Assembly: GCA_002269645.1 (NCBI GenBank) | Contig: NIVC01000420.1 | Location: 1-64,000, forward strand | Source of the DNA: Macrostomum lignano | Taxonomy: Eukaryota | DNA length: 64,000 bases | Direction of reading: 5' to 3' | Part shown: in pieces, positions 1 to 64,000 of the stretch | How the letters are laid out: every line of letters begins with the position of its first letter | How positions within the stretch are numbered: the stretch's first letter is position 1 | Program-made: the position numbers and the translations under genes | Notes under the pieces: model-generated | The model's database searches: none | Told to the model about the DNA's origin: nothing | Seen by the model: the letters and a program-made list of their open reading frames with translations, nothing else

Positions 1-226
1 ATTGGTGTAAAAAACACAGACTAAAAGTAAAATTTATCTGGCTTCTTTAAAATTCTTCAAAAGGAATCCCAGTAAAAGAATGTGAGCATGGTGTTGACAG
101 CTACTCTCGTTCGAGTGGAAACTGAGGACCGCTATAAGGTACAATTAAACTGTAATTTCTAAGGGTCCTTGGTGTAAACTTGAATTCACTAACACATCAA
201 AAATGATTTTGAGACCTAGCACTTAC

Positions 227-1538
227 CTCGCTTCTTCTTTCCGTCCTTTTTCTCGACAACCGCAATTTCGAACACGTTGTTTGTGTGAAGCATCACCTGT
301 TAGCATGTAAAACAATGACGACAATAAAAGCAAGGTAATATACAGATCGGTAAACTGTGCAATTAAATTTTCTTGCAGTGCCACCGGGAAAATTATGGGG
401 AGAAAATGCAGTTCCGAGAAATTTGAGGACATAATGAAACGGATTGAGAAACCTTATACGAGAGTAAAAGAGCTGAAAAGAGCAGTCTATATGCATTTGT
501 AACTGCACACCAAAGTCCACCACTGAAGGAGAGCGAACCAGTTACTTAGTCTAATGGACAGACAGAGCAAGTGAGTAGTAATTCGAAGCAGAAAAATGAA
601 ATTTGTTTGTTTAATTCTGGCTGAAGGCAAATGAAGCGGATTAGTATTCTAATAGGATTCGCGTCTATCATACTGTTTGCGGAGCTTCGAGCTAAAAAGA
701 TGACGGACAAAGCTTCGGTTAACTTGGTATGGCTTTATCAGCATCATCTAGATAGGTGCCGATGTACACTTGAGCTTACAGCGTCCCACGTAAACTCGAT
801 GAGCGGTCGCACTAGCACGAAAACTTCGTGCATCAGAGAGCCCTGGATGCCCGGCACTGCCTGCTGGGTGGCCCGGCCGCATTTGACCACCTTGAGGCCG
901 CGGTTGAAGACAATGTTGAACGGGAACACTTCGAAAAACACTTCAGACGGCACCGGCATGTGATCGTCGCGCGCCTCGTAGCTTTTATTATCAAAGTGCA
1001 ATCGCATCACATAGTTCCACACGCTTTCTTCGTTGGTCTCATTGACCATCTCAACAGTCATCTTAGTGTTGAAGTACACCTTGGCGATCTCAGTGATCAT
1101 GCCCTGCACGTAGCTGATGAAACCGACTCGACGGCTTCGGTACTGCAAGGTGATGCCGGTCCGGCTCTCGTTCACGCAGAAAAATGATGGCGGCTTCAGT
1201 TTGGGATAAGTGAAGCGTAGGTACTCGTGAAGATTGTCCAGGCCGTTTAGAAAATCGCGCAAATCCCGGCCAAGCACCTTAAGAACAGCGTCATAGTTGT
1301 ACTGGCTGAGGAAGTTCATGAAGTAGCGCCCGTTCTCATTCATGAGCTCGTCGAGAGGTATGTTGACTACTTTCGATGCGGACTCCGCCAAGCGGGTAAT
1401 CGTGCCCTCAGTGTACACCTCGTGCGGATCGAAGCTCAACTCCTCGACCTCGGCCATCTTGAGGATGCGCTCCCACATGTCCTCACCGTAGCGAACAAGA
1501 ACCATGGACCTGAAGCCTTCTATCAATAAGCCGTACAT
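227..1538 (-). CDS. Soluble guanylate cyclase beta-type subunit (H-NOX + start of HNOBA), atypical class; 5' part only, gene continues past window start
   Basis: MYGLLIEG start (ATG 1538), H-NOX motifs LDNLHEYL (haem His) and YRSRR (YxSxR). Exon 1538-780 ends at GTAAGC donor, phase 0. Exon 296-227 (VMLHTNNVFEI) has a CAG acceptor and GTAAGT donor. Confidence 0.92.
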
Positions 1539-1702
1539 GCTTGAGATTTTCAACTTTCAATCACTCGTTAGAGAAACAAACTGTCGGTAAAGACGCCCCC
1601 GAAAAACAAGTTTTGAGATGAGGAGTGCTAGTTTCTTTCTCTTGCAACTAGACTTTTATAGTTTCTGCTCTGGGGGGGGGGTGCAAAAGAATTCGATCCA
1701 GT

Positions 1703-1717
1703 GTCTCCCATGGCAAC
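1703..1717. promoter_or_regulatory. Candidate RFX X-box upstream of the guanylate cyclase
   Basis: GTCTCCCATGGCAAC about 165 bp upstream of the ATG; close to X-box consensus GTTGCCATGGCAAC. Confidence 0.5.
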
Positions 1718-2299
1718 CGCGGCATGCACCAACCAGTTCTCATCAGTGGTGTTGAAGTCTCTGCAGCAATGGGACTTAGGAATTAATTGGCGGCATTGAA
1801 ATGAATGGCGGCAGTCGGTAACGCGGCTTGAAGCTAATTACAACAGAGCCCCACGAACGTCCCCAAACTAAACTAACTACAGGATATGATTCGCTTTTTA
1901 ATGAGACTGAGCTATGTAAGTTTGGGGATGTTTTGGGGAGTATTTTGACAGCCGTCCATGCGTTTCAAAGCATGGGTTTGATTCGGTAGCCCAGTGCTCA
2001 TTAGAAAGTCACTTTGTGGGTATGAAAAAAACGCAAAAAATCATCATTCATCTCCTTTTTTGCTTCCATTTGGTCGAGTCCTGCAATCTGGTTGCACAAT
2101 GCCTTTCCAACTCCTGCTCACTTGCATAAAGTACTTTGCTAGCACGCTCCAGTTTATCTCTGTTCAAAACAACATGCAGCAGTCTACGGTACAGGCGTAA
2201 TTTCAACGCTGCAACTTCCCTATTGATTGGCGCAGGTGCTTGAATGTCTGGCTAAGGATATGAATCAAAGAGAGTCAATAAAGAAAGCTTTTATTTGAC

Positions 2300-3560
2300 A
2301 AAGTCATGTTAGAGATGGGGCTGGGAATTGAGCCTTGGGCCACAATTGAAAGAGTCGTGGAAAAGGAGTTGATGCCTTGCGGAAAGTCTGAAAAAGCAGA
2401 AAGAGTATCGCTCTCAAAGAAATGCATTTAGAAGAAGATAAGATAGAAAGGGCAATATAGTGAATAGGGTGTAAGTAGAATAGGTGAAAATGGAAAACCA
2501 ATTATGGATCAAAGAGACGTTCAAGGACACTTAGAAGCAGCTGAGTTGATTGCTTTTCTGAGCTAATCAGCGCAGTTCAAGGAGTAGAAGGAAATGAGAT
2601 TCAAGATGTCTGGCTTCTGTAGGGCGTTGCAAAGTTCTTGACAAGGAAAATATGGCTACTTGGAATGAGCGAATGAGCGACAGTACAAAGGCCCTCATTG
2701 TAGCGTCAGGCTGGCAGTGAACTGATGATGCCAGGGTTCCGACAGCTTTCTGTATCGGTAAATACAGGGACAGGAATAATCTGGAAGAGAAACACAGTGT
2801 AGCACAGTGTTTGCGGCTGTCAACGTATCCGATGACGATGTTTGAGGCTGCGTGACTATCAGGCTGGAGTAAATGAAATGCGCACAGCTGATTCTGGGGG
2901 AGAGTTGTCAAATCGCAGCTGGAGGTCGGCTTGTCCTTTCGTTATTGAGTTCATATTCGTGTGCTTCAGTTTGACTGAGGCGCCCTCCAGAATGGACTAG
3001 AGAGCTATTGGGGTAATAGAGTGGCTGGTTTATGAATTGGCTCAAGATATTCTTCTCTCTTTATTTTGCTGTCTCTGGTCTGACGGTGTTTTGTGTGCAC
3101 AGCAGTGGGCAACGGGGCGTCTCAGGGTGTGACAATGCACCCTGCCGAGAGGCGGGGTGGACAGTAGAGTGAAGGAGAGGAAGAGGGCGCTGGATGGCTC
3201 TTGAGGGGTGGTGGCACAGTGGACGGCACACACAGTCAGACCGTTCCAGTCTTCTAGACAGGGGGGGGGGTTGCGGCGACAGGAGGTTGGTGCGGTTGCT
3301 GGCGGGGTAAGCAGACAGCCAAGCTATCAAATTGCCGAAGAGAAAAAAGCAAAGCTTATTATTGTAACTCTTACTGAATAAGAGGGAAAGAAAAGGACTA
3401 GAGATCTCGGTAAGAGAGCGGTAGAGGAGCGAGGGCTTTTCTGTTGCCAAGGCTGCAACTTTGAGTGATATAGCGCTTATGAACTGAAAGCTGCTTTGAG
3501 AAAGAGAATCTCGAAGAAGTATTGACTTTGGCACGTTAATCCTACCGCCCGGAGAACAAC
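2300..3560 (-). mobile_element. Possible highly degraded non-LTR retrotransposon (endonuclease-like) remnant
   Basis: Broken minus-strand frames with LYRS...CFFLFGNL and RQGAL segments weakly recall APE-type endonucleases; no clear RT motif found. Confidence 0.2.
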
Positions 3561-3566
3561 AGCAAT

Positions 3567-4121
3567 ATGGATAAGGCAAGTGTACACTCTGAAGAGGACA
3601 CTCTTGCGCCTATGCAGACTGTTCAACCACCGCGTGGACCAGCTGGTGGTGCCAGGCGCGGCACGTTGATGGGCCCGAGAAAGTCCATCGCGGTGGGCCT
3701 GCTTGGCCGCTCCTCCGTGTGGACGCTCGGTCGCAAGAGTAAAGCGCAGGACGTGAAACTGGAGAACACTTACCGGATGCAGCCTAAGGATGAAGAACGC
3801 CTGATGTCCTACCGTCTTCGCCCGACTATACAGGAAGCCCTGGAGGAATGCCTGGCAAGCTACAGCTACAGCGAGGCTACTGCTGGCAAGAAGGTTTGCG
3901 AGGTCGCCCAGATCATCCGTGACCGGGTCAAGGACGCCGGCTTCTTGCGCTACAAGCTGGTGGTGCAGGTCCAGCTACTACAGCGCCGCCCAGACCTGTC
4001 AATCACCGTCGGCAGCCGGGCTGTCTGGTCGGCGGAAGTCGGCGACACCTGTCTGGAGGTGAAGTACAACACGAAATCAGTGCGAGCGTTGGCCACTGTG
4101 CACGCGTTTTACTTTGAGTAA
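3567..4121 (+). CDS. Tctex-1 domain dynein light chain (TCTEX1D-like), single exon
   Basis: ENTYRMQP, CEVAQIIRDRVK, RYKLVVQV, SRAVWSAEVGD and C-terminal ATVHAFYFE match the Tctex-1 family. Confidence 0.9.
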   Translation: MDKASVHSEEDTLAPMQTVQPPRGPAGGARRGTLMGPRKSIAVGLLGRSSVWTLGRKSKAQDVKLENTYRMQPKDEERLMSYRLRPTIQEALEECLASYSYSEATAGKKVCEVAQIIRDRVKDAGFLRYKLVVQVQLLQRRPDLSITVGSRAVWSAEVGDTCLEVKYNTKSVRALATVHAFYFE

Positions 4122-4907
4122 GAGAGTATCGCTGAGCCGCTTACTTTAACATTGTCTCTTTGCCATAAGTTGGACAGTCCTATCGCCTACGAAAATGAGC
4201 TATCCGCGTTTTAAGTTTCACTGCCCGATTTAAAGTTATTTAGATCCCTTTTTTACAAATTTTCTGTATTGCTTCTGCTGTCCTTGGGCACGGTTAAACT
4301 TATTAATAATATACAAGCTCTGCGCGTAATAGACTGATATAGAGGTAATATATGTGCCACGTTTGTATTTCACAGAGACCGCCTATTTTGTTACGCGCTT
4401 AAAATTATCGAGTTACGACTTATCTGATTTATTTTAGGTTCGATGACATTTTTCCGACAGTAAAGCCGCTTTTCTCGTGCATTGTGCTCCCAGTTAGCTC
4501 TCTTGAGTCTATTGTATCCTGCAGCAAGCAAAATAACAAGCAATAACGATAGAATTGTAAGCATATTTTGCTCAGTCCTTATTTTTTTGTGACATTTTTG
4601 AGTACGCTAGCGATTGGAGCATGAATGCTGGGATTAAATCTACAAAATTTTTGTGTATTAATATGGCAGAGAATTTTCTCTAACTATATAGTGAATTGGT
4701 ACGGCTATGATACATTAAAAATGGGAGAGCATTTTAAAAAGAGATTAGCAGCGGCGCTGTTAAAGGAATATCAATAGAACAATGCGAATGCAGATGAAAA
4801 TACGAGCTTAGAAGTCAGAGATACGAGTATTCAACATTACTAACTATTATTATACAAGAGCAATCAGGTGAAACATCAATTTTCCTGTTGGCTATTGCAA
4901 ATATTCA

Positions 4908-7397
4908 TTAGTCGCTGGATGAATCATCTGAGCTGAGCAGAAATCTCGACTGGCCGGTCTCAGACGCGTCGCTGGGTCGGCGGGAGACAAAGTGTCGCCG
5001 ACGATTGTTCAAGTCTTCTGATCGCTGCCTCGCATGCGAGTCATAAATCAGCCAGTCGCGCTCGTTCAGACGCGACATGTCGCTCAACGCGGCGCACACA
5101 GCATCGTGGTTGGTGAGGAAGATTGCGCGCTTGTCAATGCGGCTGATGCCGGCGTTGCTCAGCATGGCTCGGATTGCGAATCGGCAATTGCATAGGTAGA
5201 CAGCGATGCCGGCCTCTTGAAAGTCTCCCACGATTCTATTAAATGTTGCCCAACCTGCAGAATCGATGAAGCTACAGCAGGACATGTCAATAATTACGTG
5301 ATGCACATCTGACGTCTCTGGCATTGGAGCAAAGTGATTTTCGGTTGAAGGTGCTACGGAGATGGTTGCGTCACTCTCAGCGCCGGTTTCAGCAGCAGCT
5401 GCGACGGCTGCTGCATTTTGGCGTCTACCATTTGGGACGATTGATAGGAATCGCTTAAGACTGCGCAATCGTCTTTCGTACCGGCGCTTCTGCAAAATCA
5501 GCTTCCTTGGATTAACCGTCATGCTGTACAGGCAAGATTGAAAATGGTCTGCTGATGAGAAAAATAGGGGTCCTTCGCAACGGAACATCTTTATACCATC
5601 AATCTCCTTGGCGTTTGGAGTTAATGCAATGTTTTTGTAGATGTCCGTATGCTCGATTCGCCCAAGGACGCAACAGTAGGGCCACTGGAAACGAAATATC
5701 ACCGTGATGAGGGAGAAACCAATTCCAATCATAACACCCGTGTTGGCATCGGTGAAAATGACAGCAAAAAAAGCGACCAGCCACAGAGAAGCATCTATTC
5801 TGCTGGTGCGCCAAAGAGCTGGCAGGTCTTTTAACTGCCAAAGAACCGAGCGCAAGTTCACCACAATGATCGCTGACAGAATACACGTCGGAGTGCTTTC
5901 AAACAGTGTTCCAAGGAAAAGCAATGTGATCAGCACGAGACCGGATGCGATCAGATTAGCCACCTGCGTGCGACCGCCAATCGATTCGTGCAGATTAGAG
6001 CAGGTCATTGAGCTTGTGGACACGAAGCAACCGGTAAAAGATCCGAGTATGTTAGCAGCTCCGTAAGCCAGAAACTCCTGATTCGCGTCGATATCATTGT
6101 CATACTTCAGTGAGAATTTTTTAGCCAATGAAACCGTAATGACAAATGACACAATGGCAATAATTAATATGTCTCGCAACAGAATGGAGTCCATGCTGAC
6201 TGGAGGTGGGGACTCAGCAGGCGGTAGGCCAGTCGGTATGCGGCCAACCATTTCAACGCCAAGTTGTTGAAATCCGGTCAGTCCTGATATCAGAGTAGCC
6301 ATCAGGACAACAATGAGCTCTGTTGGTACCGTGGCCTTCCAGCGGCGCTTTACAAACCGATTGAGCCGCTTAAGACCAGCCATACTGACCATGGCAACCA
6401 ATGATATAATTAGAGTGTAGGTATTTGCTCTAGGTAGACTGACAATTGCGAAATATATCAGCTTAAAGTTTTCCATCACGCCTACTGGTGGTGTGTCCTC
6501 AGGAATTCGCACTTCGCAGCCCAGAAGAGCGGAGATCTGGCTTAAAATTATCTCGATCGCGGTAGCCGTCGTGAATCCATTGACCAATGGGTCGCTGAGG
6601 TAGTTGGTGAGCATGCCAAGCCGCATCACGCTGAAAATCAGTTGGAATATTCCAACCAGAAGGCTTATCATCAAAACTACACCAAGCAGCTGTTCTTTGA
6701 TAGCAGCGTCTGCCGAAGTTCCATTGACGCCTGTCGTGTGGGTCAGGTTGTGCAGCCTCACGTTGTGTATTCGCTCCAAGTATTCCTTAGCAACCTGGCC
6801 AACTAACAACGAGACAACGCCCTGACAAGTAACTACCAGGTGAGGTGAGGTGCCCAGGACGCAGTAAACTAGCGAGGCCACAAGGGCAGTGTAGAGGCCG
6901 TGCACAGGAGTGACAAGAGCAAGTAGCGCGTATGCCATACTCTGCGGAATGCGCATCACCCCTGTGGACAACCCCGATAGCAAGTCATGCGGGAAATACT
7001 CGCGCCACCGATAGTGATGCAGGGTGACAATTATTGGCAGGTACTGGCAGGTGAGGTCAATACATGTCCGCGCAGGTCTTGGCGGAATATACACTGTGTC
7101 GATAAAATGCTCTCTCAGAGCAGCTTCTTCGATTTCCTCTGTGTAGATACTCTCGAACTGGTGCTGCGAGTAGACCGGCCGTTTGATGCGCACAATTTCG
7201 TCCATGTTGTGACCCATCATCGAAGTTGTTGCCGACCGAATGTCATCACCTTCAACGCCGAGGAAGCCGTCGGCAGCTGGAGTTGGTAGGATCGGTGAAG
7301 CCAGTGGAATTGTTGTCGATTCCGATGGCTCCTCTTCCGGCACCAGCGGATGATGGCGACCGACAATTCCGGCGTACGTCTTACGACGTCTTTTCAT
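4908..7397 (-). CDS. SLC26/SulP anion transporter with STAS domain (prestin/pendrin-like), single exon
   Basis: 829-aa ORF with DLLSGLSTGVMRIPQSMAYALL, LYTA, NQEFLAYG, GGRTQVA and STAS motifs (FRCEGPLFF, IIDMSCCSFIDSAG). Confidence 0.95.
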   Translation of the reverse strand: MKRRRKTYAGIVGRHHPLVPEEEPSESTTIPLASPILPTPAADGFLGVEGDDIRSATTSMMGHNMDEIVRIKRPVYSQHQFESIYTEEIEEAALREHFIDTVYIPPRPARTCIDLTCQYLPIIVTLHHYRWREYFPHDLLSGLSTGVMRIPQSMAYALLALVTPVHGLYTALVASLVYCVLGTSPHLVVTCQGVVSLLVGQVAKEYLERIHNVRLHNLTHTTGVNGTSADAAIKEQLLGVVLMISLLVGIFQLIFSVMRLGMLTNYLSDPLVNGFTTATAIEIILSQISALLGCEVRIPEDTPPVGVMENFKLIYFAIVSLPRANTYTLIISLVAMVSMAGLKRLNRFVKRRWKATVPTELIVVLMATLISGLTGFQQLGVEMVGRIPTGLPPAESPPPVSMDSILLRDILIIAIVSFVITVSLAKKFSLKYDNDIDANQEFLAYGAANILGSFTGCFVSTSSMTCSNLHESIGGRTQVANLIASGLVLITLLFLGTLFESTPTCILSAIIVVNLRSVLWQLKDLPALWRTSRIDASLWLVAFFAVIFTDANTGVMIGIGFSLITVIFRFQWPYCCVLGRIEHTDIYKNIALTPNAKEIDGIKMFRCEGPLFFSSADHFQSCLYSMTVNPRKLILQKRRYERRLRSLKRFLSIVPNGRRQNAAAVAAAAETGAESDATISVAPSTENHFAPMPETSDVHHVIIDMSCCSFIDSAGWATFNRIVGDFQEAGIAVYLCNCRFAIRAMLSNAGISRIDKRAIFLTNHDAVCAALSDMSRLNERDWLIYDSHARQRSEDLNNRRRHFVSRRPSDASETGQSRFLLSSDDSSSD

Positions 7398-10300
7398 GCT
7401 GAAAGCTGCGTTGCGCAGAAGTTTTCAAATTGTGTCTGAGTTCTCTTCTGGGAGCACTGTACGTGTTCAGCTCTTTATCTATTCAATTTTTGCTCTCTTG
7501 TGCTCGCTCTCTTTAGTGAATTTTAACCGTCCTGCTCTCTTAAATCGTCTCTAACTCTTCTAACACTTCTGAGTCACTTTGAACAAATTTGACTTGAATG
7601 TTGCCAGCGGTCCTGCTCTGGAAATTTTCTGTAATGTGCCTGCCACTGCAAGGTGCTAGTCTTGTACATTCACGCTGCTATCAGATAGCTCGCAATGCTC
7701 GCTTTCTAAGTAAGCAAGATATTTCCAATGGACACCCAAGCCTCTGTTTTTATCTCACTATCAGAGCTAGCAGATGCAACCAAGTCAAAGCCACCTTATT
7801 CTACACATGCTTTTCACTACTTGGCTCGACGTGCTACAAACTTAAATGGAGGCGTTCTGCCTATATGCATGTTGCTGAAAGACATACATGTAGCTGTAGC
7901 ATTATTAGTTCACAGTCTGAAGAAGGTACTAGTAATTTAGGGCTATTGTCACGTCTTGACCACAAATTGGGAGTTTCTAAGAAATCTTATCATGGTTTGC
8001 ATATAAAAATTTGCGAGCAAGGCTGGGGCTTGGAATGCTCCAATTACGAGCTATTAAATACGGCATCAGAAACCGCAACACATGCCCCCCTCGTCTCTCA
8101 TTAACTCAATAGAAATTCCACTAAATGAGACATTGTGTTAATCTTGCATGCACTTGTAATTGCAACGATATTCTTGAGCTGATAAGAATTATTCATGCGG
8201 TTATGCTTTTTTATAGCCTTTTAGCATTTCTATGCATGTGGTCGTGCAAAAAAACTTATCAAATATATATGTGCGTGCATACGGCACTAATCCCGCGAAA
8301 AGTACCTTTGCAGAAAATTATACATCAATGCACACTAATCAAGAAATAATGGATAATGGATAACGAATAATAATGGAGGCGAGCAAAGGGTTCCAAAGTT
8401 TCAGATTCACAATATATTTTCTAGAAGTGCAGGCGCAGCTGGAATCCGTTGAAAACCCGTTGTGCTGTGAGGCAGCGTATGGAGACGCGAGAATTAAGCG
8501 ATTGTAGGCATAAAACAATTGCAGGTAATCGTTTTTAAATCCCAGTCGTAATTTAATAATTGAACTAGAATGCTTACAGCAACGCACACCCAACCCAGCC
8601 TTCTAGGCCAGAATGGGGCAGACAGTAAAACCTCCCAGCCAATCAGAACGCGTGAACCCTAAGCGTGCCAGCTGCATGCAAAGCAAAGAGAAAGACCACC
8701 CAAAAATTTGCTGACAGAAAAATTTAATAGGTGACAGTGAACAAAATAAAATGTGTGATATTACTTTCGGGCATTCAATTCTTTATTATCCGACTTCATT
8801 CGAAGAAAAATTTAGTTTATACCATATTCAATATGTTTATTATTTGAAAATACAAAAACAAAAGCCAGGGTGCAAAAACTTGTTTGAAATGTAAAGTTTA
8901 AAGACGCTTGGGTTTTGGGTTCAGCTGTAAAAGAACCGTCAACATCTTTGATAGCAGAGCAAGCACGAGTCGTCTGAACCTATAGCAAATTTAGAATTTT
9001 ACTAATTTAATTAACAAAGAACATCAAAAATAGGTCTAAAGTGTTTTATAGCACATTTTATCTGGTTTTTGTGCATATTATTTACTCTAATTTTGTTATA
9101 CTAATTTTTTGTTTACAACGCAGAATTCGATATCGAAACATTGTCTGCATTTTCATTTTCTTTGGGCTTTACTACATGCTGCGCCGTAGCGCCAGTTTTG
9201 TGTCCTTGTCTTGTCTCTCTTTTTATTAATCATTCTTAATTTCTAAGTTAATTGTTTTGTTTTAAATTTGCTTGGGTTAAATATAAAATTAAAGCGTTTA
9301 GTCTCTTATTAAGATCATTTTATGCTAAACGCCCAGAGACAACCGTTTTTAATCAAATCAGATCCGAAGTAGCTCTTAATAAAAATAGATGCTGAGTATT
9401 ACATATATTCTGTTATAGGGTAGGGCTTTAAAAAGAATGGTATGTTTTTGTTAAGCTTTTGCTTTTTAGATTTGTATTTATTTATATATACTTTTAGTCG
9501 TTTTACTCGTAGACACATATATTGTGTGTTGTAGTGAACCTCATGCTTGCTAGTTGTTACTATCTAGAATTTTTTATGGTTTTATGGTTAATATTTTGGT
9601 AAAGCTTATACTCCTAGATTTTACCTGTTTTCAAAATTTCAAGTTTCAAGTTTCAAGTTTCAAGTTTTGAATAGAATTTTAAGCAGTATTGATAACTTAA
9701 AAAAATTAATGCCACTATTTATGCATAGAATTATTTGTTATTCAATATTGGCTTTGTATTCATTTTTTTTTATCTTTTTGTTTCAGTCAAAAGTTAAGGT
9801 TTATACTGTAGTTAATAGTTAGAAATTCTAAAATGATTTAACAAATTAAATTAAATGTTTGTGCTGCTTTGCTTGCTTTCTTGCAAAATGTGATTTATTA
9901 AGTGTATTGAGTACCAAGCCTGGATTCATTTTGTAAATTGATAGACCAAAATTTATCATCTGTTTAATTTTCAATCACCAAAAGTCTTTCAGTTTTGCCT
10001 TCTAGATATTATAGATTTGTCAATGAATAACAATTCATTGTGTTTCTGATGACAGTAGATTGACACTGTGCATATTAAATTTGGATATTCAAGGTGCTGC
10101 TCTATTTACAATATCGATCGTTTTATTAAGGTATTACTAATACAGGCGCTGCTGTTGGCATCCTGGTTGAATGACCCATGCAGTGTACGTTCTCTGTACT
10201 GTTTTTTAAATCTTCGCTCCAGCTGATAAGCAAACCAAATTGACGTTTTCGGGTGGCTGGCAAAGCCTCCACAGATAAGAAATTCGCTCCAGAATGAGGC

Positions 10301-10576
10301 CATAGCAACTGAGCAAACAGTGTTAAGGGTCCGCGGGAGAGAAAACTGATCCGCTAATCTTTACTTCTAGACAGGGCGTGCTTCACTTGACGCGAGCCAG
10401 GCGGTATCTGGCCTGGCTGTGGCGCTGCAATTTTTTCATGCTGTCTAGCGCAAAAAAATCTCTTTTAAACTCGCTGAACTGCGGGTGCAAGTGATTGGTG
10501 GCTAATGCGGTTGAACTCTTAAATGAACCCATTTTTAGGCTATGAGACACTGCTGCGCCTTTGGGTTTGGTAGAGA

Positions 10577-11270
10577 GTCCTCTCCTCTCATCTCCTCTCC
10601 TCTCCTCTCATCTCCTCTCCTCTCCTCTACTCTCCTCTCCTCTCATCTCCTCTCCTCTCCTCTCTTCTCCTCTCTTCTCCTCTCCTCTCCTCTCTTCTCC
10701 TCTCTTCTCCTCTCCTCTCATCTCCTCTCATCTCCTCTCCTCTCCTCTCCTCTCCTCTCCTCTCATCTCCTCTCCTCTCCTCTCCTCTCCTCTCCTCTCC
10801 TCTCCTCTCCTCTCCTCTCATCTCCTCTCCTCTCCTCTCCTCTCCTCTCCTCTCTTCTCCTCTCCTCTCCTCTCTTCTCCTCTTATCTCCTCTCATCTCC
10901 TCTCCTCTCATCTCCTCTCCTCTCATCTCCTCTCCTCTCCTCTCATCTCCTCTCCTCTCATCTCCTCTCCTCTCCTCTCATCTCCTCTCATCTCCTCTCC
11001 TCTCCTCTCCTCTCCTCTCTTCTCCTCTCTTCTCCTCTCCTCTCCTCTCCTCTCCTCCCCTCTCCTCTCCTCTCCTCTCCTCTCCTCTCCTCTCCTCTCC
11101 TCTCATCTCCTCTCCTCTCCTCTCTTCTCTTCTCCTCTCCTCTCCTCTCCTCTCCTCTCCTCTCCTCTCTTCTCCTCTCCTCTCCTCTCCTCTCATCTCC
11201 TCTCTTCTCCTCTCCTCTCCTCTCCTCTCATCTCCTCTCTTCTCCTCTCCTCTCCTCTCCTCTCCTCTCC
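10577..11270. repeat. (TCTCC)n pentanucleotide microsatellite, about 700 bp
   Basis: Directly visible; ends just before a CAG acceptor at 11279-11281. Confidence 0.98.
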
Positions 11271-11356
11271 TTTCCAAACAGTGTTCTGCCCAACACCCCG
11301 TTCTGTCAAAGCGGTTTCTGATATCCTGAGTAATCGTCGCAATTTTCAGCGCGATC

Positions 11357-14300
11357 ATGGCCGACAATGAGCAGCTTCGCTATGAGCGCAACCAGAACCA
11401 GCTGGAGCGGGCCAGAAAGATGCAGGAGCGCCGACTGGCCCGGAGCACCGGCACTGTGCAGAGGAACGACGCCCGGCCGGTCAGCGGACGGCGGAGCGCC
11501 GGCCGAGAAAATGAACGGGCGCCGCTGGTGCCGGTGGCCGCAGTGAGGAGAGACGAGCCGGCGCACCAGTTTGGTGAGGAGTCTACTTCTCTCCTATTGC
11601 GTCTACTTCTCTCCTATTTGGTCTACTTCTCTCCTATCGGTTCTACTTCTCTCTTATCGGGTCTACTTCTCTCCTATTGGGTCTACTTCTCTCCTATTGG
11701 GTCTACTTCTCTCCTATTGGGTCTACTTCTCTCCCATCGAGTCTAATTCTCTCCTATTTGGTCTACTTCTCTCCTATCGGTTCTACTTCTCTCCTATTTG
11801 ATCTACTTCTCTCCTATCGGTTCTACTTCTCTCTTATCGGGTCTACTTCTCTCCTTTTGGGTCTACTTCTCTCCTATTGGGTCTACTTCTCTCCTATTGG
11901 GTCTACTTCTCTCCTATCGAGTCTAATTCTCTCCTATAGCGTCCAGGTGCCCAAGGAACATTTTTATTGAGGCCACAAAAGCGCCCGAGACAGCGGGTGT
12001 CCTGTTGCACAGAAGAAACCATGCTGTGACCCCCCACCAGCCAAGCGCGGACAGGAAATGCGCAAGGACTGACTCGCTAAGGCTGAAAGCAGAGCAGGTG
12101 TGAGCCTTATGGTGCACAACTTGAGCCTATGCGATTGCGCTTGGTTTGTAGGTACACTTCTGAATTCTCGCTCTAGGCTAACCTAAATGACCCAGGCTCT
12201 TTTCTTGTAGTCAAGCGTTGAGGGTGACTAATTAAATTAAATTAATGCGCCATCTCTTTCTGGGAAAGCACTTTGTGGAATTTGTTAGCGTGTGCCTGAG
12301 GTGCGTATCTGCGCGAGTGCTCAAGAGTCAGCGGAATTGGCATGACTGCTCACCTGACGAGAGTCAGATGAGAGTCAGATGAGAATCAGATGAGAGTCAG
12401 ATGAGAATCAGATGAGAATCAGATGAGAGTCAGATGAGAGTCAGATAAGAGTCAGATGAGAGTCATATGAGAGTCAGATGAGACTCAGATGAGAGTCAGA
12501 TGAGAATCAGATGAGAGTCAGATGAGAGTCAGATGAGAGTCAGATGAGAGTCATATGAGAGTCAGTTGAGAGTCAGATGAGAGTCAGATGAGAGTCAGAT
12601 GAGAGTCAGATGAGAGTCAGATGAGACTCAGATGAGACTCAGATGAGACTCAGATGAGAGTCAGATGAGAGTCAGATAAGTCAGATGAGAATCAGATGAG
12701 TGTCATGTGAGAGTCAGATAAGAGTCAGATAAGAGTCATGTAACGTTATTTTTATATTAAGAAGTCCTTGGCCCGGCTGTCCATGTCAGAAAAACAGTAC
12801 ACAATGTACTTTATTTCCAACCGCCGTTTCACAGCCTACGTTGGGCCGCAGCCGTCGGTGAACCCGGACGGCATGGTACTGTCAACAAAGGTACGCGAGC
12901 TGAGCATCGAGCCGGACAACGAAGAGGACGGGCCGGCGGCAGTCGGCAAGCGGCGCAACCATCGACAACGCGACAGCAGCGACGACGAGGCGGCGTCGAG
13001 CGGCGGAGGCTCGAACCACCGCGGAGACGTCGACAGCGAAGGTCGCAGGCGTCGAGGAGAAAATAAGAAATCGTCGGCGGCTCGAAGGCGGCACTCGCCG
13101 GAAGAGACGCGCGTCAAGTCTACGTCGTCCGGCAAGGCGAAGGCAGCCGCCGCGGCGACAGGTTCGTCAAAGTCGTCAAAGTCGTCGAAGTCGAGGTCGA
13201 CCAGGACTCGGTCGGTGTCCTCATCTAGCGAGGAGGCAAACCATGCCAGCAGCAACGGACGCAGCGATGCTGTACACGTTGACGACTACGAAGACGCTTC
13301 AGTCAGCGACAGCGACAGCGGCCGGGACCGAGGCAGGCGGCGGCGGCCTGACGGCGATAAGTGTCGTAAAGCGCCAACAGTTTCAGCGACCTCGTCGCGT
13401 CGACGCGGTGAGCAGCGCGATCGACAACGGCGGCGCCGGAGTCGCAGCCCGGACGAAGATGAGACGGAGGACGGCGACATCCGGGAGGCGGCCAGCGATC
13501 TCGACGAGACGCCCGTCAGTCCCAGCATTAGCCAGGCTGGGGACAGAGCGGCCAAGACGGTGAGGCATTTCGGGCTTCGGTTCGAACTGTGTTGTTGATA
13601 CGGTGTTCGATATTGTGTTAGATACGGTGTTGGATACTGTGTTAGATACGGTGTTGGATACTGTGTTAGATACGGTGTTGGATACTGTGTTAGATACGGT
13701 GTTAGATACGGTGTTAGATACTGTGTTAGATACGGTGTTGGATACGGTGTTAGATATGGTGTTAGACATGGTCGTAGATAAAGTGCTAGATATAGTGGTG
13801 TTAGATACGGTGTTAGATATGGTGTTAGATAAGGTGTTAGATATGGTTTTAGATAATGTGTTGAGATAAGGTGTTAGATATGGTGTTAGATATAGTGTTA
13901 GATTTGGTTTTAGATAAGGTGCTACAGAGGGTGGTGTTAGATATGGTATTTAAATAAGGTGTTAGATATGATGTTAGATATGGTGTTAGATATGGTGGTG
14001 TTATAGATATGGTGTTAGGTATGATGTTAGATATGGTGATGTTAGATTTGGTGTTAGATATGGTGTTAGCTATGATGCTCTATATGGTGGTGTCAGTTAC
14101 GGTGTTGGATATAGCGTTAGATGTGGTGTTAGATACGATGCTTGGTGTAGTGCTTATACTAAAAGCACTACAAAGTTGATGTCGCTCATACAAACAGCAG
14201 CAGCAGCAGCAGCAGCCGTCCGCCTCTCGTCAGCTGTCGCTGGTGCCCGACCCGACCTCCGACCCGGAGCAGTTCGCTGTGCAGCCGGCGCCGCAGGGCG

Positions 14301-16906
14301 TCACTCTGAAGTGCCGCATCAGCCGGGACTCGCGCGGCCTGGACCGGTCGCGCTACCCCACCTACTACCTGCACCTCGAGCGCGACGACGGCAAGCGGAT
14401 CTTCGTGTTGGCTGCCCGACGCCGCAAAAAGTCCTCGACGTCCAACTATCTGATCTCGTGCGACCCGACCAACCTGGCCAGAGCCGGCGAGAGCTTTGTC
14501 GGCAAATTGCGCAGCAACTTTCTTGGCACGGCGTTCACCGTGTTCGACAACGGCGAGTCGCCGAAACGCGTCGGCACGGAGTCGTCTCGACGCGAACTGG
14601 CCGCCGTCACCTACGAGACTAACGTCATGGGCTTTCGGGGGCCAAGAAAGATGACGGTCATTGTGCCGGCCATGACCCCGGACCAGCGACGGGTTGAGGT
14701 GCGGCCGAGAGGCGGCAGCAGCGGCGACACCCTGCTGGAGCGACACAAGCGCGGCGACATGACCAACTTGCTGGAGCTGCAGAACAAAACGCCAGTGTGG
14801 AATGACAGTGAGACTTTTGTTGGCTGTTGTTTTTTGCATTGCCAGAATTGCTTTTCAGGTTTTTAATGATGCACCAGTGTTAGGAAGATGGCGTAACGGT
14901 TCAAAAACTATTAACTGTTTACTAGTTTTAGATTTTAGATAAAGTGTTATATATGGTGGTGATAGATATTGTGTTAGATATGATTTTAGATAAAGTGTTA
15001 TATATGGTGGTGATAGATATTGTGTTAGATATGATTTTAGATAAAGTGTTAGATATGGTGGTGTTAGATATTGTGTTAGAGATGATTTTAGATAAAGTGT
15101 TAGATATGGTGGTGTTAGATATTGTGTTAGATATGATTTTAGATAAAGTGTTATATATGGTGGTGTTAGATATTGTGTTAGATATGATTTTAGATAAAGT
15201 GTTAGATATGGTGGTGTTAGATATTGTGTTAGATACGGTGTTAGATAGGTGTTAAATATGGTGTTAAATATGGTATTCGATACCAGTACGGTGTTGCATG
15301 TGGTGTTGGACATGGTGTTAGACATGGTGTTAGATACGAACAAGCATTTTTTTTACAAACCGTCGGGACTCTTCCTATCTCGAATTCATTTAAAAAAAAT
15401 TCCTGTGATAAGCCTTCTATGATGCAAGTGGCAGTCTCAGTCTGCTACAGAGAATATTCGAAAGAGATTGAAATCCAACTGATTTTAGATACTGAAAATC
15501 TAAAGGAAACCTTTTGTGTTTGCTAGTAACAAGTTTACAATCGAGCGAAAAAATTCCACTTCTTCAATGACACTGAATGACTTTTTAAAACTAAATTTAC
15601 CAGCACAACCGACCCTACTCACTCTCAGGCACGCAGTCCTATGTGCTCAACTTTCACGGGCGCGTCACGCAGGCTTCGGTTAAGAACTTTCAAATCGTCC
15701 ACGCAAACGATGGTGAGATGCCTGCATAATAGTTGAATTATTACTATTGAAAAATAAATTACCGACATGGACAGTTGCAGTAGGACGCTACAGTCGATTT
15801 TCTTAGAAATGATTCGAAGTTTAGTAATGAGCGCATATCTGTCGTATCGCTAGGGTATTCGGTATGCTCTCGAGAGCTCGGATTTTTCTCGACCAAGTTT
15901 GTCTATGGCAAAAACCCCATTCAGCACCTGCGTTCACTGGCAATACGGCAAGCATACGCTGCTTACCAACCGGCGGGAGCTGAGAGCGGGAAGGTGGCGG
16001 GAGCTGAGAGCGGGAAGGTGGCGGGAGCTGAGAGCGGGAAGGTGGCGGGAGCTGAGAGCGGGAAGGTGGCGGGAGCTGAGAGCGGGAAGGTAGCGGGAGC
16101 TGAGAGCGGGAAGGTGGCGGGAGCTGAGAGCGGGAAGGTGGCGGGAGCTGAGAGCGGGAAGGTGGCGGGAGCTGAGAGCGGGAAGGTGGCAGGAGCTGAG
16201 AGCGGGAAGGTGGCGGGAGCTGAGAGCGGGAAGGTGGCGGGAGCTGAGAGCGGGAAGGTGGCGGGAGCTGAGAGCGGGAAGGTGGCGGGAGCTGAGAGCG
16301 GGAAGGTGGCGGGAGCTGAGAGCGGGAAGGTGGCGGGAGCTGAGAGCGGGAAGGTGGCGGGAGCTGAGAGCGGGAAGGTGGCGGGAGCTGAGAGCGGGAA
16401 GGTGGCGGGAGCTGAGAACGGGAAGGTGGCGGGAGCTGAGAGCGGGAAAGTAGCATGAGCTGAGATCGGGAAGGTGGCGGGAGCTGAGAGCAGGAAGGTG
16501 GCGGGAGCTGAGAGCGGGAAGGTGGCGGGAGCTGAGAGCGGGAAGGTGTCCAGCTTATTTCCAAGAAATTCTATTGCAGCCTTCCTTTTGCCTCTCTTGT
16601 CCTTGATTGACGCAAAGTTGAAAGTGTAGTTTTATACCTAAAGTTCTCAAATATTTCGAAATGAATTACCTGAATGGAAGTTTTATGAAAGGCTTGCTTT
16701 TACAAGTTTGAAAGTGACTAATCAAGAGTCTTTGACTGAATCAATAAGAGCTACTCCCCTTCCCTTGCACAGTGGACTACATCGTGATGCAGTTCGGTCG
16801 CATCTCGGACGACCTGTTCACCATGGACTTCGCTTACCCGCTCTGCGCTCTGCAGGCCTTCGGCATCGCGCTGTCCTCCTTCGACGGCAAGCTGGCGTGC
16901 GAATGA
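11357..16906 (+). CDS. tub: Tubby family protein, 5 coding exons
   Basis: Exons 11357-11573, 12835-13559, 14198-14807, 15629-15712, 16773-16906, all GT-AG with consistent phases (1,0,1,1). N-terminal [12 protein letters not shown]; Tubby domain ([72 protein letters not shown]-stop). Confidence 0.95.
11578..11936. repeat. 20-bp minisatellite (GGTCTACTTCTCTCCTATTG), Tubby intron 1
   Basis: Tandem copies starting right after the donor site. Confidence 0.95.
12358..12740. repeat. 11-bp minisatellite (GAGAGTCAGAT), Tubby intron 1
   Basis: Tandem copies visible. Confidence 0.95.
13594..14150. repeat. 12-bp minisatellite (GTGTTAGATAYG), Tubby intron 2
   Basis: Tandem copies; explains the VLDT/NTVS pseudo-ORFs. 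Confidence 0.95.
14930..15340. repeat. GTGTTAGATATG-family minisatellite with 51-bp higher-order unit, Tubby intron 3
   Basis: Same subunit as in intron 2; the 17-aa periodicity of the pseudo-ORF equals 51 bp. Confidence 0.9.
15972..16548. repeat. 24-bp G-rich minisatellite (GGCGGGAGCTGAGAGCGGGAAGGT), Tubby intron 4
   Basis: Near-perfect tandem copies. Confidence 0.97.
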
Positions 16907-17126
16907 ATGAAATAAGTGGAATTAAAAAACACTTGAATCGTTAATCGAATAAATCTGTTACCGTCCTTGTATTCATATCAGAAGCAAATGTTGTACGATA
17001 CCTGAATAAATTCGAGGCGTGAATTGGGGCACGAAAATTGACCGGCGGGGGGGTTACCACTGGTTGTGGGACGATGTCGTCGATGAACGCTGCGCCAGAG
17101 TGCTCAAAGCCCTCCAGCGAATAGGA

Positions 17127-17154
<28 letters not shown>
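17127..17154. repeat. (TAT)n trinucleotide microsatellite
   Basis: Directly visible. Confidence 0.95.
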
Positions 17155-17157
<3 letters not shown>

Positions 17158-17654
17158 ATCCGCGCACCAAAGAACTATCTATCCTTCGTCTAGTGCAGTT
17201 GAAGTATTCTAGATTATCCGTCTCTGTCTTGCAATATTACGCCCGTACCTGAGCATCACACAAAATTTCTGTTCTAGTGTTGTGTGTTTAGCAGATAAAT
17301 TCTATCAGTAATCTACCAAAATGGTTGTGTTTCAAGTTCGATCTCATGCGAATGTAACGTTTCTGCTCATTCTTAATCTTATTCATGCGGCACCATTGTG
17401 CTCGACGAAATTTTTATTCAACCTGAATTTTTCAGCCGTTTTTTGTCATTTTTTGTTGAATTTTGTTATAATCGCGTTCCTTTTTTCCTGTCGTTCGTCG
17501 CCGCAGCCCGTCCAGATTTTTTTGCATGCCATCTGCTGCGCTTTGCGTCAAGTACTATACTGATTGCCTTGCTGTTAGACTCGCTCGAAATCGACCGTTT
17601 TTTCTTTTGAAATAATCCAGCCATTCTGAGCCATTCTGACTCCAAGTTTCGTAA

Positions 17655-17880
17655 TTCGATTCCTTGCGCGGCCACATTCAATTGGGGATTGGTGTAACAA
17701 AACTTGGCACAGAAAGTGTACATGCCCTGACGATTAGAAAGTCAAGGGGCCGCTGTACACCCTGCGTGAGCGTGTGTTTGATTGAATGCCTGTGTACAGC
17801 ATTGGCGCGCTTGTATGTGTTCAGGAGTAAGTGGAATTGCAGAATTGCTTCAGAGCTGGTTGTGGGGTGATGTCACTTGG
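17655..17880 (+). mobile_element. 5'-truncated, diverged copy of the tRNA-derived SINE
   Basis: Homologous to the reverse complement of 61664-62025 (TTCGATTCC B-box remnant, GTGTACATGCCCTGACGAT, GCCGCTGTACACCCTG). Confidence 0.75.
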
Positions 17881-19400
17881 GAATACAATCCCGGGATTGG
17901 CATTGGAGACCGCCTAGACTGGCTAGATGGACCACTAATTACATTTACGAGTATGCTACTTTCAGTTCAGTAGCAAGTTAAATATAGTGGTATTTTAATG
18001 TATTTTGTGACAGGACTCGTTCATTGGCCCCTCTCACTCCCAGCTAAGCCCCTCCAAGCGCGTCTTACGCATAAAATCCCTACCCCCGCCATCCGCCAAT
18101 TTTTATTGCCTATCTTAGTGTTCCAGCCTAAATCGGCCATGTACATTAATATAGGCCCGCTTAATGGGCCTCTTACCCCCTCCCTCCGACCTCGTCTTTC
18201 CGCACAAAATCTCCAACCCTCGCCCCGCCGCCAAATTTTTATTGCCTTCTAAGCTTAAAAGCTGCCTTCTATGTACATTTTCAGTGAGTGGCGCTGGCTA
18301 ATGTACATTATGTTAATGTTTAGGACTCCAACTACTTTTCTTTGCATAAAATAGCTTTAAAATTCCTCCTTGCTACTGAACTGAAAGTAGATAGACTATT
18401 ACTTACGCTAGAAAACCGTGGCTTTCGATTTCTATCACAAATCTCTTGTAGATTAAAGTCCTATCTGTGAACAAATATTTAATCAAACATATACCAGCTT
18501 CGTGTACTCTTTGGAGGTCTCGATGCTTGTACTGCTGTGAGTAGAAATGCAAATTCGCATTATTATATTTTTCTTTATTATATTCCCGAATTTCGCACCC
18601 TACACGGCAGGTCAAAGCAGTCGCTAAACCTGTTCTTGAGCTAGAATATTTTTTTTTCTTCAAGTTATTCGCACCTCATCCGTACTGACCAGGTGGCTCC
18701 CCAATGGAGCACCCGAGAGATCACGACACCCCTCCAGTCAGACAAGCCCACGCGTCTATTCATCGTGCACTTTAACTAGTCAAGCACTCATTGTAACGCG
18801 TTTTATTGATTGATTAAAAAATGTTCAAACTTGATTGTCAGTCTGCTTTAGTCTTAGATTTCTATAGCTATTTCTAGCATTCGAGCTACTCCAGAGTTTT
18901 CCTGTCTTGTGTTGACTCCAAATCTGTGAGCTGGACCAATTTATTTTCTGGACATCTTATTCAAATCGAAATCTATGTCCACTTTTATATAGGCCGGAAA
19001 ACATAATATAACTACAGAATTTTGTATATTGTCGGACGTTTCTTAGAACGGCTAATCGACAAAAATCTTGAAACCTCCGCCAATTTCTTGCAGTTCGTTT
19101 TTTATGTCGTATTTAGTCGGGGAATTAAAAGAACACGATAAAAACTCACAGTTTGTCAAGCGGCTGTTTACTGACGAATGTTTATAGTTTAATAAAACAT
19201 TAGATTAAACAAAGAATCAAGTAAATTGTTTATTAAGTTTATCTACACACATGGCAACGAAATTTGCGCTAATAAATTTTGCTTTTTTAATGAACATTAG
19301 TTCAGCTAATAGAAATTAGGCGGAAATGTTGTGTGTGGTGTGGCCTACTTGTAAGGGCAGAATTAATTCAAACTGTTCTTTTGATGAATTCCAACACATG

Positions 19401-19932
19401 GTCACTCCATCTCCCCGTCACTCCAGCTCCCCGTCACTCCAGCTCCCCGTCACTCCAGCTCCCCGTCACTCCAGCTCTCCGTCACTCCAGCTCCCCGTCA
19501 CTCCAGCTCCCCGTCACTCCAGCTCCCCGTCACTCCAGCTCCCCGTCACTCCAGCTCCCCGTCACTCCAGCTCCACGTCACTCCAGCTCCCCGTCACTCC
19601 AGCTCCCCGTCACTCCAGCTCCACGTCACTCCAGCTCCCCGTCACTCCAGCTCCCCGTCACTCCAGCTCCCCGTCACTCCAGCTCCCCGTCACTCCAGCT
19701 CCCCGTCACTCCAGCTCCCCGTCACTCCAGCTCCCCGTCACTCCAGCTCCCCGTCACTCCAGCTCCCCGTCACTCCAGCTCCCCGTCACTCCAGCTCCCC
19801 GTCACTCCAGCTCCCCGTCACTCCAGCTCCCCGTCACTCCAGCTCCCCGTCACTCCAGCTCCCCGTCACTCCAGCTCCCCGTCACTCCAGCTCCCCGTCA
19901 CTCCAGCTCCCCGTCACTCCAGCTCCCCGTCA
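19401..19932. repeat. 16-bp minisatellite (CCCCGTCACTCCAGCT) just downstream of the innexin
   Basis: Near-perfect tandem copies. Confidence 0.97.
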
Positions 19933-19974
19933 GCTAAACCAGCAGTGGCTTCTCCTCAGCCACAGGTCGCATTA

Positions 19975-21825
<1,851 letters not shown>

Positions 21826-22645
21826 GCCCGAACGTTTCCTGGCTTGCTTTTGCGGAGCAGTTAAGCTGCACAGTGTTTGCTTTTTGGGACTGAGTTTTCA
21901 AGAATTCTTCTTTGTATGCGAGTACGACTTGTCTAATCTTATCTATGCGTCAAAGTTTGCCTGTACAATCGGTATCCAATGCAGGTCTGTGTGGGTTGCA
22001 GACTGAGACCAATTCGAGTTTTCCACTATCGTTCGACTCTCGCAACTAGAAAATTATACATAATTTTCCATTTTTAGCTGACACAACCGAGGCCTCAGTT
22101 TTCAAGAATTGATCGTCATGTGGTCCTACTTTGTAGCAATATACTACTGACTAAAGTAGCCCAAAAGCAGGACAGCCGATGAGAAAGTTGCTTCATGGTT
22201 CAAAGTTGATCATTTTGTCAAACTTTCAGGCAACACAGATCCTAAAATTACCAAAATTGGTAACTCGCAAAAATGGCTCGTATGTTGTTTATTCCAGTAT
22301 CTGTATCTGAGACCAAATACGAGCGACCAAACCTTTCATTGTACATGTAAAATCAGTAAAAAGCGTCATAGTCATTTTTTTAAAAAGGCCAACATATACA
22401 GTTATATACCATTCTTACTACTTGTACTTATAAATAGCAGTAGGCATGTTGAAGCAAACTAGAATTTTTCTATCAGAATGGCTCAACTGATATCAATATG
22501 TCAATCGGATATCCAAGCACTGGTAATAGCATTACGTATACATGCTAAAGAAAATGATTTTTTATCAAAATCACTAAAGACCTTCTTAAGTCGAAGGCGG
22601 TATTAAATATATTCTTAAACTCCAAACCCATTTCCCTGGGTCCTC

Positions 22646-22878
22646 TAGCACTCCCTGTGTCCTCAAGCACTCCCTGTGTCCTCAAGCACTCCCTGTGTCC
22701 TCAAGCACTCTCTGTGTCCTCAAGCACTCCCTGTGTCCTTTCTAGCACTCCCTGTGTCCTCTCTAGCACTCCCTGTGTCCTCAAGCACTCCCTGTGTCCT
22801 CAAGCACTCCCTGTGTCCTCAAGCACTCCCTGTGTCCTCAAGCACTCCCTGTGTCCTCAAGCACTCCCTGTGTCCTCC
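22646..22878. repeat. 19-bp minisatellite (CAAGCACTCCCTGTGTCCT)
   Basis: Tandem copies between innexin and ETS gene. Confidence 0.95.
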
Positions 22879-23476
22879 TCTGGCATTGTCTGCTTCCTCT
22901 CTATCACTTCAATGATGCTGCCCATAATTATTTTCATTAGACGATGGGGCAAAAAAATCTAAAACACGAAAACAGAGTCTTATTCATACGTTACCCAAGG
23001 TGTATGATTTAAGTTTTATCTACTTCAATTAGAAAATGTTTTTATCAGAATATGTTTACGCTTGCGGATGTGGAGAAAAAGCAGGAGAAAAAGCATACGA
23101 TCGTACGATGAACCCAGATATATTGTAAAACAGCGAATCCCAAGGCAACTAACAACTATTTGTGACGCGGATGTAATTTTTTTACTTCTACCGCCTTCAA
23201 CGCGGATGCCAACTATTCGAAAAATACCAACCGCCCACCCCAAGCCTGTGTCAACATATACTAGAACTTCTCTTACTTTCAGTCAGTCTCAACCCCCAGA
23301 GATCCAAAAATAGATTAGCAAATGTACCTTGGCCTGACCCGTGCACCCCCGACCCACCGGAGCGAGTGTACGTTCAGCACCGCGGGGCGGGCGGAGTGGC
23401 ATTGAAATAAATTCAAGTCGACAACAGGGGGCGCGTGCACCAATGTGTCTGCGACTGACTGAACTCCTGTAAAGGC

Positions 23477-23482
23477 TATAAA
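23477..23482 (+). promoter_or_regulatory. Candidate TATA box of the ETS gene
   Basis: TATAAA about 95 bp upstream of ATG 23577. Confidence 0.35.
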
Positions 23483-23576
23483 TTTAGAGCCTTTTTTTAG
23501 AACTTAAATGCGACAATAGCCTTTGAGTTCATCCGAGTCTTACTGAGCTTCACTTCGCTTGTGTTTACACCCCATC

Positions 23577-25247
23577 ATGGCTCCATTCGTCAAACCGCAG
23601 GAAACGTTGAAAGCAGAGAAAACCGAACTGCAATCGGAGGTTCAATCCGATTCGGATGTGACTCAGCAAATCCTGGCTGATCAGGATGCTGCAGCCATTG
23701 CTGGTCATCTGGAGCTGCCGCTGAGCAGAATTGATGGTGAGACTGAGTTTTGAGCACATAAATGGCTTAAAAATAGCCTTCAGATTTATGTTGCAGCTAG
23801 ATCTTGGATTTTAGGTTGCAGATCTTAGATTTTAGGTTGCCGATCTTGGACCTTAGATTTTAGGTTGCAGATCTTGGATTTCAGGTTGCAGATCTTAGAT
23901 TTCAGGTTGTAGATCTTATATTTCAGGTTGCAGATCTTAGATTTTAGGTTGCAGATCTTAGATTTTAGGTTGCAGATCTTAGATTTTAGGTTGCAGATCT
24001 TAGATTTCAGGTTGCAGATCTTAGATTTTAGGTTGCAGATCTTAGATTTTAGGTTGCAGATCTTAGATTTTAGGTTGCAGATCTTGGATTTTAGGTTGCA
24101 GATCTTGGATTTTAGTTTTCAGGTCTTAGATTTTAGGTTGCCAAACTCAGAATTATCATAGTTAAAGTAGAAACTGTGAGTGCAATATGATTTTTATTCA
24201 ATTAAGCTTGCATATCAGATGCCATTAGTTCGGGTCATCAACTCGCACAATTTATTAAACATTTCAGAATGGACACCCGAGCAGAAGCGAACATGGCTAA
24301 AGTGCATGCTAGTTAAGCACATCAATTGGCAAGTCATGGAGCCAGCTCAACGAGAAGCGACGGCCCAGCAGCTCAACGCTGTCAATGATTCACTGCAGAC
24401 CAACTTGAACGCTTCGTTAGATAGCCTAATTAGTTTGATTGAGTTCAAGCTCACCTGTCGGGTGCTTGGGCAGATTCTACAAAATGAGCTGGCTGTTTGG
24501 CGAAGAGGTAAGCGCTGTTTAGCATCAAGGAGGTTTAAAATCGCGCGTTTTTTGTTAATTAGAAAGGAATTATAAACATGGATACTGCATAGTGAAAGGG
24601 TGGTTTTATTGAGAAGAGAACCGTTTTAAACTACGGATTCTAATATGAATTAGTAAATAGTTTCTAGTTTGTCAAGTAGACAGCTTTTAGGTGGATTAAT
24701 AGATCTAGACTGTAGATTTAGGTTTGATCATAAATTCTATGACCCCGCCTGAATGAATGCGCACACCTAACTACTAACAGCAGGAAGAAGGGAATTGCAG
24801 CAGTCCACATCAACTTGGAGACGCCACCAGCTATCCTTAAGTTTCGACAGTGAAAACGGCAGCAGCAGCAGCGGCAGCAGCGGCAGCAGCAGCGGCGGCG
24901 GTCGGCGAGGCAACAACGAAGGCGACCTGCTATGGGAGCACATCCTACGACTGCTGGAGACTGGCAACCCCGCGGTTCGCTGGGTGCAACCGGAGCTCGG
25001 CAGGTTTCAGTTCGTCAGCAGCAGTTCAGCCGCCAGGTCGTGGGGCGGCACGAAACGCAATCGAAATATGAGCTTTGAGAAGATGAGCCGCTCCATCAGG
25101 CAGTACTATCGCCCGAAATCCGGCCTGATGCTGAAAGTGCCTAACAAGGGCCGGCTGCAGTACCAATTCAACGTCAATCATCCGCAAATTGTCCGATTCT
25201 TGAAGGAGAACTTTCCTAATTCGGGCTGTCTAGCGAGGAAGCTCTGA
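23577..25247 (+). CDS. ETS-domain transcription factor with a possible Pointed/SAM-like region, 3 exons
   Basis: Exons 23577-23736, 24229-24507, 24781-25247, both introns phase 1 GT-AG. ETS domain LLWEHILRLL...VRW...FQF...WGGTK.NRNMSFEKMSRSIRQYY...RLQYQF. ISEWTPEQKRTWL weakly recalls a Pointed domain. Confidence 0.85.
23790..24140. repeat. 21-bp minisatellite (TTGCAGATCTTAGATTTTAGG), ETS intron 1
   Basis: Tandem copies visible. Confidence 0.95.
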
Positions 25248-25659
25248 CAGTTTGTTGGTCTCAGTTTCAATTCCAAGTTACAATTACAGGTTTTGCAGGG
25301 GAACCTATACGTATGATTTATTGCCAAGTTCAGCTGGTTCATTTGGCTATACATTAATCCCATGTTAATGTTGCGGCGGCAATTAGCGTACTGTATAAAA
25401 TAATACCAAAAAGCTAAAAAGCATCTCGTAAATTACACTGACGTTTGTTGTTTTATCTTTTACAACACTCTACGAATGTAATATACACCAATATGAAGGT
25501 GATAGATATAATATCATCTATTTACTCCTGTGCTTTTTAAAAAATTAATTTAAAAAAAAAATCTTTAATTCTTTAATATTTTTAATTATTTTTAGAACAT
25601 CTTGGCACAGTTTATTGTTAAGATAACAGTAGTCATACACGTAGTCTAGAGATTCCTCT

Positions 25660-26575
25660 GATTGAGATTCTTTGAATGAGATGCCTTGAATAGAGATACT
25701 GTACTTTAAATAGAGATTCTTAGAATAGAGATTCTTAGAATAGAGATTCTTTGAATAGAAATTCTTTGAATAGAGATTCTTTGTGTTGTGTACGGCTTGT
25801 ACGCCGGTTGGGGTTCTTGCGTTCTGCATGATTGGCTGGGGGGTTTTGTCTGTCTGCCCAGACCGGCCTAGGCCGGGTGGGGGGTTTGCTGAATCATGCT
25901 GGTTAGTAGGTAAATTATAATATAAGTGCGCACCGGCCTTTCAAGCCTTTGTTACTTTTCTACCCTGCAATCGCTTCTCGCATCGTATTCATTTGGCCAC
26001 GCTGCCTCAAAGTACAACACTTTGAACAGAGATTCTTTGACTAGAGATTCTTTGACTAGAGATTCTTTGACTAGAGATTCTTTGACTAGAGATTCTTTGA
26101 CTAGAGATTCTTTGACTAGAGATTCTTTGACTAGAGATTCTTTGACTAGAGATTCTTTGACTAGAGATTCTTTGACTAGAGATTCTTTGACTAGAGATTC
26201 TTTGACTAGAGATTCTTTGACTAGAGATTCTTTGACTAGAGATTCTTTGACTAGAGATTCTTTGACTAGAGATTCTTTGACTAGAGATTCTTTGACTAGA
26301 GATTCTTTGACTAGAGATTCTTTGACTAGAGATTCTTTGACTAGAGATTCTCTGAATAGAGATGCTTTGAATAGAAATTCTTTAAATGAGATGCCTTGAA
26401 TAGAGATACTGTACTTTAAATAGAGATTCTTTGAATAGAGATTCTTCGAATAGAAATTCTTTGAATAGAAAAATTCTTTGAATAGAAAAATTCTTTGAAT
26501 AGAGATTCTTTCAATAGAGACGCTTTGAATAGAGATGCTTTTACTAGAATCCTTTGACTAGAGATGCTTTGAATA
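25660..26575. repeat. 15-bp minisatellite (CTAGAGATTCTTTGA and AATAGAGATTCTTTG variants) interrupted by a solo LTR
   Basis: Tandem copies on both sides of the insertion. Confidence 0.95.
25784..26019. mobile_element. Solo LTR, 236 bp
   Basis: Termini TGTTG...CAACA, flanked by a perfect 5-bp direct repeat CTTTG (25779-25783 and 26020-26024); internal TATAATATAA. Confidence 0.8.
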
Positions 26576-26922
26576 GTTAAACTAAACTCTGTTTAGCTAG
26601 CTAGACTCTAACTTTGCATGACAGCCAACTAGAATAGGAAAATAGATGATACACAGTGCACTGGAAAGCACACTCGATCACAGATGTGTCGTTAACCCGA
26701 TAGCATGCAGTGTTGTAGCCGACTTGGTTGCCGGACGGGTGGTAAGAAACTGGGTCATCAAGATATACAGATGATGAAAGTCTCTTTAGACCCGGCAGTG
26801 TATATATTGTTCGGGCAAGCGATGTGAAAAATTGAGAGAACATCCTCGAGCTAGACAAACTTTTTAGTCCTCAAAAGCCGCGTAAGTTCTAAAATAATTG
26901 AGTAGACAACTGATATTTTACA

Positions 26923-27186
26923 ATGCTGCCAAGAGACACCACCCTGGCCTGCCTCGGCGTCCTCATCCTGATGCTGGGCTCAGTGGCGTCAACCTCAGCC
27001 ATCATCGACGGAGCCTATCTGACCTGCTTGGAGCGCACCTTTGCCATCGACTGTTTCAACGACCGCGATTGTCTGTGCAGTTTGACTGAGCCGAGCTACA
27101 AGTGCCTGTACACCATGACTGGCCGACGGCAGTGCACTGTTGACTGGTCCTCGGTGAACGAAGAAGACCCGCTGATTGAGCGCTAG
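26923..27186 (+). CDS. Small secreted cysteine-rich peptide of unknown family
   Basis: Hydrophobic signal peptide (LACLGVLILMLGSVASTSA), mature part with 6 Cys (C-x8-C-x5-C-x-C-x8-C-x9-C), GC-rich coding island in AT-rich flanks, downstream AATAAA. Confidence 0.7.
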   Translation: MLPRDTTLACLGVLILMLGSVASTSAIIDGAYLTCLERTFAIDCFNDRDCLCSLTEPSYKCLYTMTGRRQCTVDWSSVNEEDPLIER

Positions 27187-27439
27187 TCTAGATACGAAGT
27201 ATTTGACTTTTACTGCTTGAGAACAATAGCTGATGGTTACAGTAAAAATTAATTATTTAAAAAAATAAATAGTAAGAGATCTGCAGCTGGCGGTTTTTAT
27301 TCAAAATAAACCATAACCTTCAAGATCCTAATTATAAATATAAACGAAACGCTAAAAGAGAGCTGTCTGACTTAATTAATTCATCATTGATCCATTCCAT
27401 CTTGAACACGTGTATGGAGGGCAGAAACATTTTAGCAGT

Positions 27440-27627
27440 CAAGGACTACTCAAGTAGAAGGACTGGAAACAAATCAAAAGATGAACATTGGGATCAGCCT
27501 CCTATCGAAAGCAACAACAATTTTTGTGCTGAAAACTTCCCATCTCCGTAGTGTATTTTTTCGGAAAAACCGGCCTCCTAAAATTTTCCAAGAAACGCGG
27601 AGGTTTCCTCGACTTGAGTCGTCCTTG
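27440..27627. mobile_element. MITE with CAAGGAC.ACTCAAGT TIRs (P-like termini), copy 1
   Basis: TIRs CAAGGACTACTCAAGT / ACTTGAGTCGTCCTTG; 8-bp flanks TTAGCAGT / ATAGCAGT (7 of 8 identical). Confidence 0.8.
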
Positions 27628-29542
27628 ATAGCAGTTTAATTCTTGCGAGCATAAATTTTAACGAAAATTTTCTAAATATGTTAAAACAAAGAACAACTAA
27701 GTCGTTGGAAATAAAAGCTGAAGCTACATGTAAATGCACGCGCTCGAGTAAGGCACGAGTAATACAAAATGCATAATTTATGAATCGGTATATACGTATT
27801 TACATTATCCACATGTTGCAGTTTAGAGAGCGATTTTTCCTTTTTTCCACGCTAAAATTCTTTCTCCCTTGCTTTTAGATGCAATCAACAGCTTTCAAAT
27901 TCCACATGTGTGCTTTAAAAAGTTGTCCTAATTGTTGTTCATAGCAAAAAATACTGCAATGCAAGAATGACTTTTGTATTCCTTGACTGGAAGTATATTA
28001 TTTCTCATTGACTACTCAAGCAACGGAATGGAAGACTTGGCAAATTATGTTGAAAAAACTGAAATTTATTTAAATATCTGTTCGTGGAGTTTCATGTTCG
28101 TGAAGGCAAAAAAAATATACTTTGAGAAAATAAATCTTTGAGAAATGCAGAGAATCGCAGCAAATGCCATGCTGCTACGCACGATGAAGAAATTAATTAA
28201 AAATGTACATGCATGACAATGAAAGATGCAAAAGCTGGCAAACAAATGTAGAATATAAACCGACGCAAAACATAAAAATGATCGTAACATGTACAGAGTT
28301 AAAAATATGCTAAAAATCGCAAAATTTAAATAGTGAATCACTCAACTAATCAAGACACCGATGGATAAAATTTACTCGTGCGCTCGTGTCCCGACATGAA
28401 TAATCACGAAAATTTTCAAATTTGAGCGTAAAATCTCTACACACTTAAACAAATCCGACTGCGCAATAGCAATTTGAGATTCATAAGCGGGTTTCAGTGC
28501 TGAAATAATCCTACAGAGTTGCTAATACCGATAAAAAAAATTTCAACAGTGAAAAACGAAGTAGTAACAATCCGAAAGCGAAAGAAGGCGCTATTTTAGT
28601 ATCCTACTAATTTTACTTTTTGTCTTTTTTTAGTACCTTCTTAGTTTGCCTTTTTCAAGTAAAGTAAGTAAGTAAAGTAAGTAAAATAAATGTGGAGCTA
28701 CGTTGTTTTCGGAAAACTAAGTTAGTTAGAAGTCTAGATACTTATTGCAGATACACTTGAATTATATATAACCCCATATTCATAGCCCATAGCCATGCAG
28801 TTATGTCAATTGTCATATATAGTGATATAGTTTATCTAGGCTAGGCACAAGATATAAAATATTTTTTGTGCTCAGTTATCCTTTTAAAATCCACATTTTT
28901 TTATCCATGCAATGGATAAATTCATATTGCGCAGGTTTTTCATTATCAGTATTAATTATGATTGAAATAAAAACATTTTTCTATCAACTCAAATTTTGTT
29001 TTTAATGTTTGAAAATACGCAAATAAAAAACAAAAAGTTAATTTTAATAAAAAAATTTTCTAGGTCTAAATGCTATTTTTAAATCAAAAAGTTATATTTT
29101 TTGTTAAAGTTTCAATTTTGTGCTTTTTTTATCCTAGTTTTTTTATTTTTATTAAACAATAATAGTTAAAATATTTACTTTTAATATATATATTTTTATC
29201 ATGCTAATCCAATTCCAATTGATATGTTGGCTTAAATCTAAAATATATTTGTAACTTTATGGTTAGATATAGATTCTAGGATGACTTCGTTATTGAAAGA
29301 AAAGAAAAAGGAAAAAGAAAAAAAGAAGGCAGTAATGAGGGGAAATAAAAAAGAAAGATTTGGAGAGTCTTTGTGGGCCAAAAATTTAGCTGTTGTAATT
29401 CTTGTATTAGGCCAAAAATTAGTACTTAACAATTACAAGCCATTGTTTAAATAAAAGCTAGGCTAGGTCTATCTGTATCGATTTTTTTCTTGAAACCTAT
29501 TCATGTGCATCCTATGGATCTGCTGAGTAACCAAAGTTTGTA

Positions 29543-32500
29543 ATGGACAATGCAAATTCCTTCCTAACAACTGGAGCTGTCACTGAGGGTGCGCTGATAG
29601 ATTCGCAAGATTCATTTGTGAAGTGTCCACTAAATACAAATTTTTCAAGTTCAGACATGGAAAAAAGCACTCTAGAGGCAGACCACCAAAGAGTTGATGA
29701 CTTAAAAAATCGTCAAGATAGCGAATGTTCTCAAAACTTGCCTGTTGAAATTCACCATGGCTCTCAAAGTGCTCAGGCTATTGGAGTTCATCAGAGTAAC
29801 ACATACTCAGAGTCAAGTGAAATGCATAACCAGGATCGTGCTAGTGCAGAAGATCAACCAGCGATTGATACTAATTTGAAGGGTCAGGAATCAACTGCAA
29901 ATGCACCAACTGAAAAATTGCAAGAATCCAATGAAGCATTCACTCAGCAAACTGCATTTAGCAATTCTATTGAAAATTCATCGTCTAATGGTGATTGTGA
30001 AGTAGATCAAGCTTCTGCTCCACTTGAGGATGATCAGCGTGATGCAGCACAGCAGTTGCGAGTAAATAAGTGTACTGATGCTCAGCCTGCTTCAAGTGCA
30101 AGTACTCAAGTTGCAGATGAAGGAGTATCACCACATCCGGTATCAGATGGTTTGTGCACTGTTGAACAATTAGCATCTGCAATCGGCGATACCACCGGAG
30201 AGCAGGCTGGAGTATTGGCTTCGAATAATGAAACTAAGCTGATGACGGATGACGAAGATGATGATAACGATCTTGGCTCAAATAAGAACAAATCGTTTAT
30301 GTCTTTTCACGATGAAAAAGTTTGTGAACCTGAAACTGCTAAGCCAGGCCCAGATTCAACTGAGTGTGCAGGGTCCAGCAGCAATGAAAAAGTTGGTGAA
30401 CATGAAACTGCTAAGCCAGGCCTAGATTCAACTGAGTGTGCAGGGTCCAGCAGCAATGAAAAAGTTGGTGAACCTGAAACTGCTAAGCCAGGCCTAGATT
30501 CAGCTGAGTGTGCAGGGTCCAGCAGCAATGAAAAAGTTGGTGAACCTGAAACTGCTAAGCCAGGCCCAGATTCAGCTGAGTGTGCAGGGTCAAGCAGCAA
30601 TGAAAAAGTTGGTGAACCTGAAACTGCTAAGTCAGGCCCAGATTCAGCTGAGTGTGCAGGGTCAAGCAGCAATGAAAAAGTTGGTGAACCTGAAACTGCT
30701 AAGCCAGGCCCAGATTCAGCTGAGTGTGCAGAGTCAAGCAGCAATGAAAAAGTTGGTGAACCTGAAACTGCTAAGCCAGGCCCAGATTCAGCTGAGTGTG
30801 CAGGGTCCAGCAGCAATGAAAAAGTTGGTGAACCTGAAACTGCTAAGCCAGGCCCAGATTCAACTGAGTGTGCAGGGTCCAGCAGCAATGAAAAAGTTGG
30901 TGAACATGAAACTGCTAAGCCAGGCCTAGATTCAGCTGAGTGTGCAGAGTCAAGCAGCAATGAAAAAGTTGGTGAACCTGAAACTGCTAAGCCAGGCCCA
31001 GATTCAACTGAGTGTGCAGGGTCCAGCAGCAATGAAAAAGTTGGTGAACCTGAAACTGCTAAGCCAGGCCTAGATTCAGCTGAGTGTGCAGAGTCAAGCA
31101 GCAATGAAAAAGTTGGTGAACCTGAAACTGCTAAGCCAGGCCCAGATTCAACTGAGTGTGCAGGGTCCAGCAGCAATGAAAAAGTTGGTGAACATGAAAC
31201 TGCTAAGCCAGGCCCAGATTCAGCTGAGTGTGCAGAGTCAAGCAGCAATGAAAAAGTTGGTGAACCTGAAACTGCTAAGCCAGGCCCAGATTCAGCTGAG
31301 TGTGCAGGGTCCAGCAGCAATGAAAAAGTTGGTGAACCTGAAACTGCTAAGCCAGGCCCAGATTCAACTGAGTGTGCAGGGTCCAGCAGCAATGAAAAAG
31401 TTGGTGAACATGAAACTGCTAAGCCAGGCCTAGATTCAGCTGAGTGTGCAGAGTCAAGCAGCAATGAAAAAGTTGGTGAACCTGAAACTGCTAAGCCAGG
31501 CCCAGATTCAACTGAGTGTGCAGGGTCCAGCAGCAATGAAAAAGTTGGTGAACATGAAACTGCTAAGCCAGGCCCAGATTCAGCTGAGTGTGCAGAGTCA
31601 AGCAGCAATGAAAAAGTTGGTGAACCTGAAACTGCTAAGCCAGGCCCAGATTCAGCTGAGTGTGCAGGGTCCAGCAGCAATGAAAAAGTTGGTGAACCTG
31701 AAACTGCTAAGCCAGGCCCAGATTCAGCTGAGTGTGCAGGGTCCAGCAGCAATGAAAAAGTTGGTGAACCTGAAACTGCTAAGCCAGGCCCAGATTCAGC
31801 TGAGTGTGCAGAGTCCAGCAGCAATGAAAAAGTTGGTGAACTTGAAACTGCTAAGCCAGGCCTGGGTTCAGCTGAATGTGCAGAGTCCAGCAGCAACGAA
31901 AAAGCTGAAGCTCCTCAGTCAAAAATGGCCCCCGGTGACAAGGAAAAACAGGCCGACGAAAATGCCAACGAGGATTTGGATCTAGGAGTCGGAGCTGACT
32001 TGGAATCGTTGAAAAAGGTGTCAACTGCCCCAGAGCACATGTTGGAACGAGCGTCTCATAATCACACCGTTATGTTTGACATCAGCAAGCTTAGCAATGT
32101 CAATTTTACCGAGCGCCCCCTTCCGCCCTACAGCAAATCTTGGCAACGACGCATGGATGCAGATGACTATGTTCGCCTAGCCTACCATACTAACAGATGG
32201 AGTGAAATTAGGAAAAACCTATTGTCATTATGCAGTGCTAATGTTACTTACTATCACTTGGAAGAAGTAATTATGCTCTGTGGCAGTTTAGATCGCGACA
32301 TTAATCAATTTGACGTGCTTCGGCATTTTTTTACCCAAGAAATGGAGCCAGCAGAAGCTGATCACTTGCTCAAAAATCTGTTGCCTAGAATTGTAAATCT
32401 TGCAGTCTCCCTGCCAGATCTAATCAAAGCGCCCATTCCTCTGCTGAAACACAGGAAAGTAATGAAGCTGAGTCTGTCCCAGCAGCAGATTGCTAGTCTT

Positions 32501-34380
32501 CTTGCGAATGCATTCTTCTGCACCTTTCCACAGCAAGGCGGACCTTATAGCAGGTTTCCAAGCATCAACTTTCACAGGTAAAAACTGCGAATTCTGAAGT
32601 ATTGATTGATTTCTACCTATACCCTGATCAATTAGCTCTTAGTTTGAGCTTTATTATACGTTTCTCGTAGTATGTTTTTTTTGAAAACTTGTTCCTTTTC
32701 AGTCTGTATTCGTCAGGAGGGCATCAGAGCCCGTGCGGCAGACGGTTGGAGAAGTTGCGCTGTATCTTTAACTACTTTAACAGAATCACTAAAAAAGGTA
32801 AAATGTTAAAGCAAATCAATTAGTAAATGAACCTGAAAATTGAAAGTAACACCTATTTAATGCATTGCAGAGCCATATGGTGTGGTAACCATTAGTCGCA
32901 GGCGTCTGAAACAAAACTTAGACTGGTGCTCTCGCGTTGAGCCTATTCCAAAACTACTTCACGTTAGCAGCATCGGCACCATTGAAGACACAGACGGTGA
33001 ATTTCTGGAGGCAGATTTCGCAAACAAGTACATCGGAGGCGGAGTTCTCGGTCACGGCTTTGTGCAGGAAGAGATTCGCTTCTCCATTTGTCCGGAACTC
33101 ATCGTGACCCGCTTGGTTGCCGAATGCATGGACGATCGGGAGGCTCTGCACGTGAAAGGATTCGAGAGGTTCAGCAATTACACCGGGTACGCCAATAGTT
33201 GCCAGTGGGACGGCAACCACCAAGACGCCAGGTCGATCGGACTGGACAGGCGCCGCCGGTCTCACTTGGTTGCTATGGACGCGTTGAAATTCAGCAACTG
33301 GCGAGAGCAGTTCTGCCGCAACAACATCAACAGGGAGTTGCACAAGGCTCTGGTGGCATTCGGTGACGTCCCAAGAAATCAGCGTTCTGCCATTGCCACT
33401 GGCAACTGGGGCTGTGGCGCCTTCAAAGGCGATGTGAGGCTGAAGTTTCTCATCCAGTTGATGGCCTGCGCCGTTGCTGGCCGAAGCATGGCTTACTTCA
33501 CTTTCGGTGACAAAACTCTTCAGCAGCGCCTGCTAAAAATGCACCGCTTTCTCACTGATAAAGAAGTTTGCGTTGGTGGCGTGTACAGCGCCGTGATTGC
33601 TTTCACCGAGCATCTGGACTCCAGTTGTCACGGTGGTTGGCAATATAATTCAGATTCTGCACCGGACTTGTTCGAATTTTTGCGTAATTATGTGCTTCAC
33701 GGGCCCACTGTTCCACCTCCAACTGAGCCTTCGATAAGCAAAAAAGATATTCGTAAAGCTTCGAAAAGAGCAAATGCCAACAAAAAGAAGCAAGAGCGTC
33801 AGCAGAATTCGTCGGATGTCCAAGAGTCGAAGCCAGAAAAATCGCAGCCGGAAGAGTCGAAGCCAAACAATGAACTGAGCGACCAGTCGGGGCAAGTACA
33901 GGTAGCAAACGCCGAATCAGAGAAGCAGGCAACAGCAGCAGATCTAAGCGATGCAAATTCTGGTGCCCAGGCGCAAGAGACACGCTCATCGGACGGTGAA
34001 TGGAAGCAGCAGAAAAGGAAGAATAAGCCCAACAAAAGCGGTCTCAAGTCGAGTCAAAAGTCGAAGTCTGCGACCGAGGAGCAACTGAGCAGCAAGATGA
34101 GCAATATGAATCTTTCGTCGACGACGCCACAAACCAACCGTAGGTTTGCATTTGCTGTCCGAATCCGATTTTTGCTGTCCGAACCCGATTTCATTGTCGA
34201 TTAAAACTTTTAATTTTTACAGGTGGAGAAAACAGACGTAAACGGTGCAGTGAGTCGAGCAGATCGGCCGGAGCCGGGCCGGGCGCCACCCCGCGGGGCT
34301 GCGCAGAGCAGCTTCCGGAGCCCAGTAAAAAAAAATTAAGGAAGGACAAGCGGAAAAAGCAAAACAAGAACAAAAAGTGA
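29543..34380 (+). CDS. PARG: Poly(ADP-ribose) glycohydrolase PARG-A with long repeat-rich N-terminus, 4 exons
   Basis: Exons 29543-32577, 32703-32797, 32871-34139, 34223-34380 (phases 2,1,1). SLLANAFFCTFP, DFANKYIGGGVLGHGFVQEEIRF, YTGYA, ATGNWGCGAFKGD; Lys-rich C-terminus. Confidence 0.95.
30310..31900 (+). repeat. 72-bp coding tandem repeat (22 copies of a 24-aa unit) in PARG-A exon 1
   Basis: Unit NEKVGEPETAKPGPDSAECAGSSS with few variant positions; frame preserved throughout. Confidence 0.97.
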
Positions 34381-35069
34381 TTATCAGTGTTCTGCGCATC
34401 TAGAATTGTGGTTTCAACGTTTTATTTAAAGTATTAGTAGCTACCTTCCTAAATCTGGCTTTCAACCTAATGGCCTTCTAAATATAAGAGTCTGAATCGG
34501 AAAGCCTGAAAATTGACGCGGTGAATCTATAGGTGTTCTTTGTTTAAATTAAAAAAAGTAGCTCAGAGGCTGCTGCCCATAGATCTTATATTCCATAGAT
34601 AGGCCACTTTGTATTGCGGCAATAAGGAAAGTGCGACCGCTGGTTTTCGTCACTTTTGCAAGAAAAGCCGATATGGGTTGCTACTAAAGCTACTGAAATT
34701 TTGTTTAGTAGCTAGGAGACATAGACGCTATTTTTTAGACTTCGATAGAACTTCTCATTAAGTAAGGGTATAGATATGTTCAAGCAGTAGTAGCACTGCA
34801 GAGATTACTGATGAAATTGAGTTCAGTAAATGATTTTCGCGAGTTGCAAAAGTTTTTCGCATTAGATTCTATGGCCACAACTGGTTAAATAGTAGGTTGT
34901 GTATATGCTTTTGAAGGTAGACAATGAGTGCCGAAGTGGCGAATCATTGTCTATGGAAAAACCATATGCACAAGAACATTGTCACATAGACAAAGCCTAC
35001 TGGCAATGCTTCTGATTGTCACACATTCAATATGCTTAGACCATAGACTAATGGTCTGATTTATTTATT

Positions 35070-35416
35070 TCAGTGCTCTCTAATGTAGTTGAAAAAGCGC
35101 TGGATGGCAGCCCTGATGCAGACGAGGCTTAATGCTGAATACAGTTCGCCATTGGGCTTGACCAACCAAAAATAGTAAAGACGTAGGTGCTCGTTAAGCT
35201 TCTCCAGATCCACCGTTTGTAGAGCATCCAGAGGATAGCCCAGGGAGTCCATGTAGCTTGCAAACTTCTCTCCATGCTGTAGCATTTGATGCTACAGATT
35301 TGATGCTCTGGCGCTCGCCAGACAATCGTTGTCACGCACTGGGACCGCTGATTATTTATCCATTGTTTCATGAATGTATTTTGAAATCTATAAAACAAGG
35401 TTGTTGAAGATGACAT
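35070..35416 (-). mobile_element. Degenerate Crypton-type tyrosine recombinase / KCTD1-QRICH1-ZMYM-like fragment
   Basis: LEKLNEHLRLYYFWLVKPNGELYSALSLVCIRAAIQRFF resembles the conserved N-terminal helical region of Crypton-derived proteins; frame broken by stops and shifts. Confidence 0.5.
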
Positions 35417-35985
35417 AGAAAGTTTGACTTTTACCTTTATTTTGCCACAGTTAATCGGTTTTTGAAGCTATTTATCGTTTCAACAATAGGTTATCCAAAT
35501 AATCTGGTAGACTTTCAGTCTAAAGAGGTCTAAACTTTTCTGACACGGTCATAAAATAAGTCAGACGATAAAAATTGTATTTGTCTGTTCGAACTCCTTG
35601 TTCAAAGAGGTTCTGTATAATTTGGTCTTAATAATAATTATAATAATTATAATTATAATAACAATAATAATGTCACGCCCAGCGCTGACCACACAAGTGG
35701 CCTAAGGGGAGGGGGGGCGTCAAATATATATGAAAAACAGACAAACATCGCGCCAGTTTTAAATTAGTAGATAAATAGGTTTAAAATAAATTTGTTACAC
35801 GCTCCTATTGATTTTCAAAAGGTAGCGTGTCATTGATAAAGAAAAATAGTTGCTTGCGTTTTTACGTTATTTTTATTAGGTTTTTGACGTAGGGATATAG
35901 AAGTGTTAAAAGAAACAATTATACTATTTTAGACTTTTGGATGTCTCTAGGATCAATAAGAACAAAATTGTGTCGATCTTTAAAC

Positions 35986-36254
35986 CAAGGACGACTCAAG
36001 TACGAGTAGAAGGACAATTTCTTGGAAAATTTTAGTAGCAAAAATTGATATTGCTTTCGATAGGAGGCAGATCCAATGTTCTTCTTTTGATTTGCTGCTG
36101 TGCCTTTCTTATGGCTCTATTGATATTCACAAAGTTTTTCGTTCAGAAAATTAGGATTCTTCACATCTCCGTAGTGTATTTTTTGCGAAAAAACCGGCCC
36201 CCTAAAATTTTGCAATAAACGAGGTTACCCGTCCTTTTACTTGAGACGTCCTTG
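35986..36254. mobile_element. MITE with CAAGG...CCTTG TIRs, copy 2
   Basis: Perfect 8-bp TSD CTTTAAAC (35978-35985 and 36255-36262); absent at the paralogous position upstream of PARG-B2. Confidence 0.9.
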
Positions 36255-36486
36255 CTTTAAACTTGTTTATTTTGCTTGTATTGAGAGTTTAGATTCTATA
36301 TATTCAGATTTTCTGCTTAACTGTCACATGCGAAAGAAATGTTCTTATTTTAACTTTCGCATCAAATATTAATGCTGCAACGATTCCGTTTCTTCATGCA
36401 GTAACCGAACTAAGGTTTTGCGATTTCTGTCAACTAAATATTTTGTTATTTCATCTTCCGCTGCAAAAAGCGGTTATTTTATCTCA

Positions 36487-39400
36487 ATGGGCAGCTCAAG
36501 CAGCCAGCTGAAGCGTTCCAGTTCGATGTCTTCACGTCACAAATCCCGAACGTCAGTTTCTAGAACGTCATCATTGAATAATCGGCAGATGTCACTCACG
36601 TCCGCCGCCAGACCTGCACAAGCAGCCGCGTCTCGTCGGCCGCCTCCAAACGCCTGTTGGTCCGGCGACGCTCTCGACTCTTTGCCGAAACAAAAAGTCG
36701 CAGATACGACACAGGAACTACGTCATGTGATCGAAGAATTTCGGTCTAACTGGACTCTATTCAACGCTAATATGCTAGAAGACCCCAATTCGGCTGGCAA
36801 ACTTCTTCTACGCTTTGTCAAGCCGTCAAGGAAGAATCTGGGGCCAAGGCTTTTAGATTTGCCTCATGCAGATGCCAAACGATGGAAGCACATAAAAGCC
36901 AATCTAAATAGACTTCGCTCGAATGTCACGTACAAGGATATTGAGCTTGCCATACACTCCTTCGGCAATCTAGACCACTTTCACCGACCAAAGTTGGATG
37001 TGCTGCATCATTTACTTAATAACCATTGGCCTCGGGAGAAAGTAGAAAGATTCTACCGGCATATTCTACCTGGAATGATACGTCTGGCACTCTCTCTGCC
37101 GGAACTTTTACCTGAGCAGATTCCGTTGTTAAGCCGCGGTCGACAAGCTGGTTGTCGTCCGTTGAGTTTTACTCAGCAGCAAGTTGCCTGTCTGCTCACT
37201 CACGCTTTTTTTTGCACTTTTGTGTTCCAAGGCGGTCAATATCCGAGTATCAATTTCAATGGGTATGATTTTTAAATTCTATTTTATGTGCTTTATTTTA
37301 CTATTTAATTATCAGTCTTCAATATCACCTATTAAATTTAAGAATATTTGTGTCTGGCGAATATCAAAGGCCGTGCACTCGTCGGATTGAGAAGCTGAAG
37401 TGCATCCTGCACTACATGGATCGCGTTGTTACTGACGGTATGCATTGATCCGCAGTATACCGTATAAAGGTCGTCTTATGCCACGGGTGTAATTACATGT
37501 AAAATAGCAGTTTTATAGAAGTTTATCGAGCAAAACGTAAACAAAACGGGTGTGTCGTTTTACCAGTTATCCCGATTAAAAACGACAATGAGCAGAGTAC
37601 AGGCATAGCAACAAAAACTGTCAATGGAAAGTGTCACCCCGTGTCCGTGTCTGATATTTGAAGGATGGAAGCTCTAAAGCTAAGCACTTGATATTTCATT
37701 GTTTTTGTTACAACTCCAATACTTAATATCGCATTTTCAGCACCGCTAGGAGTGATCACGATCAGCCGGAAATGCCTTCGACACAGAGTTAATTGGTCGG
37801 AAAGAACTGAGCCGATGCCTGACCGATTGCACGTTTCGTCCACTGGGACAATTGAAGACACAGATGGTGGCTTCTTGGAGGTTGATTTTGCAAACAAATT
37901 TCTTGGCGGAGGAGCTCTTGGACACGGATTGGTGCAGGAAGAGATCAGATTTATGATTAGTCCCGAGCTAATAGTGACTAGACTAGTTACTGAGTGCCTC
38001 GATGACAACGAAGCCCTACTAATTGAGGGGTTCGAGAGATTCAGCGACTACTCGGGCTATGCCGACTCTTTCAGGTGGATCAGCAACCACAAAGATTCAC
38101 GACCGGTTGGTGTAGACAGGCGGCGTTTATCGCAGCTGGTTGCCATGGATGCGGTGTGTTTCCGAAGCTGGATTGAGCAGTTCAGTGTCTATAACATTGA
38201 ACGAGAGCTTCACAAAGCTTTGGTCGCATTCGGCGATGTAAAAGACAATAAGAGCGGTGCGCAGCAACATGGCGCAGTTGCCACTGGCAACTGGGGTTGT
38301 GGCGCGTTCAAGGGTGATGTCAGGCTGAAATTTCTCATCCAGTTGATGGCATGCTCACTCGCCAGGCGGCCTGTGGCGTACTTCACATTCGGGGATCAGC
38401 CACTTCAGCAGCGCCTCGTGGAGATGCATCAGTTCCTCATAAATAATAATGTTACAGTGGGTGGCGTCTACAACGCTCTGCTTGCCTACGTAGCTGAACT
38501 AAATGCAGGGTCCCATCGTGCTCGACGCCAAGAAATGACTGCGCAGTCTGCGCCAGACTTATTTCGTTTTGTGCTCAATTATGTCCAATCGACGCGTGGT
38601 CCTTCTTTTTACGATCCAGCTGCGAATTCCAATGTTCCTTACCCGTCTACCAATGGGAAGCATCCAGAACGCATAGCGGAAACTGATCAAAGCGGTGAGC
38701 GACAGAATTGGCAACAGTCAACGGAGACATCAGGACAGCAGCGGACAGACCCCGGAGAGAATGTCAGCACACATGGTGCACCAGCTGGACAAAGCTTTGA
38801 CCATCAGAATCGGCAACAGCCAACGGAGATGTCACGACAGCAGCGGACGGACCCCGGAGCGAATGTCAGCACACATGGTGCACCAGCTGAACAAAGCTTT
38901 GGGCATCAGAATCGGCAACAGCCAACGGAGATGTCACGACAGCAGCGGACGGACCCCGGAGCGAATGTCAGCACACATGGTGCACCAGCTGAACAAAGCT
39001 TTGGGCATCAGAATCGGCAACAGCCAACGGAGATGGCAGGACAGCAGACTGACCCGAGAGCGAACGTCAGGACACAGGGTGCACCAGCTGGACAAAGCGT
39101 TAGACAACACAATCAGAAAAATAAGAAGGCTAGTAAGTCAAATGGGAAGAAGAGAGGCAATGCGGAGAGTCAATCTGAAGCATCTGTTGGCTGTTTCGGC
39201 AAATCTAAACAAACAAATGTTCGTCGTAGTGTTTCTCCAAAAAAACCTGGAAAAGGTAATTGCTTAGTTGATTTTTGCATTTATTTTTATGGATTAATTT
39301 AGTTATCAATGTGATCAATTCTCATTTTTAGCCATCTTTGCCTAAAATATAGATTTTAGCGCTCAGTTAAAGAAGTTTTCTGTACCATTCAAGAATCTCT

Positions 39401-39823
39401 TCTCTGTATTGGTTTTTTCCGTCTGTTACCATGTTGATATGGCAAAAACTGTTTTTGCATTAAACTAAAGTATTTTCACGCCCAGTTAAAGAAAAATTTG
39501 CTGCCTAAGACACAGAGTTTTTTACGAGCTAACTGCTGTAACAATTGGTCTGTTCAGAAAGATAAAAAAATAATGCTCTGCTTTGAGTGCTCAAGAACGC
39601 TAAAAACTATATTAACTCAAGTACAGGTGAACTCAAAGCTCATATATAAATCTAAACATAATCTTAACATTTATGTTTTTTAGATCGGCCGTCGTCGATT
39701 CGAGAATCGGGTAGATCAAATCCAAGCGATCGAAGATCAACAGAGGGGGAAAATGCCAATCTGGTTTCAAGTAATACGAATTCTGCAGCCAGGATAGCAA
39801 GGCGTATGGTTGAAGCAAATTAA
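36487..39823 (+). CDS. PARG: PARG-B1, 4 exons
   Basis: Exons 36487-37262, 37343-37437, 37741-39255, 39684-39823 (phases 2,1,1; exon 2 is 95 nt as in PARG-A). DFANKFLGGGALGHGLVQEEIRF, YSGYA, GNWGCGAFKGD; starts MGSSSS. Confidence 0.93.
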
Positions 39824-40891
39824 AATAGAACTCTGCTTATGTTACAGATGTGTAGTCTTCACTCGAGTTATTAAATGTTATTAATTCAAATTATTAAATG
39901 TGATTTTACGAGCTGAACACAAAGACCAACAGTAACTTTTTCAGGAACAAACGTGCAGAGTTGTTTGTTTTTTATTCAATTTGAAAGATGAATCGATTCT
40001 GTAAGTTCAACTTCTCTTGCCGTTTTTACGGAATTGTTTTTCAACTTTGCTCAACTTTTTGCTGTCTCAATATATCCAAGCTGTTTTATTGGGTCACGGA
40101 GTTTTAAGTACGTGATCTGGGAGTGGAAACTGACGCTTGTGAAGTTTAAATCCCAATCAATACACAATAGAGTACACACTATCTGACGATAAGACATATT
40201 CGGGGTGCTCCGGGCTCAGCTGTGTGGTCATGCTTGAGTACGAGTACCTTCTCGCTTGGCTGACTAGCACTCATACCGCCCTAAAAATAACTAAAAAACT
40301 TGTGATATCTGTGATCCTTTTGGCAGTCAGTTTCTATTCCAGAGTTTTGTTCCTTGGTACTTCGGGACTGCGTTGCACTGCCACACTTACTTGTCGCTTT
40401 CAGACAGACCGCGATTCTGCCTCGCTAGAATTTTACTGATGCCGCTGTTCAGATTCTGGATGCCCGGCATAAAGTATTCCAAATCGTTTATCCCAATGTG
40501 TCTTGTCTTTTGGAAAGCCTTACATTTTTTAACTTCTCAACCAATTGCTATTACAGATTTTTGTACAACATTTCCTTGCTTCAAGGACCAATTTTTGATA
40601 CGTTTTCTTATTACGAAGCTATACATGTGAAAAAAATCTTTGAAACATTCCTTTTGCTTTTTAAAAGTACTTTTGTGCTAATTTTTAAAAAATGTAATTA
40701 AAAATTAAACTAACTCTGCAGATTGTTTTTTGTTTAAATGTTTTTAAGTAATGCTTACTTCACACTATTAAAGTTCAAATTGAACTATTTTTAACTTTGA
40801 ATTTCTTAAAATGTGTTTTTGAATTTCAAATACGGGTTGAGTTTTTTCCCATTATCTTATCAAATAATTTTTTTAATAATTTTTTAATACT

Positions 40892-41235
40892 GTCTCACAT
40901 GATGTCTCACGTGATCACAGAGAATGTCTCGCATGATCACAGAGCATGTCTCGCATGATCACAGAGCATGTCTCGCATGATCACAGAGAATGTCTCACAT
41001 GATCACAGAGAATGTCTCACATGATCACAGAGAATGTCTCACATGATCACAGAGAATGTCTCACATGATCACAGAGAATGTCTCACATGATCACAGAGAA
41101 TGTCTCACATGATCACAGAGCATGTCTCACATGATCACAGAGAATGTCTCACATGATCATAGAGAATGTCTCACATGATCACAGAGAATGTCTCACATGA
41201 TCATAGAGAATGTCTCACATGATCACAGAGAATGT
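40892..41235. repeat. 22-bp minisatellite (ATGTCTCACATGATCACAGAGA) downstream of PARG-B1
   Basis: Tandem copies; paralogous array at 47412-47845. Confidence 0.95.
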
Positions 41236-41249
41236 ATCACGTGAACCCA

Positions 41250-41900
41250 TCCGCTCTTAGTTTGATCATTGCAGTATACTCTTGTTATACGTTTCTCGTA
41301 GTATTTTTTTGCAAAATTGTTTCTTTCCAGACTGTAATCGTCAGACAGACACTGCAGAGCCATGCAACAGATGGTTGGAGATGTGTTGAATGTTTAACTA
41401 TTTTAGCCATCGCTAAAAAGGTAAATTATTTGGATTTCAATGCAATTCAATTGTTTAGTAGTAAACCTGAAAATTGCAAGTAGATCGCATAACCTATGCA
41501 ATGCATTGCAGAGCCATATTTTGCATATGCTGTCCGATTTCACGGTCGATGAAAACATTTTTTACTTTTTACAGGTGCAAAAAGCAGTGAGTCAAGCAGA
41601 TCGGCCGGAGCTGGGCCGCGGGCGCCATCCCGGTGGGCTGCGCAGGGCAACTCCGTAGCCTGATCTAAAAAATAAAAAGGCCATCCTGAGAAAGCTGAAA
41701 TAGAAAAAAGAAGTGATTACCTATGTTCTCCGCATCTGGAATTATTGTTAACGTTTTCTTTAAAGTTTAGTAGAATTCTTCTTAAATCTGGTTTCAAGCC
41801 TAACGGCTTTTTAAATATAACAAAGTTTGAATAGCAAAAAACTTAAAATAACGAGGACATAGACGCGGTTAATCCATGGGTGTTTATAAAACTAAAAAAC
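41250..41900 (+). pseudogene. Relic of a PARG-A-type gene with the catalytic exon deleted
   Basis: Homologous in order to PARG-A intron 1, exon 2 (41331-41420, in-frame TAA), intron 2 and the first 8 nt of exon 3 (AGCCATAT), fused directly to intron 3 sequence, then the last exon (41575 onward) and 3' UTR. Confidence 0.85.
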
Positions 41901-42736
41901 GTATTTTAAGCATCTCAGAGGCTGTCTTTTTACAGTAGGTTACGTAATGCAACCTCTAAAACGAGGTTGTTGACGATGACATGATAATTTTGAGCCTTAC
42001 CTGGTATCTTTATTTTGCCACTGTTATTCAGTTTCTAAAGCTATTCATTGTATCAGTGACGGGATATGCTCGAATAATCCGATACGGATTTTCGATTGAA
42101 GATGTCTAACTTTTCAGATACGGTCATATGATGAATCTTGCGATACAAAATGCATTTGTCAAATTGAATTCCACGTTCGAATGAGGTTCTGTATAATTAG
42201 GTTATAAATGTACATTTTGCTCGCACGCTGGGATAGATTTTCCTAAGGTAGCGTGTCATTGATAAAAATATTTTCTTGCGGTTTTAAGTTATTTTTGTCG
42301 GTGTTTTCACTTAGGGATCTACAGTTGTAAATAGAAACAGTAATCCTATTTTTTGACTTGCGAATATCTCTAGAATAACCAGAGATATTAAATTAAATAA
42401 CCAGAGATATATAACGTCGATTTTAAATTTTAAATTTTAAAGTTTAGATTTTAAATTCTTTCGATGTTAAGAATTTATTATTATTGAACTTGTTGATTTT
42501 ACTTGCATTGAGCGCTTAAATCTATATTTAGACTTTCTGTTCAATTGTCTAAAACAATTAACTGCACATGCCCAAGAAATCTCATACTCGTATTTCAACT
42601 TTTGCATCACATTTTAATGCTGCAACGATTCTGTTTCTTTCAGCAGTAAAACCTCGGAACTGAGGCTTAGCGATTCTGTAAGCAAAATATTTTGGTTATT
42701 TCATCTTCAGCTGCAAAAAGCGGTTATTTTATCTCA

Positions 42737-45700
42737 ATGGGCAGCTCAAGCAGCCAGCTGAAGCGTTCCAGTTCGATGTCTTCACGTCACAAATCCCGAA
42801 CGTCAGTTTCTAGAGAGTTATCATTGAATAATCGGCAGATGTCACTCACGTCCGCTGCAAGACCTGCACAAGCAGCCGCGTCTCGTCGGCCGCCTCCAAA
42901 CGCCTGTTGGTCCGGCGACGCTCTCGACTCTTTGCCGAAACAAAAAGTCGCAGCTACGACACCGGAATTACGTAATGTGATCGAAGAATTTCGGTCTAAC
43001 TGGACTCTATTCAACGCTAATATGCTAGAAGACCCCAATTCGGCTGGCAAACTTCTCCGGCCGCGCCTTGTCAAGAAGATGGAGCCAAGGCTTTTGGATT
43101 TGCCTCATGCAGATGCCAGACGATGGAAGCACGTAAAAGCCAATCTAAATAAACTTCGCTCGAATGTCACGTCCGAGGATATTGAGCTTGCCATATATTC
43201 CTTTGGCAATCTAGACCACTTTCACCGACCAAAGTTGGATGTGCTGCATCATTTACTTAATAACCATTGGCCTCGGGAGAAAGTAGAAAGATTCTACCGG
43301 CATATTCTACCTAGAATGATACGTCTGGCACTCTCTCTGCCGGAAATTTTACCTGAGCAGATTCCGTTGTTAAGCCGCGGTCGACAAGCTGGTTGTCGTC
43401 CGTTGAGCTTCACTCAGCAGCAAGTTGCCAGTCTGCTCACTCACGCTTTTTTTTGCACTTTCGTGTACCAAGGCGGTCAATATCCAACTATCAATTTCAA
43501 TGGGTATGATTTTTAATTTCTTTTTTTATGTGATTAATTTTACTATTTAATTATCAAGTCTTTAATATCACCTATTAAATTTAAGAATATTTGTGTCTGG
43601 CGAATATCAAAGGCCGTGCACTCGTCGGATTGAGAAGCTGAAGTGCATCCTGCACTACATGGATCGCGTTGTTACTGACGGTATGCATTGATCCGCAGTA
43701 TACCGTATAAAGGTCGTCTTATGCCATGGGTTTAGTTGACGAATGTACGTGTAAAATAGCTGTTTAACAGTAGGAATACCAAGCCATTTTTCCGCCCGTC
43801 GAACTACCAAGAGGGGGGGGGAATCCCCCCCTGACAATTTTTTTGCTGCGCAGGAACGGAGCAACGCAGGCACACGAAATTCAAGAACACGGGCTGACTT
43901 TTTGTTGTGCACCTTCTCAAACAAGAATCAAGTCGCCAGTCCTCCGGACCGTCGAAATATTCGACGATTCTGCCAGAAAGTCTGATTTTTCCCATAAGCG
44001 CTAGTGTATTCAGTACACCCCTGTGCGCCAATTAGCACTGCGCCTCAGTGCAGCCTTGCCAAGTCTCCAAATTTCATCAGCACGTCGACCACATGTGTCT
44101 GCATCAGCTCTGACTTCGTTGGTCACTAGCCTTCACCCAGGTGGAGCTTCTGGACCCTCAACAGCTGTGGCACCAGGTGACTATGGACACCCTGATGCGG
44201 ATTTCTCTAGTTTCGCCGATCAAGCCTCGACAGTGGGCAAGAATCAACCGTCAGACATTCTCAGCTAGTCTCTCAAGCATTCCGTCATCATCCCGACGCC
44301 GTCGGCAAAAAATTGTCAGGGGGGGGAATTTCCCCCCCCCCTCTTGGTAGTTCTACTGTTAATGAGAAATGGGGGTGTCGTTGTTACTAGCTATTTAAAT
44401 TGTTAACAAATACAATAAGCTAAGACGCAAAAGTACAGACAAGAAGAAAAATTGTCGGTAGGGAAGTGCCGCGCGAGTGTGTCTATCTAGAACCTCTATA
44501 GGAGGATAGGACCTACATGTATAAAGCTACGAGTGTAAGCACGATATTTCATTGTTTTTTTTACAACTCCAATACTTAATATCGCATTTTCAGCACCGCT
44601 AGGAGTGATCACAATCAGCCGGAAATGCCTTCGACACGGAGTTAATTGGTCGGAGAGAACTGAGCCGATGCCTGACCGATTGCACGTTTCGTCCACTGGG
44701 ACAATTGAAGACACAGGTGGTGGCTTCTTGGAGGTTGATTTTGCAAACAAATTTCTTGGCGGAGGAGCTCTTGGACACGGATTGATGCAGCAGGAGATCA
44801 GATTTATGATTAGTCCTGAGCTAATAGTGACTAGACTAGTTACCGAGTGCCTCGATGACAATGAAGCCCTACTAATTGAGGGGTTCGAGAGATTCAGCGA
44901 CTACTCGGGCTATGCAGACTCTTTCAGGTGGATCGGCGATCACAAAGATTCACGACCGGTTGGTTTGGACAGACGGCGTTCATCGCACCTGGTTGCCATG
45001 GATGCGGTGTGTTTCCGAAGCTGGATTGAGCAGTTCAGTGTCTATAACATTGAACGAGAGCTCCACAAAGCTTTGGTAGCGTTCGGCGATGTAAAAGACA
45101 ATAAGAGTGGTGCGCAGCAACATGGCGCAGTTGCCACTGGCAACTGGGGTTGTGGCGCGTTCAAGGGTGATGTCAGGCTGAAATTTCTCATCCAGTTGAT
45201 GGCATGCTCACTCGCCAGGCGGCCTGTGGCGTACTTCACATTCGGGGATCAGCCACTTCAAAAGCGCCTCGTGGAGATGCATCAGTTCCTCATAAATAAT
45301 AATGTTACAGTGGGTGGCGTCTACAACGCTCTGATTGCCTACGCAGATGAACTAACACTAACTGTAAGGTCCCATCATACTCGACGCCAAGAAATGACTG
45401 CCCAGTCTGCGCCAGACTTGTTTCAATTTGTGATCTATTACGTCCAATCAACGCGCGGTCCTTCTTTTTACGATCCAGCTGCGAATTCCAATGTTCCAAT
45501 GCTGTCGACCAATGGGAAGCATCCAGAACGCATAGCGAAAACTGGTCAAAGTGGTGAGCGACAGAATTGGCAAAAGTCAGCAAAGATGTCAGGACAGTGG
45601 ATACCCAGAGCAAGTGTCAGCACACATGATGCACCAGCTGGACAAAGCGGTGAGCATCAGAATCGGCAACAGCCAACGGAGATTTCAGGACAGCAGACTG

Positions 45701-46475
45701 ACCCGAGAGCGAACGTCAAGACACATGGTGCACCAGCTGGACAAAGCGTTAGACAACACAATCAGAAAAATAAGAAGGCTAGTAAGTCAAATGGGAAGAA
45801 GAGAGGCAATGCAGAGAGTCAATCTGAAGCATCTGTTGGCTGTTTCGGCAAATCTAAACAAACAAATGTTCGTCGTAGTGTTTCTCCAAAAAAACCTGGA
45901 AAAGGTAATTGCTTAGTTGATTTTTGCATTTATTTTTATGGATTAATTTAGTTATCAATGTGATCAATTCTCATTTTTAGCCATCTTTGCCTAAAATATA
46001 GGTTGTAGCACTCAGTTAAAGAAATTTTCTGTTCCATTTACGAATCTCTGTATTGGTTTTTTCCGTCTGTTACCATGCTGATATGGCGAAAAAAGTTTTC
46101 AACTAAAGAATTTTCACGCCCAGTTGAAGAAAAATTTACTGCCTAAGACAGATTTAACTGCTGTAACAATTGGTCTGTTCAGAAAGATTAAAAAATAATG
46201 CTCTGCTTTGAGTGCTCAAGAACGCTAAAAACTATATTAACTCAAGTACAGGTGAACTCAAAGCTCATATATAAATCTAAACATAATCTTAACATTTATG
46301 TTTTTTAGATCGGCCGTCGTCGATTCGAGAATCGGGTAGATCAAATCCAAGCGATCGAAGATCAACAGAGGGGGAAAATGCCAATCTGGTTTCAAGTAAT
46401 ACGAATTCTGCAGCCAGGAGAAGAAGGCGTAAGGTTGAAGCAAATAAGAACTCTGCTTATGTTACAGATGTGTAG
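42737..46475 (+). CDS. PARG: PARG-B2, recent paralogue of B1 with QQE in place of QEE, 4 exons
   Basis: Exons 42737-43503, 43586-43680, 44594-45904, 46309-46475; near-identical to B1; signature reads GGGALGHGLMQQEIRF. Confidence 0.92.
43768..44358. mobile_element. Non-autonomous TIR element flanked by TTAA, in PARG-B2 intron 2
   Basis: TTAA|CAGTAG...CTACTG|TTAA; long subterminal inverted repeats (GAACTACCAAGAGGGGG...CCCCCTGACAATTTTT); missing from the homologous B1 intron (303 vs 913 bp). Confidence 0.85.
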
Positions 46476-47411
46476 TCTTCACTCGAGTTATTAAATGTTA
46501 TTAATTCAAATTATTAAATGTGATTTTACAAACTGAACACAAAGACCAACAGTAACTTTTTCAGGAACAAACGTGCAGAGTTGTTTGTTTTTTATTCAAT
46601 TTGAAAGACGAATCGATTCTGTAAGTTCAACTTTTCGATAGTTTATGCCAAAAAAGATATATAACTTCTCTTGCCGTTTTGGCGGAATTGTTTCTCAACT
46701 TTGCTCAACTTTTTGCTGTCTTAATATATCCAAGCTGTTTTATTGAGTCACGGAGTTTTAAGTAAATGATCTGGGGTGGAAACTGACGCTTGTGAAGTTT
46801 AAATTCTAATAAAGAGAGAGTAAAAACTATCTGACGATAAGATTTACAAAATTCAGGTGCTCCGGGCTCAGCGGTGTGGTCATGCTTGAGTACCTTATTG
46901 CTGGCTATAACACTCACACCGTAAAAAAACTAATTAAAAAATAACAAAAAATAACATGTGACATCTGTGATCCTTTTCATCAGTTTCGGGACTGCCATTT
47001 ACTTGTCGCTTACAGACAGACCGATTGTGCCCCGCTATTAATTTTACTGATGCCGCTGTTCAGATGCTGGATGCCGGCCATAAAGTATTCCAACTCGTTT
47101 ATCCCGATGTGATTTTTCTTTTGGAAGGCCTAATTTTTTTAAGTTTTTAGCCAATTTGCTAATGCAGATTTTTGTATAACATTTTCTTGCTTCAACGACC
47201 AATTTTGATAAGTTCTCTTATTACCAAGTTATACATGTAAAAAATCTTTGAGACATTCCCTTTGTTTTTTTAAAGTGCTTTCGTGTTAATTGTAAAAAGT
47301 TGTAACTAAAATAACCCTACTTTTTTAAGATAAAAATTTATCTGTTTTTCTACCAAGCATTTTGTGACTCGTCTTCTTCAATTTCAAAAACATGAAATTC
47401 AAGAAAAACAA

Positions 47412-47845
47412 TGATGTCTCACATGATCACAAAATATGTCTCACATGATCACAAAATATGTCTCGCATGATCACAAAGTATGTCTCACATGATCACAAAG
47501 GATGTCTCACATGATCACAAAAGATGTCTCACATGATCACAAAATATGTCTCACATGATCACAAAATATGTCTCGCATGATACAAAAGATGTCTCACATG
47601 ATCACAAAATATGTCTCACATGATCACAAAGTATGTCTCACATGATCACAAAAGATTCTCACATGATTACAAAAGATGTCTCACATGATCACAAAGTATG
47701 TCCCACAATGTCACAAAAGATGTCTCACATGATCACAAAAGATGTCTCACATGATCACAAAAGATGTCTCACATGATCACAAAAGATGTCTCACATGATC
47801 ACAAAAGATGTCTCACATGACCACAGAGAATTTCTCACATGATCT
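47412..47845. repeat. 22-bp minisatellite (ATGTCTCACATGATCACAAAAG) downstream of PARG-B2
   Basis: Same family as 40892-41235 with different diagnostic bases. Confidence 0.95.
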
Positions 47846-48069
47846 GTCTGACATGAACCCAGACGATGTTTCATAGATCCCTTAGGACGTTTCACGTGTA
47901 CCCAGAGAATTTCTTTTATGATTCAAAAGAATGTCTCTCTTAGAGCTCTTTGGCCTGTTCAAATTGTATTGCAAGTGTATTTGTTCAGAAATTTGAGGTT
48001 TCTTTACCCCATCTTTCAGTTCAGCCTAAAGGCAATCTACCTCAGTCTCCAGGGCTCTCGCAGACAAAG

Positions 48070-48627
48070 ATGACGGGCAAACGGCAGCAGCCCGACCCGT
48101 TTGACTATCCGTCTTCTCTAGCATTCGGCATTATTGTTGGCTACGCGTTGGCTCTACTATTCGCGGTAATCATTGCTGCAATTCGACGCAAAAACTGCTG
48201 CAAAATTGTCGGTCCTAGCAGCGACAACTACCACTTGGTCCGCTTGGAGAGAACCGAGGTGGAACCGCTAACCTCGACGCCCGGTCGTGAAGTAGAGAGC
48301 AACACTGACTCACCAACCAGAGTTGCTAACATCGCTGTCGCCCAGACAACAGAGCCTACGGTCGCGAATGCAGATATTGTCACGGTAGAACTCGCACTCA
48401 CTGGGTCAGAAACGGAGCGAGAAACTACAGCGGCAGCTGAGCCTGACGAAGTTGAAACAGAAGATGAAGTTAAAAGGCTGCGTCGCCTGACGAAGCAGCT
48501 GGACGCCATTTTGGACGAGTTCAACGCTGATGAGACAGACGACCGAATAGTGCTCGAACTCGCGCAGGAGATCGTGTCTACAGCTATACGTCAAGCTGTT
48601 GAAATTTGTCACGCCGAAAGCAATTAG
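48070..48627 (+). CDS. Orphan single-pass membrane protein with C-terminal AKAP-like amphipathic helix (upstream exon possible)
   Basis: TM segment LAFGIIVGYALALLFAVIIAAI followed by RRKNCC, an acidic tail, and IVLELAQEIVSTAIRQAVE near the C-terminus. Confidence 0.7.
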   Translation: MTGKRQQPDPFDYPSSLAFGIIVGYALALLFAVIIAAIRRKNCCKIVGPSSDNYHLVRLERTEVEPLTSTPGREVESNTDSPTRVANIAVAQTTEPTVANADIVTVELALTGSETERETTAAAEPDEVETEDEVKRLRRLTKQLDAILDEFNADETDDRIVLELAQEIVSTAIRQAVEICHAESN

Positions 48628-48847
48628 TTTTTTTTCTACGCAAGTACAATGGGAAGTGGTGCTCAATTTTGGATTTTTTTGTTTTGATTTTGACTTCTGT
48701 GTCAAAGCGACTGCACGGCGCTATGTACTGCTAGTCTCTTTAACAGTTGCAGAGCCTGGCCATCTTTCTGTACTTTTTTATGCCAGAAATAGTGTTTTAT
48801 TAATTTTGTTATTAATGTTACAAAGGACTCGCATTCAAAGTGTCGAA

Positions 48848-49405
48848 TGACTGTCAGGGCCAATTGACTGTCGGTGACAATTGTCTGTCAGTGCCAACTG
48901 ACTGTCAGTGCCAATTGACCGTCAGTGCCAATTGACTGTCAGTGCCAATTGACTGTCAGTGCCAATAGACTCAGTGACATTTGACCGTCAGTGCCAATTG
49001 ACTGTCGTTGACAATTGTCTGTCAGTGCCAATTAACTGCCAGTGCCAATTGACTGTCGGTGACAATTGACTGTCAGTGCCAATTGACTGTCAGTGTCAAT
49101 TAACTGTCAGTGCCAATTGACTGTCAGTGCCAATTGACTCAGTGACATTTGTCTGTCAGTGCCAATAGACTCAGTGACATTTGACCGTCAGTGCCAATTA
49201 ACTGTCAGTGCCAATTGACTGTCAGTGCCAATTGACTGCCAGTGCCAATTTACTGTCAGTGCCAATTAACTGTCAGTGCCAATTGACTGTCAGTGAAATT
49301 TGACTGTCAGTGCCAATTGACTGCCAGTGCCAATTTACTGTCAGTGCCAATTAACTGTCAGTGCCAATTGACTGTCAGTGAAATTTGACTGTCAGTGCCA
49401 TTTTA
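48848..49405. repeat. 17-bp minisatellite (TTGACTGTCAGTGCCAA)
   Basis: Tandem copies visible. Confidence 0.95.
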
Positions 49406-50007
49406 CTTCTAGTGACAATTGTTAACGCCATAATTTGCTAACCATAAGAGCATCAGCTAGAAGTTCCGATTCTTCGAGATTTGTTTTAAACGGAAGCTTT
49501 GTTCATCATGCAACATTATACATTCGTCTTCTTATTATTGTGCACAGAATCTTTTTTGTGTCTTCGTACTGACTGCATGTTTATTTTCAGTAATAATTTC
49601 TAATAGCTTGAAATGCCATCTTTTTGGGTATTAAACTTTTGCAAAAAAAATAAATAAAATCAGCTGATTGTTGTCCTATTTATTGTACAACATTTGTGTG
49701 CCTTGTTAGCTTGTTTTGTTATATTTGCTTTGTGCTTTTAAAAACTAAATTTGTGCTTGATGCTACTTTTGTCAGTAGCGTGACGCGATTGCTCTATAGA
49801 TTTTTTGACGCAGGTTTTTTTTGACATGCGCGCTGGCGGCTGTCGCACCATTTTAATAAAAACTGCTTTGCCTGGCTTCCTGTGTAGACAGAGGTTTATT
49901 GCACAATCCATTATTGGCTCAAGATTTACGAGTATTGATCATTGATGATTTTGTTAAGTTTATTGAATTCTTTAATATAATGACACCATCTGCCGCAAGC
50001 GCAAAGA

Positions 50008-50581
50008 CCATCTGACTAAAATCCCATAAGACCATCTGACTAAAATCCCATAGGACCATCTGACTAAAATCCCATAGGACCATCTGACTAAAATCCCATA
50101 GGACCATCTGACTAAAATCCCATAAGACCATCTGACTAAAATCCCATAGGACCATCTGACTAAAATCCCATAGGACCATCTGACTAAACTCCCATAGGAT
50201 TATCGAACTAAAATCCCATAGGACCATCTGACTAAAATCCCATAGGACCATCTGACTAAAATCCCATAGGACCATCTGACTAAAATCCCATAGGACCATC
50301 TGACTAAAATCCCATAGGACCATCTGACTAAACTCCCATAGGACCATCTGACTAAAATCCCATAGGACCATCTGACTAAAATCCCAAAGGACCATCGAAC
50401 TAAAATCCCATAGGACCATCGGACTAAAATCCCATAGGACCATCTGACTAAAATCCCATAGGACCATCTGACTAAAATCCCATAGGACCATCTGACTAAA
50501 ATCCCATATGACCATCTGACTAAAATCCCATAGGACCATCGGACTAAAATCCTATATGACCATCTGACTAAAATCCCATAG
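50008..50581. repeat. 24-bp minisatellite (ACCATCTGACTAAAATCCCATAGG)
   Basis: Tandem copies visible. Confidence 0.96.
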
Positions 50582-51289
50582 GGCCGTGCGATCAGATTTA
50601 AGTCCATTTTAATATATTTCGACATTAAAATGCTAAGAAAACTCTAAAACATTTAAAAATACTACTTTAAGTAAGATACAGTATATTTTACCACCTTCAA
50701 TTTTTCTGCCCAATTTCTAAAAAATGAGTTCCTAAATGTTCCCAAAAATGTTGAAAAATTGACGAAAAACTTTTTACCATCTTTAAAGAAGTGATAAAAT
50801 TCTACATCCAGTTCCGCTACTTTTTGCTGAGTTCCCTCCGAAGATCACGGTTCACTCGTTTTGCCAGAATGAAGAAACTCCCAAAAGAAAAAGTCTTTAG
50901 GAATAAAATTTCCAGGATTTTTTTGTCTATCTGGGAGCCCGAGGGAAAGTTCAGAAATTTGACAGGTGCGAAGGCATTGAGAAGAATTGAATTAGGGGGG
51001 GGGGCGTGACGGCCCAGGGCTGCCGTATCCACAGCAGCCGGTTTTGCATGCATTTGTAATTAGCCAAGCCAGCGACAAAATTTTGGCTAGCAAAGTCAAA
51101 CAGGCTGGAGGGAGCTGAGGGCAGTGCAAATACTTGATGCCTCAAAATGCGCCTTGAGTACTACTCAAATGCTCGTATGGATGAATACAGTCAATACGGA
51201 ACCGATTCAACTTGGGTTCTGGTGTGGTTAAGTGTTAAATTTTCTTTTTATTCAATTTCTTTTCGGGAGGGCTGCTGGAACCCTGAAGC

Positions 51290-51530
51290 CTTCGGCGACA
51301 TGGTCTCACAACCAGGGCTGAGGCAGTTCTGGCCATTCAGCTGCCTCCTGAGCACATGCAAGCCCGCCAATACTGTACACACGCTCACACAGGGTGTACA
51401 GCGGACCTGGCTTTCTGATCGTCAGGGATGTACACTCTCTGTGCCCTGGGGGTTGGGCCTCACTGGTATGAATCGCATGGCAGACCTCAGCCACTTTTCA
51501 TGCAAATTAAACTGGGATTAACATAGACTC
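51290..51530 (-). mobile_element. Partial copy of the tRNA-derived SINE
   Basis: CACACGCTCACACAGGGTGTACAGCGG...GATGTACACTCTCTGTGCC homologous to the 61664-62025 element. Confidence 0.75.
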
Positions 51531-51626
51531 GAAATTCTCGAATATTAGGATGAGTAAAGATTGGATTAGTAGAAGGGATATTGCTAGTTGAGGTAGGGAG
51601 TTTTCAAGGGAAGATATGGGTCGGGG

Positions 51627-51988
51627 CAGGCGCGTCGCCTCCGGGGGGGGGGACACAGGGGGGACATGTCCCCCAGTAAAAACTATGGGGGGGCATGCCA
51701 ATGCTTTGTCCCCCCACCCCACCTTGTGACCCGTTGTGGTAATCAATAATTTTTCTTCTGGGCGCCAAAATGAGTGCCTGCGGCGCCAAAATGAGTTCCT
51801 GTGGCGCTAAAATGAGTGCCTGTGGCACCAAAAGTAGTGCCTGCGGCACCAAAATGAGTGCCTGCGGCGCCAAAATGAGCTCTGACAACGCGATTCTCAA
51901 AATAATGGAGATGTAGAAATTTAGTCATGTACATGTAGAATTCTTGGCTTTGTCCCCACCCACCATAAAATCCATGGCGACGCCCCTG
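51627..51988. mobile_element. hAT-like MITE with internal 21-bp repeats
   Basis: Ends CAGGCGCGTCGCC / GGCGACGCCCCTG; 8-bp flanks GGTCGGGG / TGTCGGGT (6 of 8); internal AAAATGAGTGCCTGCGGCGCC repeats. Confidence 0.55.
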
Positions 51989-52779
51989 TGTCGGGTGACA
52001 AAAGAAATTGGCAGATACTTCACAACCGACAGGGACGGGAAACTACAAAAGTTTGAGGCCCATCAATCAATAAATTAGTCCTCGAAAAGCATTACTTGGA
52101 TAGGTTTTTACCACAGACAAAAACTCACTGATTTAAAGGGAATACACTAAGAAGATAGCAGCTCATCGGCCTCCAAATTTTGTTGTTTCACTATGGGAGT
52201 TCTATCCCCTTTCTCATCCAACGGAGGAGTTCCACTCGTATGCATTAAAGCTAGCATGGCCATTATGACACTTTGGGCCGCCGCTCTCCCAGATCTGGTG
52301 GCGAATGACGCAACCTGTTGCGAGAGACGCCTTTACTGAGTTATAATCTATGGCCCAGAGTTGGTTCACAGGGCCCTGGCAGATTGGGAGATGGCCAAGT
52401 GAGGTCAGACAAAGTCAAGGGGGGCAGCTGGGGCTGGTCGGTTCCATCCACGCCCCCCGTGTCCTACGGCCAGGATTGATCATTGTAAAAGTTCTATGCT
52501 CATAAAATTCAATGATAGCTGGCTGCTCCAGTATAACAGTTGACTTTGACCAGCATCAGTTTAGATTGCGCGTTGAGGCCGCGATGGTGGTGGGTGGCGC
52601 AAGCGGTTGGTTTTCAATTTTAATAATCACTTTCAAATTTTGCAGATTTATAAACGATTTTGCTGGCAGCTGTGCATAGCAACTAATGTAGATTCGAATT
52701 TATTTAAGCAATTTTGGATTCAATTTTACCAATCCTTGAGATTTGATTTTTAAAGGAGCGATTGAGTTTCAGATTGTCA

Positions 52780-53746
52780 CTCTTGTGCCAGTCACGCCAA
52801 TTAAACTGCGCGCTTGCGCCAGTCGCTCCTATTAAACTGCGCGCTTATGCTAGTGGCGCCTATTAAACTGCGCGCTTGTGCCAGTCACGCCAATTAAACT
52901 GCGCGCTTGTGCCAGTCGCGCCTATTAAACTGCGCACTTGTGCCAGTCGCTCCTATTAAACTGCGCGCTTATGCTAGTCGCGCCTATTAAACTGCGCGCT
53001 TGTGCCAGTCGCTCCTATTAAACTGCGCACTTGTGCCAGTCGCTCCTATTAAACTGCGCGCTTATGCTAGTCGCGCCTATTAAACTGCGCGCTTGTGCCA
53101 GTCGCTCCTATTAAACTGCGCGCCTGTACCAGTCGCGCCTATTAAACGCCGCGCTTGTGCCAGTCGCGCCAATTAAACTGCGCGCTTGTACCAGTCGCGC
53201 CTATTAAACTCCGCGCTTGTGCCAGTCGCGCCTATTAAACTGAGCACTTGTGCCAGTCGCGCCTATTAAACTCCGCGCTTGTGCCAGTCGCGCCTATTAA
53301 ACTGCGCACTTGTGCCAGTCGCTCCTATTAAACTGCGCGCTTATGCTAGTCACGCCTATTAAACTGCGCGCTTGTGCCAGTCGCGCTTATTAAACTGCGC
53401 GCTTATGCTAGTCACGCCTATTAAACTGCGCGCTTGTGCCAGTCGCGCTTATTAAACTGCGCGCTTATGCTAGTCGCGCTTATTAAACTGCGCGCTTGTG
53501 CCAGTCGCGCCAATTGAACTGCGCGCTTGTGCCAGTCGCTCCTATTAAACTGCGCGCTGATGCTAGTCGTGCCTATTAAACTGCGCGCTTGTGCCAGTCG
53601 CGCCCATTAACCTGCGCGCTTGCGCCAGTCGCTCCTATAAAACTGCGCGCTTATGCTAGTTGCGCTTATTAAACTGCGTGCTTGTGCCAGTCGCGCCAAT
53701 TGAACTGCGCGCTTGTGCCAGTCACGCCAATTAAACTGCGCGCTTA
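52780..53746. repeat. 31-bp CpG-rich minisatellite (TTAAACTGCGCGCTTGTGCCAGTCGCGCCTA)
   Basis: Tandem copies visible. Confidence 0.96.
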
Positions 53747-54639
53747 ATCAGGCATCCGTTTCAGTGGTTGATTCTCAGTGTGCTTCTTGAGAATAATAAT
53801 CGCTAATGGGGATGCAATTAAGGTCGGTACCTCATGCTTTTTAAAATGCTAAAAATTTCTATTTACAAAATTTCTGTCGAGTGCTTGCTTGGATGATTAA
53901 AAAATCGACCTTCAGGCTACCTGGCACAAAGCGGCTCAAAATTAAAGACGATTAATCACACAATACTACAACAATTGTCTTCAATAGATGCTATCGACAA
54001 ACTCGGCCTGCAGTTGCTCCTTGAGTAACGCAGCAAATCGTTCTGAGTTTTGTTTGCCAACAACGGGCATTTTTTATGAATTTTTTAATCCCCTGTCCTC
54101 CGGCCGGTGTTTAAACTGCGGCTCCGTCAATTTCCCATTTAATTCCGGCGCTCGAAATGAATTGAAGGAGGGAATGGGAGAGGCAGACAGGAAAGGGTTG
54201 AGCGAATATGAATTTCTGTGGCGGAAGGGGCGCTGAAAAAGCCGGCAAACAGAATTTAATGGCGGCAGGCAGAGCCAATGAATAGACTCGCTATAGAGTG
54301 GAGCACGCCGTGTTTGTCCAAGCCTGATGAGGCTGGGAAGCTGACTTCAAGATTTCGCTTTTTAACTCGAATTGCCCCGAAGTGGATTTATAGAAAGCAA
54401 AAAAACTCATTATTCTGTTCGGGACACGAAAGCCGTCGCTCTATTTACGTGTATTGCTATATTTTTTGTCATGCCGAGCCAAGGGGGTCAGTGAGCCATC
54501 CCGGTCCTTTCTTCAGGGAAATTTTATTTTTGTTAGTGGGACTAAATGTTTCTGAATTCGGTTTTTCTAATTTAATTGCAATTTTTCTGTTTCTGATTAA
54601 TTGCATGTAGCAGGAACTGTTTTGGACCCTCCAGAACAA

Positions 54640-55580
54640 ATTGGCGCCCCAGGAACTGACTTGGTGCCTCAAAACCTGACATGGCGCCCCAGGAACTGAC
54701 TTGGTGCCTCAAAACCTGACATGGCGCCTCAAGAACTGACATGGCGCCTCAAGAACTGACATGGCGCCTCAAGAACTGACATGGCGCCTCAAGAACTGAC
54801 ATGGCGCCTCAAGAACTGACATGGCGTCTCAAGAACTGACATGGCGCCTCAAGAACTGACATGGCGCCTCAAGAATTGACATGGCGCCTCAAGAACTGAC
54901 ATGGCGCCTCAAGAACTGACATGGCGCCTTAGGGACTGACTTGGCGCCTTAGGGACTGACATAGCGCCTCAGGAACTAACATGGCGCCTCAAGAACTGAC
55001 TTGGTTGGCGCTTCAAGAACTGACTTGGCACCTCAAGAACTGACTTGGTTGGCGCTTCAAGAACTGACTTGGCGCCTCAGGAACTGACATGGCGCTTCAA
55101 TAATTAACATGGCGTCTCAGGAATTGACATGGCGCCTCAGGGACTGACATGGCGCCTCAGAAACTGACATGGTGCCTCAAGAACTGACTTGGCGCTTCAA
55201 GAACTGACATGGCGCCTCAGGAACTGACTTGGCGCCTTAGGGACTGACTTGGCGCCTCAGGAACTGACATGGCGCCCTAGGGACTGACTTGGCGCCTCAG
55301 GAACTAACATGGCGCCTCAAGAACTGACATGGCGCCTCAAAAACTGACATGGTGCCTTAGGGACTGACATGGCGCCTCAGGAACTAACATGGCGCCTCAA
55401 GAACTGACTTGGCGCCTCAGGAACTGACATGGCGCCCTAGGGACTGACTTGGCGCCTCAGGAACTAACATGGCGCCTCAAGAACTGACATGGCGCCTCAA
55501 AAACTGACATGGTGCCTTAGGGACTGACATAGCGCCTTAGGGACTGACTTGGCGCCTTAGGGACTGACTTGGCGCCTTGG
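54640..55580. repeat. 20-bp minisatellite (ATGGCGCCTCAAGAACTGAC) upstream of the Unc-4 gene
   Basis: Tandem copies visible. Confidence 0.96.
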
Positions 55581-56079
55581 AAATCTATTTCTTGCTCCGT
55601 TTTGTGTCCCAACTTATTGACAATTAAACGCTACTAAAAATTTCGCGTGAATTTAATTCTATTGGTTAGCTGAACTCAAAACTTTCTCTGATGTCAGATA
55701 AATTATAATTCAGTAAATAGTCGTTAGGACCTGCTCAATCTTTCAATCCCATCCAGGAAGCTTTCTCAAACTCATCGACAGCCAATGGGAATTGCGGAGG
55801 GGCGGCGGCTGAGCGGAGCGGGACTGCAGGGGGGGGGGGCGGGACAGGACAGCCTCCATAGTGAAAACTGTAGTTTGAGTCATCCAATCTCGATCCACAT
55901 CATCTACAGCCGTAGCCCATCCATTCATCCATTGTCTCATCTGCAAGGGAGGTGGGGGGTTATTCTTGCAAACTAACTAGTTTAAATACCCAGCTAAAAG
56001 CAGGGACTGCTCGAAAGCGATTGTCAATCGAACTGAGCGACCGAATTAGCAGTCAATTGTTTGCCAATCTCGGTGCGGC

Positions 56080-59000
56080 ATGGAGTTGAATCCTTTCAGC
56101 GCTGCCGCGGCCGGCCTGCCGCCTCTGAGCTCGGCCGCTGCCGCCGCTGCTGCAGCCGCCGCTGCCGCTGCTGCTGCGGGCGCGCGGCCTGAGCAGTCGC
56201 CGCCTCAGCTGTTGCCATTTAACAAAGCTCTGCAGCTGTCCTCTTGGCTTTACTTCAAGTCCGGCCTGCCGTACCAGCAGATGCTGCAGAACCATCACCA
56301 GCAGCATCATCAGCAGCAGCGTCTGTTTCCCGACTTGCATCTCCACCTGGAGGAGCAGGTGGTCGCATCCTCCGGGATGACTTCCAGCGCGGCCGCCGCA
56401 GCGGCCATCGCCGACGCCGCCGCCAATGAAGATGACGACTGCAGTCCCACGGATCTTAGCGGCTGCTGCGCCTCGTCCATCATCAAAGGTGAGGCCAAGT
56501 TTTAATTATAAGGCGTCGCAACACAAATTGAAAATTTTGTTGACGTTGGGGCCGGTGTGCGCAGCAAAATGCAAGATCTGAAACAAAAATTAAGTAAGTA
56601 AATATTGTTTAGCTGCAGTGTCCACTTGTCCACTTTGACTTGTCCCGGTCAAATATGTCGATGGTCTGGTATTGAAAAAATCATTTCGAACCTTAGGCTA
56701 TTGAGCCAGTCTATATACAGCACTACATTCGTACTTCAATTACAAAGAACTTTGACAACAGAAACTTCAGAACCGATTTGCTTATCTCATGCTGCTCCTT
56801 GAGCACCATCAATCCACGTCGATCACTGTCTCGTCTTCTCGTGCCATTCCGTCAACGTGTTGATTATTCAAGTAGCTTTCTTAGTAGCTTCTGGCACACA
56901 GCCATGAGCTCATCTTCTGACGTAAAATCGACGTGAGGGCTTGTGAATTTCTCCGTAAGGCTTCCGTCCGTAAACATCAAATCAACAAATCTCGCTATAT
57001 CAGCGTCAATAGTGGCAAAGTCGACAGTCACATTTGGTAAATTTTACGCTTCGTGCACAAGCAATTTAATCCCCCTCCCTGACCATTTTTTGCTGCGCCG
57101 GACTTTTTGTTGCGCACCTTCTCAAACAAGAATCAAGTCGCCAGCCCTCCGGACCGTCGAGATATTCAACGATTCAGCCAGAAGGTCGGATTTTTCCCAT
57201 AAGCGCTACTGTAATTAGTGCATCCCCTGTGCGCCAATCAGCACTGCGCCTCAGTGCAGCCTTGCCAAGTCTCCAAATTCCATTAGCACGTCGACCACAT
57301 GTGTCTGCATCAGCTCTGACTTCGTTGGTCACTGGCCTTCACCCCGACGGAGCTTCTGGATCTAGAATTAGAGACTAGAGAAATTCGCATAAGGGTCTTC
57401 AAATAGTTATCTGGTGCCATCTGTTGAAGGTCAAGAAGCTCCGTCTGGGTCAACCTTGATTTTGGATTTCGGACTGAGAGGGCGCAAAACCAGGGGCTTA
57501 CTGATAAGGCTCTTATTTGGTTAGAGCATCGCTCTGTTAGACAAAAAGGCGACAGGCTACAAGTGAATTTTTATTAAATTGTGCTCCCCCAAATTTTTAA
57601 GCTATTGGCTTCCAAGATTGACACTTACACCTAATTAGAGCTAACACAGATCTCAGCTATATTCACGCATTCACCCATCTTCTGGTATTAACAAGACTGC
57701 CCTCAGCCCCGTCACCCCAGGGCCCGTGCTGTGCTTGCTAAAATAGACACAGCTCAGCTTCCATTGTTGCGCAGCCGTTGCAGGCCTCACTCAACATCGC
57801 GGGGTTGTTTTAACTTTCCCCCCTTTTGCATCCACTTAACTTCTTTTACGACGGATGAAATAATAAGACGTTAAGCTGGGGTGGGTGGCAGCCACGGCTT
57901 AGTAACAATTGGCCTATAGCAAGTCTTGCCGCTAACAGTTTAGGCAGAAGAGGAATGCTTCAAGAATTGAGAAAACAAGAGAGAAAAGAGGAGGGGCAAA
58001 ACGACGAGAATTAGAAATCCTCTCCACTTGTTGGTTCTTCAAATTGCTTCAATTAGCGGTCCCGTTTGGAAGCGCGGCAGGAGTCCCCCAATTGACTTAC
58101 CTGCCACCTACCCTATGCAGTGCAGGGCTCAGCAGCCCGCCCCCTAAGCAAAATTTACAATTGACAAGCTGATCAATACCATCAGCCCGGCCTGAACCCC
58201 CCGCTCTCCAAAATCGATACTTTAATTAGGCCTGCCCGGTGCAACAGAGAATTTATTTGCTGGGCCATCCAGCCCACTGAATGAGTTGCTGCTGCTGCTG
58301 CCGCTGCTTCTTGCGGCGAAAAATTCTACTAAGACCCCCAAGGCAACCAAGGATAGGGAGCTGCATAATGAAAAGCTTGAGCAGGGAGAAAGCTGTATTA
58401 ACGGCGTTGAATTAGAAACTCAGGGGATTAGTGCCTCGTAGAAGTATAATTCTACTTTGAAATTGAAAAGCAGATTTAAACAAAGCTTCCCTAATTCCGT
58501 TTGATTTAGCTACTTCCTCGGAGCTATAATAGTCTTGAGTCATTTATCTGTAGCCAAAAGCCTCCCAAAGTTTTCCCAACAACAATGTCACCCTCATTCA
58601 ACACAAGCACCTCTTAAAACTGTTTTTCAACCAATAATTATACAGAAAAGAAGACGTTGCATTTGATATTAAGAGGTGTCAAAATAAAAAATCTGATCTA
58701 ATTAGGGGGAGGTCGCGGAGCTCATTGACAACTCGAAAGCTTGAGAAAAGCCAGATACCCCTAAGAGAGACAAAGAACGACACAACAATGGCCGTGACTT
58801 ACTCATCACCCTATAAGAACTAATTTCCCTCACTGAGGTCTCTGATCGGGTCGCAATTAAACAATTGCTGCCACCTGAGTCCGGTATGGAAACCTTGCAC
58901 TGCCGTCTCTGCCATGTGTGCAGCTTGGTATCGAGGACGATTGAACGTGAGACGAGGACAAGTGTGTAGGTGTGTGTGGCGCGAGACATGAGTCCCATTT

Positions 59001-62000
59001 ATTCCATCTAAAACATTTTACATCTATAAAGGAAAAAGAGGGGTGCAAAAAAACGTGCTCCCAGTTCCCTCTTATTCTATTCCCATCATCTTCATGCTCT
59101 TCTTTTAATTTTCCATTTCCGTCTGCTCGGAAGGAGTAGGGAAGAAGTTCCTGCGGAGTGGCTTGGAGGAATTGACGCTCTCATGCAGACACGTGGCGAG
59201 CCGTGCGAACTGCGAGACCTGGTGACGTCTGCTACCACTCTCTTCTTGTCAACAGCGTATCTCTCTCATTTTAATTTTTTCTCAACCGATTATTGTCTGT
59301 CAACCCTGCGGGACATACTCCTCCCCCACCGCCAACTTGGCTCACTCAATCATCAACTCCATTTTCACTTCCAATTCTAACTGATCCCAGTTTACAATGG
59401 ATTAGATTATGGGGACTTGTAGTTATTAATCCGTCATTGGGAATTGAGTAAAAAGCTTAATGATAAGAAAAGAAGCAGAGAAGAAAGATTTAACTTTTTT
59501 CATCACCCACTTTGTCTCGCGAATCTTCTTCCTCCTCCTCACCCTTTCTCTTTCAGCAGCAGCAGCAGCCCCATCCTCTCATCTCATCTCTGAATAAAAC
59601 AGGCGACCCGTTACTCCTGGGGGTCCTAATTACCCAGGCATGAAGAATCACCTTCGAAGCTTCACCGTCTCTCACTCCCCCCCCCCACTCAGTCCCATTC
59701 ACAGTGACTTGTCACTCTCGTCTTCAATAACAGGTGCGCCCGATTCCCCCCCCCAGCTTTCTGCAATTGTCAAATAGCTAGTGTGTCTCTGGACAAAAAA
59801 TTGGTGGGAACTCATACGGAAGAAGGAAGGTAAGAACGAAGAGAGGCGCGATGAGGAACATGACAAATACATCAGAGTAAGAAGAGAAGAGAATTGATAT
59901 CAACAATGCATTTTTTAAGAAGAACGCCGGCCCCAACCTGAGTGATTGGCGCCCAACATTGGAGGCGCTCGTATTATGAACCATTATTGGCAAATTAGAA
60001 GACATTCCGCGACTAAACTGACAGAGCTGTATAGATAGGATTTCAGAAGGCCTCAGACCTGACCTCCTTAATGGCTAAGATGGGGTGCTTCAATATTGGA
60101 TCAGCAGCGCATCATGGATGAAATAATTGTTGCTTTAAGAGTTTTTCTGTAACAGAATGATAGACAAATTCGTATCTCTGTTGTCATGCAGGGCAACCAC
60201 CCCGAGAAACCCACTCAAAATCTGTCAGAATTATTGTTTGCTGCAAATGACGTACGCCGGAATGCCGGATACGCTCAGCACTATATTGTATTTCTATATT
60301 ATAACGTTACTCTAGTTTAGTGATGCAATAATAAGTCTCAGCTTATAGTCTTGCATATACGCTGAGAATGTCTATGGCCAAGAGACCACTAATTGATTGA
60401 GTGCAAAGGCAGCGGGTGTGCACAAAACGCCCGCCGAGAACTGTCTGTGGTAATTCCTCACTTGGCACTATGAGCAGCCCCCTGACTGAAAGCACGAGAA
60501 AAGTTTGGTTCTTTAATATATTTCAATATGTCTGAGGTGTTGCCTCTGCTTAATAGCTATCAGTGGTCCTTGAACCAATGGTGGCAAGCCCTTTGAGCTC
60601 TGAGCACAAGCTGGAATCCAAGGACTACTCAACTAGAAGGAGGAGAAAATACGTCTCTTAGAAAAAGTTAAGGAGGCTGGTTTTTACCGAAAAAGACACT
60701 ACGGAGATGGGAACTTTTCACTTTTTTCAGATTAAAAATTGTTATTGCTTTCGATAGGAAGCAGACCCAATGTTCATCTTTTGATATGTTTTGCCTCGCC
60801 TCCACACTCGCAGACTTATCAGATGAAGTGGATGGTCAGGCAGCAGCCGCTGCAACCTCGGTCACCGGCGCCGGCCTGTCAGGCTCCGGTGGTAAGCGCC
60901 GTCGAACGCGAACGAATTTCACAGCCTGGCAGCTGGACGAGCTGGAACGTGCGTTCAGTGACAGTCACTACCCGGATGTGTTCATGCGTGAGGCGCTGGC
61001 CCTGCGTCTGGAGCTGGCCGAGTCGCGGGTTCAGGTCTGGTTCCAGAACCGGCGGGCCAAATGGAGAAAGAAGGACAACACTAGGAAAGGTGAGTCTTCG
61101 CGGTGGAATTAAATAGGGCTTTTTAACTGACTCAATATTATCTAACAAGAACTCGCCACGCATTTTATGGTAAGGAGGATAAAGCACTATAAATTTGCGT
61201 TTGTCGTCAGATCACAATGAATCTTTAAGGAGCGCAGGTTGTTATCGATGGCGCTTTTAATTTTTTTCCGCAAACAAGTGGTAAGACCACTGAGGTGACA
61301 AAGCATAAAAGCTGCTGCTCATACCACAGTTTTAGGCTTCAACTTATCCAATGTAAGGCACGCGTGAACTTAATTTTAAACTGTACCTTTAGACGCGTCA
61401 GCTGGACAAGCATCTTAAAAGTTAGCAAAAATTCATTCTGAGAATCAATATCTGCTTTGAAAACCAAGACCGGTTTTTGTTGATAAAATGCATTAGCGAG
61501 AATAGTAAGCTTGATGATAAAGTTTCTTTAGAACTTAATTGACAAAGTATCTTAATTTTTTCTGAATTGCAAATGAAGCAGAGGTGCAGTCAAGTTAATC
61601 AAGCTACCGGATGCTACCAGAGAATGGCGAGCAAGAAAAGTTGCGGCAAAAGCTCAGCTGTTTTTTTTATTAGAGGCAGGGGGGTTGTGTGCACCCTGGC
61701 GCACTTTAAGCGACATTGGCACACAACCGGCGAGAGGCATTACTGCCCATTCCGCCGACTCCCCTGAGCAGGCATACAAGCGCGCGGATACGTACGCAGG
61801 CACACACTCACACAGGAGTGTACAGCGGCCCTAACTTTATATTATCGTTAGGCATGTACACTTCACTGTGCCTTGGGAGGTTGGCTCTCAAGGCCGTTAA
61901 TTACACGAGCAGAGCCAAGCTGAGATTCCAATTCAGCCCCAAATTAATGTGACTGCACTTGGAATCGAGCCTGGGTCGCTGGCACACCAGAGCAGCTGCG

Positions 62001-62654
62001 CTACCGCTGGGCTACGGCCCCCCTCAAAGCTCAGCTGTTTCTGTCTTTTTGTGCATTTTTCTAGACGGAAATTTTCTTGACACCGAATTTTTCTAAGGCA
62101 AATTCCCATTCGGCCCTATGCAGAATACAATTTGCTCCGAAAATTGGCCTTCAGCGAAAGAGAAGAGCTGGAACTCTAGATTCTGGTTCAAAGCCTCGTT
62201 GGTTTATCACAAACACGAAAGCCAAATCACTGCCCCTTACGCAGGTCCGGGCCGCCCAGCGCACAACGCCCAACCGCGCAGCTGTTCAGGCGACCCAATC
62301 GACCCCGAAGAGCTGCGGCGTCGCGAGGCGGAACGCGAAGATCGCCGCAGTCGACGACGTCAGCAGCAACTGCTGCTGCAGCAGCGGCAGCAGCTTCAAG
62401 GCCAACAGACAATCGACGAGGCTGATGCGCTGCTGTCGATGACCTCCGAGGAGGACAGAAAGGACGGAGAGGACGAAGGTTCTCTATCTAACAGCGGCTC
62501 CGGCGAGGCTGGGAACCAACCACAGCCGCAGCCAAGCAGTCGCCCATTCAACGGAAGCTGCTTCACCATCGAGCGGCTTCTGCTGATGTCTCCGTCATCG
62601 AATTCGAAGGCAGCCGGAAGCGGCGGCATCTACGACAACGAAGGCCAACAATGA
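56080..62654 (+). CDS. unc-4: Unc-4/Uncx paired-like homeobox transcription factor, 3 exons
   Basis: Exons 56080-56488, 60814 (or 60823)-61089, 62245-62654, both introns phase 1. Homeodomain [58 protein letters not shown], Unc-4-typical tail [24 protein letters not shown], and C-terminal eh1-like FTIERLL. Confidence 0.93.
57065..57365. mobile_element. Truncated second copy of the TTAA-flanked TIR element, Unc-4 intron 1
   Basis: High similarity to about 43820-44150 (CACCTTCTCAAACAAGAATCAAGTCGCCAG...CAGCTCTGACTTCGTTGGTCACT). Confidence 0.85.
60619..60792. mobile_element. CAAGG-MITE copy 3, inverted relative to copy 1, right end lost
   Basis: CAAGGACTACTCAAC followed by the reverse complement of the copy-1 interior (CACTACGGAGATGGG, TTGCTTTCGATAGG, CCAATGTTCATCTTTTGAT). 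Confidence 0.8.
61664..62025 (-). mobile_element. Full-length tRNA-derived SINE, about 360 bp, Unc-4 intron 2
   Basis: Minus-strand head GGGGGCCGTAGCCCAGCGG (A box)...GGCTCGATTCC (B box), A-rich tail, and 15-bp TSD AAAGCTCAGCTGTTT at 61649-61663 and 62026-62040. Confidence 0.9.
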
Positions 62655-64000
62655 CTGCTTAGAGTTGAATTCACTATATTAACTTGAAAGCTTGCATGTT
62701 CATTGTGAATTATAGCTTTGCAGCCAAAAGTTGGACATTAAAACGAATTGAATTTAATCTTTCAAGCTTAGCTCTGCCCAACATGCATTTAGACAGCAAC
62801 AACTAGTTAGTTAGCTAGTTTTTGTTCGTTCATCGCAGTGTTTTCCCACCTTGATAGACAGTAAAAGAACTCAAACTGGAACAACTTAGATTAAATTCAA
62901 TGCGTAAGAGTCCAACCAAAAAATATAGGTTCAAAAATCTATGTTTAATCTGTCTGCCTCAGCGCTATAATTCTACTCAATTGATCTGATTATTAACCGC
63001 AAAGTAATATACAATTTATGAAATAATTCAGCCATGTTTTTTTGTGAAATCATTGGACTATAAACCTTTCAAACACTAACTAAACTGTGAAAGCGTGCAC
63101 GCTAGCCAACATTCAATTGAATTCTTACTGCTTTTTCCTTGGTAAAGTGACCTACTGAATTGGCAAATATAGTGTAAAAAGTCGAACTACTCCTGCCAGC
63201 AGCGCTCTGTTGGTACTCTCCCCTCAGCTTAGCCTTATCCCAATGCTTAAAGGATTCTTGGTTCACAGAGAAGGCAAACACAGCCAGGCAAATGAAAATT
63301 GGCATTCAGACGCCTCGTGCAGCGCCCCAAACTTAGACAGATCCTGGACTGAAGTAAATGGGGAAATAAGCGAAAGTTCTGAGCGATAGCCGGGTTTGTC
63401 GTGGGGAGAAATTTGAAGCACGATTTGAATGAGGACACATAATCCGTGACCAGGAATTAACAGGTGGCCTGGTACCCCCACCAGCCGGATAATCCTCACT
63501 CCTAATTAAATATTCCCGGCAATTGGGAATATGATTTTGAACAGGTTTTATAAGACAATCAAAGCTGCTGGATGGGAAGCGGAGGGTTGGCCGGGAGATT
63601 TAAGCAAACAGTGCAGCTGGAAATTTCTTCTGCCAACAAGAGGCAACTTTAAAAAAGGGGAGATTGAGAACCCGAACAGCCGATTGATGGCGAAATAATT
63701 TTTCCTATTCACGATGCCCCCTGCGCACACCGACCCAACGCGGGGAAGTGTGCTCGCGAAAATCAGTGTCACGTTGGGCAAACAGAATTTGGTTGGGGGG
63801 CGGGTGCCGTGGGAAGGGAGCGCACGAGCGCGCATCATCTTATCTTTCTCTCCCCCCCCCCACCCAGCGATAATGAATTGATAATGATGATTAAGATGAA
63901 TAGTAGAAGCTGGGCTATGAACTGCTAAACCCACAGGTTCTACAATTTTTTGTTGCTAGGACGAATTATCATTGCCAGACTGATGGTCTTGCTTAAGAAT

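Follow-up and report, generated by a model that had tools for sequence, protein, structure and literature searches.

The 64,000-nt stretch of DNA analysed here (the window) is contig NIVC01000420.1 of the Macrostomum lignano assembly Mlig_3_7 (100% match over 30 kb), and on it PARG paralogues form a real tandem cluster, with A followed by B1, a relic of A and B2. PARG, poly(ADP-ribose) glycohydrolase, takes poly(ADP-ribose) (PAR) off proteins by hydrolysing its ribose-ribose O-glycosidic bonds. The contig covers the entire cluster without a gap. As an overall explanation we consider it probable that the cluster has a two-stage history and encodes active A and B1 enzymes next to an attenuated B2.

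A first-pass annotation had proposed three intact PARG genes and one relic, all on the + strand, and this count is borne out by Pfam matches, intact open reading frames and self-BLAST. All three genes lie far over the gathering scores of PARG_cat_N (PF20811) and PARG_cat_C (PF05028), with E-values of 1e-18 to 1e-77, and phmmer against human PARG structures gave E = 3e-94. Every intron has GT-AG splice sites and exon 2 measures 95 nt in each gene, as noted before. The genes have four exons, and not three, with three introns, the small fourth exon being supported by RNA-seq-based GenBank products. Gene A (29543..34380, 1518 aa; exons 29543-32577, 32703-32797, 32871-34139 and 34223-34380, the last from GenBank product P0133) encodes a product 98% identical to the PAA protein BOX15_Mlig021441g2. 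Its exon 1 contains a coding 72-nt (24-aa) tandem repeat, NEKVGEPETAKPGPDSAECAGSSS, present in 22.1 copies at 30312..31904 (TRF) and in just 6.1 copies in a second assembled copy of the locus, so this repeat is a coding VNTR. B1 (36487..39823, 841 aa, N-terminus MGSSSSQ) has exons 36487-37262, 37343-37437, 37741-39255 and 39684-39823, and B2 (42737..46475, 779 aa) has exons 42737-43503, 43586-43680, 44594-45904 and 46309-46475. The C-terminal tail of B1 contains a coding 102-nt (34-aa) repeat (3.9 copies, 38703..39098) and that of B2 a degenerate 99-102-nt repeat (2.4 copies, 45542..45770; both TRF), this region differing between the two genes by 210 nt in frame. A MITE-like element of about 560 bp, bounded by terminal inverted repeats, is inserted in intron 2 of B2 (43798..44356) in both B2 alleles and is missing in B1; a related fragment lies at 57101-57453 of the window.

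The second copy of the locus, on contigs NIVC01001254.1 and NIVC01001255.1, has the same gene order. Its B1 is 99.75% identical to the B1 of the window and about 92% identical to B2, and it also has its own relic and its own B2 with QQE. Because this copy carries both genes, B1 and B2 are distinct tandem genes and not uncollapsed haplotypes, a concern raised together with the original description. One could still suppose that haplotypes or homeologues of one gene were misjoined in tandem at the minisatellite, as Mlig_3_7 is redundant (180 Mb in duplicated blocks of at least 95% identity), the DV1 line has extra chromosomes, and the unit junction adjoins a minisatellite at which the assembly of the second copy broke. 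We regard such an artefact as extremely improbable, since B1-type and B2-type genes occur in both assembled copies, minisatellite 1 is followed by the relic but minisatellite 2 by an unrelated gene, B1 and B2 differ by 8-15% while genes of the two locus copies differ by 0.04-1%, and the contig runs gap-free through the full cluster. The events that shaped the cluster all predate the split of the two locus copies. The GenBank models for A, B1 and B2 derive from the RNA-seq-guided transcriptome of Mlig_3_7 (PMC5730564), which speaks against the earlier concern that B genes might not be expressed; transcript evidence for either B copy by itself is ambiguous, because the model on this contig fuses exons 1-2 of B1 with exons 3-4 of B2.

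Self-BLAST, a comparison of the dot-plot type recommended earlier, shows five collinear, directly oriented blocks that stretch from A intron 1 as far as the minisatellite, non-coding sequence included. A 32651-32878 corresponds to relic 41282-41519 (73%) and B1 36257-40703 to B2 42484-47311 (85-92%). The proposed homology of the spacers was recovered as three collinear blocks of spacer 1 (34381..36486, between A and B1), namely 34185-34503, 35382-35626 and 35771-35953, which match spacer 2 (41658..42736, between the relic and B2) with 73-75% identity in self-BLAST and with 76-77% identity and JC distances of 0.27-0.29 in the divergence analysis; about 770 bp of the 2.1 kb of spacer 1 are matched and 34540-35380 is without a counterpart. 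The relic of A (41250..41657, + strand; delimited by self-BLAST, sequence reading, pairwise alignment and tblastn of the A tail) starts in the 3' part of intron 1 and is devoid of exon 1 and of the entire macro domain. Next come an exon-2-like segment of 90 nt (41331-41420), whose second codon is a stop and which has several indels, and then intron 2. Of exon 3 just the initial 8 nt are left (41512-41519); they directly abut sequence like that of intron 3 (41520-41574), and from 41575 onwards the relic resembles exon 4. A deletion of 1266 bp, equivalent to A 32879-34144, took the remainder of exon 3 and the first 5 nt of intron 3. Both units end in a 22-bp minisatellite (TRF), with 15.6 copies at 40902..41244 and 19.7 copies at 47413..47844, the second array being 77-85% identical to the first; in the second copy of the locus, minisatellite 1 comprises at least 33 repeat units. 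The sharing of the minisatellite had been described correctly, but the arrays do not end the B genes, as they start 1079 bp past the stop codon of B1 and 938 bp past that of B2. Homology between A and the relic begins within intron 1 of A (about 32635-32651), so the preserved unit is the 3' part of A, spacer, B, 3' flank and minisatellite. The collinear blocks thus uphold tandem duplication of a unit with A sequence, spacer and B, in which exon 1 of A may or may not have been included.

New in this analysis is that the relic and spacer are far more diverged than B1 and B2, a sign that the segmental duplication is old. Relic and spacer together (956 nt) stand at a JC distance of 0.27, compared with 0.105 over B1/B2 non-coding sequence (1636 nt) and just 0.05 in the B introns; the contrast between spacer/relic and B is significant (Fisher p = 4e-19). 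Values in the B flanks are intermediate, 0.17 on the 5' side and 0.13 on the 3' side, and within the genes exon 2 is identical (95/95) and perfect runs reach 230 bp. The single duplication assumed in the first-pass annotation, taken as recent, is in accordance with the collinear blocks and with the same minisatellite ending both units, provided that relic and spacer only seem older through faster decay and that no conversion took place. Spacer and B introns are both expected to be near-neutral, yet they differ as 0.27 and 0.05, and a flank gradient of this kind is what gene-centred conversion typically leaves; such a model, already disfavoured, has in our view very little chance of being correct. 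What the data show is that the segment that starts in intron 1 of A, includes B and closes with the minisatellite was tandemly duplicated after A and B had arisen, and that the extra A decayed. The approximately fivefold lower divergence of the B bodies relative to the duplicated spacer indicates that B was later homogenised by gene conversion, or that B alone was re-duplicated, two possibilities that outgroup species are needed to separate.

The preceding step was a DNA-level duplication by which A and B arose from the canonical M. lignano PARG, with loss of two macro-domain introns; introns 1 and 2 of A and B are at the same positions as in the canonical gene. The catalytic domains of A and B are about 55-60% identical and dS between them is saturated. 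A tree of the form (canonical,(A,(B1,B2))), with bootstrap values of 94/100/100, built by NJ only and with long branches, supports A and B as M. lignano-lineage paralogues of canonical PARG. Among 1.84 billion representative proteins no relative of more than 50% identity was found outside M. lignano, in databases that hold no other Macrostomum species; a control search with canonical PARG returned no congeners either. The phylogenetic check suggested earlier therefore places A and B with the canonical M. lignano gene, while the designation "lineage-specific" cannot be dated within the genus because congeners are missing from the protein databases.

The cluster proteins share the PARG_cat_N helical and PARG_cat_C macro fold of canonical metazoan PARG (human, PDB 4A0D/4B1G/4B1H; mouse, 4FC2). 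The motifs DFAN, TGY, the GAF diphosphate loop (G873-A-F) and YFTFGD are present in A, B1 and B2, and A and B1 share with canonical PARG the full series DFAN, GGG-X7-QEE, TGY, GNWGCGAF and YFTFGD. The GGG-X6-8-QEE signature with both loop glutamates (human E755 and E756) is found in A (GGGVLGHGFVQEE, 33035-33073, + strand) and in B1 (GGGALGHGLVQEE, 37905-37943, + strand; QEE codons CAG GAA GAG at 37935-37943). Asp737, Asn740, Tyr795, the G873-A-F loop and Phe902 have roles in ADP-ribose binding (PMC3519477). Since A and B1 keep all of these together with GGG-X7-QEE, they are most likely active PAR glycohydrolases, as judged from their sequences. Position 876 is Lys and not Gly in the cluster PARGs, and R, N or G among other PARGs.

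Unlike the catalytic core, the N- and C-terminal regions are unrelated to those of canonical PARG, being repeat-rich and disordered, and the cluster genes have three introns only. The reported differences between the termini of A and B hold: A has an acidic N-terminus of 830 aa with the 24-aa repeat and a lysine-rich tail, and the B proteins have a short Ser/Arg-rich N-terminus starting from MGSSSSQ and a Gln-rich repeat tail. Through these differing disordered regions A and B are probably partitioned by location or partner, and given the different termini a division of labour among the genes is plausible. In mammals such partitioning of PARG is achieved by isoforms, whereas separate genes are proposed for Macrostomum, where each genome set has four PARG genes (canonical, A, B1 and B2) as compared with one gene with isoforms. 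MGSSSSQLKR of B1 and B2 fits, by eye, the PROSITE-type N-myristoylation pattern G-{EDRKHPFYW}-x(2)-[STAGCN]-{P}, in which Met-Gly at the N-terminus is combined with a small residue at position 6, and the MGSSSSQ ATG of B2 is preceded by an in-frame stop; myristoylation and nuclear localisation are nevertheless readings at the level of motifs and would have to be regarded as such.

B2 alone has MQQE in place of the invariant VQEE loop of canonical PARG, within the altered signature GGGALGHGLMQQE (44758-44796, + strand). The QEE versus QQE difference reported earlier is real at codon level, the B2 codons being CAG CAG GAG (44788-44796; substituted Q codon CAG, 44791-44793). MQQE is present also in PAA70250.1, the B2 allele of the second locus copy, and thus in both alleles. 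V352M and E354Q are derived in B2; the two columns do not vary in any of 24 metazoan PARG domains, nor in any of 34 other sequences. B2 is a PARG by descent and fold that lacks one of the two loop glutamates of the catalytic signature, the replaced residue being the Glu that binds the ribose 2''-OH. An AlphaFold model of the second-copy B2 allele (pLDDT 75 overall, >90 in the core) superposes on human PARG catalytic-domain structures with TM 0.84-0.87. The same replacement of the first Glu of QEE by Gln is known from mouse PARG E748Q (PDB 4N9Y), in which loop and active-site conformation are retained and only residual activity is left (PMC3897571), and in E755A and E755N-equivalent mutants PAR hydrolysis is abolished while inhibitor binding is retained (PMC3519477, PMC11920425). 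The mouse protein is a laboratory point mutant, whereas B2 also carries the neighbouring V-to-M and departs from B1 by about 8% elsewhere. With V-to-M and E-to-Q in the invariant loop, B2 is most likely a strongly attenuated hydrolase that would retain ADP-ribose binding, with, if mouse E748Q is a guide, only residual activity to be expected.

B2 is most likely still maintained as a protein-coding gene. Between B1 and B2, overall dN/dS is 0.50; the catalytic region has 0.37, the macro domain 0.30 and the tails 0.7-0.9. These pairwise values are not divisible between the two genes and are blurred by gene conversion. Indels are multiples of 3 in 4/4 coding and 5/25 non-coding cases, and there is no significant difference between the genes in polarised amino-acid changes (10 in B2, 6 in B1, 16 ambiguous). 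B2 could instead be a young duplicate on its way to a pseudogene, with E-to-Q as the first disabling hit and the frame kept open by youth or by conversion from B1. In agreement with this are the overall dN/dS of 0.50 with tails near 1, the alteration of two invariant catalytic-loop positions in B2 specifically, the allelic dN/dS of B2 (0.56, with 22 substitutions, as against 1 substitution in B1), the MITE insertion within intron 2, and the tail of the second B2 allele, in which single-base indels, PacBio errors or real decay, leave 631 aa. The probability of an intact B2 frame under neutrality is about 0.1-0.015, only weakly unlikely, with about 0.1 as the estimate for the case in which B2 took half of the substitutions. 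Decay is nonetheless the less likely course, a possibility to which we give modest weight: macro-domain dN/dS is well under 1, none of the four coding indels shifts the reading frame, compared with 20 of the 25 non-coding ones that would do so, MQQE is fixed in both locus copies, and E-to-Q is the most conservative change possible, with which mouse PARG keeps its fold and some activity.

Host-pathogen conflict had also been offered as a driver of the cluster. Macrodomain and PARP genes are known conflict targets in other animals. AtPARG2 of Arabidopsis is pathogen-induced (PMC4287526) and the repeat tails of the Macrostomum genes are variable, which would suit an arms race imposing diversifying selection on erasers of ADP-ribosylation. 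We found no sign of it, dN/dS being below 1 wherever measured (0.30-0.50, and about neutral in the fastest, disordered and repeat-rich tails) and no viral or transposon-linked context being evident other than ordinary MITEs, so that this explanation appears highly unlikely.

The locus is an ordinary lineage-specific expansion of a gene family, one copy of which has a natural change in its catalytic motif. Duplications of PARG are not rare, as the tandem pair of Arabidopsis, C. elegans, and the multi-domain PARGs of rotifer and cestode illustrate. Caenorhabditis elegans has more than one paralogue, parg-1 and parg-2 (PME-3 and PME-4), which reportedly differ in localisation and are reportedly both active; they are not known to form a tandem cluster and are unrelated to the Macrostomum duplication. 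Other lineage-specific amplifications in Spiralia are those of the bdelloid rotifer Adineta and the cestode Schistocephalus, where two or three PARG catalytic domains are fused in single predicted proteins; all of these domains keep QEE, and they do not group with Macrostomum A and B in the NJ tree. In Arabidopsis thaliana PARG1 and PARG2 are adjacent by tandem duplication, as in Macrostomum, and one copy, with GGL-X7-QEE, has no detectable PARG activity and is yet retained and regulated (PMC4287526). That plant event is independent, changed the third Gly and not the first Glu, and no relic-plus-conversion architecture has been described for it.

A more far-reaching reading, which joins a retained, attenuated B2 with myristoylated, membrane-bound B proteins and a partitioned de-PARylation system of four members, is rather doubtful. 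If it were true, B2 with its intact binding pocket would be a slow eraser or a "reader" of PAR or ADP-ribose, or may instead favour non-PAR substrates such as ADP-ribosylated RNA ends. Conversion would keep the B pair similar while selection maintains the difference in the catalytic loop, and canonical PARG, repeat-tethered A and the B pair would be spatially partitioned in a regenerating, radiation-tolerant flatworm.

Six long open reading frames between 29.5 and 46 kb carry either PARG_cat_N or PARG_cat_C, the two Pfam domains of poly(ADP-ribose) glycohydrolase (PARG), in the order N-C, N-C, N-C, and joining them via GT-AG introns gave three unbroken coding sequences on the + strand. Comparison with the transcript-based GenBank products revealed an extra short intron near the 3' end of each gene, and three-exon models with short unsupported tails were replaced by four-exon ones. 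The final models are A (29543-32577, 32703-32797, 32871-34139 and 34223-34380; 1518 aa), B1 (36487-37262, 37343-37437, 37741-39255 and 39684-39823; 841 aa) and B2 (42737-43503, 43586-43680, 44594-45904 and 46309-46475; 779 aa). Exon 2 measures 95 nt in all three and the phases of introns 1 and 2 are identical. Pfam domains, GT-AG joins and open frames thus bear out the first-pass annotation, which had described three PARG genes with common intron positions and a 95-nt exon 2; by domain content, fold and descent A, B1 and B2 are PARG-family genes. No further PARG fragments were found in the 64-kb window by tblastn. A Pfam match of A to phage Gp5_trimer_C contained no significant stretch, lay in low-complexity repeat and was discarded as an artefact.

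A GenBank stretch of 30,076 bp that surrounds PAA83400.1 matches window positions 26400-56475 at 100% identity, which identifies the window as positions 1-64000 of contig NIVC01000420.1 in Mlig_3_7 (GCA_002269645.1). It is known that the M. lignano genome holds very many tandem repeats and that its assembly is redundant, with 180 Mb in duplicated blocks at least 95% identical (PMC5730564), and that the DV1 line is a hidden polyploid with extra chromosomes (PMC5730564; PMC10468722). In accordance with a repeat-rich genome, TRF reported 47 tandem-repeat rows in the window, with periods of 10-118 nt. Minisatellites are very dense (e.g. 10578-11275, 15972-16548, 19401-19932, 52782-53745 and 54642-55577), some lie inside long open reading frames and some show strong strand skew (GC skew -0.41 at 10-12 kb). 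The surroundings comprise ordinary animal genes: a soluble guanylate cyclase HNOB/HNOBA exon (744-1553, -), a Tctex-1 dynein light chain gene (3567-4121, +), an intron-poor SLC26 sulfate transporter in a single 829-aa frame (4908-7397, -) and, upstream of the cluster, an Ets-domain factor (24795-25247, +), while a 201-aa gene downstream of the cluster has no Pfam match.

Self-BLAST of the window yielded five collinear direct blocks: A 32651-32878 against 41282-41519 (73%), three blocks between spacer 1, from A to B1, and spacer 2, from the relic of A to B2 (73-75%), and B1 36257-40703 against B2 42484-47311 (85-92%). A 22-bp minisatellite marks the end of each unit (40902-41244 and 47413-47844); the earlier statement that both B genes end in it holds for the units but not for the genes, as the repeats lie 1079 and 938 bp past the stop codons of B1 and B2. 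The relic was compared with A through BLAST blocks and manual reading, a global MAFFT alignment being misleading. Read base by base, the homology starts inside intron 1 of A and continues into an exon-2-like segment of 90 nt (41331-41420), whose AG and GT splice sites are intact but whose second codon is TAA and which contains several indels. Intron 2 follows, then the first 8 nt of exon 3 (41512-41519), which are fused straight to intron-3-like sequence, with an exon-4-like segment from 41575. The deletion corresponds to A 32879-34144, that is 1266 bp including the whole macro domain. With this loss, the stop codon and the indels, the relic is unable to encode PARG. Part of spacer 1 is not matched in spacer 2, and two overlapping open reading frames of 71 and 95 aa that lie there (35070-35416, -) gave no Pfam match; one of them resembles a fragment of a genuine protein (...LRLYYFWLVKPNGELYSALSLVCIRAAIQRFF...) and is perhaps a transposon remnant.

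Two similar genes in a redundant assembly could be uncollapsed haplotypes of one gene, a reading which the first-pass annotation had itself named as one that would undo its proposal. Mlig_3_7 contains a second copy of the locus, divided between two contigs with consecutive numbers. On the first, NIVC01001254.1, lie the Ets gene, a gene of 87 aa, A and a gene of B1 type, and the contig stops about 90 bp into the minisatellite. The second, NIVC01001255.1, opens with 730 bp of that minisatellite, after which come the relic, a gene of B2 type (PAA70250.1) and the 201-aa gene; it aligns in one piece to window 40902-53032 at 96.3%. The second-copy B1 coding sequence differs from that of the window by one substitution and one single-base indel, while its gene span is about 92% identical to window B2; the second-copy B2 coding sequence differs from its window counterpart by 22 substitutions and three single-base indels. 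In the genes, the difference between B1 and B2 is four to fifty times that between locus copies, and since both types are present in both copies, both predate the divergence of the copies. The sequences after the two minisatellites also differ. Haplotypes do not explain these observations. Some of the 22 sites at which the B2 alleles differ are B1-like, and the B1 alleles differ at one site. The three indels in second-copy B2 fall within 30 nt (coding nt 1873-1900; about 4070-4100 of the B2 stretch, L001) and truncate its tail at 631 aa, and second-copy B1 has a one-base deletion near the 3' end (coding nt 2370 in the A/B1 stretch, L003); either PacBio indel errors or genuine frameshifts in these alleles may account for them.

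If A, spacer and B had been copied in a single event, equal neutral divergence would be expected across the unit, and it is unequal. Relic and spacer blocks are 77.1% identical over 956 aligned nt (JC 0.27), while all B non-coding sequence is 90.2% identical over 1636 nt (JC 0.105; Fisher p = 4e-19). Within the latter, the introns are about 95% identical (626 nt, JC 0.05), the 5' flank 85.0% (226 nt, JC 0.17) and the 3' flank 88.0% (784 nt, JC 0.13). Exon 2 is identical between B1 and B2 at 95 of 95 positions, perfect runs reach 230 bp, and dS is 0.084. The proposed duplicated unit of A, spacer and B thus stands as far as the collinear blocks go, but a single event does not agree with a JC distance of 0.27 in the spacer against 0.05 in B introns. 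A divergence gradient centred on the B gene body is the pattern that gene conversion would produce, and we suggest that conversion centred there homogenised B1 and B2 after the segmental duplication. Alternatively, B alone may have been re-duplicated later. Under either conversion or re-duplication, the segmental duplication is several times older than the similarity of B1 and B2 suggests. This two-stage history of the cluster is new here. A MITE-like element of about 560 bp with terminal inverted repeats is present in intron 2 of both B2 alleles and of neither B1 allele, and it marks events in the interval between the last homogenisation and the split of the locus copies. In the window it occupies 43798-44356, with G-run terminal inverted repeats of about 45-50 bp, and a related fragment lies 13 kb downstream (57101-57453).

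All four coding indels between B1 and B2 are multiples of three (3, 12, 6 and 210 nt), compared with 5 of 25 non-coding ones, and random substitution at the observed level leaves the frame open in about 1.5-10% of trials, which indicates that both genes were kept as coding sequences. The dN/dS ratio is 0.50 overall, 0.37 in the catalytic region and 0.30 in the macro domain, and rises to 0.68 and 0.90 in the disordered N-terminal and C-terminal tails. Constraint on the B genes is looser than is usual for PARG, and diversifying selection left no signal.

The DFAN (human Asp737, Asn740), TGY (Tyr795), G873-A-F diphosphate loop and YFTFGD (Phe902) motifs, with residue roles as given in PMC3519477, are present in A, B1 and B2. 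The reported contrast of QEE and QQE in the catalytic motif also holds: A and B1 have GGG-X7-QEE, and B2 has GGGALGHGLMQQE, with its first Glu changed to Gln. With A, the canonical gene and 24 metazoan domains as references for polarising the differences between B1 and B2, the V-to-M and E-to-Q changes were B2-derived, at columns otherwise invariant, while B1 had no derived change at any conserved column. The Gln codon CAG is two nucleotide changes away from GAA in B1, and the second B2 allele has the same motif, so it is not a sequencing error. The replaced Glu is the counterpart of human E755 and mouse E748. Both the E755N-equivalent and E755A abolish PAR hydrolysis, although the Asn mutant still binds inhibitor and E755A keeps weak ADPr-RNA activity (PMC3519477, PMC11920425). 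Mouse E748Q, the exact B2 substitution, has the wild-type loop conformation with residual activity only (PMC3897571). These mutants predict that B2 is not dead but still competent to bind, with strongly attenuated PAR hydrolase activity. An AlphaFold model of the B2 allele has a mean pLDDT of 75 (core above 90), with residues 1-54 and 577-631 disordered, and matches human and mouse PARG with target-normalised TM of 0.84-0.87; PDB 4N9Y, the E748Q structure, is among its fold matches.

The three proteins differ in their termini. A has about 830 acidic, Ser-rich residues ahead of the catalytic domain and a Lys-rich tail, and its exon 1 holds a 24-aa repeat (30312-31904) in 22 copies, against 6 in the second locus copy (L003 10769-11207), a large coding VNTR whose length differences stay in frame. 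An older annotation was misled because the 72-nt unit can also be read through in further frames and, as an open reading frame of 529 aa, on the minus strand. B1 and B2 start with MGSSSSQLKR (36487-36516 and 42737-42766), followed by a Ser/Arg-rich stretch; the start fits the N-myristoylation pattern at motif level, and such a modification would be unusual for PARG. At the C-terminus both have basic clusters and a Gln-rich 34-aa repeat, in 3.9 copies in B1 and 2.4 in B2. Different localisation or partners are plausible from these sequences. Animals usually have a single essential PARG gene whose isoforms serve different compartments, and in mammals isoforms do what separate Macrostomum genes with different termini may do.

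The Mlig_3_7 GenBank annotation was built from a genome-guided RNA-seq transcriptome (PMC5730564). It includes models for A in both locus copies, for B1 in the second copy (740 aa) and for B2 (PAA70250.1). The annotated A product has 1398 aa, 120 fewer than the genomic frame, a difference of five repeat units. On the window contig, the B model (PAA83400.1, P0121; 36400-46475) joins exons 1-2 of B1 to exons 3-4 of B2, skipping 7 kb, and because exon 2 is identical in the two genes this chimera could reflect either an artefact of mapping or genuine long-range splicing. In an older model of 1500 aa (P0219), A and B1 are fused with the beginning of the 201-aa gene downstream. The locus thus reveals faulty public models. 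An exact-sequence look-up with the B1 and B2 model proteins, aimed at transcript contigs, gave no match.

The canonical PARG of M. lignano (PAA92746.1, with two further assembly copies that are nearly identical) is found on different contigs, beside a cysteine synthase gene. Its identity to A and B is 45-47%, and that between A and B over the catalytic domain is 54-57%. The canonical gene stands directly downstream of the cysteine synthase gene (L002, NIVC01000040.1), and the two are merged in several UniProt entries of 1337-1386 aa named 'Cysteine synthase 1', hence a 90% cluster with mixed PARG and cysteine synthase names. A neighbour-joining tree of 30 PARG catalytic domains (395 columns, 300 bootstraps) gave (canonical,(A,(B1,B2))) with bootstrap values of 94, 100 and 100. 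The canonical gene has introns at the positions of A/B introns 1 and 2, plus two macro-domain introns missing from A and B, which indicates duplication at the DNA level followed by intron loss. No A/B orthologue above 50% identity was found outside M. lignano; when 1.84 billion representative proteins were searched exhaustively with HMMER, all B1 matches above this level were M. lignano proteins, among them the fused model P0219. A control search with canonical PARG found no other Macrostomum species either, so this result is uninformative for the genus and the age of the expansion within it cannot be set.

The cluster is genuine and has somewhat more to it than the first-pass annotation described, but it amounts to a lineage-specific expansion of an enzyme family that is already well known. 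Such duplicates have precedents, C. elegans having two PARGs, and knowledge of PARG mechanism is unchanged. The closest functional precedent for B1 and B2 is the Arabidopsis PARG1/PARG2 tandem pair, in which the second copy has been retained although its signature is degenerate (GGL-X7-QEE) and it shows no detectable activity (PMC4287526). Bdelloid rotifers and one cestode have multiple PARG domains per protein, unlike the separate Macrostomum genes: predicted proteins of Adineta (P0002, P0003, P0134, P0136) and Schistocephalus solidus (P0135) contain two or three complete tandem catalytic domains, all QEE, and could be real fusions or merged tandem genes. The A and B proteins are already in GenBank and UniProt under automatic PARG names, and a literature search for Macrostomum PARG genes or Mlig gene identifiers found nothing relevant. 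What deserves attention is the natural E-to-Q paralogue and the signature of conversion. The locus is a compact case, in a hidden-polyploid genome, of a duplication in which one partner decayed and the other was, on our reading of the divergence gradient, gene-converted. M. lignano is tractable by transgenesis and RNAi, and its PARG is split into separate genes, one naturally carrying a well-studied hypomorphic active-site change, which offers a natural experiment on how the erasure of PAR is partitioned and on the use of a weakly active PARG.

Follow-up and report, generated by a model that had tools for sequence, protein, structure and literature searches.

A tandem PARG paralog of the flatworm Macrostomum lignano carries QQE in place of the catalytic QEE triplet

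INTRODUCTION

Poly(ADP-ribose) (PAR) is erased by PARG, an enzyme that is usually essential, highly conserved, and present in a single copy. In the human enzyme, the catalytic acid/base is E756. The preceding glutamate, E755, forms a hydrogen bond with the 2''-OH, and replacing it with alanine inactivates the enzyme (PMC3519477). The human E755A mutant has no activity on PAR even at 4 µM, and what remains is a weak decapping of ADPr-RNA, with an efficiency reduced by orders of magnitude (PMC11920425). Mutants of PARGs from other species differ in their consequences. The bovine E756N mutant, which corresponds to human E755N, loses activity but largely keeps inhibitor binding, whereas both binding and activity are lost in the E114A mutant of T. 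curvata PARG (PMC3519477). In the mouse enzyme, E748N is completely dead and its loop is distorted, whereas E748Q, the equivalent of human E755Q, retains residual activity and has a wild-type-like catalytic loop in the crystal (PMC3897571).

Impaired PARGs also occur naturally. In Arabidopsis thaliana, PARG2 (At2g31865) adjoins the active PARG1, has a degenerate signature, and shows no detectable PAR hydrolase activity, yet both expression and an immune phenotype have been described for it (Feng et al. 2015, PMC4287526). GGL variants similar to that of Arabidopsis PARG2 are found in other species (PMC4287526). The concept of an impaired PARG paralog is therefore already known from Arabidopsis PARG2, and the exact substitution that we describe here, at the first glutamate of the catalytic pair, was characterized earlier in the laboratory. 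Here, we describe its occurrence in a natural gene, B2, of Macrostomum lignano.

RESULTS

Three PARG genes in tandem

The window that we analyzed is a stretch of 64,000 nucleotides from M. lignano contig NIVC01000420.1, and it contains three PARG genes, A, B1, and B2, arranged in tandem, head to tail, on the plus strand. Its closest protein matches are from M. lignano, and positions 26400-56475 of NIVC01000420.1 (assembly GCA_002269645.1, Mlig_3_7) agree with the same positions of the window at 100% identity, so that the window corresponds to the first 64 kb of the contig. Gene A (29543..~34380, +) is the third and more divergent paralog, with a QEE signature at 33035-33082 and an N-terminal exon that includes 22 copies of a 72-nt coding repeat (30312-31904). 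B1 (36487..39823, +) encodes 841 aa in exons 36487-37262, 37343-37437, 37741-39255, and 39684-39823; all of its introns are of the GT...AG type, its open reading frame (ORF) is uninterrupted, and its signature at 37905-37952 (+) reads GGGALGHGLVQEEIRF. B2 lies 2.9 kb downstream of B1 on the same strand, an arrangement that is repeated at a second locus, and the catalytic domains of the two B genes are about 95% identical.

The B2 protein has 779 aa and is encoded by four exons. Exon 1 (42737..43503, +) runs from the ATG of MGSSSS... to the donor GG/GTATGA, has splice sites that match those of the gene model for the protein P0001, and encodes the N-terminal region and the PARG_cat_N helical domain (Pfam PF20811). 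The 95 nt of exon 2 (43586..43680, +) are 100% identical to B1 exon 2 (37343-37437). Intron 2 (43681..44593, +) is about 600 nt longer than that of B1 because of an inserted repeat; the segment 43896-44154 has a 92.7% copy at 57101-57360. Exon 3 (44594..45904, +) encodes the macrodomain-type catalytic core (PARG_cat_C), followed by a Gln/Pro-rich repeat tail, and includes the PARG signature loop at 44758..44805 (+), GGGALGHGLMQQEIRF. Exon 4 (46309..46475, +) completes the protein (...KKPGK/DRPSSIRESG...AYVTDV, stop). The initial annotation had described the ORF and splice sites of B2 as intact, and we recovered the same picture: the four-exon ORF is uninterrupted, with GT/AG at all three introns, so that a search for pseudogene features yielded no disrupted frame or splice site in B2.

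Between B1 and B2 lies a decayed A-like relic (41282..42373, +), consisting of an exon-2-like stretch with stop codons and of A-type 3'-flank homology at 74-79% identity. A 22-bp tandem array is located downstream of B1 (40902..41244), and a sister array is located downstream of B2 (47413-47844). The contigs of the second locus break inside the 22-bp array. The GenBank model on NIVC01000420.1 (P0121, BOX15_Mlig006438g2) joins exons 1 and 2 of B1 to exons 3 and 4 of B2, and therefore neither gene is annotated singly on this contig.

The first catalytic-loop glutamate of B2 is replaced by glutamine

Positions 44755-44802 of the window (+) translate to LGGGALGHGLMQQEIR. At the core of the loop, B2 has the codons ATG CAG CAG GAG, compared with GTG CAG GAA GAG in B1. 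The variant glutamine (Q354) is encoded by the CAG at 44791-44793, and the ATG at 44785-44787 encodes the nearby methionine (M352). Since GTG CAG GAA GAG is also found in gene A and in every QEE-type copy at two other loci, we take GAA to be the ancestral codon. B2 thus differs at three positions spread over 9 nt (G>A, G>C, and A>G). These readings bear out the initial annotation, which had placed the variant CAG at 44791-44793 and the corresponding GAA of B1 at 37938-37940 and had noted both the two-base codon difference (GAA to CAG) and the nearby Val-to-Met change.

In an HMMER alignment to human PARG (4A0D), the QQE of B2 falls on Q754-E755-E756, and the replaced residue is therefore the first of the two glutamates. 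The GGG-X6-8-QEE signature with both glutamates is present in B1 and A and is lacking in B2, which has GGG-X7-QQE.

Other copies of the cluster

The M. lignano assembly contains two further copies of the A-B cluster. The second copy is divided between NIVC01001254.1, with A' and a B1' that has QEE, and NIVC01001255.1, with B2', the gene of P0001. This protein is 98% identical to B2 and is likewise QQE. Compared with the window over 10.6 kb, the B2' locus shows 97.3% identity, and its ATG CAG CAG is the same. We ruled out sequencing error as the origin of QQE because the same three bases occur in this independently assembled copy, which has diverged at other sites; the initial annotation had named such an error as something that would undo its proposal. 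The catalytic-domain ORF and splice sites of B2' are intact. Three 1-nt indels in a 30-nt stretch shift the frame of its tail, and an error of long-read assembly may account for them.

The third copy (NIVC01003597.1) has A'' and a single B gene, B'', with QEE, and the next gene is the one that comes after B2 in the window. Diagnostic codons of the B1-like and B2-like types are both found in B'', a mosaic that has 23 private changes in addition and that points to exchange between B paralogs. We considered B'' as an outgroup for polarizing changes and rejected it, since the B1-like and the B2-like states form clusters along the gene, indicating a recombinant or converted mosaic. Because this locus has a QEE-type B gene alone, B2 is not indispensable per haploid set.

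The variant is exceptional within the PARG family

To place the variant in the family, we used a sample of 120 close homologs and 144 representatives from a library of 1.84 billion proteins clustered at 50% identity. Of the roughly 274 PARG catalytic domains sampled besides the B2 type, 272 have QEE and one (P0230) has QED; QQE was absent from all of them. The first glutamate is retained in every one of these domains, as the QED variant changes the second. The residue before the triplet is V in 269 and L in 5, with M found in the B2 type alone. An apparent second QQE, in the C-terminal region of P0230, was a regex artifact. The initial annotation had proposed looking for QQE in other strains or species. 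The search added one instance, in the second M. lignano copy (P0001), and outside the B2 type of this species it returned none among the 120 close matches or the 144 representatives. Similarly, no natural paralog with the first glutamate replaced was found among the ~274 domains or in the literature searched. The B2 variant is exceptional within the PARG family. It belongs to a Macrostomum-specific clade of A and B genes whose members are 45% identical to the canonical PARG of the same species (P0014).

The PARG fold and ligand contacts are retained

The B2 model matches both PARG domains in Pfam (PF05028, PARG_cat_C, E = 1.6e-76; PF20811, PARG_cat_N, E = 7.6e-30) and aligns to human PARG structures with E = 8e-94. 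In the HMMER alignment to 4A0D, B2 keeps the equivalents of human T725/I726/E727, D737, N740, the GGG, Y792, Y795, N869, and F902. The GAF of the diphosphate loop is also kept; the fourth residue of GAFG is Lys, where many insect PARGs have Arg. An AlphaFold2 model of P0001 had a pTM of 0.79 with core pLDDT mostly above 85, and its best Foldseek matches were human and mouse PARG (E ~1e-47, target-normalized TM 0.86-0.90). B2 is thus confidently predicted to adopt the PARG fold. Structure prediction confirms the fold and cannot distinguish Glu from Gln functionally.

Among PDB entries, the best match to the motif segment of B2 is 4N9Y, the mouse E748Q mutant, which carries GLVQQEIRF. Given the residual activity of that mutant, the behavior of the other mutants, and the intact contacts and fold of B2, it is well supported by analogy that B2 would still bind ADP-ribose and PAR ends while being a weak hydrolase, one that splits ribose-ribose bonds very slowly. 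With the first glutamate gone, B2 would lack a carboxylate whose role is to orient the substrate and to relay to the catalytic glutamate (E355 in B2, E756 in human PARG). Hydrolysis of ribose-ribose bonds by B2 would then fall to a residual level, making it a very slow PARG that might hold PAR for far longer than its QEE twin B1 needs for cutting. The initial annotation had envisaged a weak or dead hydrolase that still binds PAR. The analogy favors the weak and still-binding part of that proposal, while calling B2 "dead" goes beyond the evidence.

Transcription

The Mlig_3_7 gene models were built by genome-guided RNA-seq assembly (StringTie, TACO, de novo transcripts, and TBONE), and the junctions of the P0001 model across exons 1, 2, and 3 are those that we derived independently for B2. 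The RNA-guided models give indirect support for transcription of the QQE-type genes, the deposited proteins being conceptual translations. The 90% cluster of B2-type proteins contained no transcriptome-derived member, its members being two GenBank conceptual translations. Our literature search found no paper on Macrostomum PARG, and the Mlig gene identifiers are absent from the supplements of Wudarski et al. that we examined for expression tables.

Constraint and gene conversion

We estimated dN/dS by the Nei-Gojobori method and defined as conserved the 115 alignment columns in which PARGs show at least 80% conservation. For the catalytic domain, dN/dS between B1 and B2 was 0.27 (18 N, 19 S; Fisher P = 1.7e-4). 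Between the two QQE copies, which differ in this domain by 15 substitutions in all, it was 0.34 (8 N, 7 S; Fisher two-sided P = 0.056; one-sided binomial P = 0.038). For the N-terminal region and tail, dN/dS was about 0.5-1.3, with values of about 0.7-1.3 for the B2 tail. The B2 lineage has two changes at the 115 conserved columns, V352M and E354Q, both in the catalytic loop; the neutral expectation for a lineage distance of 0.03-0.04 is 8-10 changes (P = 0.002-0.015). B1 also has two changes at conserved columns (G to D and G to S). The changes private to B'' are 3N:8S, compared with 8N:7S within the QQE lineage, a contrast that hints at some relaxation in the latter.

Interpretation of these values must take gene conversion into account. 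B1 and B2 share exon 2 and the sequence flanking it at 100% identity. Divergence between the two genes is 0-6% in exons, intron 1, and intron 3, compared with 12-22% in the flanks and the alignable part of intron 2. We infer from this difference that conversion has probably homogenized the B gene bodies and that the duplication is probably older than the coding dS (0.08) implies. Conversion from B1 is evident in the identity of exon 2 and in the mosaics of the other copies, and it can mimic purifying selection. The constraint on B2 therefore appears moderate, being estimated from small counts and confounded by gene conversion.

DISCUSSION

We estimate a probability of roughly 50% that B2 is expressed and structurally intact, with its PARG activity strongly attenuated, PAR binding preserved, and some constraint still acting on its conserved core. 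A still-used attenuated paralog, acting either as a slow hydrolase or as a PAR binder, is more likely than free decay, because the rest of the conserved core has remained unchanged since duplication. However, judged from sequence comparison, constraint of moderate strength cannot separate a retained PAR-binding role from a hypomorph that is tolerated in a redundant neopolyploid genome.

The latter explanation, which assumes the same biochemistry with no function, is the main alternative, if a tentative one. It holds that a young, redundant duplicate was crippled by the E-to-Q change, that drift then fixed this change, that B2 is heading toward a pseudogene with no role as a reader or protector, and that its ORF has stayed intact through the short time elapsed and occasional conversion from B1. 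Redundancy is indeed extreme: M. lignano, a recent neopolyploid, has 180-312 Mb of duplicated sequence in its DV1 assembly, and besides the three copies of the A-B cluster there are several canonical PARG genes. The third locus lost, or never had, a QQE gene. Within the QQE genes themselves, decay would be in keeping with dN/dS values of 0.66-1.26 in the tail and N-terminal region, the excess of nonsynonymous changes in the QQE lineage relative to B'', the signatures of conversion, and the large (~600-nt) repeat insertion in intron 2 of B2. The tail frameshift of B2' would also fit, although three 1-nt indels within 30 nt are typical of long-read assembly error. Against free decay, dN/dS in the catalytic domain is well below 1, the conserved columns outside the loop have been spared, and the ORF and splice sites of the catalytic domain are intact in two diverged copies.

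A more ambitious version of the attenuated-paralog reading is that B2 is a selected "slow PARG," turned by V352M and E354Q into a binder of PAR ends that prolongs or shields PAR signals beside its fast twin, in a flatworm whose PARG genes have expanded in a lineage-specific way. We consider this version unlikely. The initial annotation had suggested a PAR reader, protector, or dominant-negative, and these roles are weakened by the moderate and conversion-confounded constraint, by the one cluster copy in three that does without a QQE gene, and by the redundancy of the neopolyploid genome.

It is also unlikely that B2 remains efficient or has shifted its substrate. V352M might compensate for E354Q, or B2 might cut bonds that depend less on the carboxylate, for example at ADP-ribosylated RNA ends or terminal units. 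The two changes sit close together in one loop, where they arose together as three substitutions in 9 nt; mouse E748Q is not fully dead, and human E755A, dead on PAR, still has its weak ADPr-RNA decapping. Yet that decapping is itself impaired by orders of magnitude, no compensating mutation is known, and no other sampled domain among the ~274 has dispensed with the first glutamate. Finally, an origin of the QQE codon in sequencing, assembly, or collapse error is effectively excluded, since the long reads, the repetitive locus, and the chimeric B1/B2 model on NIVC01000420.1 would have to account for three base substitutions, with no indels, that are identical in two separately assembled contigs differing by about 2.7% elsewhere.

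If B2 has been retained for its function as an attenuated paralog, it would represent a minimal natural experiment, with changes in its lineage at only two conserved positions. It would bear on how a PAR eraser can be converted into a long-lived binder, and it would offer a way into PAR dynamics in a flatworm that regenerates and is genetically tractable. Were the selected slow PARG to prove true, B2 would be the first natural PARG pseudoenzyme in animals to be defined by the missing first glutamate of its catalytic loop. Should it instead be a tolerated hypomorph, B2 would exemplify ordinary early decay of a duplicate in a neopolyploid, and the practical value of our analysis would lie in correcting the fused B1/B2 annotation.

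Relative to canonical PARGs (human, mouse, and Drosophila), B2 shares the domain architecture, the fold, and the ADP-ribose contacts except for the first glutamate. It differs from them in its QQE, its short N-terminal region, its lineage-specific Gln/Pro-rich repeat tail, and its membership in the Macrostomum-specific A/B clade. A Glu-to-Gln change in the catalytic pair has also been used to disable Tetrahymena PARG, which was captured with a PAR fragment in its active site (PDB 4L2H), but that protein is engineered, and the change affects the other glutamate of the pair. We take the mutant to be E256Q, at the second glutamate.

Arabidopsis PARG2 resembles B2 in being a natural paralog that lies next to a twin with an intact signature and in having an invariant signature residue replaced. 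The lesions are different, however, as PARG2 is altered at the third glycine (GGL-X7-QEE) and B2 at the first glutamate. Furthermore, PARG1 and PARG2 share only about 52% identity, and PARG2 activity was not rescued when its motif was restored, whereas the catalytic domains of B1 and B2 are nearly the same. The closest counterpart of B2 is mouse PARG E748Q (PDB 4N9Y; Wang et al. 2014, PMC3897571), which has the same substitution at the same loop position in the same fold. The two loops, GLVQQEIRF in the mouse mutant and GLMQQEIRF in B2, differ by the Val-to-Met change, which is absent from the former. With about 45-50% identity over the catalytic domain, the mouse protein is a laboratory mutant of a single-copy enzyme, whereas B2 is a natural paralog.

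Results

The gene bodies of the twins B1 (catalytic-loop triplet QEE) and B2 (QQE) are 92 to 93% identical and look younger than the surrounding sequence, which is probably a consequence of conversion. Exchange between the twins is likewise suggested by the third genomic copy of the cluster (L004, NIVC01003597.1:48551-72753), where there is only a single B gene, of the QEE type, at locus positions 15881 to 19324. This gene is a mosaic in which some diagnostic codons are B1-like and others B2-like, and its 3' flank is of the B2 type, suggesting that it arose through gene conversion or unequal crossing-over between B1 and B2. Between these two genes in the window are the remains of an A-type PARG gene that has decayed (41282 to 42373). 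They include an exon-2-like segment interrupted by in-frame stops (about 41360 to 41437) and sequence homologous to the A-type 3' flank at 74 to 79% identity. The original duplication unit may have been A plus B.

In gene A, a 72-nt (24-amino-acid) coding repeat, SSSNEKVGEPETAKPGPDSAECAG, occurs 22 times at 30312 to 31904, and the gene A protein is about 1400 to 1490 amino acids long, compared with 1119 and 1123 amino acids at the other two loci, where the A copies have far fewer 24-amino-acid units. The C-terminal tail of B1 contains 3.9 copies of a 102-nt Gln/Pro-rich coding repeat (38703 to 39098). Contraction of this repeat in B2 (45562 to 45763) explains most of the difference in length between the two proteins (841 versus 779 amino acids). 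B2 further differs from B1 by a repeat element inserted in intron 2 (43731 to 44536), which includes a palindromic stretch of the G8AATTTC9 type; part of the element (43896 to 44154) has a 92.7% identical copy 13 kb downstream, at 57101 to 57360.

The window holds unusually many long satellite arrays of high identity (periods of 4 to 51 bp), which lie at 10578 to 26576 (e.g., 10578 to 11275, 15972 to 16548, and 19401 to 19932) and at 47413 to 55577 (e.g., 48848 to 49421, 50006 to 50582, 52782 to 53745, and 54642 to 55577). The contig breaks of the second locus fall within one such array. At that locus, the QQE-type protein P0001 (B2'; L001 4964 to 5100, NIVC01001255.1) ends early, at …GQWIPEQVQHT*, because three single-base indels are clustered in a 30-nt stretch of its tail; this could be a true frameshift or a long-read assembly error.

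The GenBank model at window 36400 to 46475 (PAA83400.1, BOX15_Mlig006438g2, "partial") is a chimera that joins exons 1 and 2 of B1 to exons 3 and 4 of B2, leaving the B1 catalytic exon and B2 exons 1 and 2 unannotated. It also lacks four amino acids, TLTV, that are encoded in the genome at ADELTLTVRSHH. Several M. lignano models in the canonical PARG (P0014) cluster (Mlig023323 and related; 1337 to 1386 amino acids) are fused to or adjoin "cysteine synthase 1" annotations in UniProt, probably another merged-gene annotation fault.

Discussion

Further natural PARG-like proteins with degenerate active-site motifs are found in other species. P0230 reads VDFAAS...GGG...LVQEDVLF, with QED for QEE and a DFAN motif without its Asn, and the first domain of P0005 (Cirrhinus molitorella) has GGE in place of GGG. 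Degenerate PARG paralogs may be more common than the literature suggests.
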